This document shows, in pieces, positions 1 to 64,000 of a stretch of DNA of 64,000 nucleotides (position 1 is its first letter; every line of letters starts with the position of its first letter). Below the pieces are notes generated by a model that was not told the origin of the DNA, did no database searches, and was given only the letters and a program-made list of their open reading frames with translations. The stretch lies in contig CAXXMV010000001.1 of the NCBI GenBank assembly GCA_963662285.2, forward strand, positions 448,001-512,000, in the 5' to 3' direction. Both the position numbers and the translations under genes were made by a program. This DNA comes from a bacterium (lineage in GTDB: Bacteria; Hinthialibacterota; Hinthialibacteria; Hinthialibacterales; Hinthialibacteraceae).

Positions 1-461
1 TTGAGCACTTCGTCTAATACCTCATCCAAATAAGGATTCCACCACCACTCACCCGGTCGACAAAAAGGAGAAATCAGGATAAAGGGAAAACCTTCTTCCC
101 CAAAAAGAGATGTCGATAACGCTTCATCTTCAACAATCCCAGGGAGTAAGCCAGTAGCATTTCTCAGTACATCTGCATCATCCACTCCTGTTTCAACATA
201 TCCATGAAGAAACATTAGCAGAGGCCACTTTTTATCTGTTTGCCCGTACTCTTTAGGTAAATATAGCAAATAATCATATTCAAATCCCGAACTCATCTTG
301 ATTTGTTTACCGGCTTCTTGCGCATCACAGATAGTGCAAGGAAAGCATAAAAAGGTAAACAAGATAGTAAGAAGCCACATTCTATTATTAACGCTATTTT
401 TCATTAATTGATTATCATTGAAGAGACGATACGAACATTTGAATAACAATTGATTATGCAT
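1..461 (-). CDS. Alpha/beta-hydrolase (phospholipase/carboxylesterase or predicted peptidase family), runs off the window edge
   Basis: Not in the ORF track; translated by hand from ATG at 461 (GAGG upstream): MHNQ...YDYLLYLPKEY...KWPLLMFLHG...FPFILISPFC..., open to position 1. Confidence 0.75.
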   Translation of the reverse strand, partial: MHNQLLFKCSYRLFNDNQLMKNSVNNRMWLLTILFTFLCFPCTICDAQEAGKQIKMSSGFEYDYLLYLPKEYGQTDKKWPLLMFLHGYVETGVDDADVLRNATGLLPGIVEDEALSTSLFGEEGFPFILISPFCRPGEWWWNPYLDEVLDEVL

Positions 462-510
462 TTACATTACCTCTTTTATAGCATTATTTCACAACGATAC
501 AATCATATAT

Positions 511-580
511 GGTAGACCACGCTTAACTAATCCACCGATAATCATTGATTTAGTGGATTATAAACGCGATCCCACTCTAC
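511..580. repeat. Degenerate GTAG-family REP doublet (REPIN-like)
   Basis: GTAG...TAATCCACC ... GTGGATTA...ATCCCACTCTAC; inverted TAATCCAC/GTGGATTA core with GTAG/CTAC ends. Confidence 0.5.
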
Positions 581-585
581 AAGAC

Positions 586-807
586 TGGTTAGAGTTATAG
601 AACGTTTCATTTTATCCCCCTACTGGATGATATAAATATAATATTCGCTCACCCCAACATAACTTGTCAATAGCAAATAGATCGAAAACGCAATATTCCT
701 GAACATCTTAGACATACGTATAAATAAGTTTATAGATTGTTCTAAACCACTTGTTAAAAATCAGGTTCAAATAAAAATCCCCTATCCCACGAGTTGGGGG
801 ATAGGGG
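586..807 (-). repeat. 222-bp repeat copy A (hairpin + TTGACA-containing upstream region + RBS + first 8 codons MKRSITLT), inverted relative to 6572-6793
   Basis: Reverse complement aligns by hand to 6572-6793 with about 22 differences in 222 nt. Confidence 0.95.
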
Positions 808-808
808 G
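778..808. terminator. GC-rich hairpin, probable terminator/REP-like palindrome downstream of 909-1925
   Basis: CCCCTATCCC-loop-GGGATAGGGG with flanking A/T runs. Confidence 0.65.
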
Positions 809-908
809 TTTTGGTTTTCGGGGGTGGTTCTTTGGTGGACAGGAAACAGACTGCCCTTGGCGCCCGGCGTTCATGCCCGATATATCATTGGGTGGATTTT
901 TGGGGAAT

Positions 909-1925
909 TTATTGTTGCATTTTTTGTTTCTGTTTTTCCTTCATGGATTGCATTAATTTTTGATACTCTTCCTTGGTGGCTGCTTCCATTGGAGGGAACC
1001 AATTTGGTCCGACTTCCAAAGTGGATGAACAGAGGACGTGATAATCGTATGGTTTGGCGTCAAGTTCGGGGAAATTGGCAATAGGCCGAATGTTGGTTTC
1101 CAGTTTTCCTCTGGCTAAAGAGAATAATAGCAGAAATTCCGGTTGGATTCTTGTCGAAGGCAGATGTCCCACGCATTTGAAGGTCCGGTCATTCTCAACT
1201 GAACCATATTGCCGCCACAAAAGTTCTCCATCCTTGCCGACAACCGCCGCGCCAACCGAGTACTGCAGTGCGGCGGAGGGCATGATGACTCCTTCGCGCG
1301 CTTTCAATTCTCCGGTTACCACGAAATATTTACCCTGAGGCGCATTGGGTTTTATCGGCTGCACCTGCGCCTTTTGGGGAGCATTTTGGTTAAATAAAGC
1401 CAGATCAATTACGCCATAAGAAACATTCTCGAACTCCAGGGGTTCAGGGTGAATCATAACCTGAGATGCGGCAACAGTTTGGCCGCCGGGAATAGAAAAT
1501 AGCATCATTTTATTGGGCGTGTATTCAACAAAAGGGAATAGTATTAATTGAGGATTATAAAAAGCTGTATCCTGAACCGGATTGCCTTCACTTGAGGCTG
1601 CCGGTTGTTTCTTGGCGTCGTTTTGCTCTTTGGTAGAATTGGTGATTGTTTGTTGATTGAGCAGTTTCTTGGCGGAGTCTAAATAGCGGAATGGTCCTTT
1701 ATACTCAGAACCGATTCTGACGAAAAAGCGTTCCTTGAACTCGAAGAAAATGACGCCGTCTTTTTGGGCTTTATAGACATCCTCTATGGTCTCGCATTTG
1801 ATTACATCACTTGCAGCCGCTTTGGATTGGGTTTGCGCCAGCGCCTTAATTGGCAATATCGCGTTTACCGGCAATAAAAAGATGAATGCCGCTGCTATAA
1901 ATAAAATTCGATTTGTTGAAAACAT
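909..1925 (-). CDS. Exported hypothetical protein
   Basis: 338 aa, signal peptide ending ALA-Q, AAGGAG upstream. Confidence 0.8.
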   Translation of the reverse strand: MFSTNRILFIAAAFIFLLPVNAILPIKALAQTQSKAAASDVIKCETIEDVYKAQKDGVIFFEFKERFFVRIGSEYKGPFRYLDSAKKLLNQQTITNSTKEQNDAKKQPAASSEGNPVQDTAFYNPQLILFPFVEYTPNKMMLFSIPGGQTVAASQVMIHPEPLEFENVSYGVIDLALFNQNAPQKAQVQPIKPNAPQGKYFVVTGELKAREGVIMPSAALQYSVGAAVVGKDGELLWRQYGSVENDRTFKCVGHLPSTRIQPEFLLLFSLARGKLETNIRPIANFPELDAKPYDYHVLCSSTLEVGPNWFPPMEAATKEEYQKLMQSMKEKQKQKMQQ

Positions 1926-2124
1926 GAGTAGCGTACTCCTTTAGGATGAGAAAGAGTATTCGTTGAATACTCATGATCATTATTATTCATTTAGAGAATA
2001 TCACAAGCCGCTTTTGTTGACCATTATCGGGATTATGATTAATCAAGTCTCGCCTAAAGTATATTTTTCAATATAATCTGATAACATCAAAATTATATGA
2101 ATTCAAACCTGTCGGGATAAAACC

Positions 2125-3930
2125 ATGCAGCAGATTGGCAATGATGAACTCGAACAACGCAATATGGCTCTGATTCTGTCAATATATCCCCATTACGCCG
2201 ATCTGTTTAATTCCACTGCGGCGGCTGCTCAGTATCAAATCGAGCAGATCAGTAATAATACGTATACCTGCCAACTGAAAGATGAAAACGCTCAGACCCA
2301 ATGGCTGCATGGTCCACATGATCCCTGGCAGTGGGCGGAAGCGCAAATTAAACAATCCAACTGGGCGTCGCAGCGCACTTTCGCCATTCTGCGTCCCGGA
2401 CTGGGGTATATCCCTATAACTCTCTATCCCAATCTACGCAAAGGGCGCACCGCGCAACGCATGTTGCTGGTCGAAGACCGGATTGACCTGTTCCGCCTTT
2501 CGCTAAGATTATTCGATTGGACGGACATAATCCGCTCGGATCGCATCATTCTGGCATTAACCGACAAGCCGGTTGAAACTATGGTGCAGTTTTTTTCATC
2601 CAATCCAGTCGCCATTCTTCCGCCTCTATCAGTTCTGGGAGGCGTGATCTGGGGTGATGAGGAGCGCCGTTATATGGGGCTGCTGAAGGAACATCTGGGC
2701 GAAATGGCGCAGACGGTTAACCACGCCGCACGGCAATATCTCAACGAATTAAACGGTCATTATCTAGCTGTCGCCAACGATTCCGGGCATCGTAAACGGG
2801 TATTAATGGTGGAGCCGGAGCATGATTATCTGGCTAATCCTATCGCTAAAGCCTTTGAAGAAGAGGGTTGCGTTATCGAAATGTACAAGGGCAACCGTCG
2901 GCTGTTGCGCTTTCTGAATCCTTATGTCTGGTTGGTTTACGCCAGAGAGAATCTGCCTGACGTCCTGTTGTGGATGAATCGTAATACCCTTTCGCCTGAA
3001 GGGGCTGAAGATTTGGGGCAATTCCCCATAAAAAAGGTGCTGTGGTATCTGGATAGCCCGAAAAGAGTGAAAACTTCTAAGGAAGAACTGGACGCCACTG
3101 ACGCCTATTTCTCGTTTGACCGTTCATATCTGCCATATCTCAAAGACCTGTGCGGCAAAGAAGGCAGCCCTCTCTCCACCGCAACAGGTATAAGACCATT
3201 ACCCGAATGCGGGCCGGAACGAACATGGCCGGAACGGCAAGGCCCTGATGTTGGTTTTATGGGCGCTCTAGGCGCTGACCGTTTTCAGGATGTGCTGGCT
3301 TTCTGGCAGCGGCGCGATCCGCAGTTTGTGCAAATTCTGGATAGCATCATCGAAAATTACTTGAGCGATTCTTCTATATCTTTGGAAGAACGATATAACA
3401 ATTCTGAGGGAATCAGTCGGCTTCCGTTCAGTGGATTCGTAGTGCTTTATCTGGAAGAACGCTCTACTTACCTTCGGCGCCTGCGGTTTTTGCAGCCGCT
3501 TAAGGATTTGGGATTGGCCACCTATGGCGCCGCTGAATGGGGCGCCCCTGCATGGGCTGAGCAATTGGTTTCATGCTATTCAGGCGAGAAGCCCTCTTAT
3601 GAGACGGACCTGCCCCGCATCTATTATCATACTAAGATCAATATAAACGTGTTTCATGTTCAATGCGTCGATTCCACCAATCCACGGGTCTATGACGTGC
3701 TGGCGGCGGGGGGATTTTTGTTGACGGAATACCGCCCGGAAATCGAGCGCGAATTTATAATAGGCCAACACCTGGATTGCTTCCATTCACCGGATGAAGC
3801 GCGTGAAAAGGCGCAATACTACCTTGACAACCAACAGAAACGTGAAGAGATTGCCCGCGCCGGGCAGGAGTTCGTCCTCAATAACGCTACTTACCGCCAC
3901 CGGGTTAGGGCGCTGCTCGATAGTATTTAA
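2125..3930 (+). CDS. CgeB-like glycosyltransferase (Glyco_trans_1_2 C-terminal domain)
   Basis: KININV...NPRVYDVLAAGGFLLTE...REEIARAGQEFV...TYRHR signature. Confidence 0.8.
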   Translation: MQQIGNDELEQRNMALILSIYPHYADLFNSTAAAAQYQIEQISNNTYTCQLKDENAQTQWLHGPHDPWQWAEAQIKQSNWASQRTFAILRPGLGYIPITLYPNLRKGRTAQRMLLVEDRIDLFRLSLRLFDWTDIIRSDRIILALTDKPVETMVQFFSSNPVAILPPLSVLGGVIWGDEERRYMGLLKEHLGEMAQTVNHAARQYLNELNGHYLAVANDSGHRKRVLMVEPEHDYLANPIAKAFEEEGCVIEMYKGNRRLLRFLNPYVWLVYARENLPDVLLWMNRNTLSPEGAEDLGQFPIKKVLWYLDSPKRVKTSKEELDATDAYFSFDRSYLPYLKDLCGKEGSPLSTATGIRPLPECGPERTWPERQGPDVGFMGALGADRFQDVLAFWQRRDPQFVQILDSIIENYLSDSSISLEERYNNSEGISRLPFSGFVVLYLEERSTYLRRLRFLQPLKDLGLATYGAAEWGAPAWAEQLVSCYSGEKPSYETDLPRIYYHTKININVFHVQCVDSTNPRVYDVLAAGGFLLTEYRPEIEREFIIGQHLDCFHSPDEAREKAQYYLDNQQKREEIARAGQEFVLNNATYRHRVRALLDSI

Positions 3931-4122
3931 TAAGAAAATGTATTACTCTAGAATGTCATATACATTAATGATGATTAGGTAAAAAGTAGATGAAAGACGA
4001 AACTCGTGCTATATCTTGTATATAAGTCTTATGAATATCCACTAATTATTGAGGTCATAAAAACAGATTTTGACTTTTACCGTTTCGTCTTTAATAATCA
4101 AACATGGAGATTTCTAAATCAA

Positions 4123-4680
4123 ATGAAATCTATGATAATTCAACTTAAGACTTTCATGATTTCAACGCTATTGATTATGTGTACTGCGTGTATGGATAAT
4201 AATAACAATATTGATCCTAAGAATGATTCACTTCCTCCAGGCGCCCTCGGCGCTCTGCCTACCGTTACGTTTACGCTGGGAGGCGTTGAGGTGGAGATCG
4301 AGATTGCTTCTGCTCCGGCAGAGCAGACTCAGGGCTTGATGTACCGCACAGCAATGCCGGAAAATCATGGCATGCTCTTCGTTAACCGTGAAGCGCGTTA
4401 TCTCAGTTTCTGGATGAAAAACACCCGGCTCCCTCTTTCTATCGCTTATATCAGAGATGACCTGGTAATTGGTAATATTCTAAAGATGAAGCCTCAGATT
4501 GGTGAGTATGAACCGGCTGAGCGATATCATTCCAAGTATAAATCTTTGTATGCGCTGGAAATGAATCAAGGCTGGTTCGAGAAACACGGCGTCAAAGCGG
4601 GAGACCGGATCGATTTGCCTTTGAAGGATATAGAGCAGATTATTGCCAGAGCAGCGTTTGATAATACCAAACAAAAATAA
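4123..4680 (+). CDS. DUF192 family protein, probable lipoprotein
   Basis: EIA...QGLMYR...GMLF...FWMKNTRLPLSIAY...YALEMNQGWF; ORF track starts at 4006 but ATG 4123 gives a signal peptide with TAC lipobox. Confidence 0.85.
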   Translation: MKSMIIQLKTFMISTLLIMCTACMDNNNNIDPKNDSLPPGALGALPTVTFTLGGVEVEIEIASAPAEQTQGLMYRTAMPENHGMLFVNREARYLSFWMKNTRLPLSIAYIRDDLVIGNILKMKPQIGEYEPAERYHSKYKSLYALEMNQGWFEKHGVKAGDRIDLPLKDIEQIIARAAFDNTKQK

Positions 4681-4723
4681 TCGAAAAAAATAAAACAGAC
4701 TGTCTTATACCGGAGGTTCAATC

Positions 4724-6538
4724 ATGAGGATGCGCATAATCGGGATAATTATACTTATCGGAGTGCTGGTCATGCCTGTCATGGCTCAGCAAAATATCAA
4801 TCCTGTGAAACGGCTCGAAGTTTCCGCACTTGCATTGCATGTCGATGGAACGACTCTTTTCGTCGGTGGATCGGATAAACTAAGGATTTACGATATCAGT
4901 GATGGCGGCAACCCAATACTGCTGGGTGATCTTGAGGTTTCAGCGGGCATCACGGGCATAGCGGTAACCGATGGAGTCGCTATTGTGGCGCTCGAACATC
5001 AAAACGAGCCTAACTTGCTGGTTGTGGATGTCAGTAATTTATCATCTCCCCGGCTTCTCTTTGAAAGACGCACCGATCAGGATCGTAAGATGTTATCAGC
5101 CGTGCGAAGCGTAGGACGGATAATATACCTGGGTTTGGATGATAAAGAGATTCAGGTGACGGAACTGGATCAAAACAATAACGTCAGCACCATCCTCAGC
5201 ATTCTGCCGGTTTCGGATGTTATCACTGACATGCGCATCAAGGGCGACCGGATGTACGTCTCGACCTGGTTCAGTATTTTAGTTGTCGATATCAGCGATC
5301 CGTCTAATATCCATCTGATCAGGGAAATTTTCACCGATGACGCCAATAACGGGATATCCATCGATGGCGATCTTCTGGCCTCGGCGGAAGGTTTTACCGG
5401 CATTACGTTTTACGATATTTCCAATCCTGACGACCCCCAGAAGATAACCACCAAAATGATTTACGCTGATAATGAAAACTGGCGCGTGGCTATTCGTAAA
5501 GAGTATTGTTATGTCGCGGTATTGAATAAGCCGTCGCAGAATATTTTTGATCTGCCTGATCCGGGTGGATTGCGCATCTATGATTATCAGTCGATGAGCA
5601 ATATCAAGCCCATATATACCAACGACGTCGAAACCAGCGGTATGGACGTCCTGGCTTATGATGGCTATGTGTATATCGCCGAAGACGCTACGCTGGGCGT
5701 TTTCCGTCATGGGCCATTAGGCGAGCGGGCTACTCCGACGCCTATCGTGCCGACCAACACCCCGACTCCGACATTCACCCATACGCCGACCAACACGCCG
5801 CCGCTGTTGATTCCACCGACTCCCACGCCGGTTCTGTCTCAGCCGACTCCCACGCCGACCAAAACATTCACGCCATTGCCAGCCGCGCCGACCCCGACTA
5901 ATACGGCTATTGCGGTTCAGCCGACGGCGACCAATACTCCACAGGCGGCGCAGCCTACGCCGACGCCTCAAACATCGACTGGCGATCTTCCGGCAGCGAT
6001 CTTCACCTCTGATTTTGATGGTCCGCTATTAGGCAATGAGCAATTCGCGGCGCAGCTGCCTTTTGCTGGAGCATTCACTCTGGCCGCGCATTCCATCGGC
6101 GCCATCCCCACCGATAACGCATTCGCTGGCGCCACTAATGGGCGGGGGCTTATGGTTACGCTCAACGCGGGCGACGCCGTCATGCTGATGGGGCCTTTCC
6201 TTACGCTTGACCCCGGAGTTCCGGCTTTGATCCGCGTCAGCGCCAGAAGCACTGGAGCGGGCGCCGCCGTTGCTCTGGCCGCGTTGGATGGATCGTTCGA
6301 CGGCTCGCAGGCCACCAATATCCCGGCCAACAGCCAGGTTTTCGCTGGAGCGTATAAGCGCTTCGTTCTACTCTATAAGCCGCCCACTAATTCAATTATC
6401 CCCATTCTGCAAGTCGCAGGCGGCGCGGCGATCACCGATCCAGTAACGGTCTATTTTGATAACCTAGAAATAATCCCCCTCCCGCCGGGAACCTCAATCC
6501 CCGCCGAAGCCCTGGGCGCAGGAGGCCTGGCGCCGTGA
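4724..6538 (+). CDS. Secreted LVIVD-repeat protein with Pro/Thr linker and C-terminal beta-rich domain
   Basis: Signal peptide, repeats LRIYDISD/LLVVDVSN/ILVVDISDP/ITFYDISNP, TPTP linker, GGAGG RBS. Confidence 0.85.
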   Translation: MRMRIIGIIILIGVLVMPVMAQQNINPVKRLEVSALALHVDGTTLFVGGSDKLRIYDISDGGNPILLGDLEVSAGITGIAVTDGVAIVALEHQNEPNLLVVDVSNLSSPRLLFERRTDQDRKMLSAVRSVGRIIYLGLDDKEIQVTELDQNNNVSTILSILPVSDVITDMRIKGDRMYVSTWFSILVVDISDPSNIHLIREIFTDDANNGISIDGDLLASAEGFTGITFYDISNPDDPQKITTKMIYADNENWRVAIRKEYCYVAVLNKPSQNIFDLPDPGGLRIYDYQSMSNIKPIYTNDVETSGMDVLAYDGYVYIAEDATLGVFRHGPLGERATPTPIVPTNTPTPTFTHTPTNTPPLLIPPTPTPVLSQPTPTPTKTFTPLPAAPTPTNTAIAVQPTATNTPQAAQPTPTPQTSTGDLPAAIFTSDFDGPLLGNEQFAAQLPFAGAFTLAAHSIGAIPTDNAFAGATNGRGLMVTLNAGDAVMLMGPFLTLDPGVPALIRVSARSTGAGAAVALAALDGSFDGSQATNIPANSQVFAGAYKRFVLLYKPPTNSIIPILQVAGGAAITDPVTVYFDNLEIIPLPPGTSIPAEALGAGGLAP

Positions 6539-6571
6539 TGTGATAGAAGTATTACCCTCTAATACATGAAT

Positions 6572-6793
6572 CCCCTATCCCCCAACTCGTGGGATAGGGG
6601 ATTTTTATTTGAATCCAATTTTTGACATGAGGTTTATAAGAATCCAATTAACTTATTTATACGTTTGTCAAAGATATGCAGGAATGTTGCGTTTTTGATC
6701 TATTTGCTATTGACAAGTTATGTTGAGGTAACGAATATTATATTTATACCATCCAGCAGGGGGATAAAATGAAACGTTCTATAACTCTAACCA
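6572..6793 (+). repeat. 222-bp repeat copy B; upstream region and start of the 6769-9177 gene
   Basis: Inverted match to 586-807; includes hairpin 6571-6601, TTGACA at 6710, GGGGG RBS and ATG 6769. Confidence 0.95.
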
Positions 6794-9177
6794 CTATTCT
6801 TCTAGTCAGTATTTTTCTATTCATGCATGAAGTTATCGCACAACCAACGCCTACGCCAACACCGGTATTACCTGAAGGTTATGACTGGAAATACAATCCA
6901 GATAATGGGCATTATTATGCATATGTTGACCAGACAATGAGTTGGAAAGGTGCATATAATTTTGCACAAGAATTAGGGGGATATATTTTAACTATCACTG
7001 ATGAACAAGAACAACAATGGTTAATTTCAACATTTTCTAGCAGTTATGGAGGATTTATAGGATTACAATATGACGGGAAATGGAAATGGATTACTGGTGA
7101 AAGTTATAGTTACAATAATTGGGCTCCTGGCGAGCCTTCTGGTGATGGATCAATTGTTGAAATAAGTGGAATAGGGTGGAATGATCGACCAGATACTCAT
7201 GAAAAACCTTTTATGGTTGAAATTGACCAAGTACCTGTTCTTACACCAACCCCAAAGATAACACCAAATCCAACCCCTACGCCAGAAATTTGGTCATCTC
7301 TTAATGGAGAAACTCTAGAAGATAATTACCTCACCGCAGGAGCGCCAGCTGGATATACGCAAGGAAGAATTAAGTTTGGAGAGATACCTGAAGGCGAGGG
7401 TTCTGATGGTAGGGGTATGGAGATCAAACTGGCGCCGGGCCAGGGCGTTTTCATTTCGTCATTCAAAGATTTTGCAATGCCGTCACTGGTTCATTTATCC
7501 GGCAGTTTTCGCGCTGATAATAAAGATGTGGCTATCGCTTTGGTTGGATTGAATAGCCCGGTTGATGGACAGATCGGATATACCAATGTCCGGGGAGAAG
7601 AAGTTCCGGTTAATGACTACCGTAAATTCAATCTCATTTTCGCCCCGCCTTCAGGCAACGTGCAGTATGCCATCCAGGCGGTTAACTCGCCATTCTCAAC
7701 TATATCATCTACGGTTTGGGTGGATAACATTGAGGTTAAATCTTATGAACCAATCGTTGATTTTGAACCAGTCGCGCTGGAAGTTGATGGCAACTTCGAA
7801 GGTGGTTTAGAATCGCTTATGGTTAATATAAATGGCGATGATGGAACCGTTATTCCATTTTTTGAAACAATTACCGATATTGCTTTGCGTATGTCAATTG
7901 AGCCTTCCAATATCGCCGCCAATATCGGAACTACCTGCCAGGGAATCTATGACCAATTCCCATTTAGTCTGCTGGGGCAAGTGAGCGTAAAACGTGAATC
8001 AATGCCGGGCGGAGGCATGATGGCCTTGGTTATAACCAACGGCTTCCAAAATCTTGGTATATTCCGATTCGCCGACCAAATCAAGACGATAAATGACGTG
8101 CAAGATGAAATGCTGATCATCGGCGGAGATTTCAACACAAATAACCCTGATATCCCGATAAGCGCATTCGTACAACTCGGCGGCCCCGGCGCTGATGTCT
8201 CGGTGGTGGTTGATGATATTGAAATATTTAAGGATGGTTATCCATATACTATAGTATACCCAACTCAAAATCCTTCATCTCCATCTCCAACCTATATAAA
8301 TACTCCTATTAGCATAAGTACGCCAACACAAAAACAAGTTCCTTTATTTACACCAACTTCTTCTTCAACACCAACACAAGTTCTTTTATTTACTCCGACC
8401 TCTTCTCCAACACCACAACTAATTCCTTCACCAATTCCAACTCCTTCGCCAACTCAATATATATTTGATGGACCAATAACAATAAATGGTTTTGTTAAAG
8501 CACAAGTACCTAGTGGACGCGTTTATAATGCTCAAATATCATTTAATGAGTTTATTGAAATCACTGTGGATAGTAAATATTCGATTACTCTACCAAAACC
8601 AGGTATATATAAAATTCAATTATATGTACCCAATCTTCCAAAGATGGAAATAGTAGAAGAATTTTTAGAGTCAATGGAGTACAATATTATTTATAATTAT
8701 GGTGTTATTATTACACCAACACCTTCAAATGAAGACCCAATAAACAAAACTCCTACGGCAACTATAACACCTACAATTATTATTAGCCCATCTCCAACTG
8801 CAACTCCATTATTTCCATCCCAAACTGAGATGCATGGAGATTGGTTACTTAAGCTTGGGCGTGGTGCTAGCGGATTTACTTCAGATACTTATATTGTGAA
8901 ATTATTATCGGGGAATATTCTTGTAATTGATGATCCTGAAATCGGTGTAATCCAAGGAACGTATTCATATAATGACAAAACAGGTTTATTCAATGGACAA
9001 TACAGTAAAAGCGGAAATCTCTCGAATTTAGGAAGATATCAACTCAACGGTGAGTTCTCTGGACAAATGAATGTCAATCAAGAACTGGTAGGTGTAATAA
9101 AAATCACTCAGATATCGTTCGATTTGGGTATATCTGTTTCTGATGATGCTGATTTTATTGGTAGAAAAATCGATTAA
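6769..9177 (+). CDS. Secreted C-type lectin domain protein with Pro/Thr linkers and two tandem beta-rich domains
   Basis: NGHYY...MSWKGA...GGYILTITDEQEQQW...FIGL...WKWITGE...YNNWAPGEP...WND lectin motifs; PT-rich linkers. Confidence 0.85.
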   Translation: MKRSITLTTILLVSIFLFMHEVIAQPTPTPTPVLPEGYDWKYNPDNGHYYAYVDQTMSWKGAYNFAQELGGYILTITDEQEQQWLISTFSSSYGGFIGLQYDGKWKWITGESYSYNNWAPGEPSGDGSIVEISGIGWNDRPDTHEKPFMVEIDQVPVLTPTPKITPNPTPTPEIWSSLNGETLEDNYLTAGAPAGYTQGRIKFGEIPEGEGSDGRGMEIKLAPGQGVFISSFKDFAMPSLVHLSGSFRADNKDVAIALVGLNSPVDGQIGYTNVRGEEVPVNDYRKFNLIFAPPSGNVQYAIQAVNSPFSTISSTVWVDNIEVKSYEPIVDFEPVALEVDGNFEGGLESLMVNINGDDGTVIPFFETITDIALRMSIEPSNIAANIGTTCQGIYDQFPFSLLGQVSVKRESMPGGGMMALVITNGFQNLGIFRFADQIKTINDVQDEMLIIGGDFNTNNPDIPISAFVQLGGPGADVSVVVDDIEIFKDGYPYTIVYPTQNPSSPSPTYINTPISISTPTQKQVPLFTPTSSSTPTQVLLFTPTSSPTPQLIPSPIPTPSPTQYIFDGPITINGFVKAQVPSGRVYNAQISFNEFIEITVDSKYSITLPKPGIYKIQLYVPNLPKMEIVEEFLESMEYNIIYNYGVIITPTPSNEDPINKTPTATITPTIIISPSPTATPLFPSQTEMHGDWLLKLGRGASGFTSDTYIVKLLSGNILVIDDPEIGVIQGTYSYNDKTGLFNGQYSKSGNLSNLGRYQLNGEFSGQMNVNQELVGVIKITQISFDLGISVSDDADFIGRKID

Positions 9178-9252
9178 ATATGCGCGGGTGCCAAGGGTAG
9201 TGTCCTTTCTACCCTTGAAAACCACCTACGATTAAACAAACTTACGCATAGA

Positions 9253-9329
9253 GTGGGGAGCATCGGCTTCTAGCCGGTGCGTCAAAGGTGGTTTTTTCGG
9301 TGGGTCGGTGAGGCGCGACCCACCCCACG
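9253..9329. repeat. REP-like palindromes between convergent genes
   Basis: GCATCGGC-TTCTA-GCCGGTGC and GTGGGTCG-N8-CGACCCAC(CCCAC) hairpins. Confidence 0.55.
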
Positions 9330-9355
9330 CTTTGGTGGACTTTTTTTGCGTGGGC

Positions 9356-12300
9356 CTATGCAGCGATGGATTTTTGGTTCTTTAGGAGTTCACCGATTCG
9401 GGCGGTGAACATCATTAGGGTGCCGGTCTGTGATGAATTGTGCGCGTCACGTCCCAGCAGGTAGATGTTGCCGTCGAATATTTCCATAGCGAAGAAGTCG
9501 CATGAATGAGGCAGGTTGATTGAATTACAGGCCCTTGCGGTGAAATGACCCTGCTCATCCCGTGGGAAAAGGTTGATGCTCAGGTTGCGTCCATCGCGCA
9601 TCGGTTCGACCAGCACGCAGCGTTTTTCTGCGGCGTGCATCAAGGCCTTACCCGAATTGCAGGGCGTTTTGGCGATGGCCTGCCAACGTTTGGCGCTGCT
9701 ATCGTCCTGCTTGTATACCCAGAGGTGATCTATATCTTTCCTGGGGATCCCGGCTATGAGAGGTTCGCATCCCGATGAAAGCGCCGCTATCTGACCACCC
9801 TCCAAAACCAGGGGCAGTTCCCTGCTCCATTTTCCGCTTTTGACATTGGCGGCTGATGCAGACAGTATTTGCTGGCCTTCAGAACCGCTGCCTTGAACCC
9901 ATATCTGGCCTTTGTTATAAAAAAGTCTTTGTATTAATTCTGTATCACTTGGGTAAGGAATCTTCTTGCCTTTGACAGGTTTACCGCCTGAAGGCAACGC
10001 GATTTGCAACGCCTGTTTAGCGTCCTTATCGTCTGTTCCGAAAATAAATAAGTTCTGTTTTCTCATAAGGATATGGGCTTGCTTAAAGGGCTGTTTGACT
10101 GCGGCGACCATCGTCAAAGATTTAGGTTTATCATCTCCCGCATCAAACATCAGTTTAAGAGGCGCCTTATAAATCCGCCCATCCTGATTCATAAGTAGAA
10201 CTGAATTCCCCTGGATTTGCGCGGCGATGGCCTGCGGCTGAAAATAGAGCAGATTTGAATTGCCTTCTCCATTATCAATCTCTTCGATCCATTGCTCGCG
10301 CCAATCGCCTGATTCAATCTCTGGATTAATTAACTCTGCAGGATCATCCTCAGCCTGCGCCAGTTTGGATTTCCGCCTACGCAACCCTTCAGCAAGAATC
10401 ATGGACAGCAGCAAAAGCAATCCAACCATCCACCACCAGGAAGCCTCTTTCTTTTCAGACAATCCAGCAAGAGCCATCATCGCAGCGGCGCTTACATCTT
10501 CGATATCATCAGCAGTAGCAAAACGTATTCGTGAGTTATGTCCCCCGGCGCCTTTAACCGGAACAGCCTTACCCATTGATATGGCCGATCCACCCAGGGC
10601 TTTCATCGACCTATCCGTCAGGTCATCAGGCAATCCTACGGAGGATTCATCGGCTTCGTTTCCCGATGAAGGGTATTCTGGATTTCCACCTTGATCATTT
10701 TGGTCTAGCGTATCCTCATCACTTTTTTCGCTATGTACTGCACCCTCATCTTCAATTCCCTGGGAATTCCCGTTGGCAGATTCCTCATTATCCGGTTGTT
10801 CACTCTTGGATTCTTCAATCTTGGGCTGTCCATTATCATCCTGGTCTGATTTATCTGGTTGATTATTTGTTCCAGAACCTTTATCTCCCGATTTTTCAGC
10901 AGGTTCCCGGTTCTGTTGCTTCATTTTCATTGCTTCCTGATCATCTTTTTCCTTTTTCTCTTCAGCTTCTTCTTCAGAATCATTTTTATCAGAATCACCA
11001 CCACCCGGCGCATTGCCTCTACCTGAAGAATTAGAACCTAAACTGCTTTTAGATGGAGATTCAGGACTACTATCAGATTGATCAGGCGAAGATTTATCAC
11101 CCTTTTCCGTTGGAGAAGCGGGAGAATCATCATTTTCGTCCGGTTGTTGCTGATTTGGTTCTGGCTGGTTTTGAGATGCTTCACTTGGCGATGATTGGTT
11201 TGGTGAATCAGATGGATCGCTATTGTCGGGATTTTTATCTTCCGGCGACTCGGGCTGAGGTTGATCCGGTTCCAAACCTGGTTTGTTAGGAGAATCTTCA
11301 GGTTGCTCTACAGAATCATCATTATTTTCTGGATTTGTTTCAGGATTCTTATTCAGTTGAGGAGAATTGGCTTTATCATCAGGAGATTCAGACTTGTTCG
11401 GATTTTTTTGCGGGGCAGAATCATTCTCTGTGGGAGACGCCGAATCATCATTGTTTGGCGCCGCTTGAGACTCGCTGGCAGGACTCTGTGCGGCTGATTG
11501 ATTGTTATTATTGGCTGGTTTCTGAGAATCACTCTGGTTTGGTGGAGATGCATCCGGCCCGGCATTATTGCTTGGCGCATCGGCTGGCTGACTCGACGCC
11601 GCCTGGGCTGATTGACTTGCTTTTTGGGCGGAAGCGGCTTGATTATTTGAAGTTGCGGCGTCTGTCGATCCTATATCGATAGAGGTAAGAGCATCCGGCC
11701 AGGCTTGGACAAATCCCGTTGGACCAGTGAAACTTAAGCCTAATCCCCCGCCAACGCCCGAACCTGCGCTGCCGCCGCTTTTGGTCTGGTTATTCACCAG
11801 ACCATATTCAACATCGCCAGCTTTATCAAAAGTATAAGTCAATTGAAGATCGGGCAGAATTTTGTTGATGCCGGTTTTATTCTTATAAGAGACTTGATAT
11901 TGGAAAAATCTGCCGCTTTCTTTGAGTTTCACCATCTTTTGAGTTAACGTCTTGCTCCAGGGCGAGTATGGTTTATCAATATCAGGGGTGATGCGGTATT
12001 GAATCTTGATATCCTGGGATTGTTCAATATCCCACGAGAATGCCAATAGAGACGCTTTGCGTTTCAAATCAAACTCACCGATTAAATCTGGAAGTGAGTT
12101 AGAGTTACCTGATGAATCAAGTAACTGATTAGCTTGTATTTGAGATATTTGCTGACTCTGTTCCCATTGAATAAATTTGCCTCCGCCAGTAAATAAGCCT
12201 TGCTGCTTGAGCCAGGTAGAATCCTGCTTCAGAATCACTACAGGATCAGAGCGTTGGTTCAGATAGAATCCCATGACTTCGCCAATAGCATCACTGCTTA

Positions 12301-12769
12301 CAGGCGTCCACCGGGCTTTTTTGGCATCTGCTGATGCGTGATATAAAGTCCAGCCATTAGCTCGTTGGACGAATATCCATATTCGTCCATGAGCAATAAG
12401 CATTGAAGAATAAGCGTCGCCTTGGGGCAGAGCGCCCCATTGCATCGCTGGTTCTTGATCATTTAAACGCTTTGAACGGAAGATTAACGGCGGTTGTGCA
12501 GAATGATCGATGGCAAATTGCCAGGAATAGGTAGTATAAAAGGAACCTGCCTGGGAACTTGGATCGAGAAAATTGTTTGTCTCGCTAACTTTATCACCTG
12601 ATAATTCGGATGGAGAAATATTATCCCCGGTTCCCCAGGCAGGAATGAAATGCTCTGTTTTATAGTGCCGTATATGCTGTATCTCGCCATGAGCTATAGA
12701 AAAAAATGAAATAACGTATAGCATCAAGGCTGAAAACCCAGCCGTACGTAGTCTCAGTATATTCATCAC
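9356..12769 (-). CDS. Large single-pass membrane protein: exported domain, long S/N/Q/D/E/P low-complexity stalk, TM helix, cytoplasmic Kelch-like domain
   Basis: Signal peptide AHG-E; TM WWWMVGLLLLLSMILAEGL followed by RRRK; Kelch-like strands GRIWIF, NLFIFG, GQIWVQG, GNIYLLG. Confidence 0.75.
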   Translation of the reverse strand: MMNILRLRTAGFSALMLYVISFFSIAHGEIQHIRHYKTEHFIPAWGTGDNISPSELSGDKVSETNNFLDPSSQAGSFYTTYSWQFAIDHSAQPPLIFRSKRLNDQEPAMQWGALPQGDAYSSMLIAHGRIWIFVQRANGWTLYHASADAKKARWTPVSSDAIGEVMGFYLNQRSDPVVILKQDSTWLKQQGLFTGGGKFIQWEQSQQISQIQANQLLDSSGNSNSLPDLIGEFDLKRKASLLAFSWDIEQSQDIKIQYRITPDIDKPYSPWSKTLTQKMVKLKESGRFFQYQVSYKNKTGINKILPDLQLTYTFDKAGDVEYGLVNNQTKSGGSAGSGVGGGLGLSFTGPTGFVQAWPDALTSIDIGSTDAATSNNQAASAQKASQSAQAASSQPADAPSNNAGPDASPPNQSDSQKPANNNNQSAAQSPASESQAAPNNDDSASPTENDSAPQKNPNKSESPDDKANSPQLNKNPETNPENNDDSVEQPEDSPNKPGLEPDQPQPESPEDKNPDNSDPSDSPNQSSPSEASQNQPEPNQQQPDENDDSPASPTEKGDKSSPDQSDSSPESPSKSSLGSNSSGRGNAPGGGDSDKNDSEEEAEEKKEKDDQEAMKMKQQNREPAEKSGDKGSGTNNQPDKSDQDDNGQPKIEESKSEQPDNEESANGNSQGIEDEGAVHSEKSDEDTLDQNDQGGNPEYPSSGNEADESSVGLPDDLTDRSMKALGGSAISMGKAVPVKGAGGHNSRIRFATADDIEDVSAAAMMALAGLSEKKEASWWWMVGLLLLLSMILAEGLRRRKSKLAQAEDDPAELINPEIESGDWREQWIEEIDNGEGNSNLLYFQPQAIAAQIQGNSVLLMNQDGRIYKAPLKLMFDAGDDKPKSLTMVAAVKQPFKQAHILMRKQNLFIFGTDDKDAKQALQIALPSGGKPVKGKKIPYPSDTELIQRLFYNKGQIWVQGSGSEGQQILSASAANVKSGKWSRELPLVLEGGQIAALSSGCEPLIAGIPRKDIDHLWVYKQDDSSAKRWQAIAKTPCNSGKALMHAAEKRCVLVEPMRDGRNLSINLFPRDEQGHFTARACNSINLPHSCDFFAMEIFDGNIYLLGRDAHNSSQTGTLMMFTARIGELLKNQKSIAA

Positions 12770-13148
12770 TCAAAACCCCTATGTAGTACATTAGAAGCCA
12801 TTCTCATGCCGAAATGACAAAAAAATACCGGATTTTCACTTAAGTTTATTAAAATCTGCATGTTAAAATCATCTAAATATCTTTATTGAAATTATTTCGT
12901 GATAATTAGTCGTCAAAATGAAGAAATATAAAAGTAATCAGACATGCAAAATGAGAGAAAATGATACTTATAAGAGTAAAGCAATGCTTTCCAGAAAGGT
13001 CAAAATAATTCCAAGCCCTTGCCTGTAATAAATAGTATGAGTAGAGTTTTTGATTATAGCATTGATCAAGAACAGATCTGCGTGTATATTCCCTATTTCC
13101 ATTAAGTATTAGTCAAACAATATCATAATAAACGTGAGATGATCGATA

Positions 13149-13865
13149 ATGAAAAAAAGAATTTATGCAAACTGGTTTACCGTAGTTACGCTCTGCGTCA
13201 TGATTGGCGCCATGTGTTCATGCGACGGGAACAAGGTTAAGAACGATAAAACCGCTGATAATAGCGTAACCGAACAAAAGGTTAGCAAAGATAACGTTCA
13301 GCCAATTGCTGAAAAGGAGCCTACAGTGAAAGAAGAAAAAGTAGAAAAAGTAGAAGAAGTTGCAATCATGGAAACTTCAGTAGGGACAATGGTTCTACGC
13401 TTTTTCCCGGATGTGGCTCCAGGTCATGTTGAAAATTTCAAGAAATTGGCCAAAAAAGGTTTTTATGACGGAACGCGTTTTCATCGCGTAATAGCTGGAT
13501 TCATGATTCAGGGCGGCGACCCCAATTCCAAAGAAGATGATACAAGACGATGGGGAACTGGCAGCCCGGGTTATAGCATCAAAGCCGAATTCAACAATAA
13601 ACCGCATGTCAAAGGAACGTTATCAATGGCGAGAAGCGCCAATCCCGATAGCGCTGGAAGCCAGTTTTTCATTTGTCATGGCCGTGCAGCATCTCTGGAT
13701 AAGCAATATACTGTATTCGGCGAGGTGATGGACGGAATGGATGTTCTGGATGAAATCGCCACATCCCCTGTTACAAGTTCTCCCTCAGGAGAAAAAAGTC
13801 TTCCCATGAGTCCGGTAACCGTAAAAAGCGTGAAGATCATACCGCTTTCAGAATATAAAAAATAG
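13149..13865 (+). CDS. Cyclophilin-type peptidyl-prolyl cis-trans isomerase, lipoprotein
   Basis: FYDGTRFHRVIAGFMIQGGDP, GTLSMARS, SAGSQFFI, YTVFGEV; N-terminal lipobox-like CSC. Confidence 0.95.
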   Translation: MKKRIYANWFTVVTLCVMIGAMCSCDGNKVKNDKTADNSVTEQKVSKDNVQPIAEKEPTVKEEKVEKVEEVAIMETSVGTMVLRFFPDVAPGHVENFKKLAKKGFYDGTRFHRVIAGFMIQGGDPNSKEDDTRRWGTGSPGYSIKAEFNNKPHVKGTLSMARSANPDSAGSQFFICHGRAASLDKQYTVFGEVMDGMDVLDEIATSPVTSSPSGEKSLPMSPVTVKSVKIIPLSEYKK

Positions 13866-13933
13866 TCGTAGTATTACATTATTATTGTAATAATCTGTAC
13901 GTTGTCTATTTGATAACTAGAATCGAAGAAATC

Positions 13934-14202
13934 GGGTGTGCTAAGCGGGGAATTAGCGGCGTCCTATATCTGCAATCCGCTCTAGCAGAGCTGAATTCCC
14001 TTTCTTCGGGGCGCGGCTGTGAGGCTGCGCTGCATAAGGAGTGTTGACGGCAGGGTCCCATGCGATGTAAGTTCGTGAATTAGGTCAGGTCCGAAAGGAA
14101 GCAGCCTTAAGCGGTTTCTTACATGTGCTTTGGGATTACCCGGCTTGAGCCACCTGTGCAGTGGCGCTTGGAACTGTTGCTTCAACGAAAGGGTGCACAC
14201 CC
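13934..14202 (+). ncRNA. ffs: Signal recognition particle RNA, large (Alu-domain) bacterial type
   Basis: Helix 8 motif TCAGGTCC-GAAA-GGAAGCAGC; 5' GGGTGTGC pairs with 3' GCACACCC; about 269 nt; directly upstream of dnaX. Confidence 0.92.
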
Positions 14203-14273
14203 CTTAAAAAATATTGTTTAACTGATGCTGGATTCATTAATCTTTGATTCAATCTGGCCGGACAGAATCCCTC

Positions 14274-16148
14274 ATGGCGTCAACCGAATTTATTGTATCT
14301 GCCATAAAACACCGCCCGACGACTTTCGCCGAAGTTCTTGCGCAAGATCATATCACCCGTACGCTTCAACATAGCCTGGAACGCGGCCAGATCGCGAATG
14401 CCTACCTCTTTTCGGGGCCTCGCGGCACGGGCAAAACCACTACTGCCCGGATTCTCACCAAAGCGCTGAATTGCGAAAATCTAACAAACGGCGAACCCTG
14501 CAATAAATGCGATTCATGCCGTATGAATACTAAAGGGATACATCCTGATGTTTTGGAGATCGACGCCGCTTCAAACACCGGCGTGGAAAATATCCGTGAA
14601 CTGCGCGAAAACGCACGATTTAGTCCGTCGATCGGGAAATACAAGATATACATCATCGACGAATGCCACATGCTTTCAACTCAGGCAAATAATGCTCTGC
14701 TGAAGACGCTGGAAGAACCTCCTAGCCATTGCCGGTTTATTTTCGCCACTACCGAAATCCAGAAAATTCTGCCTACTATCCTTTCACGTTGTCAACGATT
14801 TCCATTCCGCCGGATTCCCGCACAGATTATTGTTGACCACCTGAAAAGCATATTGACGCAACAAGACGAACTGGAATTCGCCGATCCTTCTCAATTGGAA
14901 CAGATTCTGTTTTTGTTGGCCCGGTCATCAGAAGGATGTCTGCGCGACGCGCTTTTCGCCCTTGATCAACTACTGGCCTTTTGTTCTGGCAAACTGGATT
15001 TAGCAGAAGTTGAAGAGATCATGGGCGCTATTGAATTTGATCGGCTGGATCAATATATCCGGGCGATTATTCAACATAACTTGCCCGTCATATTAGAAAT
15101 TATCGAGAAACTCACAAATCAGGGCAAAGAAATATCGCTTTTTTTATCTGAGTGTTTGCAATATCTCAGGAATTTAGCAGTGATTAAGATTGCTCCTAAA
15201 AACACTGACCTTCTTGACCTGCCTGATGAATACCGTAAGCAACTAACTGATACAGCATCACTTACATCTCTGGAACAGATTTTATACATCACTGATCAAC
15301 TTTGGGATACTGAACAGCGCATTCGAAACTCATCAATGGGACGCTTGATTATTGAACTGGCTTCAATCAAAGCTGCCAAAGCGGGTCAAGCTGTTAAAAT
15401 CGAAGACTTGTTAGAAAAATTATCCTCCGGAGAATTTACCAGCGGATCTGTTATTGAGTTTTCAACGCCAGCAGCTTCAGCTGAACCAGCTGTAGTTGCT
15501 CCTCCAGTATCGACGCCCATTACGGCGCCTGCTCCGAAGCCAATCGTTTCTCCTGCGCCTGTAGTCGAAGAACCTATCGATGATTCGGCGCCCCCTCTGG
15601 AAGCGTATGAAGAAACTCCATTCAGGGATGACGAATTTCAAGATTCACCGTCACTGACCGATGAAGAAGAAGATTTACAGCCAACAGTCGATGAAATAGA
15701 TGAATCAACTCCTCAACCAAGCAAAAGCCAGGTTGGCGAAGTAGGATCGCTCAGTACGATGTGGAACCAATTTTTGCATGAGTTGGATGATCCGATGCTG
15801 GCGGGAGCGCTGGAAGGCAGCGTTGCGCTGGAATTTACCAATGAATTATTACGTATTGCCATTCCTTCAGATCATGCTTATAGTCTCAGGACGTTGGAAC
15901 GTCCCAATAATCGCACCAAACTTACTGAGATATTATCAAAATCGTTTGGTACATCATTGACGATTCGCTATGAACAGAGCGATGAATTGAACCAAATCAA
16001 TCAAAAACACGCTCAGCCCGCTGCTGTCGAACCGGTAGTTTCCCGGCAGGAATTGATGGAACAGGTGCAACAAAACAAAATTTTCAGTAAACTAATGGAA
16101 GAAATGCCTGGCAGAGTTATTAATATCAGACCGGTTGAATCAAAATAA
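14274..16148 (+). CDS. dnaX: DNA polymerase III subunit gamma/tau
   Basis: AYLFSGPRGTGKTT, Zn motif C..PCNKCDSC, EIDAAS, IIDECHML, TILSRCQ; ATG 14274 preferred over TTG 14244. Confidence 0.97.
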   Translation: MASTEFIVSAIKHRPTTFAEVLAQDHITRTLQHSLERGQIANAYLFSGPRGTGKTTTARILTKALNCENLTNGEPCNKCDSCRMNTKGIHPDVLEIDAASNTGVENIRELRENARFSPSIGKYKIYIIDECHMLSTQANNALLKTLEEPPSHCRFIFATTEIQKILPTILSRCQRFPFRRIPAQIIVDHLKSILTQQDELEFADPSQLEQILFLLARSSEGCLRDALFALDQLLAFCSGKLDLAEVEEIMGAIEFDRLDQYIRAIIQHNLPVILEIIEKLTNQGKEISLFLSECLQYLRNLAVIKIAPKNTDLLDLPDEYRKQLTDTASLTSLEQILYITDQLWDTEQRIRNSSMGRLIIELASIKAAKAGQAVKIEDLLEKLSSGEFTSGSVIEFSTPAASAEPAVVAPPVSTPITAPAPKPIVSPAPVVEEPIDDSAPPLEAYEETPFRDDEFQDSPSLTDEEEDLQPTVDEIDESTPQPSKSQVGEVGSLSTMWNQFLHELDDPMLAGALEGSVALEFTNELLRIAIPSDHAYSLRTLERPNNRTKLTEILSKSFGTSLTIRYEQSDELNQINQKHAQPAAVEPVVSRQELMEQVQQNKIFSKLMEEMPGRVINIRPVESK

Positions 16149-16193
16149 TTGGCTGACTAAAACATCTGTCCTAAAGGTTAAGGAGCGGTTTTC

Positions 16194-16526
16194 ATGAAAG
16201 GTCTAGGAAATTTAGGCAATATAGCTAATATGATGAAACAAGCCCAGCAGATGCAACAGAAACTGGGCGACTTAAAAGAAGAACTCGAACGAGAAGAAAT
16301 AAGCGCCAGCTCTGGCGGCGGTATGATAACCGTAACCATGAATGGCAAACAAAAACTTACTTCGATCAAGATTGATCCCGAAATTATTAAATCCGATGAC
16401 GCCGCCATGCTGGAAGATTTGATTTTGGTCGCCATCAATGAGGCTCAAGACCGCGTGCAGGAGATGGTCAAAGAACGTATGAGTTCCATCACCGGCGGCA
16501 TCCCCATCCCCGGAATAACCACATGA
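16194..16526 (+). CDS. ybaB: YbaB/EbfC nucleoid-associated protein
   Basis: MKQAQQMQ, SGGGMITVTMNG, LEDLILVAINEA; conserved dnaX-ybaB-recR order. Confidence 0.95.
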   Translation: MKGLGNLGNIANMMKQAQQMQQKLGDLKEELEREEISASSGGGMITVTMNGKQKLTSIKIDPEIIKSDDAAMLEDLILVAINEAQDRVQEMVKERMSSITGGIPIPGITT

Positions 16527-17149
16527 GCAATAATCAATTCGACCGAAATCGTCCACTATCCTGGATGCCAGCCGTCGAAATGGTATCCAAACAGTTGGCA
16601 AAATTGCCGGGCATTGGTCCACGAATGGCGCAACGCTTAACCTTCGCCCTTCTGAAACGCGGCAAAACTGAGATCGGCGATCTGGCTGACGCACTGATTC
16701 TTTTAAGGGACGAAATCCGGTTGTGCTCGACTTGCGGCAATTACGCTCAGTCAGATCCCTGCCCTATCTGTCAGGGACAGGGACGCGAGATGGAACTGAT
16801 TTGCGTCGTCGAACAACCTCAGGATATGCTGGCCATCGAACGGACGGGGAAATACCGGGGGCTATATCATATACTGGGGGGAGCGTTGTCGCCGATTGAC
16901 GGTATCGGCCCCGACGAGATAGGCGTTCCGAAACTGATCAACCGCATCAAACAACCAATAAGCGAAGTGATCCTCGCCACTAACCCTACTATGGAAGGCG
17001 ACGCCACCGCCATCTACCTGCAAGACGCGCTTAAAGAAAAAGGCATTAGAGTAACACGTCTGGCGCGCGGCCTACCCTCCGGCAGCGACCTGGAATACGC
17101 CGACGAGACCACATTAGCTATGGCTTTCTCAAGTCGACGGGAATTATGA
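16523..17149 (+). CDS. recR: Recombination mediator RecR
   Basis: LPGIGPRMAQRL, C4 zinc finger, CVVEQPQD, YHILGG, EVILATNPTMEGDATA, LEYADETTL. Confidence 0.97.
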   Translation: MSNNQFDRNRPLSWMPAVEMVSKQLAKLPGIGPRMAQRLTFALLKRGKTEIGDLADALILLRDEIRLCSTCGNYAQSDPCPICQGQGREMELICVVEQPQDMLAIERTGKYRGLYHILGGALSPIDGIGPDEIGVPKLINRIKQPISEVILATNPTMEGDATAIYLQDALKEKGIRVTRLARGLPSGSDLEYADETTLAMAFSSRREL

Positions 17150-17468
17150 GCTGGGTGTTTTGGTTCTAACTGGGAGAATACTGATTAATCCTTATATCTC
17201 AATTTTTCACTATTTTTGTTTTTTTTTTCTTCTTGGGGAGGAAAAGCATCCGCACCTTGTGAACATCGCCCCCTCCCATTTCCCGTACGTCCAGAAACAC
17301 ATTTTGCTGGAGGATCAGGCCAAGGCCCCGGAGGCTTTACCATAAACAATTCCCTCGAGAACGCAGCCTTATATGATTTATCTTTATTTTTTTTTGTCAT
17401 GATTCATCTTTTTCAGATAATGATCCACGTTTTTTTTCTATCTTCATTATAACATTTATTCAGAGTCT

Positions 17469-17522
17469 TTTTTGTCTGAATCTGGATAGCCAGGATGAAT
17501 AGGATATTCAGGATATTTTTTT
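17469..17522 (+). repeat. Short dispersed repeat (GTCTGAATC...GGAT) copy 1
   Basis: TTTTGTCTGAATCTGGATAGCCAGGATGAATAGGATATTCAGGATATTTT resembles 53134-53183. Confidence 0.6.
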
Positions 17523-17630
17523 AATTTGGTGATTATGATAGCATAGTTTTAACAACTAATCTCTTTTACATAATCCAAATTTCTGGTTCAATAAACCTAC
17601 CTGAATAGTCATAGCATATTGGAGCGTTAA

Positions 17631-18710
17631 ATGAAACTCAAAGAGTTGATTGGCCTGATAGAGCATGCGGTTCCTTTGGATTGGGCATTACCCAAAGACC
17701 CTGTCGGGTTGCATGTGGGCGACCCTGATCAGGAAGTGAAACGGGTATATGTTGGATTAGAAGTCTCCAGCGATTTTCTGAAAAAAGCGATCAGAAACAA
17801 AGCGGATATGCTGCTGGTGCATCATCCATTGATCTTCCAACCTTTAAAACGCCTGGTTGAAAACGATCCCGTGCAACGCTTGATACGGGAAATAGTTAAA
17901 CATGACCTGGCGCTATATGCAGCGCATACCAACCTAGACCTGCATCCAGAAGGCATGGCCAAAATCTGGGCGCAAAAGCTGGGATGCAGCACGATGCATC
18001 CATTAGCCAACAAACCACAGGGACGCCAACTGAAGATAACCACTTATGTTCCAGAAGACCATCTGCATTCAATCCGGGATGCGCTTGGCAAAGCAGGCGC
18101 AGGAGTTATCGGTGAATATGATCAATGTTCTTTCAGCGTCCAAGGAGAGGGAACCTTTCGAGGTTCAGAGCATTCAAATCCATTTATCGGCAATGCCGGA
18201 GTATTTGAAAAAGCGGCGGAAATAAGATTGGAAATGCTTCTGCCGGAACGGGCTAAATGGTCTGTTGTCAAAGCGCTTTATGCGGCTCACCCTTATGATG
18301 AACCGGCTTATGAACTATATATACTGGATGAATTTCGCGATTTGAATCAGGCGGTATGGATAGCGCAATTTGACAAGAAACTGAGTTGGGACGATTTCAT
18401 CAACCGCGTCAGCCACAGCATACCCAATTCTGAGTTCATCTCAGAAATGCGCCCGGATAAAAGAAAACGTATTCAGCAGATCGCTATTTCAACGGGAAGC
18501 GGAAGTTCGCTTGTTTCTTTAGCCGCCAATTTGGGAGTTGATGCTTATCTGACGGGAGAAGTGGGTTACCACCAATTGTGGGAAGCTAATGAGTCGGGTT
18601 TGAATACTGTTGTGGTTGGACATGGTCAAAGTGAGTCGTTTTTTGCAGAGACCATAATACCAATCGTGGATAAATTCACGGAAAATATAACATGGATTGG
18701 TGAAAGTTAG
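17631..18710 (+). CDS. Nif3-like dinuclear metal centre protein (YqfO type, with inserted PII-like domain)
   Basis: DPVGLHVG, VHHPLIF, YAAHTNLD, GAGVIGEYDQCSF, AHPYDEPAY, YLTGEV, GHGQSE. Confidence 0.92.
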   Translation: MKLKELIGLIEHAVPLDWALPKDPVGLHVGDPDQEVKRVYVGLEVSSDFLKKAIRNKADMLLVHHPLIFQPLKRLVENDPVQRLIREIVKHDLALYAAHTNLDLHPEGMAKIWAQKLGCSTMHPLANKPQGRQLKITTYVPEDHLHSIRDALGKAGAGVIGEYDQCSFSVQGEGTFRGSEHSNPFIGNAGVFEKAAEIRLEMLLPERAKWSVVKALYAAHPYDEPAYELYILDEFRDLNQAVWIAQFDKKLSWDDFINRVSHSIPNSEFISEMRPDKRKRIQQIAISTGSGSSLVSLAANLGVDAYLTGEVGYHQLWEANESGLNTVVVGHGQSESFFAETIIPIVDKFTENITWIGES

Positions 18711-18747
18711 TGAGGTGTACGCAAGCAATACAATAATAAACTTGATA

Positions 18748-19995
18748 TCAAGTCTTGGCAGAGCGGGAAAGCGTCATAAGCGTGAAATCATCCATCCTAT
18801 CGCGGTCTTGACGGAATGATTCTGTTTCATCGAAAATTCGCTGCACCAGTTCATTACAGGAGCATTGATTGTTAATCAGGAAAACTTCTCGCAAGCGGTC
18901 GGCGCCGAAAAATTCGTTTTGCTTGTTTTGGATATCCGTCACGCCATCAGTAAAGAAGAGGATTTTATCTCCCGGTTGAAGCGTGATACGCCGTTCTTCA
19001 TACTCTTCCATCTCAAATGTACGCAACGGAAAAGAAGGCTCGTTCTTCATATCAAAGATTACATTATCACTCGCTATATAATGCATTAGCGGTACATGCC
19101 CCGCGTGAGAATAAACCATTTCCATAGTCTGGATATTTAAAACCGCATAGAACATTGTGACGTAATGATCTGAAGAAAGATTGGCGTTAAGTTTATCGTT
19201 AAACAAAAACAGCGCTTGCTGAGGACTAACGATTCCCTTGCCGAATTCTTTAACCACCATCTGGGTTAATGCCATTACAACCGCCGCCGCAGTACCATGA
19301 CCGGCAATGTCGGCAATTACTAATCCCCAATGATCCTCATCAATCTGAATCACATCATAATAATCGCCGCCGACTTTGATTGAGGGATGATACAGCGCTG
19401 CCAGTTCCAATTCAGCATGATAGGGGAAAATATCGGGTAAAAAGGAACGTTGCATCTTAGCCGTTTCGCTAAGTTCACGATCCATGAGGCGTTGGGCGTG
19501 GGACAATTGGCGGTGGCTCTCTTCCACGCTGTTTTTCAAAGCATGAATCTGCATATGGGAACGAATCATAGATAATAATTGTTTATTACTAAGATGTGAA
19601 ATGCGGTCCCATTCTTCAGGATTAGAATTTTCTCCTGATATTGATTCTCTGTTCCTTAAAAACAGAAAACAATCGTCCACTTCCTTAAGTGTAGTAAAAT
19701 CCTGTTGAGGGACGCCATTGACAGATTCGAGATAAATAAAAGGAACGTTTCGAAAAGAACAAGTGATTGAATTTCGAATTTGTATGCAAATATCATTTAT
19801 ATTACGCGTCAAGTTGGAACCGTTTATCAATACTAAATCAGGATAAATATATTCAATAACATGCAGAGCTTCTTCGACCGAGACAGCTTTGAAAACGTTA
19901 TAATGTTCTTCTGTTAAAAGACATATAATATCTTTTGTATCATTAGAAGAACAATCAATTAATAAAACAGTATTTCCCAAATTTTCGGAATTCAT
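18748..19995 (-). CDS. PP2C/SpoIIE-type Ser/Thr phosphatase with degenerate N-terminal receiver domain
   Basis: VGGDYYD, IADIAGHG, SHAGH, FFTDGVTD, DDFTLM; receiver-like N-terminus PDLVLIN. Confidence 0.9.
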   Translation of the reverse strand: MNSENLGNTVLLIDCSSNDTKDIICLLTEEHYNVFKAVSVEEALHVIEYIYPDLVLINGSNLTRNINDICIQIRNSITCSFRNVPFIYLESVNGVPQQDFTTLKEVDDCFLFLRNRESISGENSNPEEWDRISHLSNKQLLSMIRSHMQIHALKNSVEESHRQLSHAQRLMDRELSETAKMQRSFLPDIFPYHAELELAALYHPSIKVGGDYYDVIQIDEDHWGLVIADIAGHGTAAAVVMALTQMVVKEFGKGIVSPQQALFLFNDKLNANLSSDHYVTMFYAVLNIQTMEMVYSHAGHVPLMHYIASDNVIFDMKNEPSFPLRTFEMEEYEERRITLQPGDKILFFTDGVTDIQNKQNEFFGADRLREVFLINNQCSCNELVQRIFDETESFRQDRDRMDDFTLMTLSRSAKT

Positions 19996-20186
19996 TCCTA
20001 CACCAATAGAAAAAACCTAAATCATTAAAGAGATTCTCAGAATAACATACGCCAAAGTATTGAACCTTGCCCATTGCAAAAAGCGACATATTTCTATTCA
20101 AAAAAATATCACTTATATAAAGGATACCCTAACCTTGTCGAATATCAATCCACAAAAAAAATCATACCTATAAAATCATGACTTCA

Positions 20187-23100
20187 TTACGAGGAGATAG
20201 GTAAAGAAACGACGATCTCCCGATTTTCAGCCTGATCAATGGATCGGCAAAAATCTACGAATCGATGATAGGCTTCCGGTTCAATATTCTGTTCTGGAAT
20301 AAGGAAAGATCTTTTAATAACAAGATTATTCCCATCCCATGTATAAAATAGTGAATAGAAGCCGAATTCAGAGATGATAAGAGTATTATCCGGCAAGGCA
20401 ATAGCAGCGCCCTGGTCGAGATAATATGAAAAATCGATCCTAACATCAAGAGGATCATTAATGACGCTGGAGCGAAACTCCATGCGGAACTGCCTGGTTG
20501 GTTCGCTGACGATGGAAGATGCGTTAGAACGGGCTAACACGGGCGACACTTTTATTGTTCGTTCACCTGAAGGTTTGGCAATATCCGGCAAAACGCCATG
20601 GAATTCCAAACGGGGCGGCAAAGTCAAATCATCAAGCTGAACAATATCAGACTCTTCAACCTTGATTCCCCTCAAATCGCGAGCCAGTTGCGAATCGGCC
20701 AGACGTTTTTTAACTTCCGGATTGGTGAGCGCTTCGCGAATCTGGCGGTCGAACGTATTTTCGTATGAGTAATGACCGTTGATTAATGCTGAGTGATCTT
20801 CGCGCAGAGTGAGATTGAAATAACGGTCGATTATTCCAGTCTCCCATAACAATGGATTCAACGGTTCAAAAAATGGCGCTGTCTCATCAAGAACTAAGGA
20901 TATTTGTTTATTCATGCGTGGATCAATGCTTCCAGCAGCGGCGAAACGACTGGAGAAATCAAGCAAAATCCGTTGCGCAATCTCTTCCTGACGGGGTATA
21001 ACGAGAACTATCGAGCCGGGGTAGGAAAGAACCGGCATGGGTCGATATCCACTGCTTTGCTCATTATCGACCGTCATAGCGATGCGGGTTTTTATTCCCC
21101 CATAATTAAGCAGCTGCCGCACAAGGCGCAGTTTCTGATATCCTCCACCAGCGCCGAGAACAATAGTATCGGCAGTGGTGGAACCACCGGAGGTCTCTTC
21201 GATATTAGAGCGAACATAATTGAAGACGCTGGTAATATATTCCTGCTTGGATGATGCTTCCGTTTTGAGTTTTTGGGCGAGTTCAGTTATTTCGGTTGAT
21301 GCTTCTTCAGAACCCCATATTGAAATTCTTTGCCGTTCAGCAAAAGTAAGCCAGTCAGGGCAAGTGCTCCATTGAATTGATGGAACCCGCTGAGAGAGCG
21401 ATGGAGCGAATCGTTCATTCTTCAATCCTTCAGACATTTCTTTAGACCACGTATAAACGACCTGAGCATTTTCCCGTTTAATCTCCGGATTAAAGTCATC
21501 TGGATTAAGGTCAAAGTGAAACGGGATATGTTCGGGTTTAACAATGGTCAATTGCGATAATAGCATGGGATCATCATCCGAACCGAAGAAATATCCCCCG
21601 CCGGAATAATTGACGCCGGGATCGCTTCGTCCCGTACGGTCAATGTAGGCGTATTCCAGAATAACCCCTGGCTCGATGCCATACATGGATAGAGATTGTT
21701 GTCCGCTTAAATCCTGCACATGCGAGACATCCCACTCAGTACCATCGGGAGTGATGGTGCGCGCCATAATGATTTCGACATTACCGCCTTTGGGAATGAC
21801 CGTCTCCGCCCATTTCTGCATACCTTCCTGGTTTTGGATTTTGATGGCCTGATGGATATATTGATCGTAGGTCCCGTCGTCATGCATATCAACAACCATC
21901 AGATCGAGTAGATAAATGACCGAAGCGCGGGAAGTCTTCCATCGATCAGCCTTGCTTATATCGACGTCATCCAATTGCACGTCGTATTTTTGATATGGGA
22001 AACCGTCAACTCCGCCAGCATCGCGTAAGGCGCGAAATGGCCTCATTCTTCTTGGAGCGATCTGGAATGCCTCCTCATAAAAGGCCAGGGAGGAAGTTTT
22101 ATTTGAATCCAGCAAATCCAAGGCGGCGATTCTTTCATACAAACCTGGATTATCAGGAAATGTCTTGAGCATCTCACTGTACCACTCGCGGGCTTCATTA
22201 AGTTTTCCCTGCCGTTCGAGAATTGTACCTAAAAGGAAAGAATATTGTTCACGACTTGGATGAATGCGAATGGCCTTGTTAACATAATCCAGCGCCTTGG
22301 TTATCGCAACTGATTTAGAATCGCTTCGGGAAGCCCTTTCCAGAAATGGTTCATAAGCAGGAAACCGATCCAAGGCTTGGGTGATAATATCCGTTGCGCG
22401 ATCCAGTTCATTATGACCTTGGTAATAATCGAACAGATAGTTATAGGTTTCGTAAGAGACTAACCAATCTTTTAAGGATTGATTGAATAACTTGATGGAA
22501 TCCTCTTTGAAATTCTTTTGATCATACAGAATACCCAGTGAATAGTTGATCACTCCTTCATTAACATTTTTTCGAATATCCGGGTATTTGGTTAAATGAT
22601 CTTTAAAATTATCGAGCGCTTGATCGATTTGCGCACGATCAAGATAATAAGCGACCAGTTCAGTCATGGCGGATATGCAATAGGGATCATTACTTAGGGC
22701 CTTGCTTAAAGAAGTTTCAGCTTCCTGATAAAACCGCAATTTCGATCCGGGTCGTGAGCGGGCCAGTTGAAGAGAGACGTCGCCATGCAACGCATGAAGC
22801 AGAGCGAAATCCGGCGCAATTTTTTGCGCCTGTTCGAAATATAACCGTGCGGCTTGATACTCTGCGCGATTCAAATGCCATGAGGCGAGAAATACGGCTT
22901 CAGAGATTACCTGCGCTTCTGTTTTACTCTCAGACAATGCCAATGGATAAGGAGATGAGACCACGCTGCATTCCAAAGGTCTGGAGGTTTTCACTTCAAA
23001 CGGCGTCAGGAAGAGAGATTCAAAATCGGATGATTGAAATGGAATAGAAGATATATATAGTTTTTCTTCATCTTTAGATATCAAAGAAGATCGAACCCAC

Positions 23101-23999
23101 CAACTGCCACTGGTTTTTTGAGATTTCACCACAAGAAGATTCTTGCCTTTACGGACAGGGATGGACGCAGTATGCAATTTGGCTGTATCCAAAAGAAGAT
23201 AAGTCTTCTCCATAATGGGCTGCCCATTAAACCAAATCTGGAAATCGGCGGGTGATTGAATAGTGAGCCATGCTTCTGCATCTGTTTGGGATTCGAAAGC
23301 GTTGAAAGCATACGCGATACCAGTATCGGGATGTATCAGGGAACTGAACTCGATCAGACCGGCCAAATCAGGATTATCGATATTTTGGACTGAAACCTTG
23401 CCGCGCCATCCTTGATATTCATCCTGCAAGCCTTTTTCTGGACCGAAAGGATTGAACAAATCCGCAGCGCCATAGCGCCCGAAAGGTCCAACCACCGCCC
23501 AATGATTCAACAGAACACCCGCTTCCTGCGCTGCTTTTTTTACATTTTCATCTAGAAGCATATCAAGCGTTTCCATCCATTCATGGGCTAATATCTGGCG
23601 GTGAATGAAAGAAGTTGAATTCTCGATAGCCTTTTGCAGAAGGGCGGCCCGATCACTGGCTTTCCATCCATGAAATTCCGAGTTTCCCCACATGGATAAA
23701 TATGCCGGTAAAAATTGGCTCCGGGGATAATCATTTAACAGGCGGGTAAGGATTTCAGCCATCTCCGGCGCCTGGCCTCTCGCCCAGGCGGCTAGATACA
23801 ATCCCTGAAGAGCCTCTTCGCCGGGGTTGCTTTCCAACTGTTTGGCAAATTCTGTTTGCGCCGCATCGATCTGATTCGTGATCAATGAATCCCAGGCGGA
23901 TTCCATTGATGCATTGACGCTTGCCGTAATTAGCAGTCCTAAGCAAATAAAAGTGGTGATATGAATAGAGAAGCGATTAGTCTTCATCTTTTTTTGCAT
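20187..23999 (-). CDS. Exported TPR + DUF3857 + inactive transglutaminase-like protein
   Basis: Signal peptide, WAVVGPF domain, TPRs, DUF3857 features (HQAIKIQNQEG, ARTITPDG, IEPGVILEY); no catalytic Cys motif. Confidence 0.8.
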   Translation of the reverse strand: MQKKMKTNRFSIHITTFICLGLLITASVNASMESAWDSLITNQIDAAQTEFAKQLESNPGEEALQGLYLAAWARGQAPEMAEILTRLLNDYPRSQFLPAYLSMWGNSEFHGWKASDRAALLQKAIENSTSFIHRQILAHEWMETLDMLLDENVKKAAQEAGVLLNHWAVVGPFGRYGAADLFNPFGPEKGLQDEYQGWRGKVSVQNIDNPDLAGLIEFSSLIHPDTGIAYAFNAFESQTDAEAWLTIQSPADFQIWFNGQPIMEKTYLLLDTAKLHTASIPVRKGKNLLVVKSQKTSGSWWVRSSLISKDEEKLYISSIPFQSSDFESLFLTPFEVKTSRPLECSVVSSPYPLALSESKTEAQVISEAVFLASWHLNRAEYQAARLYFEQAQKIAPDFALLHALHGDVSLQLARSRPGSKLRFYQEAETSLSKALSNDPYCISAMTELVAYYLDRAQIDQALDNFKDHLTKYPDIRKNVNEGVINYSLGILYDQKNFKEDSIKLFNQSLKDWLVSYETYNYLFDYYQGHNELDRATDIITQALDRFPAYEPFLERASRSDSKSVAITKALDYVNKAIRIHPSREQYSFLLGTILERQGKLNEAREWYSEMLKTFPDNPGLYERIAALDLLDSNKTSSLAFYEEAFQIAPRRMRPFRALRDAGGVDGFPYQKYDVQLDDVDISKADRWKTSRASVIYLLDLMVVDMHDDGTYDQYIHQAIKIQNQEGMQKWAETVIPKGGNVEIIMARTITPDGTEWDVSHVQDLSGQQSLSMYGIEPGVILEYAYIDRTGRSDPGVNYSGGGYFFGSDDDPMLLSQLTIVKPEHIPFHFDLNPDDFNPEIKRENAQVVYTWSKEMSEGLKNERFAPSLSQRVPSIQWSTCPDWLTFAERQRISIWGSEEASTEITELAQKLKTEASSKQEYITSVFNYVRSNIEETSGGSTTADTIVLGAGGGYQKLRLVRQLLNYGGIKTRIAMTVDNEQSSGYRPMPVLSYPGSIVLVIPRQEEIAQRILLDFSSRFAAAGSIDPRMNKQISLVLDETAPFFEPLNPLLWETGIIDRYFNLTLREDHSALINGHYSYENTFDRQIREALTNPEVKKRLADSQLARDLRGIKVEESDIVQLDDLTLPPRLEFHGVLPDIAKPSGERTIKVSPVLARSNASSIVSEPTRQFRMEFRSSVINDPLDVRIDFSYYLDQGAAIALPDNTLIISEFGFYSLFYTWDGNNLVIKRSFLIPEQNIEPEAYHRFVDFCRSIDQAENREIVVSLPISS

Positions 24000-24067
24000 C
24001 CTTTTTATGTTGAACGTTCTTTCAAATTAGCAATTCAGGTTTGGCTTAAGCCGCACAACGATCTCAA

Positions 24068-27000
24068 TTATTTTTTGTATGATACTTTTTCATCCTGATA
24101 ATGATCTACCAGACGGCAGAATTCCCGAAATTCAGGATAGTCTTCTTTTGATACTCTTACCGGCTTAAATACAATCTCTTCTTTGATGGTGATCTCTGCG
24201 CCATCAATTTCTGAAATACGTTCAAATTTGCCAAACGGATTATCGATGCTGCGGTTTTGGGGAAGTTCTACGTCTACATGGCCGTCAGGCAATTTGATAG
24301 TAAATATATTGGTGCGGGTCCACGGGTAATTGAGGATCAAGTCGTATTCCCTTTCAGATAATGAAGCGAATCGTTGAGACATCATATCTTTGAATATGGT
24401 CGACGGCAAAATCCAGCGGTCGCCCTGTTTGACGCTGTATTGTGGAATGGTCATTTGGTAAGCCAGCCGTTCTGAGGTTGCATAATCCTGAAGGTCAGAC
24501 AGTTCAATATTAGATGATTGAGAACCGGGATAGGTTCCAACCAGAATACGGTCAACTGTCTCTTTGGCTTTTACGGGATTTTCATAGGTGCGTCGAACTA
24601 CGGGATTATAAAGCCCCCGGAATTCAGCGATACGAAATCCTTGCGCCGTCCCATCGTTATCCAAAGTCATGGCTGTTGTATAGATAGCGCCATTTTCTTC
24701 CTTATCGGAATGAGGAATTCGCTTGAACTCGTATGCTCCACCGGGTTTCACGATCAAAGTATTGGCGCCGGCATCAACGGAAGGCAGTTCGGAGGCATCA
24801 AAGAAAGTAGCCGTGCCGTCGATCCAGTATTCCTTGCCGTCGATGTCGGGCAGATAGTAAATACAGTGGTTGAATATACCAAGTGATGGCAGATCGTAAT
24901 CAATCTCGCCTTTATTGGTCGTGCGGATAATAACCAGATTGGCTTCAATGCCAATCTCTTTTAACATGGCGACGGCCAGTGAGGCTTTATCTTTGCAATC
25001 GCCATATTGAGCATTGCAAATATCATCCACTTTATGCGGTTTATAACCGTGGATGCCGAATTCCAAACCAAGATAACGAACGTCAGTATTGACGAAAGCG
25101 TTGACGGCTCGCACCTTATCCCAATCGCTTAATTCCTGGGTTGGCGAGATTTTATACTTGATACGGTAATCAGTGAGGATGCGCGCCAAAGCGTCGTGAA
25201 TCACGGCGCCGGGTATCAGTTGGTCGCGTGACAGGTTCCAGTACCATTGGGTCATATCTTCCCAGGTTTGGAAAGTGGATACTTTGAGGTATGGAATAAT
25301 TTCTGTCACTGAAGGCATCATTGGTTCGCGTGGAATCGTAGGTAGAGAACTAAATGACCATTTCCAGATTCGTTCAGAATCGCTTTCGGTTTCCAGAGGC
25401 TTTGACGCTTCATCCAAAGAAGGCGCAACCACGGATGCCGGATAGTTAGGCGCAGTATATTTATAATAAAACTCGCGTGATTTTGGGGTAATTAATACAT
25501 AATCCATACGGACGGCAGGTTCCATGAAACCATCGCCGATATAGAAGAGGTCGCCAAAGTAATCGGCGTATATGTTTTCTCCCTTATCTTTCTTTTCATA
25601 CTCCAATTCTACTACCGAGCCTTTTTCCAAACCCTGGAATTGCAGAACCGCGACATTGTAATCGCCATATAGACGATTGGCGGCGTCTCCGGCGTTGGAT
25701 GTACTTTGATGACGTGGAGCGGGAGCGTCATAAAAGGTCCCGTCCGGTTTCCAGACCCGCGCGCTAATTATCCGCACTTCCTCACTATCGCCTTCATAGT
25801 ACACTCCGCGCACCTGTTGATAACGGACTCCGGTTTCGGTGAGAATCTTGATCGCTTCGCGAACCGTTTCGCTGGAGTTCCCGTTGGCGTGCACCCTGAC
25901 AATGCGCTGATGCAGCAGCACCAGGTAATTGGCTTTCGACAGGTCCTGATCTTCCGGTTGCTGGATAGTTTTCCAGTCGACCAGGAAGGGTGAGGCATAG
26001 GTTTCTTCATTGGGCTGCAAGAACTCCATATAGTCCAGACACCACGGATCGGAGGGACGCGTAATTAAAGCTAGGCGCAATTCATTGAGCGCGTTGGCGT
26101 CATCTCCCATCTGATGATAGAGAACGGCAGATAGCCGATGCGCGTCAAACATATCGGGCGAAATTGCTAAAACTTTTTTAAGAGTCAGCAGTGCGCCTTC
26201 AAAATCATCTTTGCCTTGTTGGCGTAAAGCCGCCTGGATAAATCCCTCGGTTGAGAAAGGATTAAGCCATTGTTCGCGTTTTAATAAATCCTGCACGGCT
26301 TCTTCATCATTATTGCGCAAAGCGATGTCGCGCAGTTGCCGCACGGCGTCATATTCAAAAGGGAAATCTTCCAAAATCGATTGCAATGCGATTTGTTTGT
26401 CGGACTCAGTCATCCGGGAAGATTCCATTGAAAAAAGAAACATGCTTGCTTTGGCGCCTAAATCTTCATCACCCTGCTTCAGCAGGTCAATAGCGGCTTC
26501 CCGCAATCCTTTGCCATTAAGGATATGGGCTTGTTCTAACAGAGCAGATTGCGGTAGTTCGCGTTCTTTTTTCCAATCACGTATCAGATCAAGCCCCTTA
26601 ACGGCGTATGGTGAATTGCTGTAATTTCTTAACAGGCCAAGAAAAGCGGCTTGATCGCCTGGATCGATATCCAACGCTTTTTTATAAGCCAGCCGTTTGC
26701 GATTGCCCATTGTCTCCGAGTCGCCCTGCTCCCGCCATAAGAGAGGATTATCGGGATATTGAGTAGTCATGCTGCTTAACAATGCGTTAGCGCTGGTATC
26801 ATTTTCATCCGCGACATGCCAGCGTTGCAGCAATTGAGAGAAAAATAGTTTTTGATGAGGACTGGCGTCGGGTGATTCCGCCATAGCCCTGAGCTGTTGA
26901 ATAGGCGCCGGATCAAAATTGATTACTTGGGGCGCCTCGTTTTCGCTAACTGGCGTATGACCTGTAATATCAGGTGTATCTTGATTCACTGAAGGGGCAG

Positions 27001-27973
27001 AAACCGAAATTGAATCAGCGTTATCTGTCGCGATGCGCAGGTAAACGCCGTATTTATCTTTTTCTCCCGATGAGACTTTGAGCAGCACGGTGTTGGCGCC
27101 TGCATTGAGATGAGTCTCTATATAAACCTGATCGGGAACCGGGCGGTGGTATCGATCAGCGTTGACTAGTAGTTTTCCATTCAACCATGCTTTCAATGCG
27201 CCGCCGTGTCCGATGTAAATCTTGCAGTTCTGCGCAACGGACGATTGAACCACTGTGGTAAGATAGGTGGTTGATTCGTTGGATGGATCAACTATGGAAT
27301 GAAGGTTGATGTAGCCGTTATAAGGTTCAACAGGAACGGGACGCCATCCGATGGTCTGTCGGCGTCCTTCATAGGTAGCGGTTAGATCAAGATTCTGCTC
27401 TGGACCAAAGGCGCGTTCGTGGCCGCCTTCTTCTGCGTTGTCAAATGGTCCACAATACCAAAAACCAGTTATATAACCGGATTCAGCATAAGCCTGCGCC
27501 GATTCATCCCACCGCCCCAAACGTTTGAGCAAAAGCGCCCGGTTGCTTTTAAGCAGAGAAACAAAACGCTCGGATAGACCATCACGTTGCAATACTTTAT
27601 CGAAACAGGCCAAAGATTTCTGGAAATCCTCTTTGGAATCCAACTCTTTCAATATCTCGAATAAAAAGAGATATGCTTCCGGTTGATCATCAGCTGATTG
27701 AAATGCTTCCAGCCAATGATCCAAGGCGGCTTTATCTCCAGAAGGTCTGCTGGAGGACAAAAGCGCCAAACCGGCATGAGCCAGCGCGTCTTTAGGATTA
27801 TTGGCAATTGTTTCTTCAAACGCCTTTATCGCCTGGTCAATATCTCCATGCGCAATAAACGACGTCCAGACGTCTTCTCCGTCTGCCATGACCAAAGGCG
27901 TAGCAGCCATCAAGCATACGATTCCGATTAAACTCGCAAATACGATTCTAGAATGCAGGGATAAATTTTTCAT
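24068..27973 (-). CDS. Exported TPR + DUF3857 + transglutaminase-like protease
   Basis: Signal peptide, WYCGPF domain, TPRs, VRYLGLEFGIHGYKP, GDCKDKA, FNHCI, WIDGT (Cys-His-Asp triad). Confidence 0.88.
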   Translation of the reverse strand: MKNLSLHSRIVFASLIGIVCLMAATPLVMADGEDVWTSFIAHGDIDQAIKAFEETIANNPKDALAHAGLALLSSSRPSGDKAALDHWLEAFQSADDQPEAYLFLFEILKELDSKEDFQKSLACFDKVLQRDGLSERFVSLLKSNRALLLKRLGRWDESAQAYAESGYITGFWYCGPFDNAEEGGHERAFGPEQNLDLTATYEGRRQTIGWRPVPVEPYNGYINLHSIVDPSNESTTYLTTVVQSSVAQNCKIYIGHGGALKAWLNGKLLVNADRYHRPVPDQVYIETHLNAGANTVLLKVSSGEKDKYGVYLRIATDNADSISVSAPSVNQDTPDITGHTPVSENEAPQVINFDPAPIQQLRAMAESPDASPHQKLFFSQLLQRWHVADENDTSANALLSSMTTQYPDNPLLWREQGDSETMGNRKRLAYKKALDIDPGDQAAFLGLLRNYSNSPYAVKGLDLIRDWKKERELPQSALLEQAHILNGKGLREAAIDLLKQGDEDLGAKASMFLFSMESSRMTESDKQIALQSILEDFPFEYDAVRQLRDIALRNNDEEAVQDLLKREQWLNPFSTEGFIQAALRQQGKDDFEGALLTLKKVLAISPDMFDAHRLSAVLYHQMGDDANALNELRLALITRPSDPWCLDYMEFLQPNEETYASPFLVDWKTIQQPEDQDLSKANYLVLLHQRIVRVHANGNSSETVREAIKILTETGVRYQQVRGVYYEGDSEEVRIISARVWKPDGTFYDAPAPRHQSTSNAGDAANRLYGDYNVAVLQFQGLEKGSVVELEYEKKDKGENIYADYFGDLFYIGDGFMEPAVRMDYVLITPKSREFYYKYTAPNYPASVVAPSLDEASKPLETESDSERIWKWSFSSLPTIPREPMMPSVTEIIPYLKVSTFQTWEDMTQWYWNLSRDQLIPGAVIHDALARILTDYRIKYKISPTQELSDWDKVRAVNAFVNTDVRYLGLEFGIHGYKPHKVDDICNAQYGDCKDKASLAVAMLKEIGIEANLVIIRTTNKGEIDYDLPSLGIFNHCIYYLPDIDGKEYWIDGTATFFDASELPSVDAGANTLIVKPGGAYEFKRIPHSDKEENGAIYTTAMTLDNDGTAQGFRIAEFRGLYNPVVRRTYENPVKAKETVDRILVGTYPGSQSSNIELSDLQDYATSERLAYQMTIPQYSVKQGDRWILPSTIFKDMMSQRFASLSEREYDLILNYPWTRTNIFTIKLPDGHVDVELPQNRSIDNPFGKFERISEIDGAEITIKEEIVFKPVRVSKEDYPEFREFCRLVDHYQDEKVSYKK

Positions 27974-28246
27974 GATTTGTCCGTTTCAGGTTTTTTAATA
28001 CGATTTCCCAAAAAATCAAAACTACCAAAATCTTAACTATAGATAATCAATATGTATACGTTTATAAGGATACATAGGTCACGAAGTGAATGCGAGGGTA
28101 AATATCACAGTTCTTTTATAATCCTCCTAATTGTCAATCTTTTACTATTTGTATTAGTTAAATTGTCAACTTGAACGATATTAATGTATAGAAAGCATAA
28201 TCAATATAAAAAATCATCGATAAATCATGAAAAGTTAGGTATTTGC

Positions 28247-28275
28247 TTGAGCAGTGCGGATTGAACGTGTAATAT
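28247..28275 (+). promoter_or_regulatory. Possible sigma70-type promoter of the sigma-factor gene
   Basis: TTGAGC-17 nt-TAATAT; would favour a start at ATG 28373 rather than 28277. Confidence 0.35.
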
Positions 28276-28276
28276 T

Positions 28277-29974
28277 ATGAATAATAAGTTCAAACATAAT
28301 CTAAAACGAGTCGAGTTACGTAAAGTCCTTATTATTTACGGTCTTGGCAGACAGATATCGCACCAATCCACTATGAAAAGCATACGAGATTTTTTACATA
28401 GCATCGCCTCAAGCGGCTCATCCTTTAAACGGGAAGAGACAGTAACCGCTCTCTCTCAATCTCTATCGAATCTATTACGCGAGCAGCCCTGGTTTCCCAC
28501 TCATGATGACAACTGGATCGCTGACATCGCAGAAAAAGCTTCTATACAGATTTTAGATAAACTGATTGATTTAAATACCCGGAAATTGGATGCATCTACT
28601 ATCGAAAAAAGCGTATCGGATATTTCGTCCAATTTGCTGCAAGCCATATTTTATACATCTGATGTGATCCGTATGATTTATTCTGATCATCCAGCGGAGT
28701 TTGACGCGCTGGTAAACCAGGGAGTGGAAGAACATTACCATTTAATCCGTCGCGCCGCATCACATGCGGTCAGGCGGCATTCACCGGGAATGAAGCGCGT
28801 CTCAATCGATCCCACCGATTTAGAGGAAGAGTTATGGGGCGTTATGTTAGAAGAATTAGTACGCTGTATGAGCGATTCTCACGCCCGCGTGTGGCGAAAC
28901 GGTGAATCTCAAGCCTTGGTCTTTCCTGAAGAAGGAACGCGCGGCAGCCGCCGGGGCATTATCATGCGCGTCGCTTTGTCGCAAGACGGGTCGCGCATAG
29001 CCGCCATCCGCTCTGATCGGCTCATTTTTGTGTGGGATATTGCGCAAAAGACGCTGATTCGCTCGTGGGATATCGATATTCCGGGTTTTATGGAAAAAAA
29101 TGAAATACGCGAAAGATTATATTTCTCTAATTCTGGCGATCGACTCGCAGTGGAATTAAACAACAACAGCGTCGCCATTCTCAAGATTGAGGAATGCAGC
29201 AATCAAATAAAATTTTTCAATCAAGCCGACCGTGATCAATTTCTCAGTGAATTCGGCAATCCCTATCTTCCTGAACGGTCGCCGGACAAACTCAACGGTT
29301 TTTCTATGACTACCCGAATGGGTCAAAAAACCTTGTTCAGGGATTATTGCAGGAACGTGTACGATTGGTGCTGCGATGAAAAGGGCGAAATACTTGCTGT
29401 CGCCAGCGAAATCGAGCGCAGCATGCCAGCGTGGATGATTGATGCGGGATTTGAACGAGCAGTTTTCCATATCGCCAAAAAGCGCCTGATCGATCTTATC
29501 CGCAAACGGACTCATACCAACTACGCTTGCTGGCAATGCGGTTCCATGAGTTCAAATATGACGGATGATCATTGCCGGAAATGCGGCATGGATTTCTCAC
29601 GCTGCCCCATTGGATGCGATTCAGGGGAGGCGTTGAATGCCTCTAACCGATGGCAATGTTCGAATTGCGGCATGGCCTCTCGTATTGCAGAGCCAGTTGT
29701 CGAAGTAGAAGTTGAAGATTGGCATGCTGATTCTAAAATTGATGGTTTTGAATGGCGCGATGCTCATGATATGGATAGAATCCTTCAGGCGCTGAAAAAA
29801 ACTTCCGTTATTTATAAGAAAATTGAAATTCCTTGCGATATGCTTGTGCAACTTAAATCCGAAGGCCGAACTAATGAAGATATTGGTCAAGAGGTTGGAA
29901 TACCCAGAGGATCAGTGGATTATGTCTGGAATCAATGCAAACAGCAAATACTTCTTTCCATTGGAGAGATTTAA
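28277..29974 (+). CDS. Atypical ECF-like sigma factor with WD40-like insertion in region 2 and double zinc ribbon before region 4
   Basis: DPTDLEEELW (sigma2 first half), FERAVFHIAKKRLIDLIRKR (sigma2 second half), EGRTNEDIGQEVGIPRGSV (sigma4 HTH), VALSQDGSRIAA..SDRLIFVWD (WD40), CWQC/CRKC/CPIGC/CSNC. Confidence 0.75.
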   Translation: MNNKFKHNLKRVELRKVLIIYGLGRQISHQSTMKSIRDFLHSIASSGSSFKREETVTALSQSLSNLLREQPWFPTHDDNWIADIAEKASIQILDKLIDLNTRKLDASTIEKSVSDISSNLLQAIFYTSDVIRMIYSDHPAEFDALVNQGVEEHYHLIRRAASHAVRRHSPGMKRVSIDPTDLEEELWGVMLEELVRCMSDSHARVWRNGESQALVFPEEGTRGSRRGIIMRVALSQDGSRIAAIRSDRLIFVWDIAQKTLIRSWDIDIPGFMEKNEIRERLYFSNSGDRLAVELNNNSVAILKIEECSNQIKFFNQADRDQFLSEFGNPYLPERSPDKLNGFSMTTRMGQKTLFRDYCRNVYDWCCDEKGEILAVASEIERSMPAWMIDAGFERAVFHIAKKRLIDLIRKRTHTNYACWQCGSMSSNMTDDHCRKCGMDFSRCPIGCDSGEALNASNRWQCSNCGMASRIAEPVVEVEVEDWHADSKIDGFEWRDAHDMDRILQALKKTSVIYKKIEIPCDMLVQLKSEGRTNEDIGQEVGIPRGSVDYVWNQCKQQILLSIGEI

Positions 29975-29989
29975 AGACAGGTTAGTATC

Positions 29990-31108
29990 ATGAACCAAAA
30001 CATGCATAATCAAAAAGAAGGTTTGAACCAAAAAGACTGGAAACTGGCCGACGAACTCATCGAGTCGATTATCCATGACAAAGATATGGAAAAACCTGAT
30101 GCGGCGCCGGGAATCAACCAGGATTCCATGCCGGATCAAGACCGCGTGAGTTTTTTCTCCGCCATTCAGCGCGATTACAAATCGGTTTACCAGAAGAACA
30201 CTATATCTCTGGTTGAGCGCTGGAGCGCGGAACATATTCAGATCAACTGGTTGGCGAAGCTTAAAAATAAACTGAATACCATTCGAGCAGCGAATAAAGA
30301 GGCTTGGGGCGAACTACAGGCCTATTTCGAAGCATTGCAATCCACCGTTGACGTATTATCCACCCGGATGATACCCGCTCCGGTTCATCGCAGCGCCGTC
30401 GCCTCACAGCAGGAACTATATCAGCCGCGGCGCCGCGCCATTGAGCCAGCCGATCTGCCTGCGTTTTCTCCATTATTCTGCACCGCCATCGATCCAGATG
30501 CTGAACCATTCGTAATTTCGGGACTGGCGCCGGAAGTTGAACATCGGTTGACCCTGGTTTGCGTACAAAAACCATCGGTCAAGCACGAAGAAACCATCAG
30601 CGCTTCCAGCAATGGAACGGTTCAAATCGATTTGGCAAAAACCATGATGACGCTTCAAGATGAACAGGGCGAATTTTGCGAATTCACATGGTTCCTGACC
30701 GAAACATCCGGCAATGACGCATGGGCTTCCGGTCTGGTATGGCTGGAATCCAAGGCAACCCGCCGACTGGCCAACGACGCCGTACGCATCTTAATGGAAA
30801 ACGATAATAAAGAGAGCGAAGATACTTGCATCGACTCACTTTTCGAGATCAATCTGTTGGCCACGCGGGAGTCTTATATGGAAGCATACGAACAGACTCG
30901 ACAGGGCTTGCTATTTATGCCGCGTCAAAACCGTGAAGAGAATTCGGCGCCTTTCAAGGAATCGCTCTGGTTATTCCTCAACCACCTGATTGATAAGATT
31001 GTGGACCGGATGGAGAAAGCGGAGCCAGTATTCAAATCGATCAAACCAGACTGGAACGCGGTCAACTCGCTCAAAACTCTTAAAGAACGTTTGACTGAGT
31101 GGGAATAG
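29990..31108 (+). CDS. Putative anti-sigma / protease substrate protein with C-terminal DUF928-like beta domain and helical tail
   Basis: Starts 15 nt after the sigma gene; helical N-terminus, PAPVHRS linker, FSP...FTWFL...GLVWL pattern; family assignment is by eye. Confidence 0.5.
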   Translation: MNQNMHNQKEGLNQKDWKLADELIESIIHDKDMEKPDAAPGINQDSMPDQDRVSFFSAIQRDYKSVYQKNTISLVERWSAEHIQINWLAKLKNKLNTIRAANKEAWGELQAYFEALQSTVDVLSTRMIPAPVHRSAVASQQELYQPRRRAIEPADLPAFSPLFCTAIDPDAEPFVISGLAPEVEHRLTLVCVQKPSVKHEETISASSNGTVQIDLAKTMMTLQDEQGEFCEFTWFLTETSGNDAWASGLVWLESKATRRLANDAVRILMENDNKESEDTCIDSLFEINLLATRESYMEAYEQTRQGLLFMPRQNREENSAPFKESLWLFLNHLIDKIVDRMEKAEPVFKSIKPDWNAVNSLKTLKERLTEWE

Positions 31109-31124
31109 ATGAGAACAGATAAAT

Positions 31125-33893
31125 TCAGGGATGAATCCGTTCGGTGAACATCTGGTTATTCTCTTTGGTTTTAATGATTTCCTGATCAATCTCTTCAGCC
31201 AGTTTGTCGATGGAGTTGCGCACTTCCTTGGCGCGGGGGCTGCGCAGGAAAAAGGCGCGCCATTGCGCTTCGCGGATATGTGAAGCAGCACTCTCTAAGC
31301 GGACAAGGTCGCCATTGCTTATTTTAGACAGATGCATCTCAACCCGCGCCAGGGTATCCCGGTAAGCGAAATTGCGGTCAGCTTTTTCTACCGCCTTTTC
31401 CGCCAAAGGCAAGGCGCTCATAAAATGTGACCACCTGATTTCATCATTGTCATCACATATAGCGAACATTAATTCGACCATAGCGGATATATTGCAAAAA
31501 TAATCCTTGAAATGCACTTCAGGATTAATCTTTTCGCTATCAGATATATGCATCTGACAAATCATTAAATCCTCTTTCATGCTTTCCCGGTCATTGCGCA
31601 GCATTGAGCGATATAGCACATAGTCGGCGTAAACCATATTAAGCAGCCAATCATCTTTGGCCACGTCTTTGATACTGTCAGGGATTTCCTGAATAGCGCG
31701 TTGCCGAAGCGCCCGCTCTATGATTTTCTCGACATGTGGATCGAAATCCCTGCTTGGAATCGAATCTTTCCTATCGAGCAGCGCGGATTGAATGATATGC
31801 GATTCAAAGCGCACCGATGCTTCCAGCAGGTAATAGCAGAAAACCACGAACACCGCTCCTCCTAGCAAAGGCAGCAACTTACGCCAGGAAAGATGCGTGG
31901 TTTTACCGCTTTTTTGAAGCGCCCGCCAGGAGGTTTCTTTCATTATCTTGGTGATAGCGAACGAATAGGCGGTAATATTGAGCAGGATAAGCCCCACCCA
32001 TCCGCCCACCCGGTATACTTTTAATGTGGAGCCATAGATGGCATCAGCGGCATAGCTGAACGCCATAATCAGCAAGACGAAGAAAACCCAGTAGAATGTT
32101 CGATATGAATGCAGGGTCTCTTTTTTTCTGAGGCTTAACCAATTTGCCAGAAACAACGTAAAAGCCACGGTTCCACTAATTAGCAAGATGAAACTATACC
32201 AAAAAGTTTCTATGGAAATATCTGTGATTGATGCAAATGGCGTAATCTGGGCGGTTAATAAATCGAGCCGCGCAAACGAATAGACAAATAACGCTCCAAA
32301 GGATAATCCTGATAAACAGTATATTGGTATAGAAATCAGACTATGCTTAATCAAAGGCAATAGAGGAATAATCCCGGTCCGTGATAACAGAAATCGATGA
32401 TTACGGAGCGTTTGAAAAGATATAAAGAGCGCCGCCGCTAAAAAGGAAAGAGGCCCTACTAAAAATACGCGAGTAATCTCACTGACAATCTCTTGATAAG
32501 TATAATGTTCGATACTTACTGATTCAGGAAAAATAAACGCCAGATTGACCAATCCCATCAAAGCGCCAAAGAGGATGGCGAACTGGAAACCGATAGAGAT
32601 ATGGTCGGTGTAATCCTGTGGATTCATCCATTGAGCGAAATGAGAATATAGTTTCTGGGCGGTGCGCTCCACGATGCCGCGACCACGAACGTTAAATGAA
32701 ATATCAGAAGGTATATAGGCGCGAAGACTACCCCAGGATGGTTTGGAACTATGCTCCAGGTTACGCAGCCGTTTACGCGCCGCTTTGCTGGCCGTGATTA
32801 GATTAGGTGGAACATGTGGAGTCTGTAGGGATTGATCGATGCAAAGCGATTGATAAAAACTATCTGCTGCATGAATCAATTTTGAATCATCGTAGATATC
32901 AGCGTGATATCCCAGGACGCACATGCCCAGATCGTGTAAACCCGATGCGAAACCGGCGGAATAGCGTCCCCGGCTGGACGAACTGCACGCATTCAAAAAA
33001 AGCATGGGCGGTAGTTTATTCGATTCTTCGGCGTCACGAACCGACATGAACATCTTTCGTAAGCGGGTAACGGAAACATAGTCTATTCGCCCATCATCAG
33101 TTTCAAAGCAAAGACAGGGTTCATCATCGTAAATTACGCCATGACCAATAAAATGGATAATATGAAAGCGGTCAGTGCCGCTTTGCATCAGGCAATCTTC
33201 CAATTCGTGGAAAGTAGTCACGCCGCAGGGATACCGCTTATGACGCTGTGGATCAACCAGGATCAAACCATGAGTTCTCTCTTGCAGCGAAAACATGGTT
33301 TTAGCTTCCTCGCATCCCAGAGGCAGCTGCGCAAGACCGACGCCGTCAGTTTTATCCTTATCCGCGAATATAAAAGGAGTTACCAGCAGTATGCGCCACG
33401 ATGAGACGTCTATGGTCTGTGGCGGACTAGGAAAAGTTTCAATGGGATGCGAACGTATAATCTGTACTGCGTATCTCCAAGTAATGAAACCTTCGCCATC
33501 ATGCAATAGTTCCCAGGGCAGGTCTTCTAATGTCAGACAGATTTCTGCATTCTGTTGGTTGGGAGTGGGAAAGTGCAGGTAAAGTATTCGATCAATTGAG
33601 TCATCCGCACGGTTGGCGAAGGTTCTGATCAGGGATGATTGCGCTTCTTTGCCTAAAAAATCATATAAACGGCGCCCCGTCTCAACTGTTTTGGCGGTAA
33701 TGTCGTGCGGCCAACCTCCATTAGCGCCGCTTGCGCCAACGCCGATAGTCAGGCCGCCGGCATCAGTAAAGCGTTTGGTGGGCCACGGTAGACGCAGTTC
33801 AACATGCTTGCCGATCTGATAATAAAAATCGACAACCAGTTCGCCCCTTTCTTCACGGGGCTCGCCAAAACTCCACCACAATCCACGCGCCAT
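31125..33893 (-). CDS. CHAT (caspase-like) protease fused to about 7 TM helices and a C-terminal TPR-like domain
   Basis: LEDLPWELL, HIIHFIGHG (catalytic His), LFLNACSS (catalytic Cys); seven hydrophobic segments; FAYRDTLARV TPR-like motif. Confidence 0.88.
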   Translation of the reverse strand: MARGLWWSFGEPREERGELVVDFYYQIGKHVELRLPWPTKRFTDAGGLTIGVGASGANGGWPHDITAKTVETGRRLYDFLGKEAQSSLIRTFANRADDSIDRILYLHFPTPNQQNAEICLTLEDLPWELLHDGEGFITWRYAVQIIRSHPIETFPSPPQTIDVSSWRILLVTPFIFADKDKTDGVGLAQLPLGCEEAKTMFSLQERTHGLILVDPQRHKRYPCGVTTFHELEDCLMQSGTDRFHIIHFIGHGVIYDDEPCLCFETDDGRIDYVSVTRLRKMFMSVRDAEESNKLPPMLFLNACSSSSRGRYSAGFASGLHDLGMCVLGYHADIYDDSKLIHAADSFYQSLCIDQSLQTPHVPPNLITASKAARKRLRNLEHSSKPSWGSLRAYIPSDISFNVRGRGIVERTAQKLYSHFAQWMNPQDYTDHISIGFQFAILFGALMGLVNLAFIFPESVSIEHYTYQEIVSEITRVFLVGPLSFLAAALFISFQTLRNHRFLLSRTGIIPLLPLIKHSLISIPIYCLSGLSFGALFVYSFARLDLLTAQITPFASITDISIETFWYSFILLISGTVAFTLFLANWLSLRKKETLHSYRTFYWVFFVLLIMAFSYAADAIYGSTLKVYRVGGWVGLILLNITAYSFAITKIMKETSWRALQKSGKTTHLSWRKLLPLLGGAVFVVFCYYLLEASVRFESHIIQSALLDRKDSIPSRDFDPHVEKIIERALRQRAIQEIPDSIKDVAKDDWLLNMVYADYVLYRSMLRNDRESMKEDLMICQMHISDSEKINPEVHFKDYFCNISAMVELMFAICDDNDEIRWSHFMSALPLAEKAVEKADRNFAYRDTLARVEMHLSKISNGDLVRLESAASHIREAQWRAFFLRSPRAKEVRNSIDKLAEEIDQEIIKTKENNQMFTERIHP

Positions 33894-34155
33894 AGATTTT
33901 TCTCAAAGATGAAGATCATTAATCGCTTCATTTTACATAGAGTTTGTCAGAAGGATAGCGTTTTGAACGGTTTGAGAGTTAATCCAGAATATTAACGAGA
34001 TTCCATTTAGTCAAATATTAGTTTTCTCAAAAATTTAAACTGGATTTAATATTATTGTCTGAGGAGAAGACAAGCATTTATTCTAGCCATATAATGATCA
34101 ATAGCGATTAAAGGAGTATGAATGATTTAATTGCCAGCAGGAAGGTATTAGGATC

Positions 34156-36306
34156 ATGAAAAACATTAATCTACAACAACGACATCAACTCGCCATCGCG
34201 TTTTTAGTGATTATCTTTACAAATTTCGCCTCAGCCGAAGCGGTTCGTGAATTCACTCCAAGCGTAGCCAGAATATCGTATCTGGAAGGTTCAGTAACCA
34301 CCCAGCGCACCGCCGATGAAGATTGGACCGATGCCGCCTTAAATCTACCCTTGATGGTCGGAGATAAAATATATACCGGCGTCAACGGGCAGGTTGAACT
34401 GGAACTGGAAGACGAGGTTGTCGTCCGTCTTGGCGGCGACACTTATATTCATTTCGCCAATTTGGAAGACAATTTGACTCGAATCGGAATATTGAAGGGA
34501 ACCATGGCGATTAATTCCAGCGCAGTCTCGTTTGCACGCGCTCCGATAGAAGTGCAAGCCAACGGTTTTATCGCCATCACCAAAGACTGGAGCAAGACTC
34601 GGTATAATATTGCTGAAAACGGCGATTCGCAAATCCTGGTGCGTAGAGGATTTATGGATGTCGTACAGGGCGATAGCGTAGAACACCTCCAGCGAGGCGA
34701 TCAAATTCGCATAACAGGTCCTGATGCCAGAGCCTTTGAAAAGATCAACCGGGAAGACGGATTTGATCAATGGTGCGACTTGCGGGACGCAATGCAGGCG
34801 GCCAGCATTAGCCGAAACCACATCAGCAGCCGCGTGGCGGGCTACAGTGATTTAGACCGTAATGGAGAATGGATCGAAATCCCGGAATATGGCACAGTAT
34901 GGCGCCCTACAATGGTTGTCAAAGAATGGGCGCCATATCGCGATGGCCGTTGGGTATGGTATGACAGCTGCGGTTGGACCTGGGTATCATATGAACCTTG
35001 GGGCTGGGCGCCATATCACTATGGCCGCTGGGTATATGTGAATAATTACCGTTGGTGCTGGACGCCTCATGCGGAAGTAGTGCATGTAGTGCATCATCGC
35101 GTGCGCCCGGTCTGGCATCCGGCGCTGGTCTCTTTCACTTACGCCAGAAAAGGCAGCTATTTCAATCTAAGCATAGGCGGAAGCCGCCGCCACTGGGATG
35201 ATCCATGCATTGGCTGGTTCGCCCTGGGGCCTCGCGATCCTTATATCCCCTGGCATAGACGGCATGACAGAGGTAATGACAGAGGTAATGGAAATAATAT
35301 CATTAACGGTCATGGCAACAGGATAGAGAACAACACATACATAACCAATAACACATATATCTACCAAAACCAGGATGCGCCTAATTCGGTGACAGTAGTT
35401 AAAGAAAATGAGTTTGCCAGCAAAACTCCTGGGACGCGCGCCATTGCGCAAATAAAACCTTCAAGAGGCAAAGAGGTTATCGTGGGCAGCGCGGCTATTC
35501 AGAGAGTTGAGCAAAATCGCATCACGCCAACCAGAGCCAAAAGAGAGACTGGATCAGCTGAAGATTATCAACTGGCGGTAAAGGCTTCGAACAATACTGC
35601 GACATCGACGCCTCGTGCAGCGCGGCCAACCAAAGACGATCAAAACCGACTTCCGGAAACTGTTGCGCCTGGTAATAGAACAACTACAACAGCGGCAAGA
35701 ACTGAACCAAGCCGCACTACTCCGGCTCGAAGCAATACGGAAACGAGACGGACGACAACTCCGACCACCGCTCCGACATCGACCCGTGAGACTCCAGAGC
35801 GGCGTAGTTTGATTCAGGATCGCCCGGTAAGCCAAAGCGCCGAGACGCAAACAACTCGTCAGACCAGCAGCCCGGCTAGAACTTCGACAGCCCGAACAAC
35901 TCAGCAGCAAACTACTCAACCTGCGCGTTCGCAAAACAGCGCTGGCATAGAACGCATCATGACGACTCATCCAGCTCGCGAGACCACTAGTCCACAGAGC
36001 AGTAGTAGTTACCAAAGACAATCTGTGACTTCGCCGACGAGGGATAGTTACAGACCGAGCGTAACTACGCCGCAGAGGGAAAGTTACAACCCAAGCAGCG
36101 TTAATGCACCTCAGCGTTCGTATTCGCCAACCAGGACGACGCCCATAACCACCAGACCTGGCGCAACTTATCAATCAAGCGCTCCTCGCACCAACCGCAC
36201 GCAGGGATATTCGGCGCCGCAGTCGACTTCGAATCAACGCAGCAGCGCGACGAGCCAGCCAAGAAGCACTAGATCCAATTCGCGCACATCGTCTAAACGC
36301 CGCTAG
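34156..36306 (+). CDS. Exported FecR-domain / DUF6600-type Trp-rich protein with low-complexity S/T/R tail
   Basis: ARISYLEGSV...LNLPLMVGDKIYTG; DLDRNGEW, YGTVWRP, WAPYRDGRWVW, WGWAPYHYGRW. Confidence 0.85.
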   Translation: MKNINLQQRHQLAIAFLVIIFTNFASAEAVREFTPSVARISYLEGSVTTQRTADEDWTDAALNLPLMVGDKIYTGVNGQVELELEDEVVVRLGGDTYIHFANLEDNLTRIGILKGTMAINSSAVSFARAPIEVQANGFIAITKDWSKTRYNIAENGDSQILVRRGFMDVVQGDSVEHLQRGDQIRITGPDARAFEKINREDGFDQWCDLRDAMQAASISRNHISSRVAGYSDLDRNGEWIEIPEYGTVWRPTMVVKEWAPYRDGRWVWYDSCGWTWVSYEPWGWAPYHYGRWVYVNNYRWCWTPHAEVVHVVHHRVRPVWHPALVSFTYARKGSYFNLSIGGSRRHWDDPCIGWFALGPRDPYIPWHRRHDRGNDRGNGNNIINGHGNRIENNTYITNNTYIYQNQDAPNSVTVVKENEFASKTPGTRAIAQIKPSRGKEVIVGSAAIQRVEQNRITPTRAKRETGSAEDYQLAVKASNNTATSTPRAARPTKDDQNRLPETVAPGNRTTTTAARTEPSRTTPARSNTETRRTTTPTTAPTSTRETPERRSLIQDRPVSQSAETQTTRQTSSPARTSTARTTQQQTTQPARSQNSAGIERIMTTHPARETTSPQSSSSYQRQSVTSPTRDSYRPSVTTPQRESYNPSSVNAPQRSYSPTRTTPITTRPGATYQSSAPRTNRTQGYSAPQSTSNQRSSATSQPRSTRSNSRTSSKRR

Positions 36307-36337
36307 GTGGATGATATATTAACATTCATTTTAGCGT

Positions 36338-36371
36338 TCGGGAAAAGCCAGAAAAGATTGGCTTTTCCCGA
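36338..36371. terminator. Hairpin downstream of 34156-36306
   Basis: TCGGGAAAAGCCA-loop-TGGCTTTTCCCGA perfect 13-bp stem. Confidence 0.65.
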
Positions 36372-36597
36372 GACTAAAGGCAATAATAAACGAATAGATT
36401 TTTGACAACCGCTCTAGGCGGATGATGTTATATAATATATGGAAGGCCGTAGGGATTATTAATCCTGCGGCCTTTCTGCTTTTGGGAGATAGTTCAGAAA
36501 AATATCGCATCGTGTTTCATATCCCCAATCTATACACCCAGTATCGCATGTTCTAATATGAAGAAGATGCATCCAATCCAAATTAACGAGGTGCGCT

Positions 36598-37908
36598 ATG
36601 ACTGCTGATCATAAAATAAACCGCCGCAATTTCTCTAAAATAACCGCCGCTGGTCTGGCTGCCGTCGCTCCTGCAATCAATGTTTTAGGGGTTAACGATA
36701 AAATCCAGTTAGGTTTTATCGGCCAAGGCGGACGCGGCAGCCACCATTTCCGCCAGTTCAAGAATAATGACCAGGTAAAGATCGTCTCCCTGAGCGACGC
36801 CTATCTTCCCCATGTGGAAAAGAACGCTGAACAACTAAATCATTCTGTGCAGAAAACGCAGGATTTCCGCGAGACATTGGATAACAAGGATGTAGATGCA
36901 GTAGTTATTGCATCGCCGGATCACTGGCATGCGCTGCAGGCTATTATGGCTTGTCAGGCGGGTAAAGACGTCTACGTCGAAAAGCCCATGAGCCGCACCG
37001 TGCTCGAAGGCCGCCGCTTGATTGAAGCCGCCGATAAATATAAACGGGTGGTACAGGTCGGGCAGCAGCAACGTAGTTCCGCTCAGTTCGCCCAAGCCGC
37101 CCAAATGGTTCGCGATGGAGAGATCGGCAATGTCACTGCTGCGCGTTGCATTAACATCTGGAATATCGACGGCTACCTCAGCCCCAAGGGGAAGCATGGC
37201 ATCGGGGTATATGAAGACAGCACGCCGCCTGAAGGCCTGGACTATAACATGTGGTTGGGACCGGCGCCAGAACGGCCTTTCAACCAAAACCATTTTCTAC
37301 GCAATTTCTATTTCTATCTCGACTATTCCGGCGGAATGCTAACCGCATGGGGCGTGCATTTGTTCGATATCGTCATGTGGGCTATGGGGCCAAAAATGAA
37401 ATCCGCAGCCCTGATCGGCGGCAAGTACGCCCACGACGATGACCGCGATACGCCCGACACCGCTGAAGTCATTTGGGATACGCCGGGATATGCGTTCTCT
37501 TATACCATGCGCCATGGCAATGGTTTCCCTTACGAAATGGAATGCGACGGCATTGATCACGGCATCTATTTTTATGGCGATAAAGCGACCATCCTGGTTA
37601 ACCGGCGCTATTTGAAGATTTACCCTGAAAACGACCGCAAAAATCCCACCGTTATTTCAGGCATAGACGGTGACTTAGGTCATAAACAGAATTGGCTCGA
37701 TTGCATCCGTTCACGCAAAGATACTGTATGCCCCGCCCGCGTCGGTCATGAAGCCAATCTTCCCGGACTGCTGGCGCTTATCTCATGGCAAGTGGGACGT
37801 GAAATCAAGTGGGATTACGAGAAAGAGCAAATACGCGGCGACCGGGAAGCCAGCCGTCTGCTGACCCGCATATACCGAAAACCCTGGACATTGCCTAAGA
37901 TAATCTAA
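36598..37908 (+). CDS. Gfo/Idh/MocA oxidoreductase with Tat signal
   Basis: NRRNF Tat motif, GFIGQGGRG, IASPDHWH, DVYVEKP, WLGPAP, WGVHLFD. Confidence 0.93.
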   Translation: MTADHKINRRNFSKITAAGLAAVAPAINVLGVNDKIQLGFIGQGGRGSHHFRQFKNNDQVKIVSLSDAYLPHVEKNAEQLNHSVQKTQDFRETLDNKDVDAVVIASPDHWHALQAIMACQAGKDVYVEKPMSRTVLEGRRLIEAADKYKRVVQVGQQQRSSAQFAQAAQMVRDGEIGNVTAARCINIWNIDGYLSPKGKHGIGVYEDSTPPEGLDYNMWLGPAPERPFNQNHFLRNFYFYLDYSGGMLTAWGVHLFDIVMWAMGPKMKSAALIGGKYAHDDDRDTPDTAEVIWDTPGYAFSYTMRHGNGFPYEMECDGIDHGIYFYGDKATILVNRRYLKIYPENDRKNPTVISGIDGDLGHKQNWLDCIRSRKDTVCPARVGHEANLPGLLALISWQVGREIKWDYEKEQIRGDREASRLLTRIYRKPWTLPKII

Positions 37909-37946
37909 ATATAACGCTTATAAGAATTACCTAAATATGAGATCAT

Positions 37947-37969
37947 CAGGGGGCGAATTAAGCCCCCTG
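37947..37969 (+). terminator. Hairpin, probable terminator
   Basis: CAGGGGGC-GAATTAA-GCCCCCTG. Confidence 0.55.
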
Positions 37970-38001
37970 CCATTTTAGATCAGAAAAAAAACCGATAAAC
38001 G

Positions 38002-39153
38002 GTGGAAAATATCATGCAAAAGATAATCAAAAAAAACAATCATTTTACGAGTTTTTCACTTTTACTGTTTGTCATTTTAATTGGGATGGCTCCCCTTTAT
38101 TGCGGAGCGGAGATTCAAAAATCGACCTATGGCGCTTTGCCGGATGGGACGCAGGTTGATTTATACACCCTGACCAACGCGCATGGACTGGAAGCGAAAA
38201 TCATGACCTATGGCGCAACATTGATTTCCGTAAAAACGCCCGACCGTCATGGCAACCTGGATAACATCACATTACATCTCGACTCATTAGGCGACTACCT
38301 CAAAGGACATCCCCTGTTCGGTTCAACCGTCGGCCGGTTCGCCAACCGCATTGGCGGCGCCAAATTCACTATTGATGGCATAGAATATAAGATCACCCCG
38401 AATGCAGGTAAAAACCATATTCATGGCGGAAATAAATCATTCCATAAACTCATCTGGAAAGCGTCGCCTATTGCTGATGGCAGCATCAACGGGATTGATT
38501 TCACCCATATCAGCCCGGACGGAACGGAAGGCTATCCGGGAACCCTGAAAGTAACCGCCCGATACCAAATAACCAACGATGATAAATTGATCCTGAAATA
38601 CAAGGCCGAAACCGACAAGCCGACAGTACTAACTCTGACCAATCACGTTTATTGGAACCTGGGCGGCGCCGGATCGGGCGATGTGCTCAATCATCAATTG
38701 ACGCTATATTCGGATCGTTATCTCGCCTACGACCAAGACAAAATACCTACTGGAGAGATACTGCCGGTTAAGAATACGGCAATGGATTTCACCTCTCCGA
38801 TGACCATCGGCTCACGCATTGATCAGATCAGCGAACAGAATTATGACCATTGTTATGTGGTTCGCCATAAAGATGGCCAGGAATTATCACATATCGCAAC
38901 TGCGTATAATAAAGAGAGCGGTCGAATGATGGATGTCTATACCACTCAACCGGGCTTCCAATTCTACACAGCCAGGCATCTGAGCGAACGATATAAAGCA
39001 GGCGGCAAATCATACGCGCCCTACCATGGTTTTTGTCTGGAAACCCAGAATTTTCCCAACGCTCCCAACATACCGGACTTTCCATCAAGCGTGCTGCGCC
39101 CTGAAGAGAAATATGAACATACTACTATTTACCAGTTTGCTGTTCAAAAATAA
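38002..39153 (+). CDS. galM: Aldose 1-epimerase (galactose mutarotase), exported
   Basis: GRFANRI, NHIHGG, EGYPG, TNHVYWNL, YDHCY, TTQPGFQFYT, FCLETQ. Confidence 0.93.
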   Translation: MENIMQKIIKKNNHFTSFSLLLFVILIGMAPLYCGAEIQKSTYGALPDGTQVDLYTLTNAHGLEAKIMTYGATLISVKTPDRHGNLDNITLHLDSLGDYLKGHPLFGSTVGRFANRIGGAKFTIDGIEYKITPNAGKNHIHGGNKSFHKLIWKASPIADGSINGIDFTHISPDGTEGYPGTLKVTARYQITNDDKLILKYKAETDKPTVLTLTNHVYWNLGGAGSGDVLNHQLTLYSDRYLAYDQDKIPTGEILPVKNTAMDFTSPMTIGSRIDQISEQNYDHCYVVRHKDGQELSHIATAYNKESGRMMDVYTTQPGFQFYTARHLSERYKAGGKSYAPYHGFCLETQNFPNAPNIPDFPSSVLRPEEKYEHTTIYQFAVQK

Positions 39154-39164
39154 ATCGCAAACAA

Positions 39165-40265
39165 ATGGAGACCACAATGAAATATTTATCCAAACTAATC
39201 TATCTACATTTGGCGTTGTTAATTGTTTTCGGGATATCGGGTAATAGCGCCCAGGCTTCTGATCAAGCGGTTTTTCCTGCGCAAGAGTGGGAAACGCGAA
39301 CACCGGAATCGGTCGGCATGGATATTACAAAACTGGACGCCCTACGCGACTATGCCGGCGGGCGCGGCTGCGTGGTGCGGCATGGGTACATGGTTTATTC
39401 GTGGGGCGACCAAGGTAAAAGCAGGGATGTAGCCTCTGCATTCAAGCCGGTGCTGAGCACCCTGCTCTGCTTCGCTATACAAGAAGGCAAACTCAAAAAT
39501 CCTGATCAACCTGTATCCGATTTTGAGCCGCGATTAAAACAGATCAATAATGGCAAAGACGCCGCTATGACATGGCGGCATCTGGCCTCGCAGACCGCCG
39601 CTTACGGCTGGGCTGAAAAACCGGGTACAGTGTGGGCTTACAACGATTACGCCCTGGCTTTGTATTATGATACCCTGATGGATAAGGTATTCAAAAAACA
39701 GGCTGATGTTGTACTAAAAGAATACTTGGGCGAGCCGCTGCAATTTCAAGACAAATACACATTTGAGGCTTTTGGACCGAAAAACCGCCCTGGACGCCTG
39801 GCGCTGTCGGTGCGCGACTTCGCCCGTTTCGGGCTTTTTATTCAACGCAAGGGTCAGTGGCGCGGCGAACAATTATTGCAGGCAAAGTATATCGAGATGA
39901 TGCTGAACAGCATCGTTCCCGTCGATACTCCAGGCGTCAGCGGCGAAGAGGCGGATATGATTCCCGGCCAGCGTTCGATTGGCGGAAACAAGAATATTAC
40001 GCCCATCGGTCCGGGATACTACAGTTTCAACTGGTGGCTGAATCAGACGAATAAAGACGGAAAGCGTTTATACGTTGACGCCCCGGCTGATACTTTCGTG
40101 GCCAGCGGGCATGGCGGCCCGCGCGCTTGCTGGATTTTCCCCGGCCTTGATCTGATTGTTTCGTGGAATGACGCCAATATTCAAGATCACGACGCCAGCC
40201 CAGGAAATGCAGAATCAAAGCATAATCAGGCTTTAATCCTGATCAAAGAATCTATAGTGAAATAG
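39165..40265 (+). CDS. Serine hydrolase, beta-lactamase/AmpC-like family
   Basis: SAFK (SxxK), TWRHLASQT, PGTVWAYND, SVRDFARFG, ASGHGG; signal peptide. Confidence 0.85.
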   Translation: METTMKYLSKLIYLHLALLIVFGISGNSAQASDQAVFPAQEWETRTPESVGMDITKLDALRDYAGGRGCVVRHGYMVYSWGDQGKSRDVASAFKPVLSTLLCFAIQEGKLKNPDQPVSDFEPRLKQINNGKDAAMTWRHLASQTAAYGWAEKPGTVWAYNDYALALYYDTLMDKVFKKQADVVLKEYLGEPLQFQDKYTFEAFGPKNRPGRLALSVRDFARFGLFIQRKGQWRGEQLLQAKYIEMMLNSIVPVDTPGVSGEEADMIPGQRSIGGNKNITPIGPGYYSFNWWLNQTNKDGKRLYVDAPADTFVASGHGGPRACWIFPGLDLIVSWNDANIQDHDASPGNAESKHNQALILIKESIVK

Positions 40266-40358
40266 TTACAGTTAATATTGAGGTTACAGTTCAGCCACAT
40301 GAAATTATAACTATAGAATTATAACGACAATTGAAAAATTAACGGTTATAGAAAACAA

Positions 40359-40495
40359 CCCCCTCTTGAATTCTCCCCCATGCATGGGGGAGAGGGTTTT
40401 TGATATATAACCACTTGTATCGTATAGGCTTAGTCATGCAAGATACTTTGGTCACACATTCCTCTCCCAAGATTGGGATAGGTTAGGAGAGGTTT
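40359..40495. repeat. Cluster of CTCTCCC...GGGAGAG REP-like palindromes
   Basis: TCTCCCCCATGCATGGGGGAGA and CCTCTCCCAAGATTGGGATAGGTTAGGAGAGG; related hairpins at 53089-53120 and 54048-54075. Confidence 0.55.
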
Positions 40496-40623
40496 GATAA
40501 CGATCACCCTTGCAAAGGAATATCCAACGATGTTACTAGTAATTAATCCAAACAAAACTTGGGGGTGAAGATTAGAGGTTTGGGGGGTGGATAACAAACT
40601 TAAATTGACTGAACTATTACCAA

Positions 40624-41670
40624 ATGAGGATAATAATCATGCTAATATTTCTAAACCACAAAACATTTCATTGGATCGCAGCGGCCTTTATATTTGCGTT
40701 TTTTATGAATGCCTGCCAGCAAGTATCCACCCGCAGCGTTGATCAAATTGCATCCGGCAAAACTAATATATCCATCAGAGATAACCAATGGCGCATCAAT
40801 AGCGCACTGACCTATCCGGGAACCAAGGCTGAAGGTTTGCTGATGAACCTGCGCATGGTGAATTCTACATTTGAAGATAAAAACCGCCCTGAATTTGACT
40901 CTGATTTGAATACCAAGCGATTCATAGCAGCCATACCGCAATATGTAGAACAAGGCGCCCGCGCTTTTACCTTTAACTTACAGGGCGGTATGCCCGGCTA
41001 TGAGGGCGCCGTAAATTCAGCCTTCAATCCTGATGGGACGTTGCGCCAGGCATATATGCAAAGAATCAAGCGAGTCATCCAAGCCTGCGACGATCATGGT
41101 TGCGCGGTCATCCTGGGATGCTTCTACCAACGTCAGGATCAAATACTGAAGGATGAAACTGCTATACGAAACGGCGTAATCAATACCGTTAAGTGGATAA
41201 AAGATTCGGGATTTAAGAATATATTGCTGGAAATCGCCAACGAATTCTCTCATGGCGGATTCGATCATTCATTGTTAAAGAGTCCAGAGGGCGAGGTTGA
41301 ATTAATCAAACTGGCCAAGAGCATTGATCCCGGACTCTTGGTTTCCACCAGTGGTTTAGGCGATGGCAAAAGCCATCGCTCCGTAGCAGAAGCCTGTGAT
41401 TATATCCTGATCCATTTCAATGGAACTCCAGTAAATGATATTCCCAAGAGAGTTCAAACACTGAAAAAATATGGCAAACCTATTGTCTGCAATGAAGATG
41501 ACAAAATCGGCCAAAGCGCCGCCGATGCCGCAACGGCAAGCGTCCTGAATGGAATTTCTTGGGGATACATGAATAAGGAAGTTAACCAATATACCCCCTT
41601 CGTCTTTGATGGAGTAAACGATGACCCCGTTATGTATAAGACGCTTAAACAACTTACCTCTGAAAAATAA
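40624..41670 (+). CDS. Putative glycoside hydrolase (clan GH-A type TIM barrel), lipoprotein
   Basis: EIANE acid/base and KPIVCNE nucleophile-like motifs; lipobox-like NAC. Confidence 0.65.
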   Translation: MRIIIMLIFLNHKTFHWIAAAFIFAFFMNACQQVSTRSVDQIASGKTNISIRDNQWRINSALTYPGTKAEGLLMNLRMVNSTFEDKNRPEFDSDLNTKRFIAAIPQYVEQGARAFTFNLQGGMPGYEGAVNSAFNPDGTLRQAYMQRIKRVIQACDDHGCAVILGCFYQRQDQILKDETAIRNGVINTVKWIKDSGFKNILLEIANEFSHGGFDHSLLKSPEGEVELIKLAKSIDPGLLVSTSGLGDGKSHRSVAEACDYILIHFNGTPVNDIPKRVQTLKKYGKPIVCNEDDKIGQSAADAATASVLNGISWGYMNKEVNQYTPFVFDGVNDDPVMYKTLKQLTSEK

Positions 41671-41735
41671 TAAAACGGGCGTTAAAAGCAATGTCTTTTA
41701 TTTCTGCTCTTGGCGCCCCGCTATATTAAATATCC

Positions 41736-42578
41736 TTATCTCTGCAAAACGAAAAACATATTTAAAGGCACAAAATATGGAGAAAACTCTTTGGGTCTAT
41801 ATTTCATAACCACCAAAGAAGGAACGGGAAAAGAATCAACCTGCGTATAGTTTTCATACTTGTAAGACCGTGTGCTGCCATCATCAAATAGTATTGTATA
41901 TTTCACAGGAAGAGCATATCCATCCTGGAAACGTACATCTAAAACCAAATGAGAATGATCCTCCTTATTCTCGCCTTGGATACGGAACAGGTTATCTCCG
42001 GTTTTTTCTGAAGTATAGGAATATTTCTGCGGCTGATAGAACATAGTCCGCCATTGAAACATGATCATTTCGTCTTTTACTTTTAAGCCTGGAGTATTTA
42101 CCTTGTTGATCTTCTTATCAAATGAATCATACCGTGTAATCCCGTCCCCATCTTCCGTAGTTTCATAACTAATAGATCCATCAATTTCTTTATTGGTTCT
42201 TTTTTGAGAATTCTTGCTGAAGGTATAGATTTGAGTCTGTTCCAGCACAGATCCATCTTCGAGATAATTCATACTCTCATGATAACCAGGAGATTTCTTG
42301 AACATGGCAATCTGCTTCTCTAATTCTTCCCCCTCGAAATGCATACTTAATTGGGAACGCTGACTTTTCTCGCTGAATTTTACCGCTTCCTCATGTGAAA
42401 GATCAATCCTCGCTGTTAACGTGGTATACTTCAGTTCCAGCAAGTCAACATTATCAAAAACCTGATAATATTTATCCAAACCTTTTTGAATATTCTCCGG
42501 GATATCCGCTGAAGCCCCAATAGCAAACACCATACATGCAACCAACATCGAAGCATACGCAATTCTACTGATTCTCAT
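41736..42578 (-). CDS. Exported hypothetical protein
   Basis: Signal peptide ASA-D; GGAGG 9 nt before ATG 42578 (ORF track starts at TTG 42587). Confidence 0.75.
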   Translation of the reverse strand: MRISRIAYASMLVACMVFAIGASADIPENIQKGLDKYYQVFDNVDLLELKYTTLTARIDLSHEEAVKFSEKSQRSQLSMHFEGEELEKQIAMFKKSPGYHESMNYLEDGSVLEQTQIYTFSKNSQKRTNKEIDGSISYETTEDGDGITRYDSFDKKINKVNTPGLKVKDEMIMFQWRTMFYQPQKYSYTSEKTGDNLFRIQGENKEDHSHLVLDVRFQDGYALPVKYTILFDDGSTRSYKYENYTQVDSFPVPSLVVMKYRPKEFSPYFVPLNMFFVLQR

Positions 42579-42805
42579 TTTTAGCAACCTCCATGATGAA
42601 ATAGTTTTTTGTTATACGATATCGACGCATATAATACATTATATGAAAACTAAATCGTTTATTATTAACGCTTGGCTAAATATGTAAGATTGAATATTTC
42701 TAAAGTCGCTCGAACAATGTCATCACCAGAGTCTTGGATATAGTCCGGGAGAGGTGATAATGTCCATGCAGCTTTTTCAATAAAAAAAGGGGAGTCCCAA
42801 ACTAA

Positions 42806-44026
42806 ATGCCATTTCTTCCTCAAACCCGCCGCCAAAGATTGACGCTATATATAATGGTGGTTGTGCTGTTATTGATCTCGGTCGATATATATTTCGGGGC
42901 GAAATACTCAGCTCAGCGCGACAGCAATTTCCGCGCTTTCCGGTGGGATTCGACCACCCTTTGGGCTTTGAAGCCTTCATACCAGGGACGCGCCTGGAAT
43001 CAGCCTATCAATACCAACTCTGCTGGATTCCGGGGATCGGTTGAATATCCGGTTGTATCCAAACACGCTCAGCGCATCATCACTTTCGGCGACTCACGCA
43101 CCTATGGTTTTGGCGTTAAAGACGATGAGACCTACACCGGCGTCCTAGAGAAAGAACTGCGCCAACGAGGCGTTGATGCGGAAACGATCAATGCCGGAGT
43201 GCATGGATTTTCGGCGGTGCAGTGCCGCGCCAGGTTGGAACAACTTCTGCATTACAAACCCCAGGCCGCCGTTTTCGCTCCGGGATACAACGACCGGCGC
43301 TACTTGATTATAAGGCCGGTGGATTCGTCGGATTCGCTGCCCTGGATCGCCCGCATAAGAAAAGTGGTCGATGTGCTGCAATGGAGCAACACTTTTTTCG
43401 CCTTCATGTATGAGGTAGGCAAACATAAATTAACCAAACTGCAACAGAATCCCATGGGCTTGGATGAAGTAGAGCCCCGCGTATCCCGCGAGACATTTCA
43501 AGACGAGTTAACCAAAATAATCCAAATCTGCCGTGAGAATAATATAAAGCCCTTATTCCTCAAAATCTATCAAGACCCCGGTTCTTTCGCTTTGGTTGAA
43601 AGAGCGGCTTTGCTTTATAGACAGGGCGACTACGACGAGACGGTCGAAACTATCGAAGAAGCCATGAATACCATTCCCGATAGAGCCTACGCCATGAGCC
43701 GGTTAATCTTAGGCCGGGCGTATCAAAAACTCGGTCAAAAAGAAAAGGCGGCGGAGGCTTTCGCCAACCACCACCCGATTGGTTCCATTTTCGGTGAGAG
43801 CGTACTGCGCAGTGAAGCGGATTATTATGCAATTTATGATGAACTGTCAAAACAACACCTTGTTCCAGTTGCGGACGCCCGGAAAGTGATGACAGTGGGA
43901 ATCGACGATCCCCGTGAAGCGGAAGACGCATTCCGCACTTTCTTTATTGACGAATGCCACTACTCCGCCCTGGGCCATGAGAGAATGGGCCGAAAACTGG
44001 CGGGCATTCTGGCAGGGTTATTCTAA
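42806..44026 (+). CDS. Membrane-anchored SGNH/GDSL hydrolase with TPR insert
   Basis: FGDSRTYG, INAGVHGFS, GYND, DECHYSALGH; N-terminal TM. Confidence 0.88.
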   Translation: MPFLPQTRRQRLTLYIMVVVLLLISVDIYFGAKYSAQRDSNFRAFRWDSTTLWALKPSYQGRAWNQPINTNSAGFRGSVEYPVVSKHAQRIITFGDSRTYGFGVKDDETYTGVLEKELRQRGVDAETINAGVHGFSAVQCRARLEQLLHYKPQAAVFAPGYNDRRYLIIRPVDSSDSLPWIARIRKVVDVLQWSNTFFAFMYEVGKHKLTKLQQNPMGLDEVEPRVSRETFQDELTKIIQICRENNIKPLFLKIYQDPGSFALVERAALLYRQGDYDETVETIEEAMNTIPDRAYAMSRLILGRAYQKLGQKEKAAEAFANHHPIGSIFGESVLRSEADYYAIYDELSKQHLVPVADARKVMTVGIDDPREAEDAFRTFFIDECHYSALGHERMGRKLAGILAGLF

Positions 44027-46102
44027 GACTGTTTCCACCATGGCGCGTTGCATCAGAATTTCGTGGCTGTTGCGTTCGTCTTTCGCGTCTTTTGGTTTAC
44101 GCTGAATATAAGTTCCATCACTCATAAGGTCCCAACATTTTCTATTATCATTAATCATGATTTCGAGAATGCTTTTGAGTTCTTCGCGCAAATTCGGATC
44201 TTCGATAGGCGCAATAGCTTCTACGCGATAATCCAAATTGCGGCTCATCCAATCGGCTGAGCCAAAATAGATTTCATCTTTTCCGTTATTGTGGAAATAA
44301 AAGATTCTTGAATGCTCTAGAAAACGGCCAATTATACTGATTACGCGAATATTCTCACTTAACCCGGGAACACCGGGCCGCAAGCAGCAGAATCCCCGTA
44401 CAATAAGGTCAATCTCAACTCCAGCTTTGGATGCATCATAAAGCGTATCAATGATTTTCTGGTCTTCCAGTTGGTTCATTTTTGCGATAATTCTGCCCTT
44501 ACCGCCTTTCTTCTGGTTGCTGATTTCCCGCCGGATCATTCGTAAAAAACGTTGACGCATATTAACAGGAGCAATGAGAATTTTTCGATATTTATCCTGC
44601 ATGGAATGACCCGTCAAGAAATTAAACAGATCGGTAAGGTCTTCTCCCATAGCCCGCCGACAACTTAAGACGCCTATATCCGTATAGAGATTAGCAGTGC
44701 CGGAATGGTAATTACCTGTGCCAATATGGAAATAACGGCGAATCCCGGTAGGTTCCTCGCGTATTACTAACAGCGTCTTGGTATGAGTCTTCAATCCGAC
44801 GAATCCATAGGTGACATGCACCCCGGCATCCTCCAGGGTTCGCACCCATTGGATATTATTGGCCTCGTCGAAACGGGCTTTAATCTCAACCAGCACCGCA
44901 ACCTGGATGCCGTTTTCCGCCGCCTGCACCAATGCGCGAATAATCGGTGAATCGCCAGCGGTTCGATAAAGGGTCTGTTTTATGGCTAGAACATGTGGAT
45001 CCTGCACCGCCTCCTGCAAAAACCTTTGTACGCTAAAGGCAAAAGAGTTATATGGATGATGCACTAACATATCGCCTTGAGGCAATAACTTGAAGAAACT
45101 AATCGGAGCATCATCATCTCCCTTGTTTTTTAATCGGGGAGGAATGGTCGGCGTCCAGGGTTTATCTTTCAAATGAGGAAAATCAAGTTTATATAGTTCC
45201 ATCAAGTCTTTTAGATTTAATGGGCCATCGACAATATTAACATCCTCTTCATTTATCGCCAGTTCAGTCATTAACCATTCCTGAATGGGAGGCGCAACGC
45301 CCGATTCAATCTCTAGACGTACTACCGGCGCAAAACGTCGATGGCGTAATTCTGCTTCAATCAATTCCAAAAGGTCTTCCGCTTCCTCTTCGTTACGCTC
45401 TATATCCGCATTACGGGTTATACGGAAAGCGCAGCTGGATAATACTTCAACTCCGGTGAATAGATCAGATAAGTTTGCTGCGATAACCTGTTCAATCGGA
45501 ACAAAATGATTCGCTATGCCAGTGGGAATCCAGCGCGGTCGGTTCTGAGGAATCTTAATGCGCGCCAAGGCGGGTAATTCCGACTTTGGCTTTCTGACCA
45601 TTACGCCCAGCGATAAGCTTAAGTTGCTGATGAATGGAAATGGCTGTCCCGGACCAACGCCCAGCGGGGTAAGAATGGGGAAAACCGAACGCCTGAAATA
45701 GGCGTCAACATGATTTTTCTGTTTTCTATCCAGGTCTTTATAATTAAAAACAGAGATTCCTTTTTCGACTAAAGATGGAATCATGTCATTCAAGAGACAG
45801 TTGCGTTGTTGCTTGACCATGTCTTTAACTTCAACATGGATGCGGTCCAGTTGTTCGCGGGGCGTGAGACCATCAATTGTACGACTTAAAACGCCAGCGG
45901 CAATCTGTCGTTTTAAGCCTCCGACTCTTTTCATTATAAATTCATCCATATTGGTACTGAAAATGCCAAGAAACTTCACTCGCTCCAATAATGGATTTCT
46001 GGTATCCAGAGCTTCAAAGAGAACCCTCCGGTTAAATTCCAGCCAACTAAGTTCCCGATTGAAATATAGTACAGGTTGCAGCCGATTCTTTGTGCGCGTC
46101 AT
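44018..46102 (-). CDS. ppk1: Polyphosphate kinase 1
   Basis: YFNRELSWLEFNRRVL, HHPY, IKQTLYR, KARFDEANNI, LKTHTK, GTGNY, GRFLEHSR, GSADWMSRN. Confidence 0.97.
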   Translation of the reverse strand: MTRTKNRLQPVLYFNRELSWLEFNRRVLFEALDTRNPLLERVKFLGIFSTNMDEFIMKRVGGLKRQIAAGVLSRTIDGLTPREQLDRIHVEVKDMVKQQRNCLLNDMIPSLVEKGISVFNYKDLDRKQKNHVDAYFRRSVFPILTPLGVGPGQPFPFISNLSLSLGVMVRKPKSELPALARIKIPQNRPRWIPTGIANHFVPIEQVIAANLSDLFTGVEVLSSCAFRITRNADIERNEEEAEDLLELIEAELRHRRFAPVVRLEIESGVAPPIQEWLMTELAINEEDVNIVDGPLNLKDLMELYKLDFPHLKDKPWTPTIPPRLKNKGDDDAPISFFKLLPQGDMLVHHPYNSFAFSVQRFLQEAVQDPHVLAIKQTLYRTAGDSPIIRALVQAAENGIQVAVLVEIKARFDEANNIQWVRTLEDAGVHVTYGFVGLKTHTKTLLVIREEPTGIRRYFHIGTGNYHSGTANLYTDIGVLSCRRAMGEDLTDLFNFLTGHSMQDKYRKILIAPVNMRQRFLRMIRREISNQKKGGKGRIIAKMNQLEDQKIIDTLYDASKAGVEIDLIVRGFCCLRPGVPGLSENIRVISIIGRFLEHSRIFYFHNNGKDEIYFGSADWMSRNLDYRVEAIAPIEDPNLREELKSILEIMINDNRKCWDLMSDGTYIQRKPKDAKDERNSHEILMQRAMVETVLE

Positions 46103-46417
46103 GATCTCTCCCTCGTCAGAAAGTAACCTATAAACTCATAATGAATACTACAAAGCAGATTGAATTTTAATAGATATACTTAACTAATCTCCTTTTTGTC
46201 ATATATCAAAACAATTATAAAGAAATATGCGTAAAAAAAATATTCTATATCCAATTATATATTAAAATAACGGTTCTACTATAATAATAACGGAACCATT
46301 CTCGATTTTTGTTATTTTCAGTATCTTCTCTCGACTTTATTCTACTTATCCTTTATTCTTGATAGGTTTGAGCGAAGTAGTATTCTTTTGTAATAAAACT
46401 TTTTATGAGGTCTTCCA

Positions 46418-48673
46418 ATGAAATATTCGTTTCGCTCTTTTGTTGTTATTTTTATACTTAGTCTAACCTTGCCGACAGCGGCTCAACCTATCGCGCCATT
46501 TTTGCCGGATGATGATCTGCCAACAATTCGCAAAAAGATCAAACAAAATGGCTATTCTTTTAAGGTAAGCGATTACTCCAAAAAAGGTAAATTCAGCGCT
46601 TTTATTCCTGGTCGGCGTCCTTCTTCCAATATGTCTCAATTATCCGCCAAAACAATTAAAGTACGCAATATACCCATTCTTGATAATCTTCCTGAACGCT
46701 TTGATTGGCGGGATGTTGATGGTAAATCATTTATTGGACCAATACGCAATCAATCTAATACTGGAACCTGTTATGCCTTTGGCGCCTGTGCAGCAGCGGA
46801 AGGCGCCTTTAATAAAGCGGCAAACCTATTTAACGAGAATTGCATTGATTTTTCGGAAGCTTATATTGCATGGCGATTAGGAGAAGAATATCCATATTCA
46901 GAGCATTTCGAAGGTTCATATGGCGCTGATTATGATTATTATGAATTATCAGCATTAACTCAACTTGGGATGGATACAGAAATTGAAGGCGTTTGTCTTG
47001 AACAGGATTTCCCCTTTCCTGAATATAATGAGCCGGACGAAAATACTGCAAGTAGTTCTTTGCGATTTCCCAGGTTTTATTTTGATAATTGGAGCAGGAT
47101 ATATCCCTCCGATTATGAAGATACAACAGCAATGATCAAAAGCGCCATGATGACCTATGGCGTTATTGATACTGCGGTTGATGTTGGATCGGCTTTTGAG
47201 AGTTACAAAGAAGGAATTTATGAAGACTCCAACACTGAACCGGAAGTAACGCCTTATTATTATCACGCTTCAAATCATGCCATTTCTCTTGTTGGCTGGG
47301 ATGATAATCCACCCGAAGGCGGGGGCGGTTGTTGGATTTTGCGCAATAGTTGGGGGCCGGATTGGGGCGAAGATGGTTATATGCGGATTCGCTACAAATC
47401 AGCCGGCGTTAATATGTTTGCCTGCTATCTTGCATTCAATCCCAATACTGTTCATGCATTTACATCAAGCGTAATACAAACCCATCAAAACAACGCTATT
47501 GTCTCTGGTTTTATCAAAACGGGAACTTCAGAAGTTATTTGTTTTTTCGAATATGGCAATAGCGATAATCTGGCTTTTCAAACCGACCCTATTACAATTC
47601 AACCCTCAAGCAGCCAGAGCATTGTTCATGTCACCGATACGCTAAAAGGCCTGCTGCCGGATCAGTCTTATTCTTATCGATTAGTTTGCCAAAATTCAAC
47701 CGATATATTGTATGGCGACACCGATAAATTCTCAACTATAAAACCAGTTGCAAGCGTTAATGAGCCAGAACAATATCCCAATTTTTTAAAGACTTCTTTC
47801 TCTATAGAAGTTAAAACCTCCGATTCACCAACAGAAACCTATATTGAATATGGCATATCCGATGAATATGGGAAAAAAAGTCAGACCATTACTAATCTCC
47901 GTGATTATCAAAAGCAAATTGATATCCAGGATTTAATGCCTAATACCACCTATCATTACCGCCTGGTAGCCAGCAATATTGGAGGAGAATTTATTAGCGA
48001 AGATTTTACTTTCGATTCATCTGAAAACATCTTTTTAGATGATGATTTAGATATAGATTCAGGTGAGGAGTATTTTGATGACTTTGATGACTTTGATGAT
48101 GAGGATTATGAGGATTATGATGAATATGATGAATATGAAGGCATGATTGATTGGGAATATACCAGTTATTTAGGTGATGAAGAAGTATATGAATCTAGTT
48201 ATGATTATAGAATCAACCAAGGTAATATAATAAAAATATCGCCTTATAATGCCTTTAGCGGCCAACTTAACTTTCTTTTCTCTTATGATCCATTTTATAA
48301 ATTCGAAGAGGATTATACGGAAGAACAAGGCATCATATTATCCATGATTTCGCCGCAAATCTGTTTATCTCAATTTGACACTGTCTTCCTACATTTCTAT
48401 CATGCGCAACCAGCCGATGGCAACGATCAGGATGAGTTGCGGGTTTACTATTGTAATGAGCCTAAAAGCGAATGGCAATTGCTCGCCGGGGCGGAATACC
48501 TCAACCATATTCCTGATTGGACTAAACGGATTATTGAATTGCCAGCGCTCAGCCCAAAATATCAGATCAAGTTTGAAATAACAGGTAATTTCGGGCATGG
48601 CGTCCTTTTGGATAGAATCGAAATCCTACAGTCGCCAGAGGAGACCAGCATTAATAACTGGTCAATCTACTAG
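46418..48673 (+). CDS. Secreted papain-like C1A cysteine peptidase with FN3-like domains and acidic tract
   Basis: LPERFDWR, IRNQSNTGTCYAF (Cys), NHAISLVGW (His), WILRNSWG (Asn), WGEDGYMRI; LxPxxxYxYRLV FN3 motifs. Confidence 0.92.
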   Translation: MKYSFRSFVVIFILSLTLPTAAQPIAPFLPDDDLPTIRKKIKQNGYSFKVSDYSKKGKFSAFIPGRRPSSNMSQLSAKTIKVRNIPILDNLPERFDWRDVDGKSFIGPIRNQSNTGTCYAFGACAAAEGAFNKAANLFNENCIDFSEAYIAWRLGEEYPYSEHFEGSYGADYDYYELSALTQLGMDTEIEGVCLEQDFPFPEYNEPDENTASSSLRFPRFYFDNWSRIYPSDYEDTTAMIKSAMMTYGVIDTAVDVGSAFESYKEGIYEDSNTEPEVTPYYYHASNHAISLVGWDDNPPEGGGGCWILRNSWGPDWGEDGYMRIRYKSAGVNMFACYLAFNPNTVHAFTSSVIQTHQNNAIVSGFIKTGTSEVICFFEYGNSDNLAFQTDPITIQPSSSQSIVHVTDTLKGLLPDQSYSYRLVCQNSTDILYGDTDKFSTIKPVASVNEPEQYPNFLKTSFSIEVKTSDSPTETYIEYGISDEYGKKSQTITNLRDYQKQIDIQDLMPNTTYHYRLVASNIGGEFISEDFTFDSSENIFLDDDLDIDSGEEYFDDFDDFDDEDYEDYDEYDEYEGMIDWEYTSYLGDEEVYESSYDYRINQGNIIKISPYNAFSGQLNFLFSYDPFYKFEEDYTEEQGIILSMISPQICLSQFDTVFLHFYHAQPADGNDQDELRVYYCNEPKSEWQLLAGAEYLNHIPDWTKRIIELPALSPKYQIKFEITGNFGHGVLLDRIEILQSPEETSINNWSIY

Positions 48674-48681
48674 GAACAAAT

Positions 48682-48719
48682 CTACCCCCTGGAGAGTTTA
48701 ACGCCTCTTCTAGGGGGTA
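48682..48719. terminator. Hairpin between convergent genes
   Basis: TACCCCCTGGAGAG...CTCTTCTAGGGGGTA. Confidence 0.55.
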
Positions 48720-48819
48720 ACTTAATTTAATAATCTGGAAATCCGTCGGAATGAAGGGAATTAGATCAAACATATAAGGCTTGATCATTAAGTCCTAAGA
48801 GCCGATTGAAATACCCGGT

Positions 48820-49071
48820 TTAAAAAATACTCAGCAGACGACCGGTTTTGTCTAAAATCTCACGGCTAATGCCTTTGGTTTTAACATGAGTAATCAACTG
48901 TTTCCTGATTACTTCGATATCATCCAAGCGCTCTTCAACTTCCTTGACATTTTCCGGAGTACTGCCTTCTTTTTCCGCTTTGAATTTGTCGATCAGTTCA
49001 TCCGTACGACGAATTAACTTCATATATTCTTCTATACTATTATCTACTGCTTGTTCGACAAACGTCATCAT
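48820..49071 (-). CDS. Small helical hypothetical protein
   Basis: 83 aa, AAGGAG RBS, amphipathic charged helices. Confidence 0.7.
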   Translation of the reverse strand: MMTFVEQAVDNSIEEYMKLIRRTDELIDKFKAEKEGSTPENVKEVEERLDDIEVIRKQLITHVKTKGISREILDKTGRLLSIF

Positions 49072-49326
49072 AACTCCTTGTAATCAGAGCAGTATTTATC
49101 ATGAAAAGATATACTATATCTGACTGCTCTTGATAATCGTATTAGTTTGCAAGATGGAAAGCTTAGCGGGCGATTTAACAATTGTGAACCCCTGCACGCC
49201 GCAGATTTACGTTAGAATAGAAATAAGGTTTAATATTTTTTATATTGGCTATCCCACTTTTAGAAAAGATTGTGGTATACTGCCACTGTCTGTAAAAATA
49301 CAATCTATTTTATTGGTTAGCAGGAG

Positions 49327-50529
49327 TTGAGGATCATGAATCGCCAAAATGCCGTAATCTTTGTTGCGTCTCTCGTTATGCTGTATATTCTGGTTGGATG
49401 CAATAGCGCTTTTTTGCCCATCAAAAGCACAACGCCTTTGATCACCGATCAGGAAGAATTCACCCAGCAAATAGATATCCCCCCCAATATAAAAATCCTG
49501 GAATTCCATCATACCAGTGGCAATATATCCATCGTCGGCTGGGAGAAACCATATATTCTGGTGGAAGGAATTACACGGGCTTCAGCAGAAACCGTGGAAA
49601 TAGCTCGCACTATCCTGGATATGGTGGAAATTGTCGCTTACGAACGCCCCACCAACCGGCTGGTACTGGAATACGATGGCCCAGCAGGCTTCGCCCGTAA
49701 AAATGTACCCGAAGAGGGCATGAGTTATACTGCCAGTGTTCCACGGGAACTATTGCTTGATATTCAAACCGAAAATGCAGATCTACAAGTATCCAATATG
49801 CTTAATGATGTAATTATCACTCATAAAAATGGCGATATACGCATCGATTCTATAGGCGGAAATGTAACTATTGATACGGTCGGCGAGAAAAACGCCGGAC
49901 AACAAGTAATCGTTAAATCAGTTGATAACAGACTCACCTTAAAATCAAGAACTGTTGCAGTGGAAATTGAAAACATCAGCGGAGCAGTGGATATCGACCA
50001 TCAAAACGGTGAATTCCACGCCGCAAATATAAACGCAAATTTGATCTACTCGGGTAAAGATGCTGCTGTTTTTATGAATGGCATCCAAGGTTTTCTGCAA
50101 CTCAACAGCAGCAACGGCGATATTGTCTGCGATGGTTTTTTCGATGGAATGCGTGCTGAGGTTCACAATGGCACTTTGAAAATGGAGCCAAGAGTAGCTA
50201 TCAGAAGAAGCATCGAATGCAAAGTTGATCGCGGCAATCTCACTTTACGCATAGCGGAGAACTGCAGCATGCTGCTTGATATCACGGCTGAAAACGGCAG
50301 TATTAATTCTGAATTTCCTCTTCCCGTATCTGCTGAAGGAAAATTCTCTTACGCCAAAGGCGCCATAAACAAAGGCTACCCCATGGTTCGCCTGGAAGTC
50401 AAAAAAGGCTTTGCCGCCATTCTTAAAGAAATTCCTCTTCCCGACTCAGAAACAGCGTCGCCAAGCCAACCAGAAACCGAAAACGTCGCCCCAATAACAG
50501 AAATCCAATCAACTCCTATTATCCAATAG
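49327..50529 (+). CDS. DUF4097 (putative adhesin) beta-repeat lipoprotein
   Basis: Lipobox LVGC; repeats NGDIRI, NGEF, SNGDI, NGTL, RGNL, NGSINSEF. Confidence 0.82.
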   Translation: MRIMNRQNAVIFVASLVMLYILVGCNSAFLPIKSTTPLITDQEEFTQQIDIPPNIKILEFHHTSGNISIVGWEKPYILVEGITRASAETVEIARTILDMVEIVAYERPTNRLVLEYDGPAGFARKNVPEEGMSYTASVPRELLLDIQTENADLQVSNMLNDVIITHKNGDIRIDSIGGNVTIDTVGEKNAGQQVIVKSVDNRLTLKSRTVAVEIENISGAVDIDHQNGEFHAANINANLIYSGKDAAVFMNGIQGFLQLNSSNGDIVCDGFFDGMRAEVHNGTLKMEPRVAIRRSIECKVDRGNLTLRIAENCSMLLDITAENGSINSEFPLPVSAEGKFSYAKGAINKGYPMVRLEVKKGFAAILKEIPLPDSETASPSQPETENVAPITEIQSTPIIQ

Positions 50530-50561
50530 TTATAACCAATCAACTCCTATTATCCAATAGT
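50505..50561 (+). repeat. Exact 26-bp direct repeat spanning the stop codon of 49327-50529
   Basis: CCAATCAACTCCTATTATCCAATAGT at 50505-50530 and 50536-50561. Confidence 0.9.
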
Positions 50562-50613
50562 AATACTGAGATTTATAACCAAATATACTATCCAACAAAC
50601 GGGGAATGAGAAC

Positions 50614-51495
50614 TTAACTCATTTCCCGTTCCTCATTCCCTCCAGTATTATTAATTTCAGTATAATGATTAGAGCGGGATTTTATGTGTTCGATTCTAGA
50701 TAAGAATTGATTGAGTTCCATTTGTACTTTTTGCTGTTTTAATTTCCATTGATCTATCTGTTTATCATTCAGTACCTTGTTAACCAAGGCAATAAATTCT
50801 TCTTTAATTAGTTTATTATCTTTTTCCTCTTGCTGCTCATAAATAATCATTTCATTATCAAATCTAGGTCTCATAAAAAAGTCGACATGCTGCAATGCTT
50901 TCACCAATTGCGTAGCGATAGGCACAAGAAGTTTTCGTTGTTCCGGAAGCAACTTAACATCGCGTAACGCCCGTAATTCAACATCTGGTAAAATCCACCA
51001 GTGAGATAACAGCATATCAAAATTTTCCAGTTCATTTTCAGAAAACCGGCCTGCTAACATATTCTTTAAATTGAGTATACGTTTCTTTTCATTTTCCATG
51101 CGCCAATTGAATAAATCTCTATTTCTGCGAGAAGAAATGGTTTTTCTATTTGTTTTATTCTGATTATCCATATTAACTATGAAGCCTTTATTATTATGGA
51201 GTAGATCAATATAAACTTTAAAGATAGATAGGGAATCCCGTTGATTTAAAACCAAAGAATCACAAATAAGGCTGAAACGCTCCCACTCATTACTGTTCTG
51301 AGCAACAACTGGAGGTGGAATGATTCCTCGAAAACGAAGATAATAATGCTTAACCTGCTGCTGATAATAGATCACTGCATACTGTAGTTTGTTCTGAATC
51401 ACATTCCTCAAACTATGGCTATACTCACAGATTATTAGATTTATAAAAACAAGTAATACGATAAAAAAAATACCTATTCGATGTTTAGCTGTCAT
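50614..51495 (-). CDS. AT-rich hypothetical helical protein with N-terminal TM
   Basis: 293 aa ORF, GAGG RBS, LxxEQ/LNDKQ helical repeats. Confidence 0.7.
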   Translation of the reverse strand: MTAKHRIGIFFIVLLVFINLIICEYSHSLRNVIQNKLQYAVIYYQQQVKHYYLRFRGIIPPPVVAQNSNEWERFSLICDSLVLNQRDSLSIFKVYIDLLHNNKGFIVNMDNQNKTNRKTISSRRNRDLFNWRMENEKKRILNLKNMLAGRFSENELENFDMLLSHWWILPDVELRALRDVKLLPEQRKLLVPIATQLVKALQHVDFFMRPRFDNEMIIYEQQEEKDNKLIKEEFIALVNKVLNDKQIDQWKLKQQKVQMELNQFLSRIEHIKSRSNHYTEINNTGGNEEREMS

Positions 51496-51923
51496 GATTG
51501 ATCCTCAGGCTAATATTCTAAAATATAAAAACTATTTCCCCTTTAGATATATATATAATATATGTACATACGTCAAATACTATATAATAGTAGTACGATT
51601 TTATCAGTTATTTTATTGACTATTTTTAAGGATTATTATTCATTTTAAATATTTGCTAAAATACAAATAAATATGTATTAATAAGTATTTCAGTTTCAAA
51701 ATGATACTCAAACATACATGCGAACTTTCGATTTAATTATCAAGGCAATATTAATGAATCAAGGAAAGGATATAAAATTCTTAGAGAAAACAAAGAATCC
51801 TGACAGAAAGCCGCCTGGTCGTCAGAACCTGCCCCGAATCAGTAAGATTCATATTATCAAAGTGTTATCTATTAGAACACAGGTTTTAGAGTATGAATTG
51901 TAGGGGAAAGCAGGTTGCAGCAT

Positions 51924-51952
51924 TTGTATTTTTTTATCACTGAGAATAGAAT
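51924..51952 (+). promoter_or_regulatory. Sigma70-type promoter of tmRNA
   Basis: TTGTAT-17 nt-TAGAAT, ending 17 nt before the mature 5' end. Confidence 0.6.
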
Positions 51953-51969
51953 GAATAAACTATTAACTT

Positions 51970-52323
51970 GGGGGCGCTCCGGTTTCGACGGAGATGATCC
52001 AGTTGGTGAGAGCATGCCGAGGTTCAGCAGGCCTCGTTAAATAGGCTGAAAAATAATAACTGCAGACTACGAAGCACTACCAATGGCTGCATAAAGCAGC
52101 CTCGCCCCGTTCGGCCCCGCCCCTTTGGCTGGACGTCAGGCGTCATAATAGAGGGGATAGCGGTGATATGCGCCTTAACTTGATCCGTGAAACTACTACA
52201 AGGCTGGTCGTATAAGAGTTGTCTTTGTGCTTTTTGCGGCGAGATTCTTCACGAAGACTAAGCATGTAGTGCTTGCCAATTTGACGTTTTCGGACGCGGG
52301 TTCGACTCCCGCCGCCTCCACCA
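51970..52323 (+). ncRNA. ssrA: tmRNA; tag peptide (A)ADYEALPMAA
   Basis: 5' GGGGGCG pairs with CGCCTCC-ACCA including G3.U; GGTTTCGAC; T-arm GGTTCGACTCC; tag ORF 52062-52094 ending AA-stop. Confidence 0.97.
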
Positions 52324-52502
52324 ATTCCCCGTACCATAAATTGTTGATTATTCTTGGAATGCCTCATTATTAACCGCAGCCTTTGATAGCCTCTTAAAAT
52401 CCAGTTTGAGGCTTATTTGGAGGGAGCCCGAAATGTCGGATGACCATTGAGGAGTGGGAGGTGTAATAAATTGTCATAAATTACATATTTGAGAAAAACG
52501 CG

Positions 52503-52919
52503 CTACTCAACCGAATGCTCGATTCTGGGGACTGAGGCGATAGCCAGGCAATGTTTTACTGCATTATAGACCTGCTCTTCGCTTGAATCATTCGATATGG
52601 TAAACGAAGCGCCTTGCGCTGAAGCGTCTATGGAGCGCAAAGCCGTATGAGTGCGAGAAAGAAGCAGCAGTTTACCGACTGGCCGAAGTCTTCGGATCAA
52701 CGCAAGGACATGGCTGCCGTTAATGGATGGCATACGTTCATCAAAGATTATTAGATCAGGTTTTTTGGCGGCGGTTTGACCGACCGCGTCTTTCGAGGAA
52801 CCAGCATGAAAGAAACTGGCGCGATGCGGTTCAACGCTATCCTTGACTGTTTTCAACACGTCAGGATTTTGAGTTATTAGCAGGATTTTCTTTCCGAAGA
52901 AAACGCCGTTCGCATTCAT
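52503..52919 (-). CDS. Single-domain atypical response regulator receiver
   Basis: KILLI, KPDLIIFDERMPSING, LLLLS; GGAGG before ATG 52919. Confidence 0.8.
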   Translation of the reverse strand: MNANGVFFGKKILLITQNPDVLKTVKDSVEPHRASFFHAGSSKDAVGQTAAKKPDLIIFDERMPSINGSHVLALIRRLRPVGKLLLLSRTHTALRSIDASAQGASFTISNDSSEEQVYNAVKHCLAIASVPRIEHSVE

Positions 52920-53133
52920 GGCCGACCTCCATGAGAGTCGATTACCAAATTCATACAAACAAATACTGACAGTACGACATTAAACCACTCTTACAAAGAC
53001 CAAGAACTGATGCTTCCTTCTATCCAGGTGTCTGGATTACTTATATATAAAGGTATCACAAGATAACGAATACGTCAGAATGAGATATCCTTCCTCCACC
53101 AATCTTGAGATAGGAGGAGGATTTAGTTGTTTT

Positions 53134-53183
53134 TTTTGTCTGAATCTTGATAACCAGGAAGATAAGGATTTGGAGGATATTTT
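53134..53183 (+). repeat. Short dispersed repeat (GTCTGAATC...GGAT) copy 2
   Basis: TTTTGTCTGAATCTTGATAACCAGGAAGATAAGGATTTGGAGGATATTTT. Confidence 0.6.
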
Positions 53184-53422
53184 ATTCTGGGATTTATGCG
53201 TGGTTTTAGTGATTTGCATAATAACGCTTTTATTCGCCCTTCGAAAACCAAAAGAGATAATAAACGAATATGGTTTTGATAATCACTCAATACATAAACT
53301 CTTGTCAAAGCAGTTTAATAAGAACTGATTCCAAGCACTGATTTGAAGAATAAGTCTAGACAGGAGATACCGGCGCCGCTAGATTCTATTCAATCGCAAG
53401 ATGAATATCCTAAAATGTTTTA

Positions 53423-54019
53423 ATGACGAGGTTCCCTTTAATGAAAAAGCAGGATTACACTAAAGAAGGCGATAAAGGTTTTACGCAAATAGGCGGCGGG
53501 GTGCGTGTTCCAAAAGATGCGCCTCAAGTTGAAGCGTGCGGTACAGTCAATGAACTTAATTCTTATTTGGGTTTGGCCATATCTCTGGGAGTGTCGCCGA
53601 ATCTTGTCCCCATGCTGATGCAGATTCAAAACGACCTTTTTTACTTAATGGAAGAACTGTCATACAGTTCTAATCCAGAAAAGAATAAAGAGATCACTAC
53701 GATTGAGAAGCGCCATGTACAGAATCTCGAGAAATTCATCGAGCAACTTAATGAGGTTCTGGATCCACTGGATACATATATCCAACCGGGAGGCACTCTA
53801 CCCGCAGCAGTATTGCACCTGGCCCGTAACGTTTGCAGAAGAGTGGAGCGCAGAACCGTGTCACTGTTGCATCAATGGGAAGAAGCCAGTAAATATGTAC
53901 TGAAGTATTTGAACCGGCTATCAGATTTATTATACGCTATGGCTCGATTCCAAAATCGGCAGGATGGTATATATGAGACTGAATGGCCTTCACCAAGTTC
54001 AAGTTCAAAAAAGAAATAA
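53423..54019 (+). CDS. PduO-type cob(I)alamin adenosyltransferase
   Basis: YTKEGDKGFT, GTVNELNS, IQNDLF, PGG, LHLARNVCRRVER, YLNRLSDLL. Confidence 0.88.
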   Translation: MTRFPLMKKQDYTKEGDKGFTQIGGGVRVPKDAPQVEACGTVNELNSYLGLAISLGVSPNLVPMLMQIQNDLFYLMEELSYSSNPEKNKEITTIEKRHVQNLEKFIEQLNEVLDPLDTYIQPGGTLPAAVLHLARNVCRRVERRTVSLLHQWEEASKYVLKYLNRLSDLLYAMARFQNRQDGIYETEWPSPSSSSKKK

Positions 54020-54047
54020 CCAAATCGCCTTCAGGATGATTAAGATC

Positions 54048-54075
54048 AATCCTCTCCCCCAGTTGGGAGAGGATT
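54048..54075 (+). terminator. Hairpin terminator / REP-like palindrome
   Basis: AATCCTCTCCC-CCAGTT-GGGAGAGGATT followed by T residues. Confidence 0.65.
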
Positions 54076-54101
54076 TTCTGATTGATTACAGAATAACAGG
54101 A

Positions 54102-54139
54102 CTGCACTGGCGCTATTAGACTACACTGGCGCTATTAGA
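54102..54139 (+). repeat. Tandem 19-bp direct repeat
   Basis: CTGCACTGGCGCTATTAGA followed by CTACACTGGCGCTATTAGA. Confidence 0.85.
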
Positions 54140-54437
54140 TGACTCTGCTTATTGCTTTTAAACTACCTTGCTTAGAGTGTTTTCGTTTTGTGCTATGATT
54201 TTCATCACGTTTTCTCTACTATCTCTATATAATAATTTATCAGGAAAAATGCTTAAAGACATCTTTGCTCACAGGTTAATCAAAAACAAATGCAATTTCA
54301 ATAATTATCTCTCTAACCACCTGCCAAACCTTAGATAAGGGACTTTTTTGTGATATTTTCAAACTGCAACAAGATTTATCTTCTATTATTTTGATAATCG
54401 CTCTTATCAAACACTATTTTATTCAGGAGTAATTAAT

Positions 54438-56384
54438 ATGCGCTTTATCAAGCTGGGTTGTTTGTTTTCAATTCTATTCACTTTCAGTATTGCGCCTGCA
54501 CTGAGCGCGAATAACGTTCCGGTTTATTCCGCAGACAATGAGGGCGTGTTTTTTAAGGACTGGCTGCTGTGCGGGCCTTTCCCTAATAGTCATGAGAAGA
54601 ACATTATCGATTATAGGCATGGGTCGCGCTGCACATTCTTTATTGCAGATTTGATGAAGGACATCGGCGGCGAAGCCAAGGCTGAGCCTCAAGCCGGGGA
54701 TAAAATCACGCTGGCTGATCCTCCCATAAGCCGCTCATGGTTCCTGCATAGGTCTAAAGAAGACCTGGTCAATTTCAATGACATCTTCACGCCAAACGAC
54801 AATGTGGTTTCCTATGCTTTTTGTTATGTAGATTCGCCTGATGAACGCAAAGTCATGGCTGCTATCGGAAGTAATGATAACGTCAAATTCTGGCTTAACG
54901 GCGAGCTGGTTCATCATTTTGTTCTGGCTGATGGACGTTGGCTAGCCAAGGATGACGATTACGTCCCCATTACTCTAAAAAAAGGCCGCAACCGCCTTCT
55001 GTTCAAAGTATGCGAAGGAACCGGGGCTTATGGTTTGGTATTCAGGCTTTTGGATTATGACCAAACGGTTAAGTCAATTCTGGATAATGTTAATAGCCAT
55101 AACAAACTTTCAGCAGTAACCAAAATTGATGAGCTGAAGATCACCTTTGGAACGCCGCACCGCTTTGAGGCAATAACTCCTGAAGCCAAAGTTCATTATG
55201 AAATAAACCACAAAGAAAAGGGATTAATCGCTTCTTTTGATGGTCGTGAAGGCTTCGAGTTATCTTATCCCCTCGAAAACATCCCTGACGGTTTCCTAAC
55301 TCTCAAAGCCTCAATCCCTATACCTGGTGGACAAGTTGCCAATCAAGTAAATCATTTCAAAGGCAAACTGCCCCGCTTTGGGTATCCTGAGCGCTTGAAA
55401 GCCGATTTAGCCATGCGCGACGCTGATGGCAAACCGTTTTTCCCCATCGGAACCTATGGCGCGGCGCCGGAATATTATTCAATAATTAAAGAAGCCGGTT
55501 ACAACTTCATCATGGGCGGCGAAGCATCACTTGATGGCGCCCATAAAGCGGGACTCAAAGTCGGCGTTTCCATGCACGGCAGCGGCGAACATTGGCTTGA
55601 CCATATCCGTGAAATCGTCCGCAAAAACCGCGAACATCCCGCCCTATTATTCTGGATGCTGTTTGATGAGCCGGGATATAACAAAGCCGACCTGCTGCAG
55701 ATGCACGAAGCCTATAAACTGATCCGTCAGGAAGATCCGGTCAATCCGGTTTATCTGGTTATTACTGATCCCAGGGTATACGAAACATTCGGACGTTGCT
55801 GCGACCTGCTTTCAGTTGATACGTATCCCATCTCGCAAGGCGACATCGCCAGCGTAGGTGATAATATTGCCAGAGCCTACGCGGTATCAGACGGCGACAC
55901 GCCAGTCTGGCATTGCGGCCAGCTATTCCAATGGCCCGGCGACTGCTACCCCACAATTCAGGAACATCGCTTCATGTCGTATCTGGCCATCCAGTCCGGC
56001 GCCAAAGCGATGCTATGGTATAGTTTCCGTTATCAGGGCGGCCCGCTGCCCGAAGCCGTTCCTGAACTATGGCAGTCGCATGTACAACTAATTAAGGAAC
56101 TGCACGAGTTGGAGCCGATACTGCTCTATCCCGGATTGGGCGAACGGTTGCTATCCGGCAACAACGATATCCGCGTAACCTCCAAAAGGGGACCAGACGG
56201 AAGTTTGACTATCTTCGCGGTTAATACGTCAAAAACCGAGACTATCGTTTCAAACATTCAATGCCCGACGCAGGATTCAAAGAATATCCCCGCTTTGTTT
56301 GAAGACCGCAGCGTCTCCATGAAAGAGGGCGTTATTCAAGATACTTTTGAACCACTCGGAGTTCATATTTATCAGATCAAGTAA
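54438..56384 (+). CDS. Secreted protein with WLLCGPF beta-sandwich domain and putative glycoside hydrolase TIM barrel
   Basis: Signal peptide; DGKPFFPIGTY, HPALLFWMLFDEP, DLLSVDTYPI, SGAKAMLWY. Confidence 0.7.
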   Translation: MRFIKLGCLFSILFTFSIAPALSANNVPVYSADNEGVFFKDWLLCGPFPNSHEKNIIDYRHGSRCTFFIADLMKDIGGEAKAEPQAGDKITLADPPISRSWFLHRSKEDLVNFNDIFTPNDNVVSYAFCYVDSPDERKVMAAIGSNDNVKFWLNGELVHHFVLADGRWLAKDDDYVPITLKKGRNRLLFKVCEGTGAYGLVFRLLDYDQTVKSILDNVNSHNKLSAVTKIDELKITFGTPHRFEAITPEAKVHYEINHKEKGLIASFDGREGFELSYPLENIPDGFLTLKASIPIPGGQVANQVNHFKGKLPRFGYPERLKADLAMRDADGKPFFPIGTYGAAPEYYSIIKEAGYNFIMGGEASLDGAHKAGLKVGVSMHGSGEHWLDHIREIVRKNREHPALLFWMLFDEPGYNKADLLQMHEAYKLIRQEDPVNPVYLVITDPRVYETFGRCCDLLSVDTYPISQGDIASVGDNIARAYAVSDGDTPVWHCGQLFQWPGDCYPTIQEHRFMSYLAIQSGAKAMLWYSFRYQGGPLPEAVPELWQSHVQLIKELHELEPILLYPGLGERLLSGNNDIRVTSKRGPDGSLTIFAVNTSKTETIVSNIQCPTQDSKNIPALFEDRSVSMKEGVIQDTFEPLGVHIYQIK

Positions 56385-56414
56385 GGCCTAAGACATTCGA
56401 CAGTCAGACTATCC

Positions 56415-56457
56415 AAGACGCACTTTCGCTTAGCAGGTGGAAGTGCGTCTTATTTAT
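56415..56457 (+). terminator. Rho-independent terminator-like hairpin
   Basis: AAGACGCACTT-loop-AAGTGCGTCTT then ATTTATT. Confidence 0.6.
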
Positions 56458-56527
56458 TAATCGGGCTGAACAATAACTGAATGTAGAGTAGAATATAACA
56501 ATATCACTCAAGAGAGGTTATTAAACC

Positions 56528-57286
56528 ATGTCTAGATTATTATTCGTATTGTTGATTACCGGGCTGCTATTGCCAGCCATCGCTCAATCAAAGCCGCCTT
56601 CGGACGATTATAAACTTACCTGGTCAGACGAATTTGATGGCGCCAAACTGGATGAATCGAAATGGGGCTATCACAACCTTGGGCCGAGACGCGACGCCAT
56701 CAATATCAAGGAATGCGCGATGCTGGATGGCAAGGGGAAATTGGTTTTAACCACTAAAAAAGTTGAAGACAAATACTACACCGCAATGGTCGAAACGCGC
56801 ACCAAATATGAAGCGCGTTATGGATACTATGAATGCCGAGCCAAACTGCAAACTCAACCGGGACACTGGTCAGCGTTCTGGCTTCACTCGCCCAAATTCA
56901 TAGACGGCGGCGATCCCAAAGAACATGGAACCGAGATCGACATCTTTGAGTACCTGACCAAAAAAGGCCAGACGCTGGTCTGCAACTTACATTGGGGCGG
57001 CTACAAGAAAGGCTTCCATAAAACAGTCGGCTCAAAATATGACATGACTGATACCCCGGACGGATTCCACACCTTCGGCCTGGAATGGACTCCCAAAGAA
57101 TACGTCATCTACCTTGACGGCAAAGAGGTCTGGCGAACCACCGAAGCCATATCGCATATCAAACAATACATAATCCTGAGCCTCGAAGTAGGCGAGTGGG
57201 CGGGAGACATCAAAGACGCCAAATTACCCGACAGCGCTATTTTTGATTATGTCCGGGTTTATCAGATTCCTGAGAAAACTGAGTAG
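56528..57286 (+). CDS. Glycoside hydrolase family 16
   Basis: LTWSDEFDG, YGYYECRAK, WSAFWL, EIDIFE catalytic motif, FHTFGLEW, DYVRVYQ. Confidence 0.92.
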   Translation: MSRLLFVLLITGLLLPAIAQSKPPSDDYKLTWSDEFDGAKLDESKWGYHNLGPRRDAINIKECAMLDGKGKLVLTTKKVEDKYYTAMVETRTKYEARYGYYECRAKLQTQPGHWSAFWLHSPKFIDGGDPKEHGTEIDIFEYLTKKGQTLVCNLHWGGYKKGFHKTVGSKYDMTDTPDGFHTFGLEWTPKEYVIYLDGKEVWRTTEAISHIKQYIILSLEVGEWAGDIKDAKLPDSAIFDYVRVYQIPEKTE

Positions 57287-57521
57287 AGTGTAAACCTTTA
57301 TGAATTCTGATTGAATAAGGACTAGAAAACTTATTGGAAAACATCCAATATAGAGTAACGATTTTATTCATATATTTAATTACATACATATAGTGAAATT
57401 CTCATATCGTAGCCTACTGAAATAGTTTTCTTCTCAAGTCTTCGTATGTATCTAAGTATCTTTTTACTTCATCATATTTTTTTAATTTAAATTTCACTTC
57501 AATCAATGTCAGTATGTGTTG

Positions 57522-60500
57522 TCATATAATAGAAGGACTTTCTGTTAGGAATATTTTTTTTATGCTCATCTGTATATATTTTTCCGCATCGGAGTATTTT
57601 TTACGACATAAGTAAATTAATCCTTTTGTATGATCTAATTCACATTTTCTTAAATCATCTTTTGTTGATTTTTCCCATAACTCATAGGCTTTTTGATGAT
57701 ATTCATCAGCCCTATTTAATTCCTCTTGATCTCCTATTTTTGCCAATGCGGTGGCATGATTAAGGTAACAAACAATCAACCACCATTGACTATTTGGATA
57801 ATCTAAGATAATCCTCTCTGCTGTTTCTAATTCAGTGCATGCATCTTCATATTTATTTACTGCTAAAAACAATTGCGCTTTCTTAATACGGGAAACAGCT
57901 ACTCCAGTTTCGTCTTTCGGACTCATTTCGTTGTTTAATTTCATACAGTTTCCAATAAAAGATAGAGCATTATCAAACAACGATTTAATAGTATCATTAT
58001 TATTTATATTTGAAATTTTAATAATGTTTATTGTGCATTTGTGTCTAAATATCATGGCCTTAATATGAATTTGATTAACGTTCAAAGCAGATAAATCTAT
58101 GCTCTCAAAATTTACAATATCATTGATAGATTCTGTTAATTTTCCTAGAGATATTTTCGTTTGTATGATTCGTAAAAGAATTTTAAAATCTATGTCCGAA
58201 TCATAGGTTAGTGTCGTTTTTTCAAATTCTTTTAGTGCTAAAGAATATTTTCTTTCCATTGTTAATAATATTCCTCGTTCTAAATACACTCTCTTTTTCT
58301 GTGTTGGATCACGATAGTTTATATATTTATTTGCATTATTAACTGCCTTTTTGTACTCCTCTAGTGAAGAGTGAATTCTGTATATTCTTGCCCTGATCAA
58401 TTCAATTGTAAATTCCGATTTCTTCGATTGTTTATTATTATTATTATTATTTCCCGGAGCGGATTCCAAAAAGTGTTTTAATATATCAATTTCATAATTA
58501 TCTATTAGAGTTTTTTCAATTTCTTTTAATATTTCTATGTATTTATTTCTATTTCCTGAAATTTTGTAATAATATAATGCAGAGGAATAATATGGGATAG
58601 ATTCATAAAATGAGTATTTAACTGCTTTAATTAAAAATCTTTCGGCAATTTTGTTCAATATACGTTTTTCTTCGTCTATTTTTACCGTTATAATTTTTTG
58701 CAGGCATTCTCTTACTGTCGATGACATTCCATATAGCACTTTATGATGGTGCTGTGGTCGATCTCCTAATACATTTTCCTGTATCATGAATCCCCACATG
58801 CATAGATTGTTCACAAACGAATTCAAACCCGCGGAATTCAAATTCTCATCAAAACAATGCCTTATAGATTCTAAACTCCTTGGCGTTCTGAAATATTGTG
58901 CAATAGTTATGACATTTTCTAAGATATTGTATTCTTCTTTGCTATATATGGATTTTAAATACATCATTACTTGAGTAAATAGTGTTTGATAGTCATTCAG
59001 GGCTATTTTATTAAAAATCCTATCATCAATATCTAATACTCTAGTCAGTTTAGATAATATAAACAAAGTATGTATGCTAGCATCAGAATTTATTTTTTTA
59101 ATTTTGTCCAATATTTTTATATCAATACCAAATGATTCGGAAAATTTCAATAATTCCTCACTATCCGTTAACGGTTCTATCTTTATGTATAACGATTCAT
59201 CATGAGAAATACAACAATTTACTTTATCACTTTTTGTACTCGCGAATATAATTTTAAGTTTATGATCACTTTGCTCTAGCAAGTACTTAAAGAATTCTAT
59301 CTCACGAGTATTGAATCTCTCATAATGTTCAATGGCAATAATTATCCTCCTGTCTTCATATTTGAATGATGTTAGTAAGGCTTTCGCGATTGTTTCATTA
59401 TTCCATCCCTCGTTTGTATATCCTCTCTGCTTAAAAAAAGTTTTTTTAGTTTCTTCGCTTAGGTTAGAAACGATGAAATGTACATAAGTTTCCAAATCAA
59501 GCCATTCTTTCGCCTCAATGCGAAAAATAACAAATTTTCCAGTAAGAGATTGTTTTCTAAGGGTGTATCCAAGTAAAGTACTAATGCCATTTCCTGGACT
59601 AGAATGTAAAAATAAAATTTTATTACTCGAATAAAAGAAATCAAAAACTCGACTATCACATTTTCTACTTATATAATTTTTAGGTACAGGAGGCATTTCT
59701 CCCCATGGAGAGTCAAAAACTTTTAAATTACTGATAGGAGGACGAATTTTCGATAAAATATTAATTATTTCATCACGTTCTAGACCTTTAATATATAATC
59801 TTTTTCTATCATTTTCATTATTTTTATCGCTTTCAATGTCTTGCGTTACATTGTGTTCTATGTTTTGTAATATTGTATCTTTAGCGCTCTTTGTTCCTAA
59901 GATATAAATTTTTGTTTTTTCATTATCATCTGCGACTAGTCTTCTTATTAGAGTATTAATGACTGGATCTCGTCCGCCATAACCAAAAATACAAAGTGAA
60001 TTTCCTTTTATTATATTAAAAAACTTATGATGCCAAATTGTTTTGTCATAGGATTTTGAAGCAAAAACAACATCGTAGAAATAATTAGCATCTCCATGTA
60101 GTTTTGCGATGAAGAAATCATCAGGAATTTCAAATTTCCCCTCGCCTTCCCATTGACGAGGAAGAATTGGTAAAATTGATTTCTTGTAGAGAGTTACATA
60201 AGCATCTTCAAGTAAATGGTCATAATTCGTAGTAAAAATACCGTCGAAACCCATGGAAACAATATTTGAATGAATTGGGTGTGGAAATATGTGTTCTAAA
60301 AATGTTTGCTGTGAAAATTGCTGTAATATTTCATGAGCCAGATTATTAATTACAAGCTCTCCCGCCCTTCTATAACAACCACTATCAACATAATCATTAT
60401 AATTTTTAAAAGTTATCTCTTTATTCTTTAATAATTGCCCTGCTTTTTCTAAAAAATTACTCCATGACGGAATTCCTGACACACAAGATAAACCCGAACA

Positions 60501-60629
60501 TATTAGCGCATATTTTTGGGGCTCTTTCTCATCCAATAGTGTACGTATATCGTTCACGACACCACTTGAAGATTCCATACCATTTACTCCAAAAAATACA
60601 ATATATTTTTTGTGTTTCAAAAAAAACAT
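57522..60629 (-). CDS. SIR2-like domain + degenerate P-loop NTPase + TPR protein (Avs/STAND-like anti-phage candidate)
   Basis: CSGLSCVSGIPSW, FTTNYDHLLE, KLHGD, FGYGGRDP (SIR2_2 type); SSPGNGIST / IIIAIE; C-terminal TPR-like helices; strongly AT-rich. Confidence 0.8.
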   Translation of the reverse strand: MFFLKHKKYIVFFGVNGMESSSGVVNDIRTLLDEKEPQKYALICSGLSCVSGIPSWSNFLEKAGQLLKNKEITFKNYNDYVDSGCYRRAGELVINNLAHEILQQFSQQTFLEHIFPHPIHSNIVSMGFDGIFTTNYDHLLEDAYVTLYKKSILPILPRQWEGEGKFEIPDDFFIAKLHGDANYFYDVVFASKSYDKTIWHHKFFNIIKGNSLCIFGYGGRDPVINTLIRRLVADDNEKTKIYILGTKSAKDTILQNIEHNVTQDIESDKNNENDRKRLYIKGLERDEIINILSKIRPPISNLKVFDSPWGEMPPVPKNYISRKCDSRVFDFFYSSNKILFLHSSPGNGISTLLGYTLRKQSLTGKFVIFRIEAKEWLDLETYVHFIVSNLSEETKKTFFKQRGYTNEGWNNETIAKALLTSFKYEDRRIIIAIEHYERFNTREIEFFKYLLEQSDHKLKIIFASTKSDKVNCCISHDESLYIKIEPLTDSEELLKFSESFGIDIKILDKIKKINSDASIHTLFILSKLTRVLDIDDRIFNKIALNDYQTLFTQVMMYLKSIYSKEEYNILENVITIAQYFRTPRSLESIRHCFDENLNSAGLNSFVNNLCMWGFMIQENVLGDRPQHHHKVLYGMSSTVRECLQKIITVKIDEEKRILNKIAERFLIKAVKYSFYESIPYYSSALYYYKISGNRNKYIEILKEIEKTLIDNYEIDILKHFLESAPGNNNNNNKQSKKSEFTIELIRARIYRIHSSLEEYKKAVNNANKYINYRDPTQKKRVYLERGILLTMERKYSLALKEFEKTTLTYDSDIDFKILLRIIQTKISLGKLTESINDIVNFESIDLSALNVNQIHIKAMIFRHKCTINIIKISNINNNDTIKSLFDNALSFIGNCMKLNNEMSPKDETGVAVSRIKKAQLFLAVNKYEDACTELETAERIILDYPNSQWWLIVCYLNHATALAKIGDQEELNRADEYHQKAYELWEKSTKDDLRKCELDHTKGLIYLCRKKYSDAEKYIQMSIKKIFLTESPSII

Positions 60630-60792
60630 GCGATGTATTTAATCATAATTGATGCGTCGCATCTATGGTGGTTCAATATAATGACTTTATTTATTTAGAG
60701 TAACTTATAAATGAGTATTCATAAATACAAATAACATGAGTGAAGGATTTAACGTTTAAATTTCAGGAAATTACGTAAATCATAAATAAAGC

Positions 60793-60828
60793 AAAAAAAG
60801 GGGGGGGGGGTATTCAGCCCCCTTTTTT
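60793..60828. terminator. Bidirectional terminator-like hairpin containing an 11-G run
   Basis: A7-G11-TATTCAG-C5-T6. Confidence 0.6.
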
Positions 60829-60848
60829 GATAATATCCACATCATCCA

Positions 60849-61595
60849 TCAAGGCAATTCGCGAATTCGTATGTTTTTGAATTCTATGGGGGAGCCTTCT
60901 GATTCAAGGCATATATGACCTACGCAAGGATCGGCGCCGTTGCCGCCGGATACTTCTTCTCCGTTGACCCATAAACGAATTTCGCCGTTTATACCTCTTA
61001 CGTAGTAGTGATTCCATTGCCCGAAGCCTTTGCTCAGGTTTTTGCTGGGGAAACTACGCGCTCCATTGGCTGACAGGGGAGGAAATGGTTTCAGTTTGGA
61101 GTTGCCAACCGGGAAGATGTCGCCATTAGTCGAGAACCAGTCAGACTTTTTGCCGTTTTTCTTTTCAAAATTCTCAGCGTAGCCATGATCCAGCATTTGC
61201 ACTTCGATGCCATACTTGGGCAGGGTATTTGGTTTAATGTCGGTCAACGCTTCAATCGGCGCCCATACGAAGCAACCGGAGTTGCCAGCTGACTTAAGAT
61301 GACGCCATTGCACTACCAACTCAAAGTTGGTGTATACCTTTTTGGTGCGCATCACGCCGACCGGCTTGCCTGTGCAAGTAAGTAAACCATCTTTCCAGGA
61401 CCAGGTGTCCTCGAAGCAATTGACGTTGACAAAATCTTTTTCGCCCAGTTCCACCCATCCATCACCGATACCATCAATAAAGGCTTTGGGCAACACCGGA
61501 GTATCTTCGGTCTGCGCCAGTTGCATTCCGGCAAATGACAGGCACAGCATCAACAACAGTGTAAGTGTTATAAACCGTTTCATATCATTCTCCAT
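60849..61595 (-). CDS. DUF1080 (3-keto-disaccharide hydrolase family) exported protein
   Basis: WSWKDG, YTNFELVVQWR, GNSG, IEVQMLD, GQWNHY, GHICLESEG, IEFKNIRIREL. Confidence 0.9.
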   Translation of the reverse strand: MENDMKRFITLTLLLMLCLSFAGMQLAQTEDTPVLPKAFIDGIGDGWVELGEKDFVNVNCFEDTWSWKDGLLTCTGKPVGVMRTKKVYTNFELVVQWRHLKSAGNSGCFVWAPIEALTDIKPNTLPKYGIEVQMLDHGYAENFEKKNGKKSDWFSTNGDIFPVGNSKLKPFPPLSANGARSFPSKNLSKGFGQWNHYYVRGINGEIRLWVNGEEVSGGNGADPCVGHICLESEGSPIEFKNIRIRELP

Positions 61596-61659
61596 TCAAG
61601 TTATTTGATTTATTCATATTATCACAAAAATAATGCGACGCATCGAAAACAGAATTATC

Positions 61660-63024
61660 TTAGATGCGGTCGAAATATCTTCTTAGTTCCCAGTCGGTCA
61701 CTGATGCGTCAAAGGCTCTTTGTTCCATGCGGGCCAGATGCAGGTAATGATCTACAACCTCATCCCCGAAAGCATTACGGGCGGTTTGGCTTTTTTCAAA
61801 CAAACGTGACGCTTCGATTAGACTGGTGGGGACGTGAGCCGCATAATCGGCTTTGTATGCGTCGCCCTGGAACGGTTCACCGCAGTCCAGGTTTTCTTCG
61901 ATTCCCGCCAGACCAGCGGCCAGTGTTGCAGCGAAGGCCAGGTATGGGTTGCCGTCGGCGCCGGGCATACGGTTTTCGATGCGGAAAGAATGGCCATGCC
62001 CGATGATGCGGAAACCTGCGGTGCGGTTGTCTGGGCTCCACACAATAGCTGTCGGCGCAAAAGAACCGGGCTGAAAGCGCTTATAGGCATTGATGGTGGA
62101 TGCGTAAAACAAGAAGAATTCATGCGAATACTTTAACTGTCCTCCAAGAAATTGGCGGTACAATTTTGACTCGCAGCTTTTATCTTTATCCCAGAACAGG
62201 TTCTGATCGCCTTCTTTGTTATAGGCGCTGGTATGTAAATGAAAACTGGAGCCAGCTTCGGTAGAGTCGCACTTGGCCATAAAGGTAACCGAACAGCCTT
62301 TGGACCAGGCGATTTCCTTCACCCCGTTTTTGTAAATAACATGACGATCCGCCATTTCCAACGCATCGGAGTATTCGAGATTGATCTCATGCTGTCCCTT
62401 ACCCCATTCGCCTTTACTGAATTCAACCGGGATATTGGCCTGATTCATTGAATTACGAATATCGCGGATGACGAATTCATCACGCGAGGTCTGGAGAATA
62501 TGGTAATCAATGGAATAATCGGAACTTGGTTTGGGAGAATGAAAATTACGCTGAGCTAATTCCTCCTGCGTCTCCAGAAAAAGATAAAACTCTAGCTCTG
62601 AAGCCATCATGGGATAGAGACCGGCCTGGTAGGCCCGTTCTATCTGGCGCCGCAGAATGGCGCGGGGCGATTGGGTGACGGGTTCTTTATTGGCCCATTG
62701 CAGGTCAACCAGAACCATCACCGTCTTCTCTAACCAGGGGATAAAGCGCAGAGTATTCAGGTCGAGAACGCCATGAAAGTCGCCATACCCTTTATCCCAG
62801 CTGGTCATTTCGAATCCCGGAAGAGGATTCATCTCCATATCCACCGTCAACAGATAATCACAGGAATGCATACCCGATGCGATCACGTGGCTGACAAAAT
62901 AGGAACCCGTTACTCTCTTACCGATCAGACGCCCGAATTGATCGGGAAAAGCAACCAGGACGGTATCAACTTCACCCGTTTGAATCAATTGGCGAAGATC
63001 TTCAAGGAGCAATGGGTTGGCCAT
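61660..63024 (-). CDS. Glutamine synthetase-like gamma-glutamyl ligase (PuuA/GlnA4-like)
   Basis: GRLIGKR, ASELEFYL, EWGKGQHEIN, VTFMAK, GSSFHLH, NAYKRF, DNRT, RIENRMPGADGNPYL; adjacent to ALDH. Confidence 0.9.
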   Translation of the reverse strand: MANPLLLEDLRQLIQTGEVDTVLVAFPDQFGRLIGKRVTGSYFVSHVIASGMHSCDYLLTVDMEMNPLPGFEMTSWDKGYGDFHGVLDLNTLRFIPWLEKTVMVLVDLQWANKEPVTQSPRAILRRQIERAYQAGLYPMMASELEFYLFLETQEELAQRNFHSPKPSSDYSIDYHILQTSRDEFVIRDIRNSMNQANIPVEFSKGEWGKGQHEINLEYSDALEMADRHVIYKNGVKEIAWSKGCSVTFMAKCDSTEAGSSFHLHTSAYNKEGDQNLFWDKDKSCESKLYRQFLGGQLKYSHEFFLFYASTINAYKRFQPGSFAPTAIVWSPDNRTAGFRIIGHGHSFRIENRMPGADGNPYLAFAATLAAGLAGIEENLDCGEPFQGDAYKADYAAHVPTSLIEASRLFEKSQTARNAFGDEVVDHYLHLARMEQRAFDASVTDWELRRYFDRI

Positions 63025-63028
63025 TTTA

Positions 63029-64000
63029 TTATTCTCCGGTGTATATGAAAACGTTTTTAACTTCAGTAAAGTTCGCTAGAGCGTTCATACCCAGGTCGCG
63101 TCCAATGCCGCTTTTCTTGTAGCCGCCAAAGGGAGCTTCCAGATAGACGCTGCTGTTGGTGTTGACGCTAAGCACGCCGGATTTCACCCGCTGGGCGGTT
63201 AGAATGGCGCGCTTGAGATTGGTTGTCCAAATCGAGCCTGATAGTCCGAAAGGTGAATCATTGACCTCGCGGATCATGTCGTCTTCGTTAGTAAATGGAA
63301 TCACATTTAGCACCGGACCGAAAATCTCTTCCTGGCTGATGCGCATTTTGTTATCGGCGTCAGTGAATACTGCTGGCCGGATATATGAGCCTTTATCATA
63401 AGCCTCGCCAGTAAGGATTTCACCGCCATATGCCAACGTAGCGCCTTCCTCTTGTCCAAGCGCAATATATTCAAGAACGCTTTTCCGTTGGTTCATGGAG
63501 ACCATCGGTCCAATCTGGGTGGCGTCATCTAATGGATCGCCGATAATGGTTTTTTGGGTCTGGTCAATGAAAGCGCTGACGAACTGGTCGTATACGGACT
63601 TTTCGACGAAGGCGCGGCTGCGGGCGCAGCAGTCCTGGCCGCAGTTTCCAAAAACAGCCAGTACGGATGAACGGGCTGCTTTATCAACATCAGCGTCGGC
63701 GAAAACGATGTTGGGTGATTTGCCGCCCAATTCGAGCGATACGCGCTTGATATCATCAGCAGCGGTTTTCATGATTTCCGCACCGGTAATGGTTTCGCCA
63801 GTGAATGTAATCTTATCAACGCCAGGGTGACCCACTAAAGCCGAGCCAATAGTGCCGCCCGGTCCAGTGATAATATTAAATACGCCTTCAGGGATGCCCG
63901 CTTCAAGAGCCGCGTGACCAAGATGCAGGGCGCTGAGGGGAGTGTAACTGGCTGGTTTCAGAATGACGCTGTTGCCCGCAGCCAACGCCGGGGCGCATTT
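63029..64000 (-). CDS. Aldehyde dehydrogenase (5' end outside window), probably gamma-glutamyl-aminoaldehyde dehydrogenase
   Basis: AAGNSVILKP, FTGET, LELGGKSP, GQDCCA, QEEIFGPV, PFGGYKKSGIGR. Confidence 0.92.
   Translation of the reverse strand, partial: KCAPALAAGNSVILKPASYTPLSALHLGHAALEAGIPEGVFNIITGPGGTIGSALVGHPGVDKITFTGETITGAEIMKTAADDIKRVSLELGGKSPNIVFADADVDKAARSSVLAVFGNCGQDCCARSRAFVEKSVYDQFVSAFIDQTQKTIIGDPLDDATQIGPMVSMNQRKSVLEYIALGQEEGATLAYGGEILTGEAYDKGSYIRPAVFTDADNKMRISQEEIFGPVLNVIPFTNEDDMIREVNDSPFGLSGSIWTTNLKRAILTAQRVKSGVLSVNTNSSVYLEAPFGGYKKSGIGRDLGMNALANFTEVKNVFIYTGE

What the first reader, a model, noticed from the sequence alone, without database searches (positions are those of the whole stretch)
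28277..33893. Candidate new proteolytic signalling system: atypical sigma factor + putative anti-sigma + 7TM caspase-like (CHAT) receptor protease
Seen: the sigma-like gene and the 372-aa gene are 15 nt apart on +, and the CHAT gene converges on them with only 16 nt between stop codons. The CHAT His-Gly/Ala-Cys dyad is intact. Established: in type III-E CRISPR the TPR-CHAT protease Csx29 cleaves Csx30, which binds a sigma factor, and ECF sigma genes often neighbour CHAT genes. Inference: here a CRISPR-independent membrane receptor protease senses an extracytoplasmic cue through its TPR-like tail, cleaves the soluble 372-aa partner (an Arg-containing linker PAPVHRS...QPRRR is a candidate site) and releases a sigma factor carrying extra WD40 and zinc-ribbon inputs. 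I know of no described system with this domain combination.
Basis: partly seen in the sequence, partly recalled or inferred. Interest (0 to 1): 0.88.

Follow-up and report, generated by a model that had tools for sequence, protein, structure and literature searches.

The report
Odd sigma pair beside CHAT protease
An unusual sigma-factor-like gene and its predicted binding partner form a conserved pair in one uncultured bacterial family, but the membrane caspase-like protease next door belongs to a different conserved gene pair, so the proposed three-part proteolytic switch is not supported by gene order.

Summary
The spacings are 15 nt and 16 nt, and the CHAT His/Cys dyad is intact and invariant in 18 of 18 homologues.

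The locus is best read as two family-specific modules lying side by side.

- **Module A (565-aa and 372-aa genes).** They are adjacent on one strand in 16 of 16 testable loci. The 565-aa protein is a remote sigma-70/ECF relative: sigma4 by profile comparison, sigma2 by fold. A partial beta-propeller is inserted inside sigma2, and two zinc ribbons sit in the sigma2-sigma4 linker. The N-terminal helices of the 372-aa orphan are predicted to clamp sigma2 (ipSAE 0.73; best control 0.00).
- **Module B (7TM-CHAT protease).** Its conserved neighbour is the divergent FecR/DUF6600 gene, directly adjacent in 17 of 20 genomes. These are the genome's only CHAT and only DUF6600 genes.

The CHAT gene abuts the 372-aa gene in only 3 of 20 genomes; 15 lack the adjacency and 2 are undetermined. 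All three lie in one subclade.

All four genes share one phyletic pattern: the whole family, and none of 15 other genomes of the phylum. A functional link therefore stays possible but unsupported.

Verdict: a new variant of sigma/anti-sigma-like regulation, plus a separate new CHAT receptor architecture.

The parts
28246..28275 (+). Conserved 30-nt box (CTTGAG-N18-TAtnAT) ending 1 nt before the start codon of the 565-aa ORF. Its function is unresolved: promoter-like halves, or a translational or operator element.
   Evidence: The box, or a CTTGCC variant, is present in 12 of 15 upstream regions. In the 8 loci with the CTTGAG form, the ~30 codons downstream are open in frame in 8 of 8, and an in-frame ATG or GTG lies 1 nt after the box in 7 of 8. 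The box is essentially unique in the genome.
28277..29974 (+). 565-aa sigma-70/ECF-like protein (P0001). Layout: N-terminal helical extension; the sigma2 N-terminal helices; an inserted partial beta-propeller; the sigma2 region 2.3/2.4 helix; two zinc ribbons; sigma4.
28640..28870 (+). Residues ~122-198: helices that, together with residues 385-414, superpose on sigma2 domains.
   Evidence: VIA-align: 8vjl_B pro-sigmaK, Z 8.8, rmsd 2.7, 93 residues aligned, model range 122..414; 9m84_F ShbA sigma, Z 8.7, rmsd 2.9, 94 aligned, model range 124..414. Sequence support for this half is nil.
28871..29416 (+). Residues ~199-380: partial (about 3-4 blade) WD40-type beta-propeller inserted inside sigma2.
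   Evidence: AF2 strands at 203-375. WD40 chains at Z 9-11 with 87-143 residues aligned. WD40 repeat match by PDB profile search. Weak Pfam beta-propeller hits in 21 of 21 family members.
29429..29518 (+). Residues 385-414: invariant helix aligned to ECF region 2.3/2.4.
   Evidence: hhalign Q372-567 to ECF positions 30-165, probability 64.6%, E 6.3e-5. The slice alone gives 23%, E 9e-4. Invariant residues H398-K410.
29522..29674 (+). Residues ~416-466: two Cys4 zinc ribbons in the sigma2-sigma4 linker.
   Evidence: Conserved cysteines. Zn_ribbon_3 matches 14 of 21 members, best E 1.1e-4.
29744..29962 (+). Residues ~490-562: sigma4-like helix-turn-helix domain.
   Evidence: hhalign against the genome's own ECF sigmas: 83% (E 8.7e-6) and 86% (E 5.1e-6). 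Sigma70_r4_2 matches 9 of 21 members, best E 0.009. TIGR02937 matches 20 of 21 members, best E 9.5e-8.
29990..31108 (+). 372-aa orphan partner (P0002), a candidate soluble anti-sigma. It has N-terminal binding helices, a beta-sandwich (residues ~160-252) and a C-terminal TPR-like helical bundle (~275-372).
30023..30235 (+). Residues 12-82 of P0002: three helices predicted to contact sigma2, the propeller and the first zinc ribbon of P0001.
   Evidence: Interface list. The hot spots I24, I27, I28, F55, V75 and W78 coincide with conserved consensus positions.
30362..30487 (+). Residues ~125-166 of P0002: the most conserved motif of the family (RMVPAPAxR...PRRRAIEPADLPxFxPLFCTA). It lies outside the predicted interface and its function is unknown.
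   Evidence: R134, R148, R149, L156, P157, F159, L162, F163 and C164 are invariant in 16 of 16 sequences. pLDDT is 55-74 over residues 131-150.
31125..33893 (-). 922-aa protein with a cytoplasmic CHAT protease domain, seven transmembrane helices and a periplasmic helical tail (P0003).
32844..33533 (-). CHAT domain (residues 121-350) with the catalytic His251 and Cys303.
31821..32582 (-). Seven predicted transmembrane helices (residues 438-691).
   Evidence: Hydropathy and loop charges.
34080..34120 (+). Conserved motif (TTTTAGCc-N16-CGATnAT) upstream of the FecR/DUF6600 gene.
   Evidence: Found in 14 of 14 CHAT-FecR intergenic regions, with identical spacing in 13. A genome-wide PWM scan was not specific.
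34156..36306 (+). 716-aa exported FecR plus DUF6600 protein (P0005), the conserved divergent neighbour of the CHAT gene.
   Evidence: Pfam FecR E 1e-4 and DUF6600 E 1.4e-28. One N-terminal hydrophobic segment at residues 12-30. Adjacency.

Best explanation
Two separate modules, both specific to one family of an uncultured phylum, lie tail to tail here. Source records name homologues Candidatus Hinthialibacter or Omnitrophica.

Module A is a two-gene operon.
- Its first product is a highly derived sigma-70-family (ECF-like, sigma2 plus sigma4) protein.
- A partial beta-propeller has been inserted between the sigma2 helices that correspond to regions 2.2 and 2.3.
- Two zinc ribbons occupy the sigma2-sigma4 linker.
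- Its second product is a soluble orphan protein. Its three N-terminal helices clamp the sigma2 helices and the propeller.
- It most likely holds the sigma inactive, as an anti-sigma does. Its beta-sandwich and TPR-like C-terminal domains, or its conserved Arg-rich motif, would receive an input that is still unknown.

Module B is a membrane receptor protease.
- It has a cytoplasmic CHAT domain, seven TM helices and a periplasmic helical tail.
- It is paired with a divergently transcribed exported FecR/DUF6600 protein. That protein is the likeliest periplasmic partner or ligand sensor.

Shown: gene order, conservation, domain homologies and the intact dyad. Inferred: sigma activity, the inhibitory sense of the partner, the topology, and any signal flow. 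The adjacency of A and B in this genome is a lineage-restricted rearrangement. It is not evidence of one system.
For: Synteny of module A:
- The two genes are adjacent on the same strand in 16 of 16 loci that hold upstream DNA. 18 loci were fetched and 2 start inside the 372-aa gene.
- Intergenic gaps are 6-23 nt in 11 of 15 loci and 40-98 nt in 3; the L013 starts lie at -4 or 23 nt.
- No other conserved neighbour was found.

Phyletic range:
- P0002 is in 19 of 19 family genomes and 0 of 21 others.
- P0001 is in 19 of 19 family genomes and 0 of 15 in the rest of the phylum.

Sigma homology:
- TIGR02937 matches 20 of 21 members, best E 9.5e-8.
- hhalign for sigma4 gives 83-86%.
- hhalign for regions 2.3/2.4 plus 4 gives 64.6%, E 6.3e-5.
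- The sigma2 fold matches at Z 8.7-8.8 and spans residues 122..414 across the insertion.

Binding:
- ESMFold2 ipSAE was 0.73, 0.73 and 0.70, against a best of 3 controls of 0.00. The mark was reached by 58 of 80 solved complexes and 2 of 110 mismatched pairs.
- The runs agree in at least 69% of contacts, and partner pLDDT is at least 73. My own alignments were used, so the calibration holds only roughly.
- The interface residues are conserved on both sides.

Module B:
- CHAT and FecR/DUF6600 are directly adjacent and divergent in 17 of 20 genomes. They are 4.2 kb apart in 1, on separate contigs in 1, and FecR was not found in 1.
- The genome has exactly one CHAT gene and one DUF6600 gene.

Separation of A and B:
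- CHAT abuts the 372-aa gene in 3 of 20 genomes, not in 15, and is undetermined in 2.
- The 3 positives fall within one clade of 7 with 99/98 support, and 0 of 11 outside it are positive.
Against: - All sigma family scores are below curated cut-offs. P0001 scores 15.8 bits against 42.9 for TIGR02937, and no Sigma70_r2 hit appears at E <= 1.
- The N-terminal half of sigma2 has no sequence support: hhalign probability 0.5%.
- Its structural Z of 8.7-8.8 lies below the level at which the tool warns that helical bundles can match by chance.
- No anti-sigma domain family or fold was found for P0002.
- The complex model is a prediction. It used unpaired alignments of my own.
- The most conserved motif of P0002 is not explained by the predicted interface.
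- All four genes have the same phyletic pattern, and the same four-gene order recurs in 2 genera and three of its four genes in a third (G014). A functional link between A and B is therefore not excluded.
Confidence: 0.55

Rival explanations
1. The first reader's system, extended by the FecR/DUF6600 gene. The exported FecR/DUF6600 protein or an outside cue acts on the periplasmic tail of the 7TM-CHAT protein. That switches on the cytoplasmic CHAT domain, which cleaves the 372-aa anti-sigma-like protein, for instance at the conserved Arg-rich motif, and releases the sigma.
For: - The CHAT domain is predicted to be cytoplasmic, so it could reach a soluble substrate.
- The dyad is intact and invariant.
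- P0002 has a conserved, partly flexible motif with invariant Arg residues outside the sigma interface.
- All four genes share the same phyletic range.
- The same four-gene order is kept in 2 genera, and three of the four genes in a third, where FecR was not found.
- There are precedents in print. Csx29 cleaves Csx30, whose N-terminal domain binds CASP-sigma (PMC10028731, passages read). CalpL/CalpT/CalpS and SAVED-CHAT/PCaspase/PCc-sigma are further examples (bioRxiv 10.1101/2023.06.23.546230, passages read).
Against: - The CHAT gene is not next to the pair in 15 of 20 genomes. In G012 it lies 195 kb away on the same contig.
- Adjacency is confined to one subclade.
- The genes converge, so they cannot be co-transcribed.
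- No shared promoter motif was found.
- An identical phyletic range within one family is weak evidence, because many family-specific genes would share it.
Confidence: 0.12
2. The 565-aa protein is no longer an initiation factor. It is a DNA-binding regulator or scaffold that kept a sigma4-type helix-turn-helix and a remnant of sigma2. The 372-aa protein is its cofactor.
For: - Only sigma4 has solid sequence support.
- The sigma2 half is interrupted by about 180 residues and scores below family cut-offs.
- The long N-terminal extension, the propeller and the zinc ribbons suggest other interactions.
Against: - The region 2.3/2.4 helix is invariant across the family and aligns to ECF sigmas.
- The model superposes on whole sigma2 domains, with 93-94 of 113-116 residues aligned.
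- TIGR02937 aligns across both domains in 20 of 21 members.
Confidence: 0.15
3. The 372-aa protein is a positive partner, a co-sigma or pro-sigma needed for activity, rather than an inhibitor.
For: - It shows strict co-occurrence and co-transcription with the sigma-like gene.
- It has no recognisable anti-sigma domain.
- The interface includes the inserted propeller as well as sigma2.
Against: - The predicted contacts cover the sigma2 helices that correspond to regions 2.1/2.2 and 2.3/2.4. By general knowledge of sigma factors these are the surfaces used for core binding and -10 recognition, so occlusion is the simpler reading. This step is inferred, not tested.
Confidence: 0.1

Closest known systems
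Type III-E CRISPR Csx29 (TPR-CHAT) / Csx30 / CASP-sigma (PMC10028731, passages read)
   Same: A CHAT protease and an ECF-like sigma occur with a soluble partner. The partner's N-terminal part binds the sigma, and a C-terminal domain is available for something else.
   Different: - There is no conserved linkage of the CHAT gene to the pair (3 of 20 genomes).
- The CHAT protein is a 7TM membrane protein, not a Cas7-11-bound soluble TPR-CHAT.
- P0002 shows no sequence or Foldseek match to any solved chain at the thresholds used.
- PADLOC gives no hit.
[quoted passage not shown]
   Same: A CHAT domain on a membrane protein in an ECF-sigma signalling context. The His-Cys dyad is conserved.
   Different: - DdvA is single-pass, with a cytoplasmic zinc anti-sigma domain and a periplasmic CHAT domain.
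- Here CHAT is N-terminal and predicted cytoplasmic, followed by 7 TM helices.
- No anti-sigma domain was found in it.
- The distribution table of that paper (table S7) is a supplement that I could not see.
ECF57-type sigma factors with WD40-like repeats in a C-terminal extension (review PMC8999054, passage read)
   Same: A sigma2/sigma4 protein combined with WD40-type repeats. The atlas search pointed to Sigma70_r2 + r4 + WD40 clusters at 0.76-0.77, which is a lead only.
   Different: - Here the propeller is partial and lies inside sigma2, not after sigma4.
- Two zinc ribbons fill the linker.
- There is a ~120-residue N-terminal extension.
- The family scores below ECF cut-offs.
FecR/FecI-type trans-envelope signalling (recalled general knowledge; PMC9249621 seen in a search listing only)
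   Same: A FecR-family domain on an exported or anchored protein lies beside a membrane signalling component in a genome rich in ECF sigmas. 35 of its TIGR02937 matches pass the cut-off.
   Different: - P0005 has no cytoplasmic anti-sigma or pro-sigma domain ahead of its single hydrophobic segment.
- It carries DUF6600 and a long low-complexity tail.
- Its partner gene encodes a CHAT protease, not a sigma.

Membership tests
Sigma-70 family, ECF-like (TIGR02937 / Pfam Sigma70_r2, Sigma70_r4_2) | Score above the curated family cut-off | tested here: not met
   P0001 scores 15.8 bits on TIGR02937 against a cut-off of 42.9. No Sigma70_r2 or Sigma70_r4 hit appears at E <= 1 for P0001 itself.
Sigma-70 family, ECF-like | Sigma4 domain (region 4 helix-turn-helix) | tested here: met
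   hhalign against the genome's own ECF sigmas gives 83% (E 8.7e-6) and 86% (E 5.1e-6). Sigma70_r4_2 matches 9 of 21 members. TIGR02937 matches 20 of 21 members, best E 9.5e-8.
Sigma-70 family, ECF-like | Sigma2 domain (regions 2.1-2.4) | tested here: inconclusive
   For: the region 2.3/2.4 helix aligns (slice 23%, E 9e-4). The fold matches pro-sigmaK at Z 8.8, rmsd 2.7, 93 aligned, and ShbA at Z 8.7, rmsd 2.9, 94 aligned, across residues 122..414. Against: regions 2.1/2.2 have no sequence signal, and Z is below the tool's caution level for helical bundles.
Sigma-70 family, ECF-like | Binds RNA polymerase core and directs promoter-specific initiation | not testable with these tools
   Needs biochemistry.
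Anti-sigma factor | Recognisable anti-sigma domain by sequence or fold | tested here: inconclusive
   No family hit in Pfam or NCBIfam. No PDB sequence hit of note. No Foldseek hit at E <= 0.001. VIA rows cover residues 114-372 only, so the N-terminal 12-82 was barely tested.
Anti-sigma factor | Encoded directly downstream of its sigma, same strand | tested here: met
   16 of 16 testable loci. Short intergenic gaps.
Anti-sigma factor | Binds the sigma2 and/or sigma4 surfaces of its sigma | tested here: inconclusive
   Prediction only. ipSAE is 0.73 against a best control of 0.00, with contacts to sigma2 helices 150-199 and 393-414, the propeller and the first zinc ribbon; no sigma4 contact is listed. 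The tool states that this supports binding but does not show it.
CHAT (PF12770) caspase-like cysteine protease | Domain score above the Pfam cut-off | tested here: met
   37.6 bits against 24. 39.8 bits in the genome scan.
CHAT (PF12770) caspase-like cysteine protease | Catalytic His-Cys dyad | tested here: met
   H251 and C303 are invariant in 18 of 18 sequences.
CHAT (PF12770) caspase-like cysteine protease | Proteolytic activity and a defined substrate | not testable with these tools
   Needs a cleavage assay.
Protease-controlled sigma/anti-sigma module (Csx29-Csx30-CASP-sigma type) | Conserved co-location of the protease gene with the sigma/partner genes | tested here: not met
   Adjacent in 3 of 20 family genomes, not adjacent in 15, undetermined in 2. 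The positives are confined to one subclade.
Protease-controlled sigma/anti-sigma module (Csx29-Csx30-CASP-sigma type) | Association with a CRISPR-Cas or other defence locus | tested here: inconclusive
   PADLOC gives no hit for the four proteins. The window was not scanned for CRISPR arrays or cas genes.
DdvA-type transmembrane TPR-CHAT anti-sigma | N-terminal cytoplasmic zinc anti-sigma domain, one TM helix, periplasmic TPR-CHAT | tested here: not met
   CHAT is N-terminal (residues 121-350) and is followed by 7 hydrophobic segments. The loop charges put it in the cytoplasm. No TPR or anti-sigma family was found.

The most novel reading that the evidence does not exclude
The four genes form one family-specific trans-envelope proteolytic cascade.
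- An exported FecR/DUF6600 sensor gates a seven-TM receptor.
- The receptor's cytoplasmic caspase-like CHAT domain cuts a soluble anti-sigma at its invariant Arg-rich motif.
- This frees a sigma factor that itself carries a propeller and zinc-ribbon inputs.

This would be a CRISPR-independent, membrane-receptor version of the Csx29-Csx30-sigma logic. The two gene pairs would have drifted apart in most genomes.
Probability: 0.12. Interest if true: 0.85.

Novelty: new variant of a known kind. Interest (0 to 1): 0.5.

Why it matters
If the 565-aa protein is an active sigma, it would show that sigma2 tolerates a ~180-residue folded insertion between its core-binding and promoter-melting helices. 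It would also show that a sigma can carry zinc ribbons in the linker that passes through the RNA exit channel in known ECF holoenzymes. That last point is recalled general knowledge and was not tested here. Both features would interest people who study the mechanism and evolution of transcription initiation.

The pair is single-copy and universal in a family of large-genome, uncultured bacteria. It therefore probably controls a lineage-defining trait.

The 7TM-CHAT plus FecR/DUF6600 pair is a new receptor architecture for a caspase-like protease. Its substrate is unknown.

The practical result of this check is that the attractive three-gene model rests on an adjacency that most relatives lack.

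Tried and rejected
**Searches that gave nothing**
- Foldseek of the P0001 model against PDB gave only WD40 chains. Sigma matches appeared only in the wide VIA search.
- Foldseek of the P0002 model gave nothing at E <= 0.001.
- VIA wide on P0002 gave only middling TPR-like matches (residues 275-372, best Z 9.4, then 7.9 or less) and beta-sandwich matches (160-255, Z 6.5-7.1). No anti-sigma chain was among the 50 rows.
- The PDB profile search with the CHAT alignment gave no hit at E <= 0.01.
- PADLOC gave no hit.
- The atlas gave no usable hit for P0002.
- The HMMER search of 1.84 billion representatives with the P0002 profile gave 59 hits at E <= 0.001. About 30 are family members of 86-422 aa. 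The rest are giant proteins that match only profile positions ~160-220 repeatedly, a generic beta-sandwich repeat. No distant family and no fused form was found.

**Regulon hunting**
- The box before the sigma-like gene has no convincing second copy in the genome.
- A PWM of the FecR-upstream motif gave 386 genome hits at 12 bits or more, against 345 in the reversed-sequence control. The downstream genes of the top hits were unrelated. I dropped this line.
- I first took the box at 28246-28275 for the promoter and Met33 for the true start. I withdrew this after one search showed the intervening codons open in frame in 8 of 8 loci.
- The consensus promoter/terminator scan found fewer sites than its shuffles did.

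**Expression**
- No RNA holder was listed for the stretch.

**Contig ends**
- For G001 I tested whether the contig ends of the pair and of the CHAT gene overlap. They do not, so adjacency there stays undetermined.

**Literature**
- Searches surfaced no paper describing a 7TM-CHAT protein or a sigma with a propeller inside sigma2. One search was mis-set (min_terms 1) and useless. These searches are not exhaustive.
- Supplements were closed. Table S7 of PMC11506125 (distribution of DdvA-like proteins) was not seen.

**Caps reached**
No isolated domain and no part of the CHAT protein was folded.

Full report
**Observation**

There are 15 nt between the first two genes and 16 nt between the convergent stops.

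The 922-aa protein carries a CHAT domain: PF12770, residues 121-350, E 2.2e-9, 37.6 bits against a cut-off of 24. His251 and Cys303 are invariant in 18 of 18 aligned homologues.

A hydropathy script finds seven hydrophobic peaks between residues 438 and 691. K/R-rich loops lie at 492-507, 587-602 and 652-667. This puts the CHAT domain in the cytoplasm and the last 231 residues outside.

The 'TPR-like' label for that tail was not confirmed. Scanned alone at E <= 10, it matches no TPR family.

**Where it comes from**

- The window lies in a 7.29-Mb genome in 8 contigs.
- Source records name homologues 'Candidatus Omnitrophica/Omnitrophota' and 'Candidatus Hinthialibacter antarcticus'.
- The surrounding genes are ordinary chromosomal ones, such as dnaX and polyphosphate kinase.

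**Gene order in relatives**

This is the central test, and it splits the locus in two.

*The sigma-like gene and the 372-aa gene*
- I fetched 18 loci around the 372-aa orthologues and searched them with the window's proteins.
- The 565-aa and 372-aa genes are adjacent on one strand in 16 of 16 loci that hold upstream DNA. The other two loci begin inside the 372-aa gene.
- The gaps between the two genes are 6-23 nt in 11 of 15 loci and 40-98 nt in 3; the L013 starts lie at -4 or 23 nt.
- No other neighbour is conserved.

*The CHAT gene*
- Its orthologue exists, single-copy, in 20 of 20 family genomes.
- It abuts the 372-aa gene only in G000, G004 and G014.
- In 15 genomes it is on another contig with enough flanking DNA to exclude adjacency, or 195 kb away on the same contig (G012).
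- In 2 genomes (G001, G017) contig ends leave the question open.
- On a maximum-likelihood tree of 18 CHAT orthologues, the three positive genomes all lie inside one clade of 7 (support 99/98). None of the 11 genomes outside it is positive, and at least 3 changes are needed.

*The conserved neighbour of CHAT*
- It is the divergently transcribed FecR/DUF6600 gene at 34156-36306.
- That gene is directly adjacent in 17 of 20 genomes. It is 4.2 kb away in G013, on a separate contig in G006, and not found in G014.
- The genome holds exactly one CHAT gene and exactly one DUF6600 gene, and they are these two.

**The 565-aa protein**

*Sequence evidence*
- Pfam alone gives only weak beta-propeller and zinc-ribbon hits.
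- NCBIfam gives TIGR02937 at E 0.008, far below its cut-off.
- Across the 21-member family, TIGR02937 matches 20 of 21 (best E 9.5e-8) and Sigma70_r4_2 matches 9 of 21.
- Profile-profile comparison with ECF sigmas of the same genome gives 83-86% probability for sigma4.
- It gives 64.6% (E 6.3e-5) for an alignment running from the invariant helix at residues 390-410 (ECF region 2.3/2.4) to the end.
- The N-terminal half of sigma2 has no sequence signal.

*Structural evidence*
- The AF2 model has mean pLDDT 79.9.
- It shows helices up to residue 198, a beta-rich block at 203-375, a long helix at 385-412, a poorly ordered Cys-rich stretch, and a C-terminal helical domain.
- The wide structural search is dominated by WD40 chains aligned to 199-380 (Z 9-11, 87-143 residues aligned), which fits a partial propeller of 3-4 blades.
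- The same search also lists two sigma2 domains that align across the insertion. These are pro-sigmaK (8vjl_B, Z 8.8, rmsd 2.7, 93 aligned, model 122..414) and ShbA (9m84_F, Z 8.7, rmsd 2.9, 94 aligned, model 124..414).
- Those Z values are below the level at which the tool warns that helical bundles can match by chance. I therefore count sigma2 as probable, not shown.

*Other features*
- Two Cys4 zinc ribbons (C418/421/433/436 and C443/447/461/464) are conserved.
- WD40 repeats on ECF sigmas are known as C-terminal extensions in group ECF57 (review PMC8999054, passage read). An insertion inside sigma2 did not surface in my searches.

**The 372-aa protein**

- It is an orphan. It has no Pfam or NCBIfam family, no Foldseek match at E <= 0.001 and no atlas hit.
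- In 1.84 billion representatives there are only about 30 family members of similar length, plus generic beta-sandwich repeat matches.
- Its AF2 model (pLDDT 78.9) has three low-confidence N-terminal helices, a beta-sandwich (~160-252) and a C-terminal helical bundle. The bundle resembles short TPR domains at middling Z.

*Complex prediction with the 565-aa protein*
- The three runs scored 0.73, 0.73 and 0.70. The best of 3 controls scored 0.00.
- That mark was reached by 58 of 80 solved complexes and 2 of 110 mismatched pairs.
- The runs agree in at least 69% of contacts, and the partner's pLDDT is at least 73.
- My own unpaired alignments were used, so the calibration holds only roughly.
- The contacts put residues 12-82 of the partner onto sigma2 helices 150-199 and 393-414, the propeller and the first zinc ribbon.
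- The best-defined contact residues are conserved on both sides.
- This is what an anti-sigma would do, but the inhibitory sense is inference.

*The conserved motif*
- The family's most conserved segment is residues ~125-166. R134, R148 and R149 are invariant, followed by AIEPADLPxFxPLFCTA.
- It lies outside the predicted interface and is partly flexible in the model.

**Do the two modules talk?**

*For a link*
- All four genes occur throughout the family. P0001, P0002 and P0003 are in 19 of 19 genomes and P0005 in 18 of 19.
- None occurs in the 15 other genomes of the phylum.
- The CHAT domain faces the cytoplasm, where the 372-aa protein is.
- Published systems do couple CHAT or other proteases to sigma/anti-sigma pairs. 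Examples are Csx29-Csx30-CASP-sigma (PMC10028731), DdvA-DdvS (PMC11506125), and SAVED-CHAT/PCaspase/PCc-sigma and CalpL/T/S (bioRxiv 10.1101/2023.06.23.546230). I read passages of all three.

*Against a link*
- The adjacency is lost or never existed in most genomes.
- The genes converge.
- I found no shared upstream motif.
- A shared family-wide range is weak evidence.

I put the integrated cascade at about 0.12.

**Conclusion**

What remains is a new variant of sigma/anti-sigma-like regulation with an unprecedented sigma architecture, next to a separate new CHAT receptor paired with a FecR/DUF6600 protein. Both are confined to one uncultured family.

Noticed in passing
window 28246-28275: A 30-nt box (CTTGAG-N18-TAtnAT, with CGTG before the second half) ends 1 nt before the ATG of the 565-aa ORF. 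The box, or a CTTGCC variant, recurs in 12 of 15 orthologous upstream regions. It looks like a promoter, yet the ~30 codons after it are open in frame in 8 of 8 loci with the CTTGAG form. The start codon and the role of the box are therefore unresolved.
   Followed up: partly
window 34080-34120: The motif TTTTAGCc-N16-CGATnAT lies upstream of the FecR/DUF6600 gene in 14 of 14 CHAT-FecR intergenic regions, with identical spacing in 13. It may be the promoter of an alternative sigma. A genome-wide PWM scan could not define a regulon: 386 hits against 345 in the control.
   Followed up: partly
window 30362-30487: This is the most conserved segment of the 372-aa family, with invariant R134, R148 and R149 and the motif AIEPADLPxFxPLFCTA. 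It lies outside the predicted sigma interface and is partly flexible in the model. What reads it is unknown.
   Followed up: partly
window 57522-60629 (-): A 1035-aa SIR2_2 plus TPR protein is encoded in a patch of 28.5% GC, against about 45% elsewhere. It looks like a horizontally acquired gene, possibly for defence.
   Followed up: no
window 20187-27973 (-): Two tandem paralogous genes of ~1270-1300 aa lie directly upstream of the sigma-like gene. Both encode TPR and DUF3857 domains; the second also has transglutaminase-core and DUF3858 domains.
   Followed up: no
window ~35470-36306 (+): The C-terminal ~280 residues of the FecR/DUF6600 protein are a Ser/Thr/Pro/Arg/Gln-rich low-complexity tail. 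Orthologue open frames range from 640 to 1188 aa.
   Followed up: no
genome G000, outside the window: The genome carries 35 matches above the TIGR02937 cut-off. Several lie in open frames of 487-598 aa, so they are sigma factors with long extensions.
   Followed up: no
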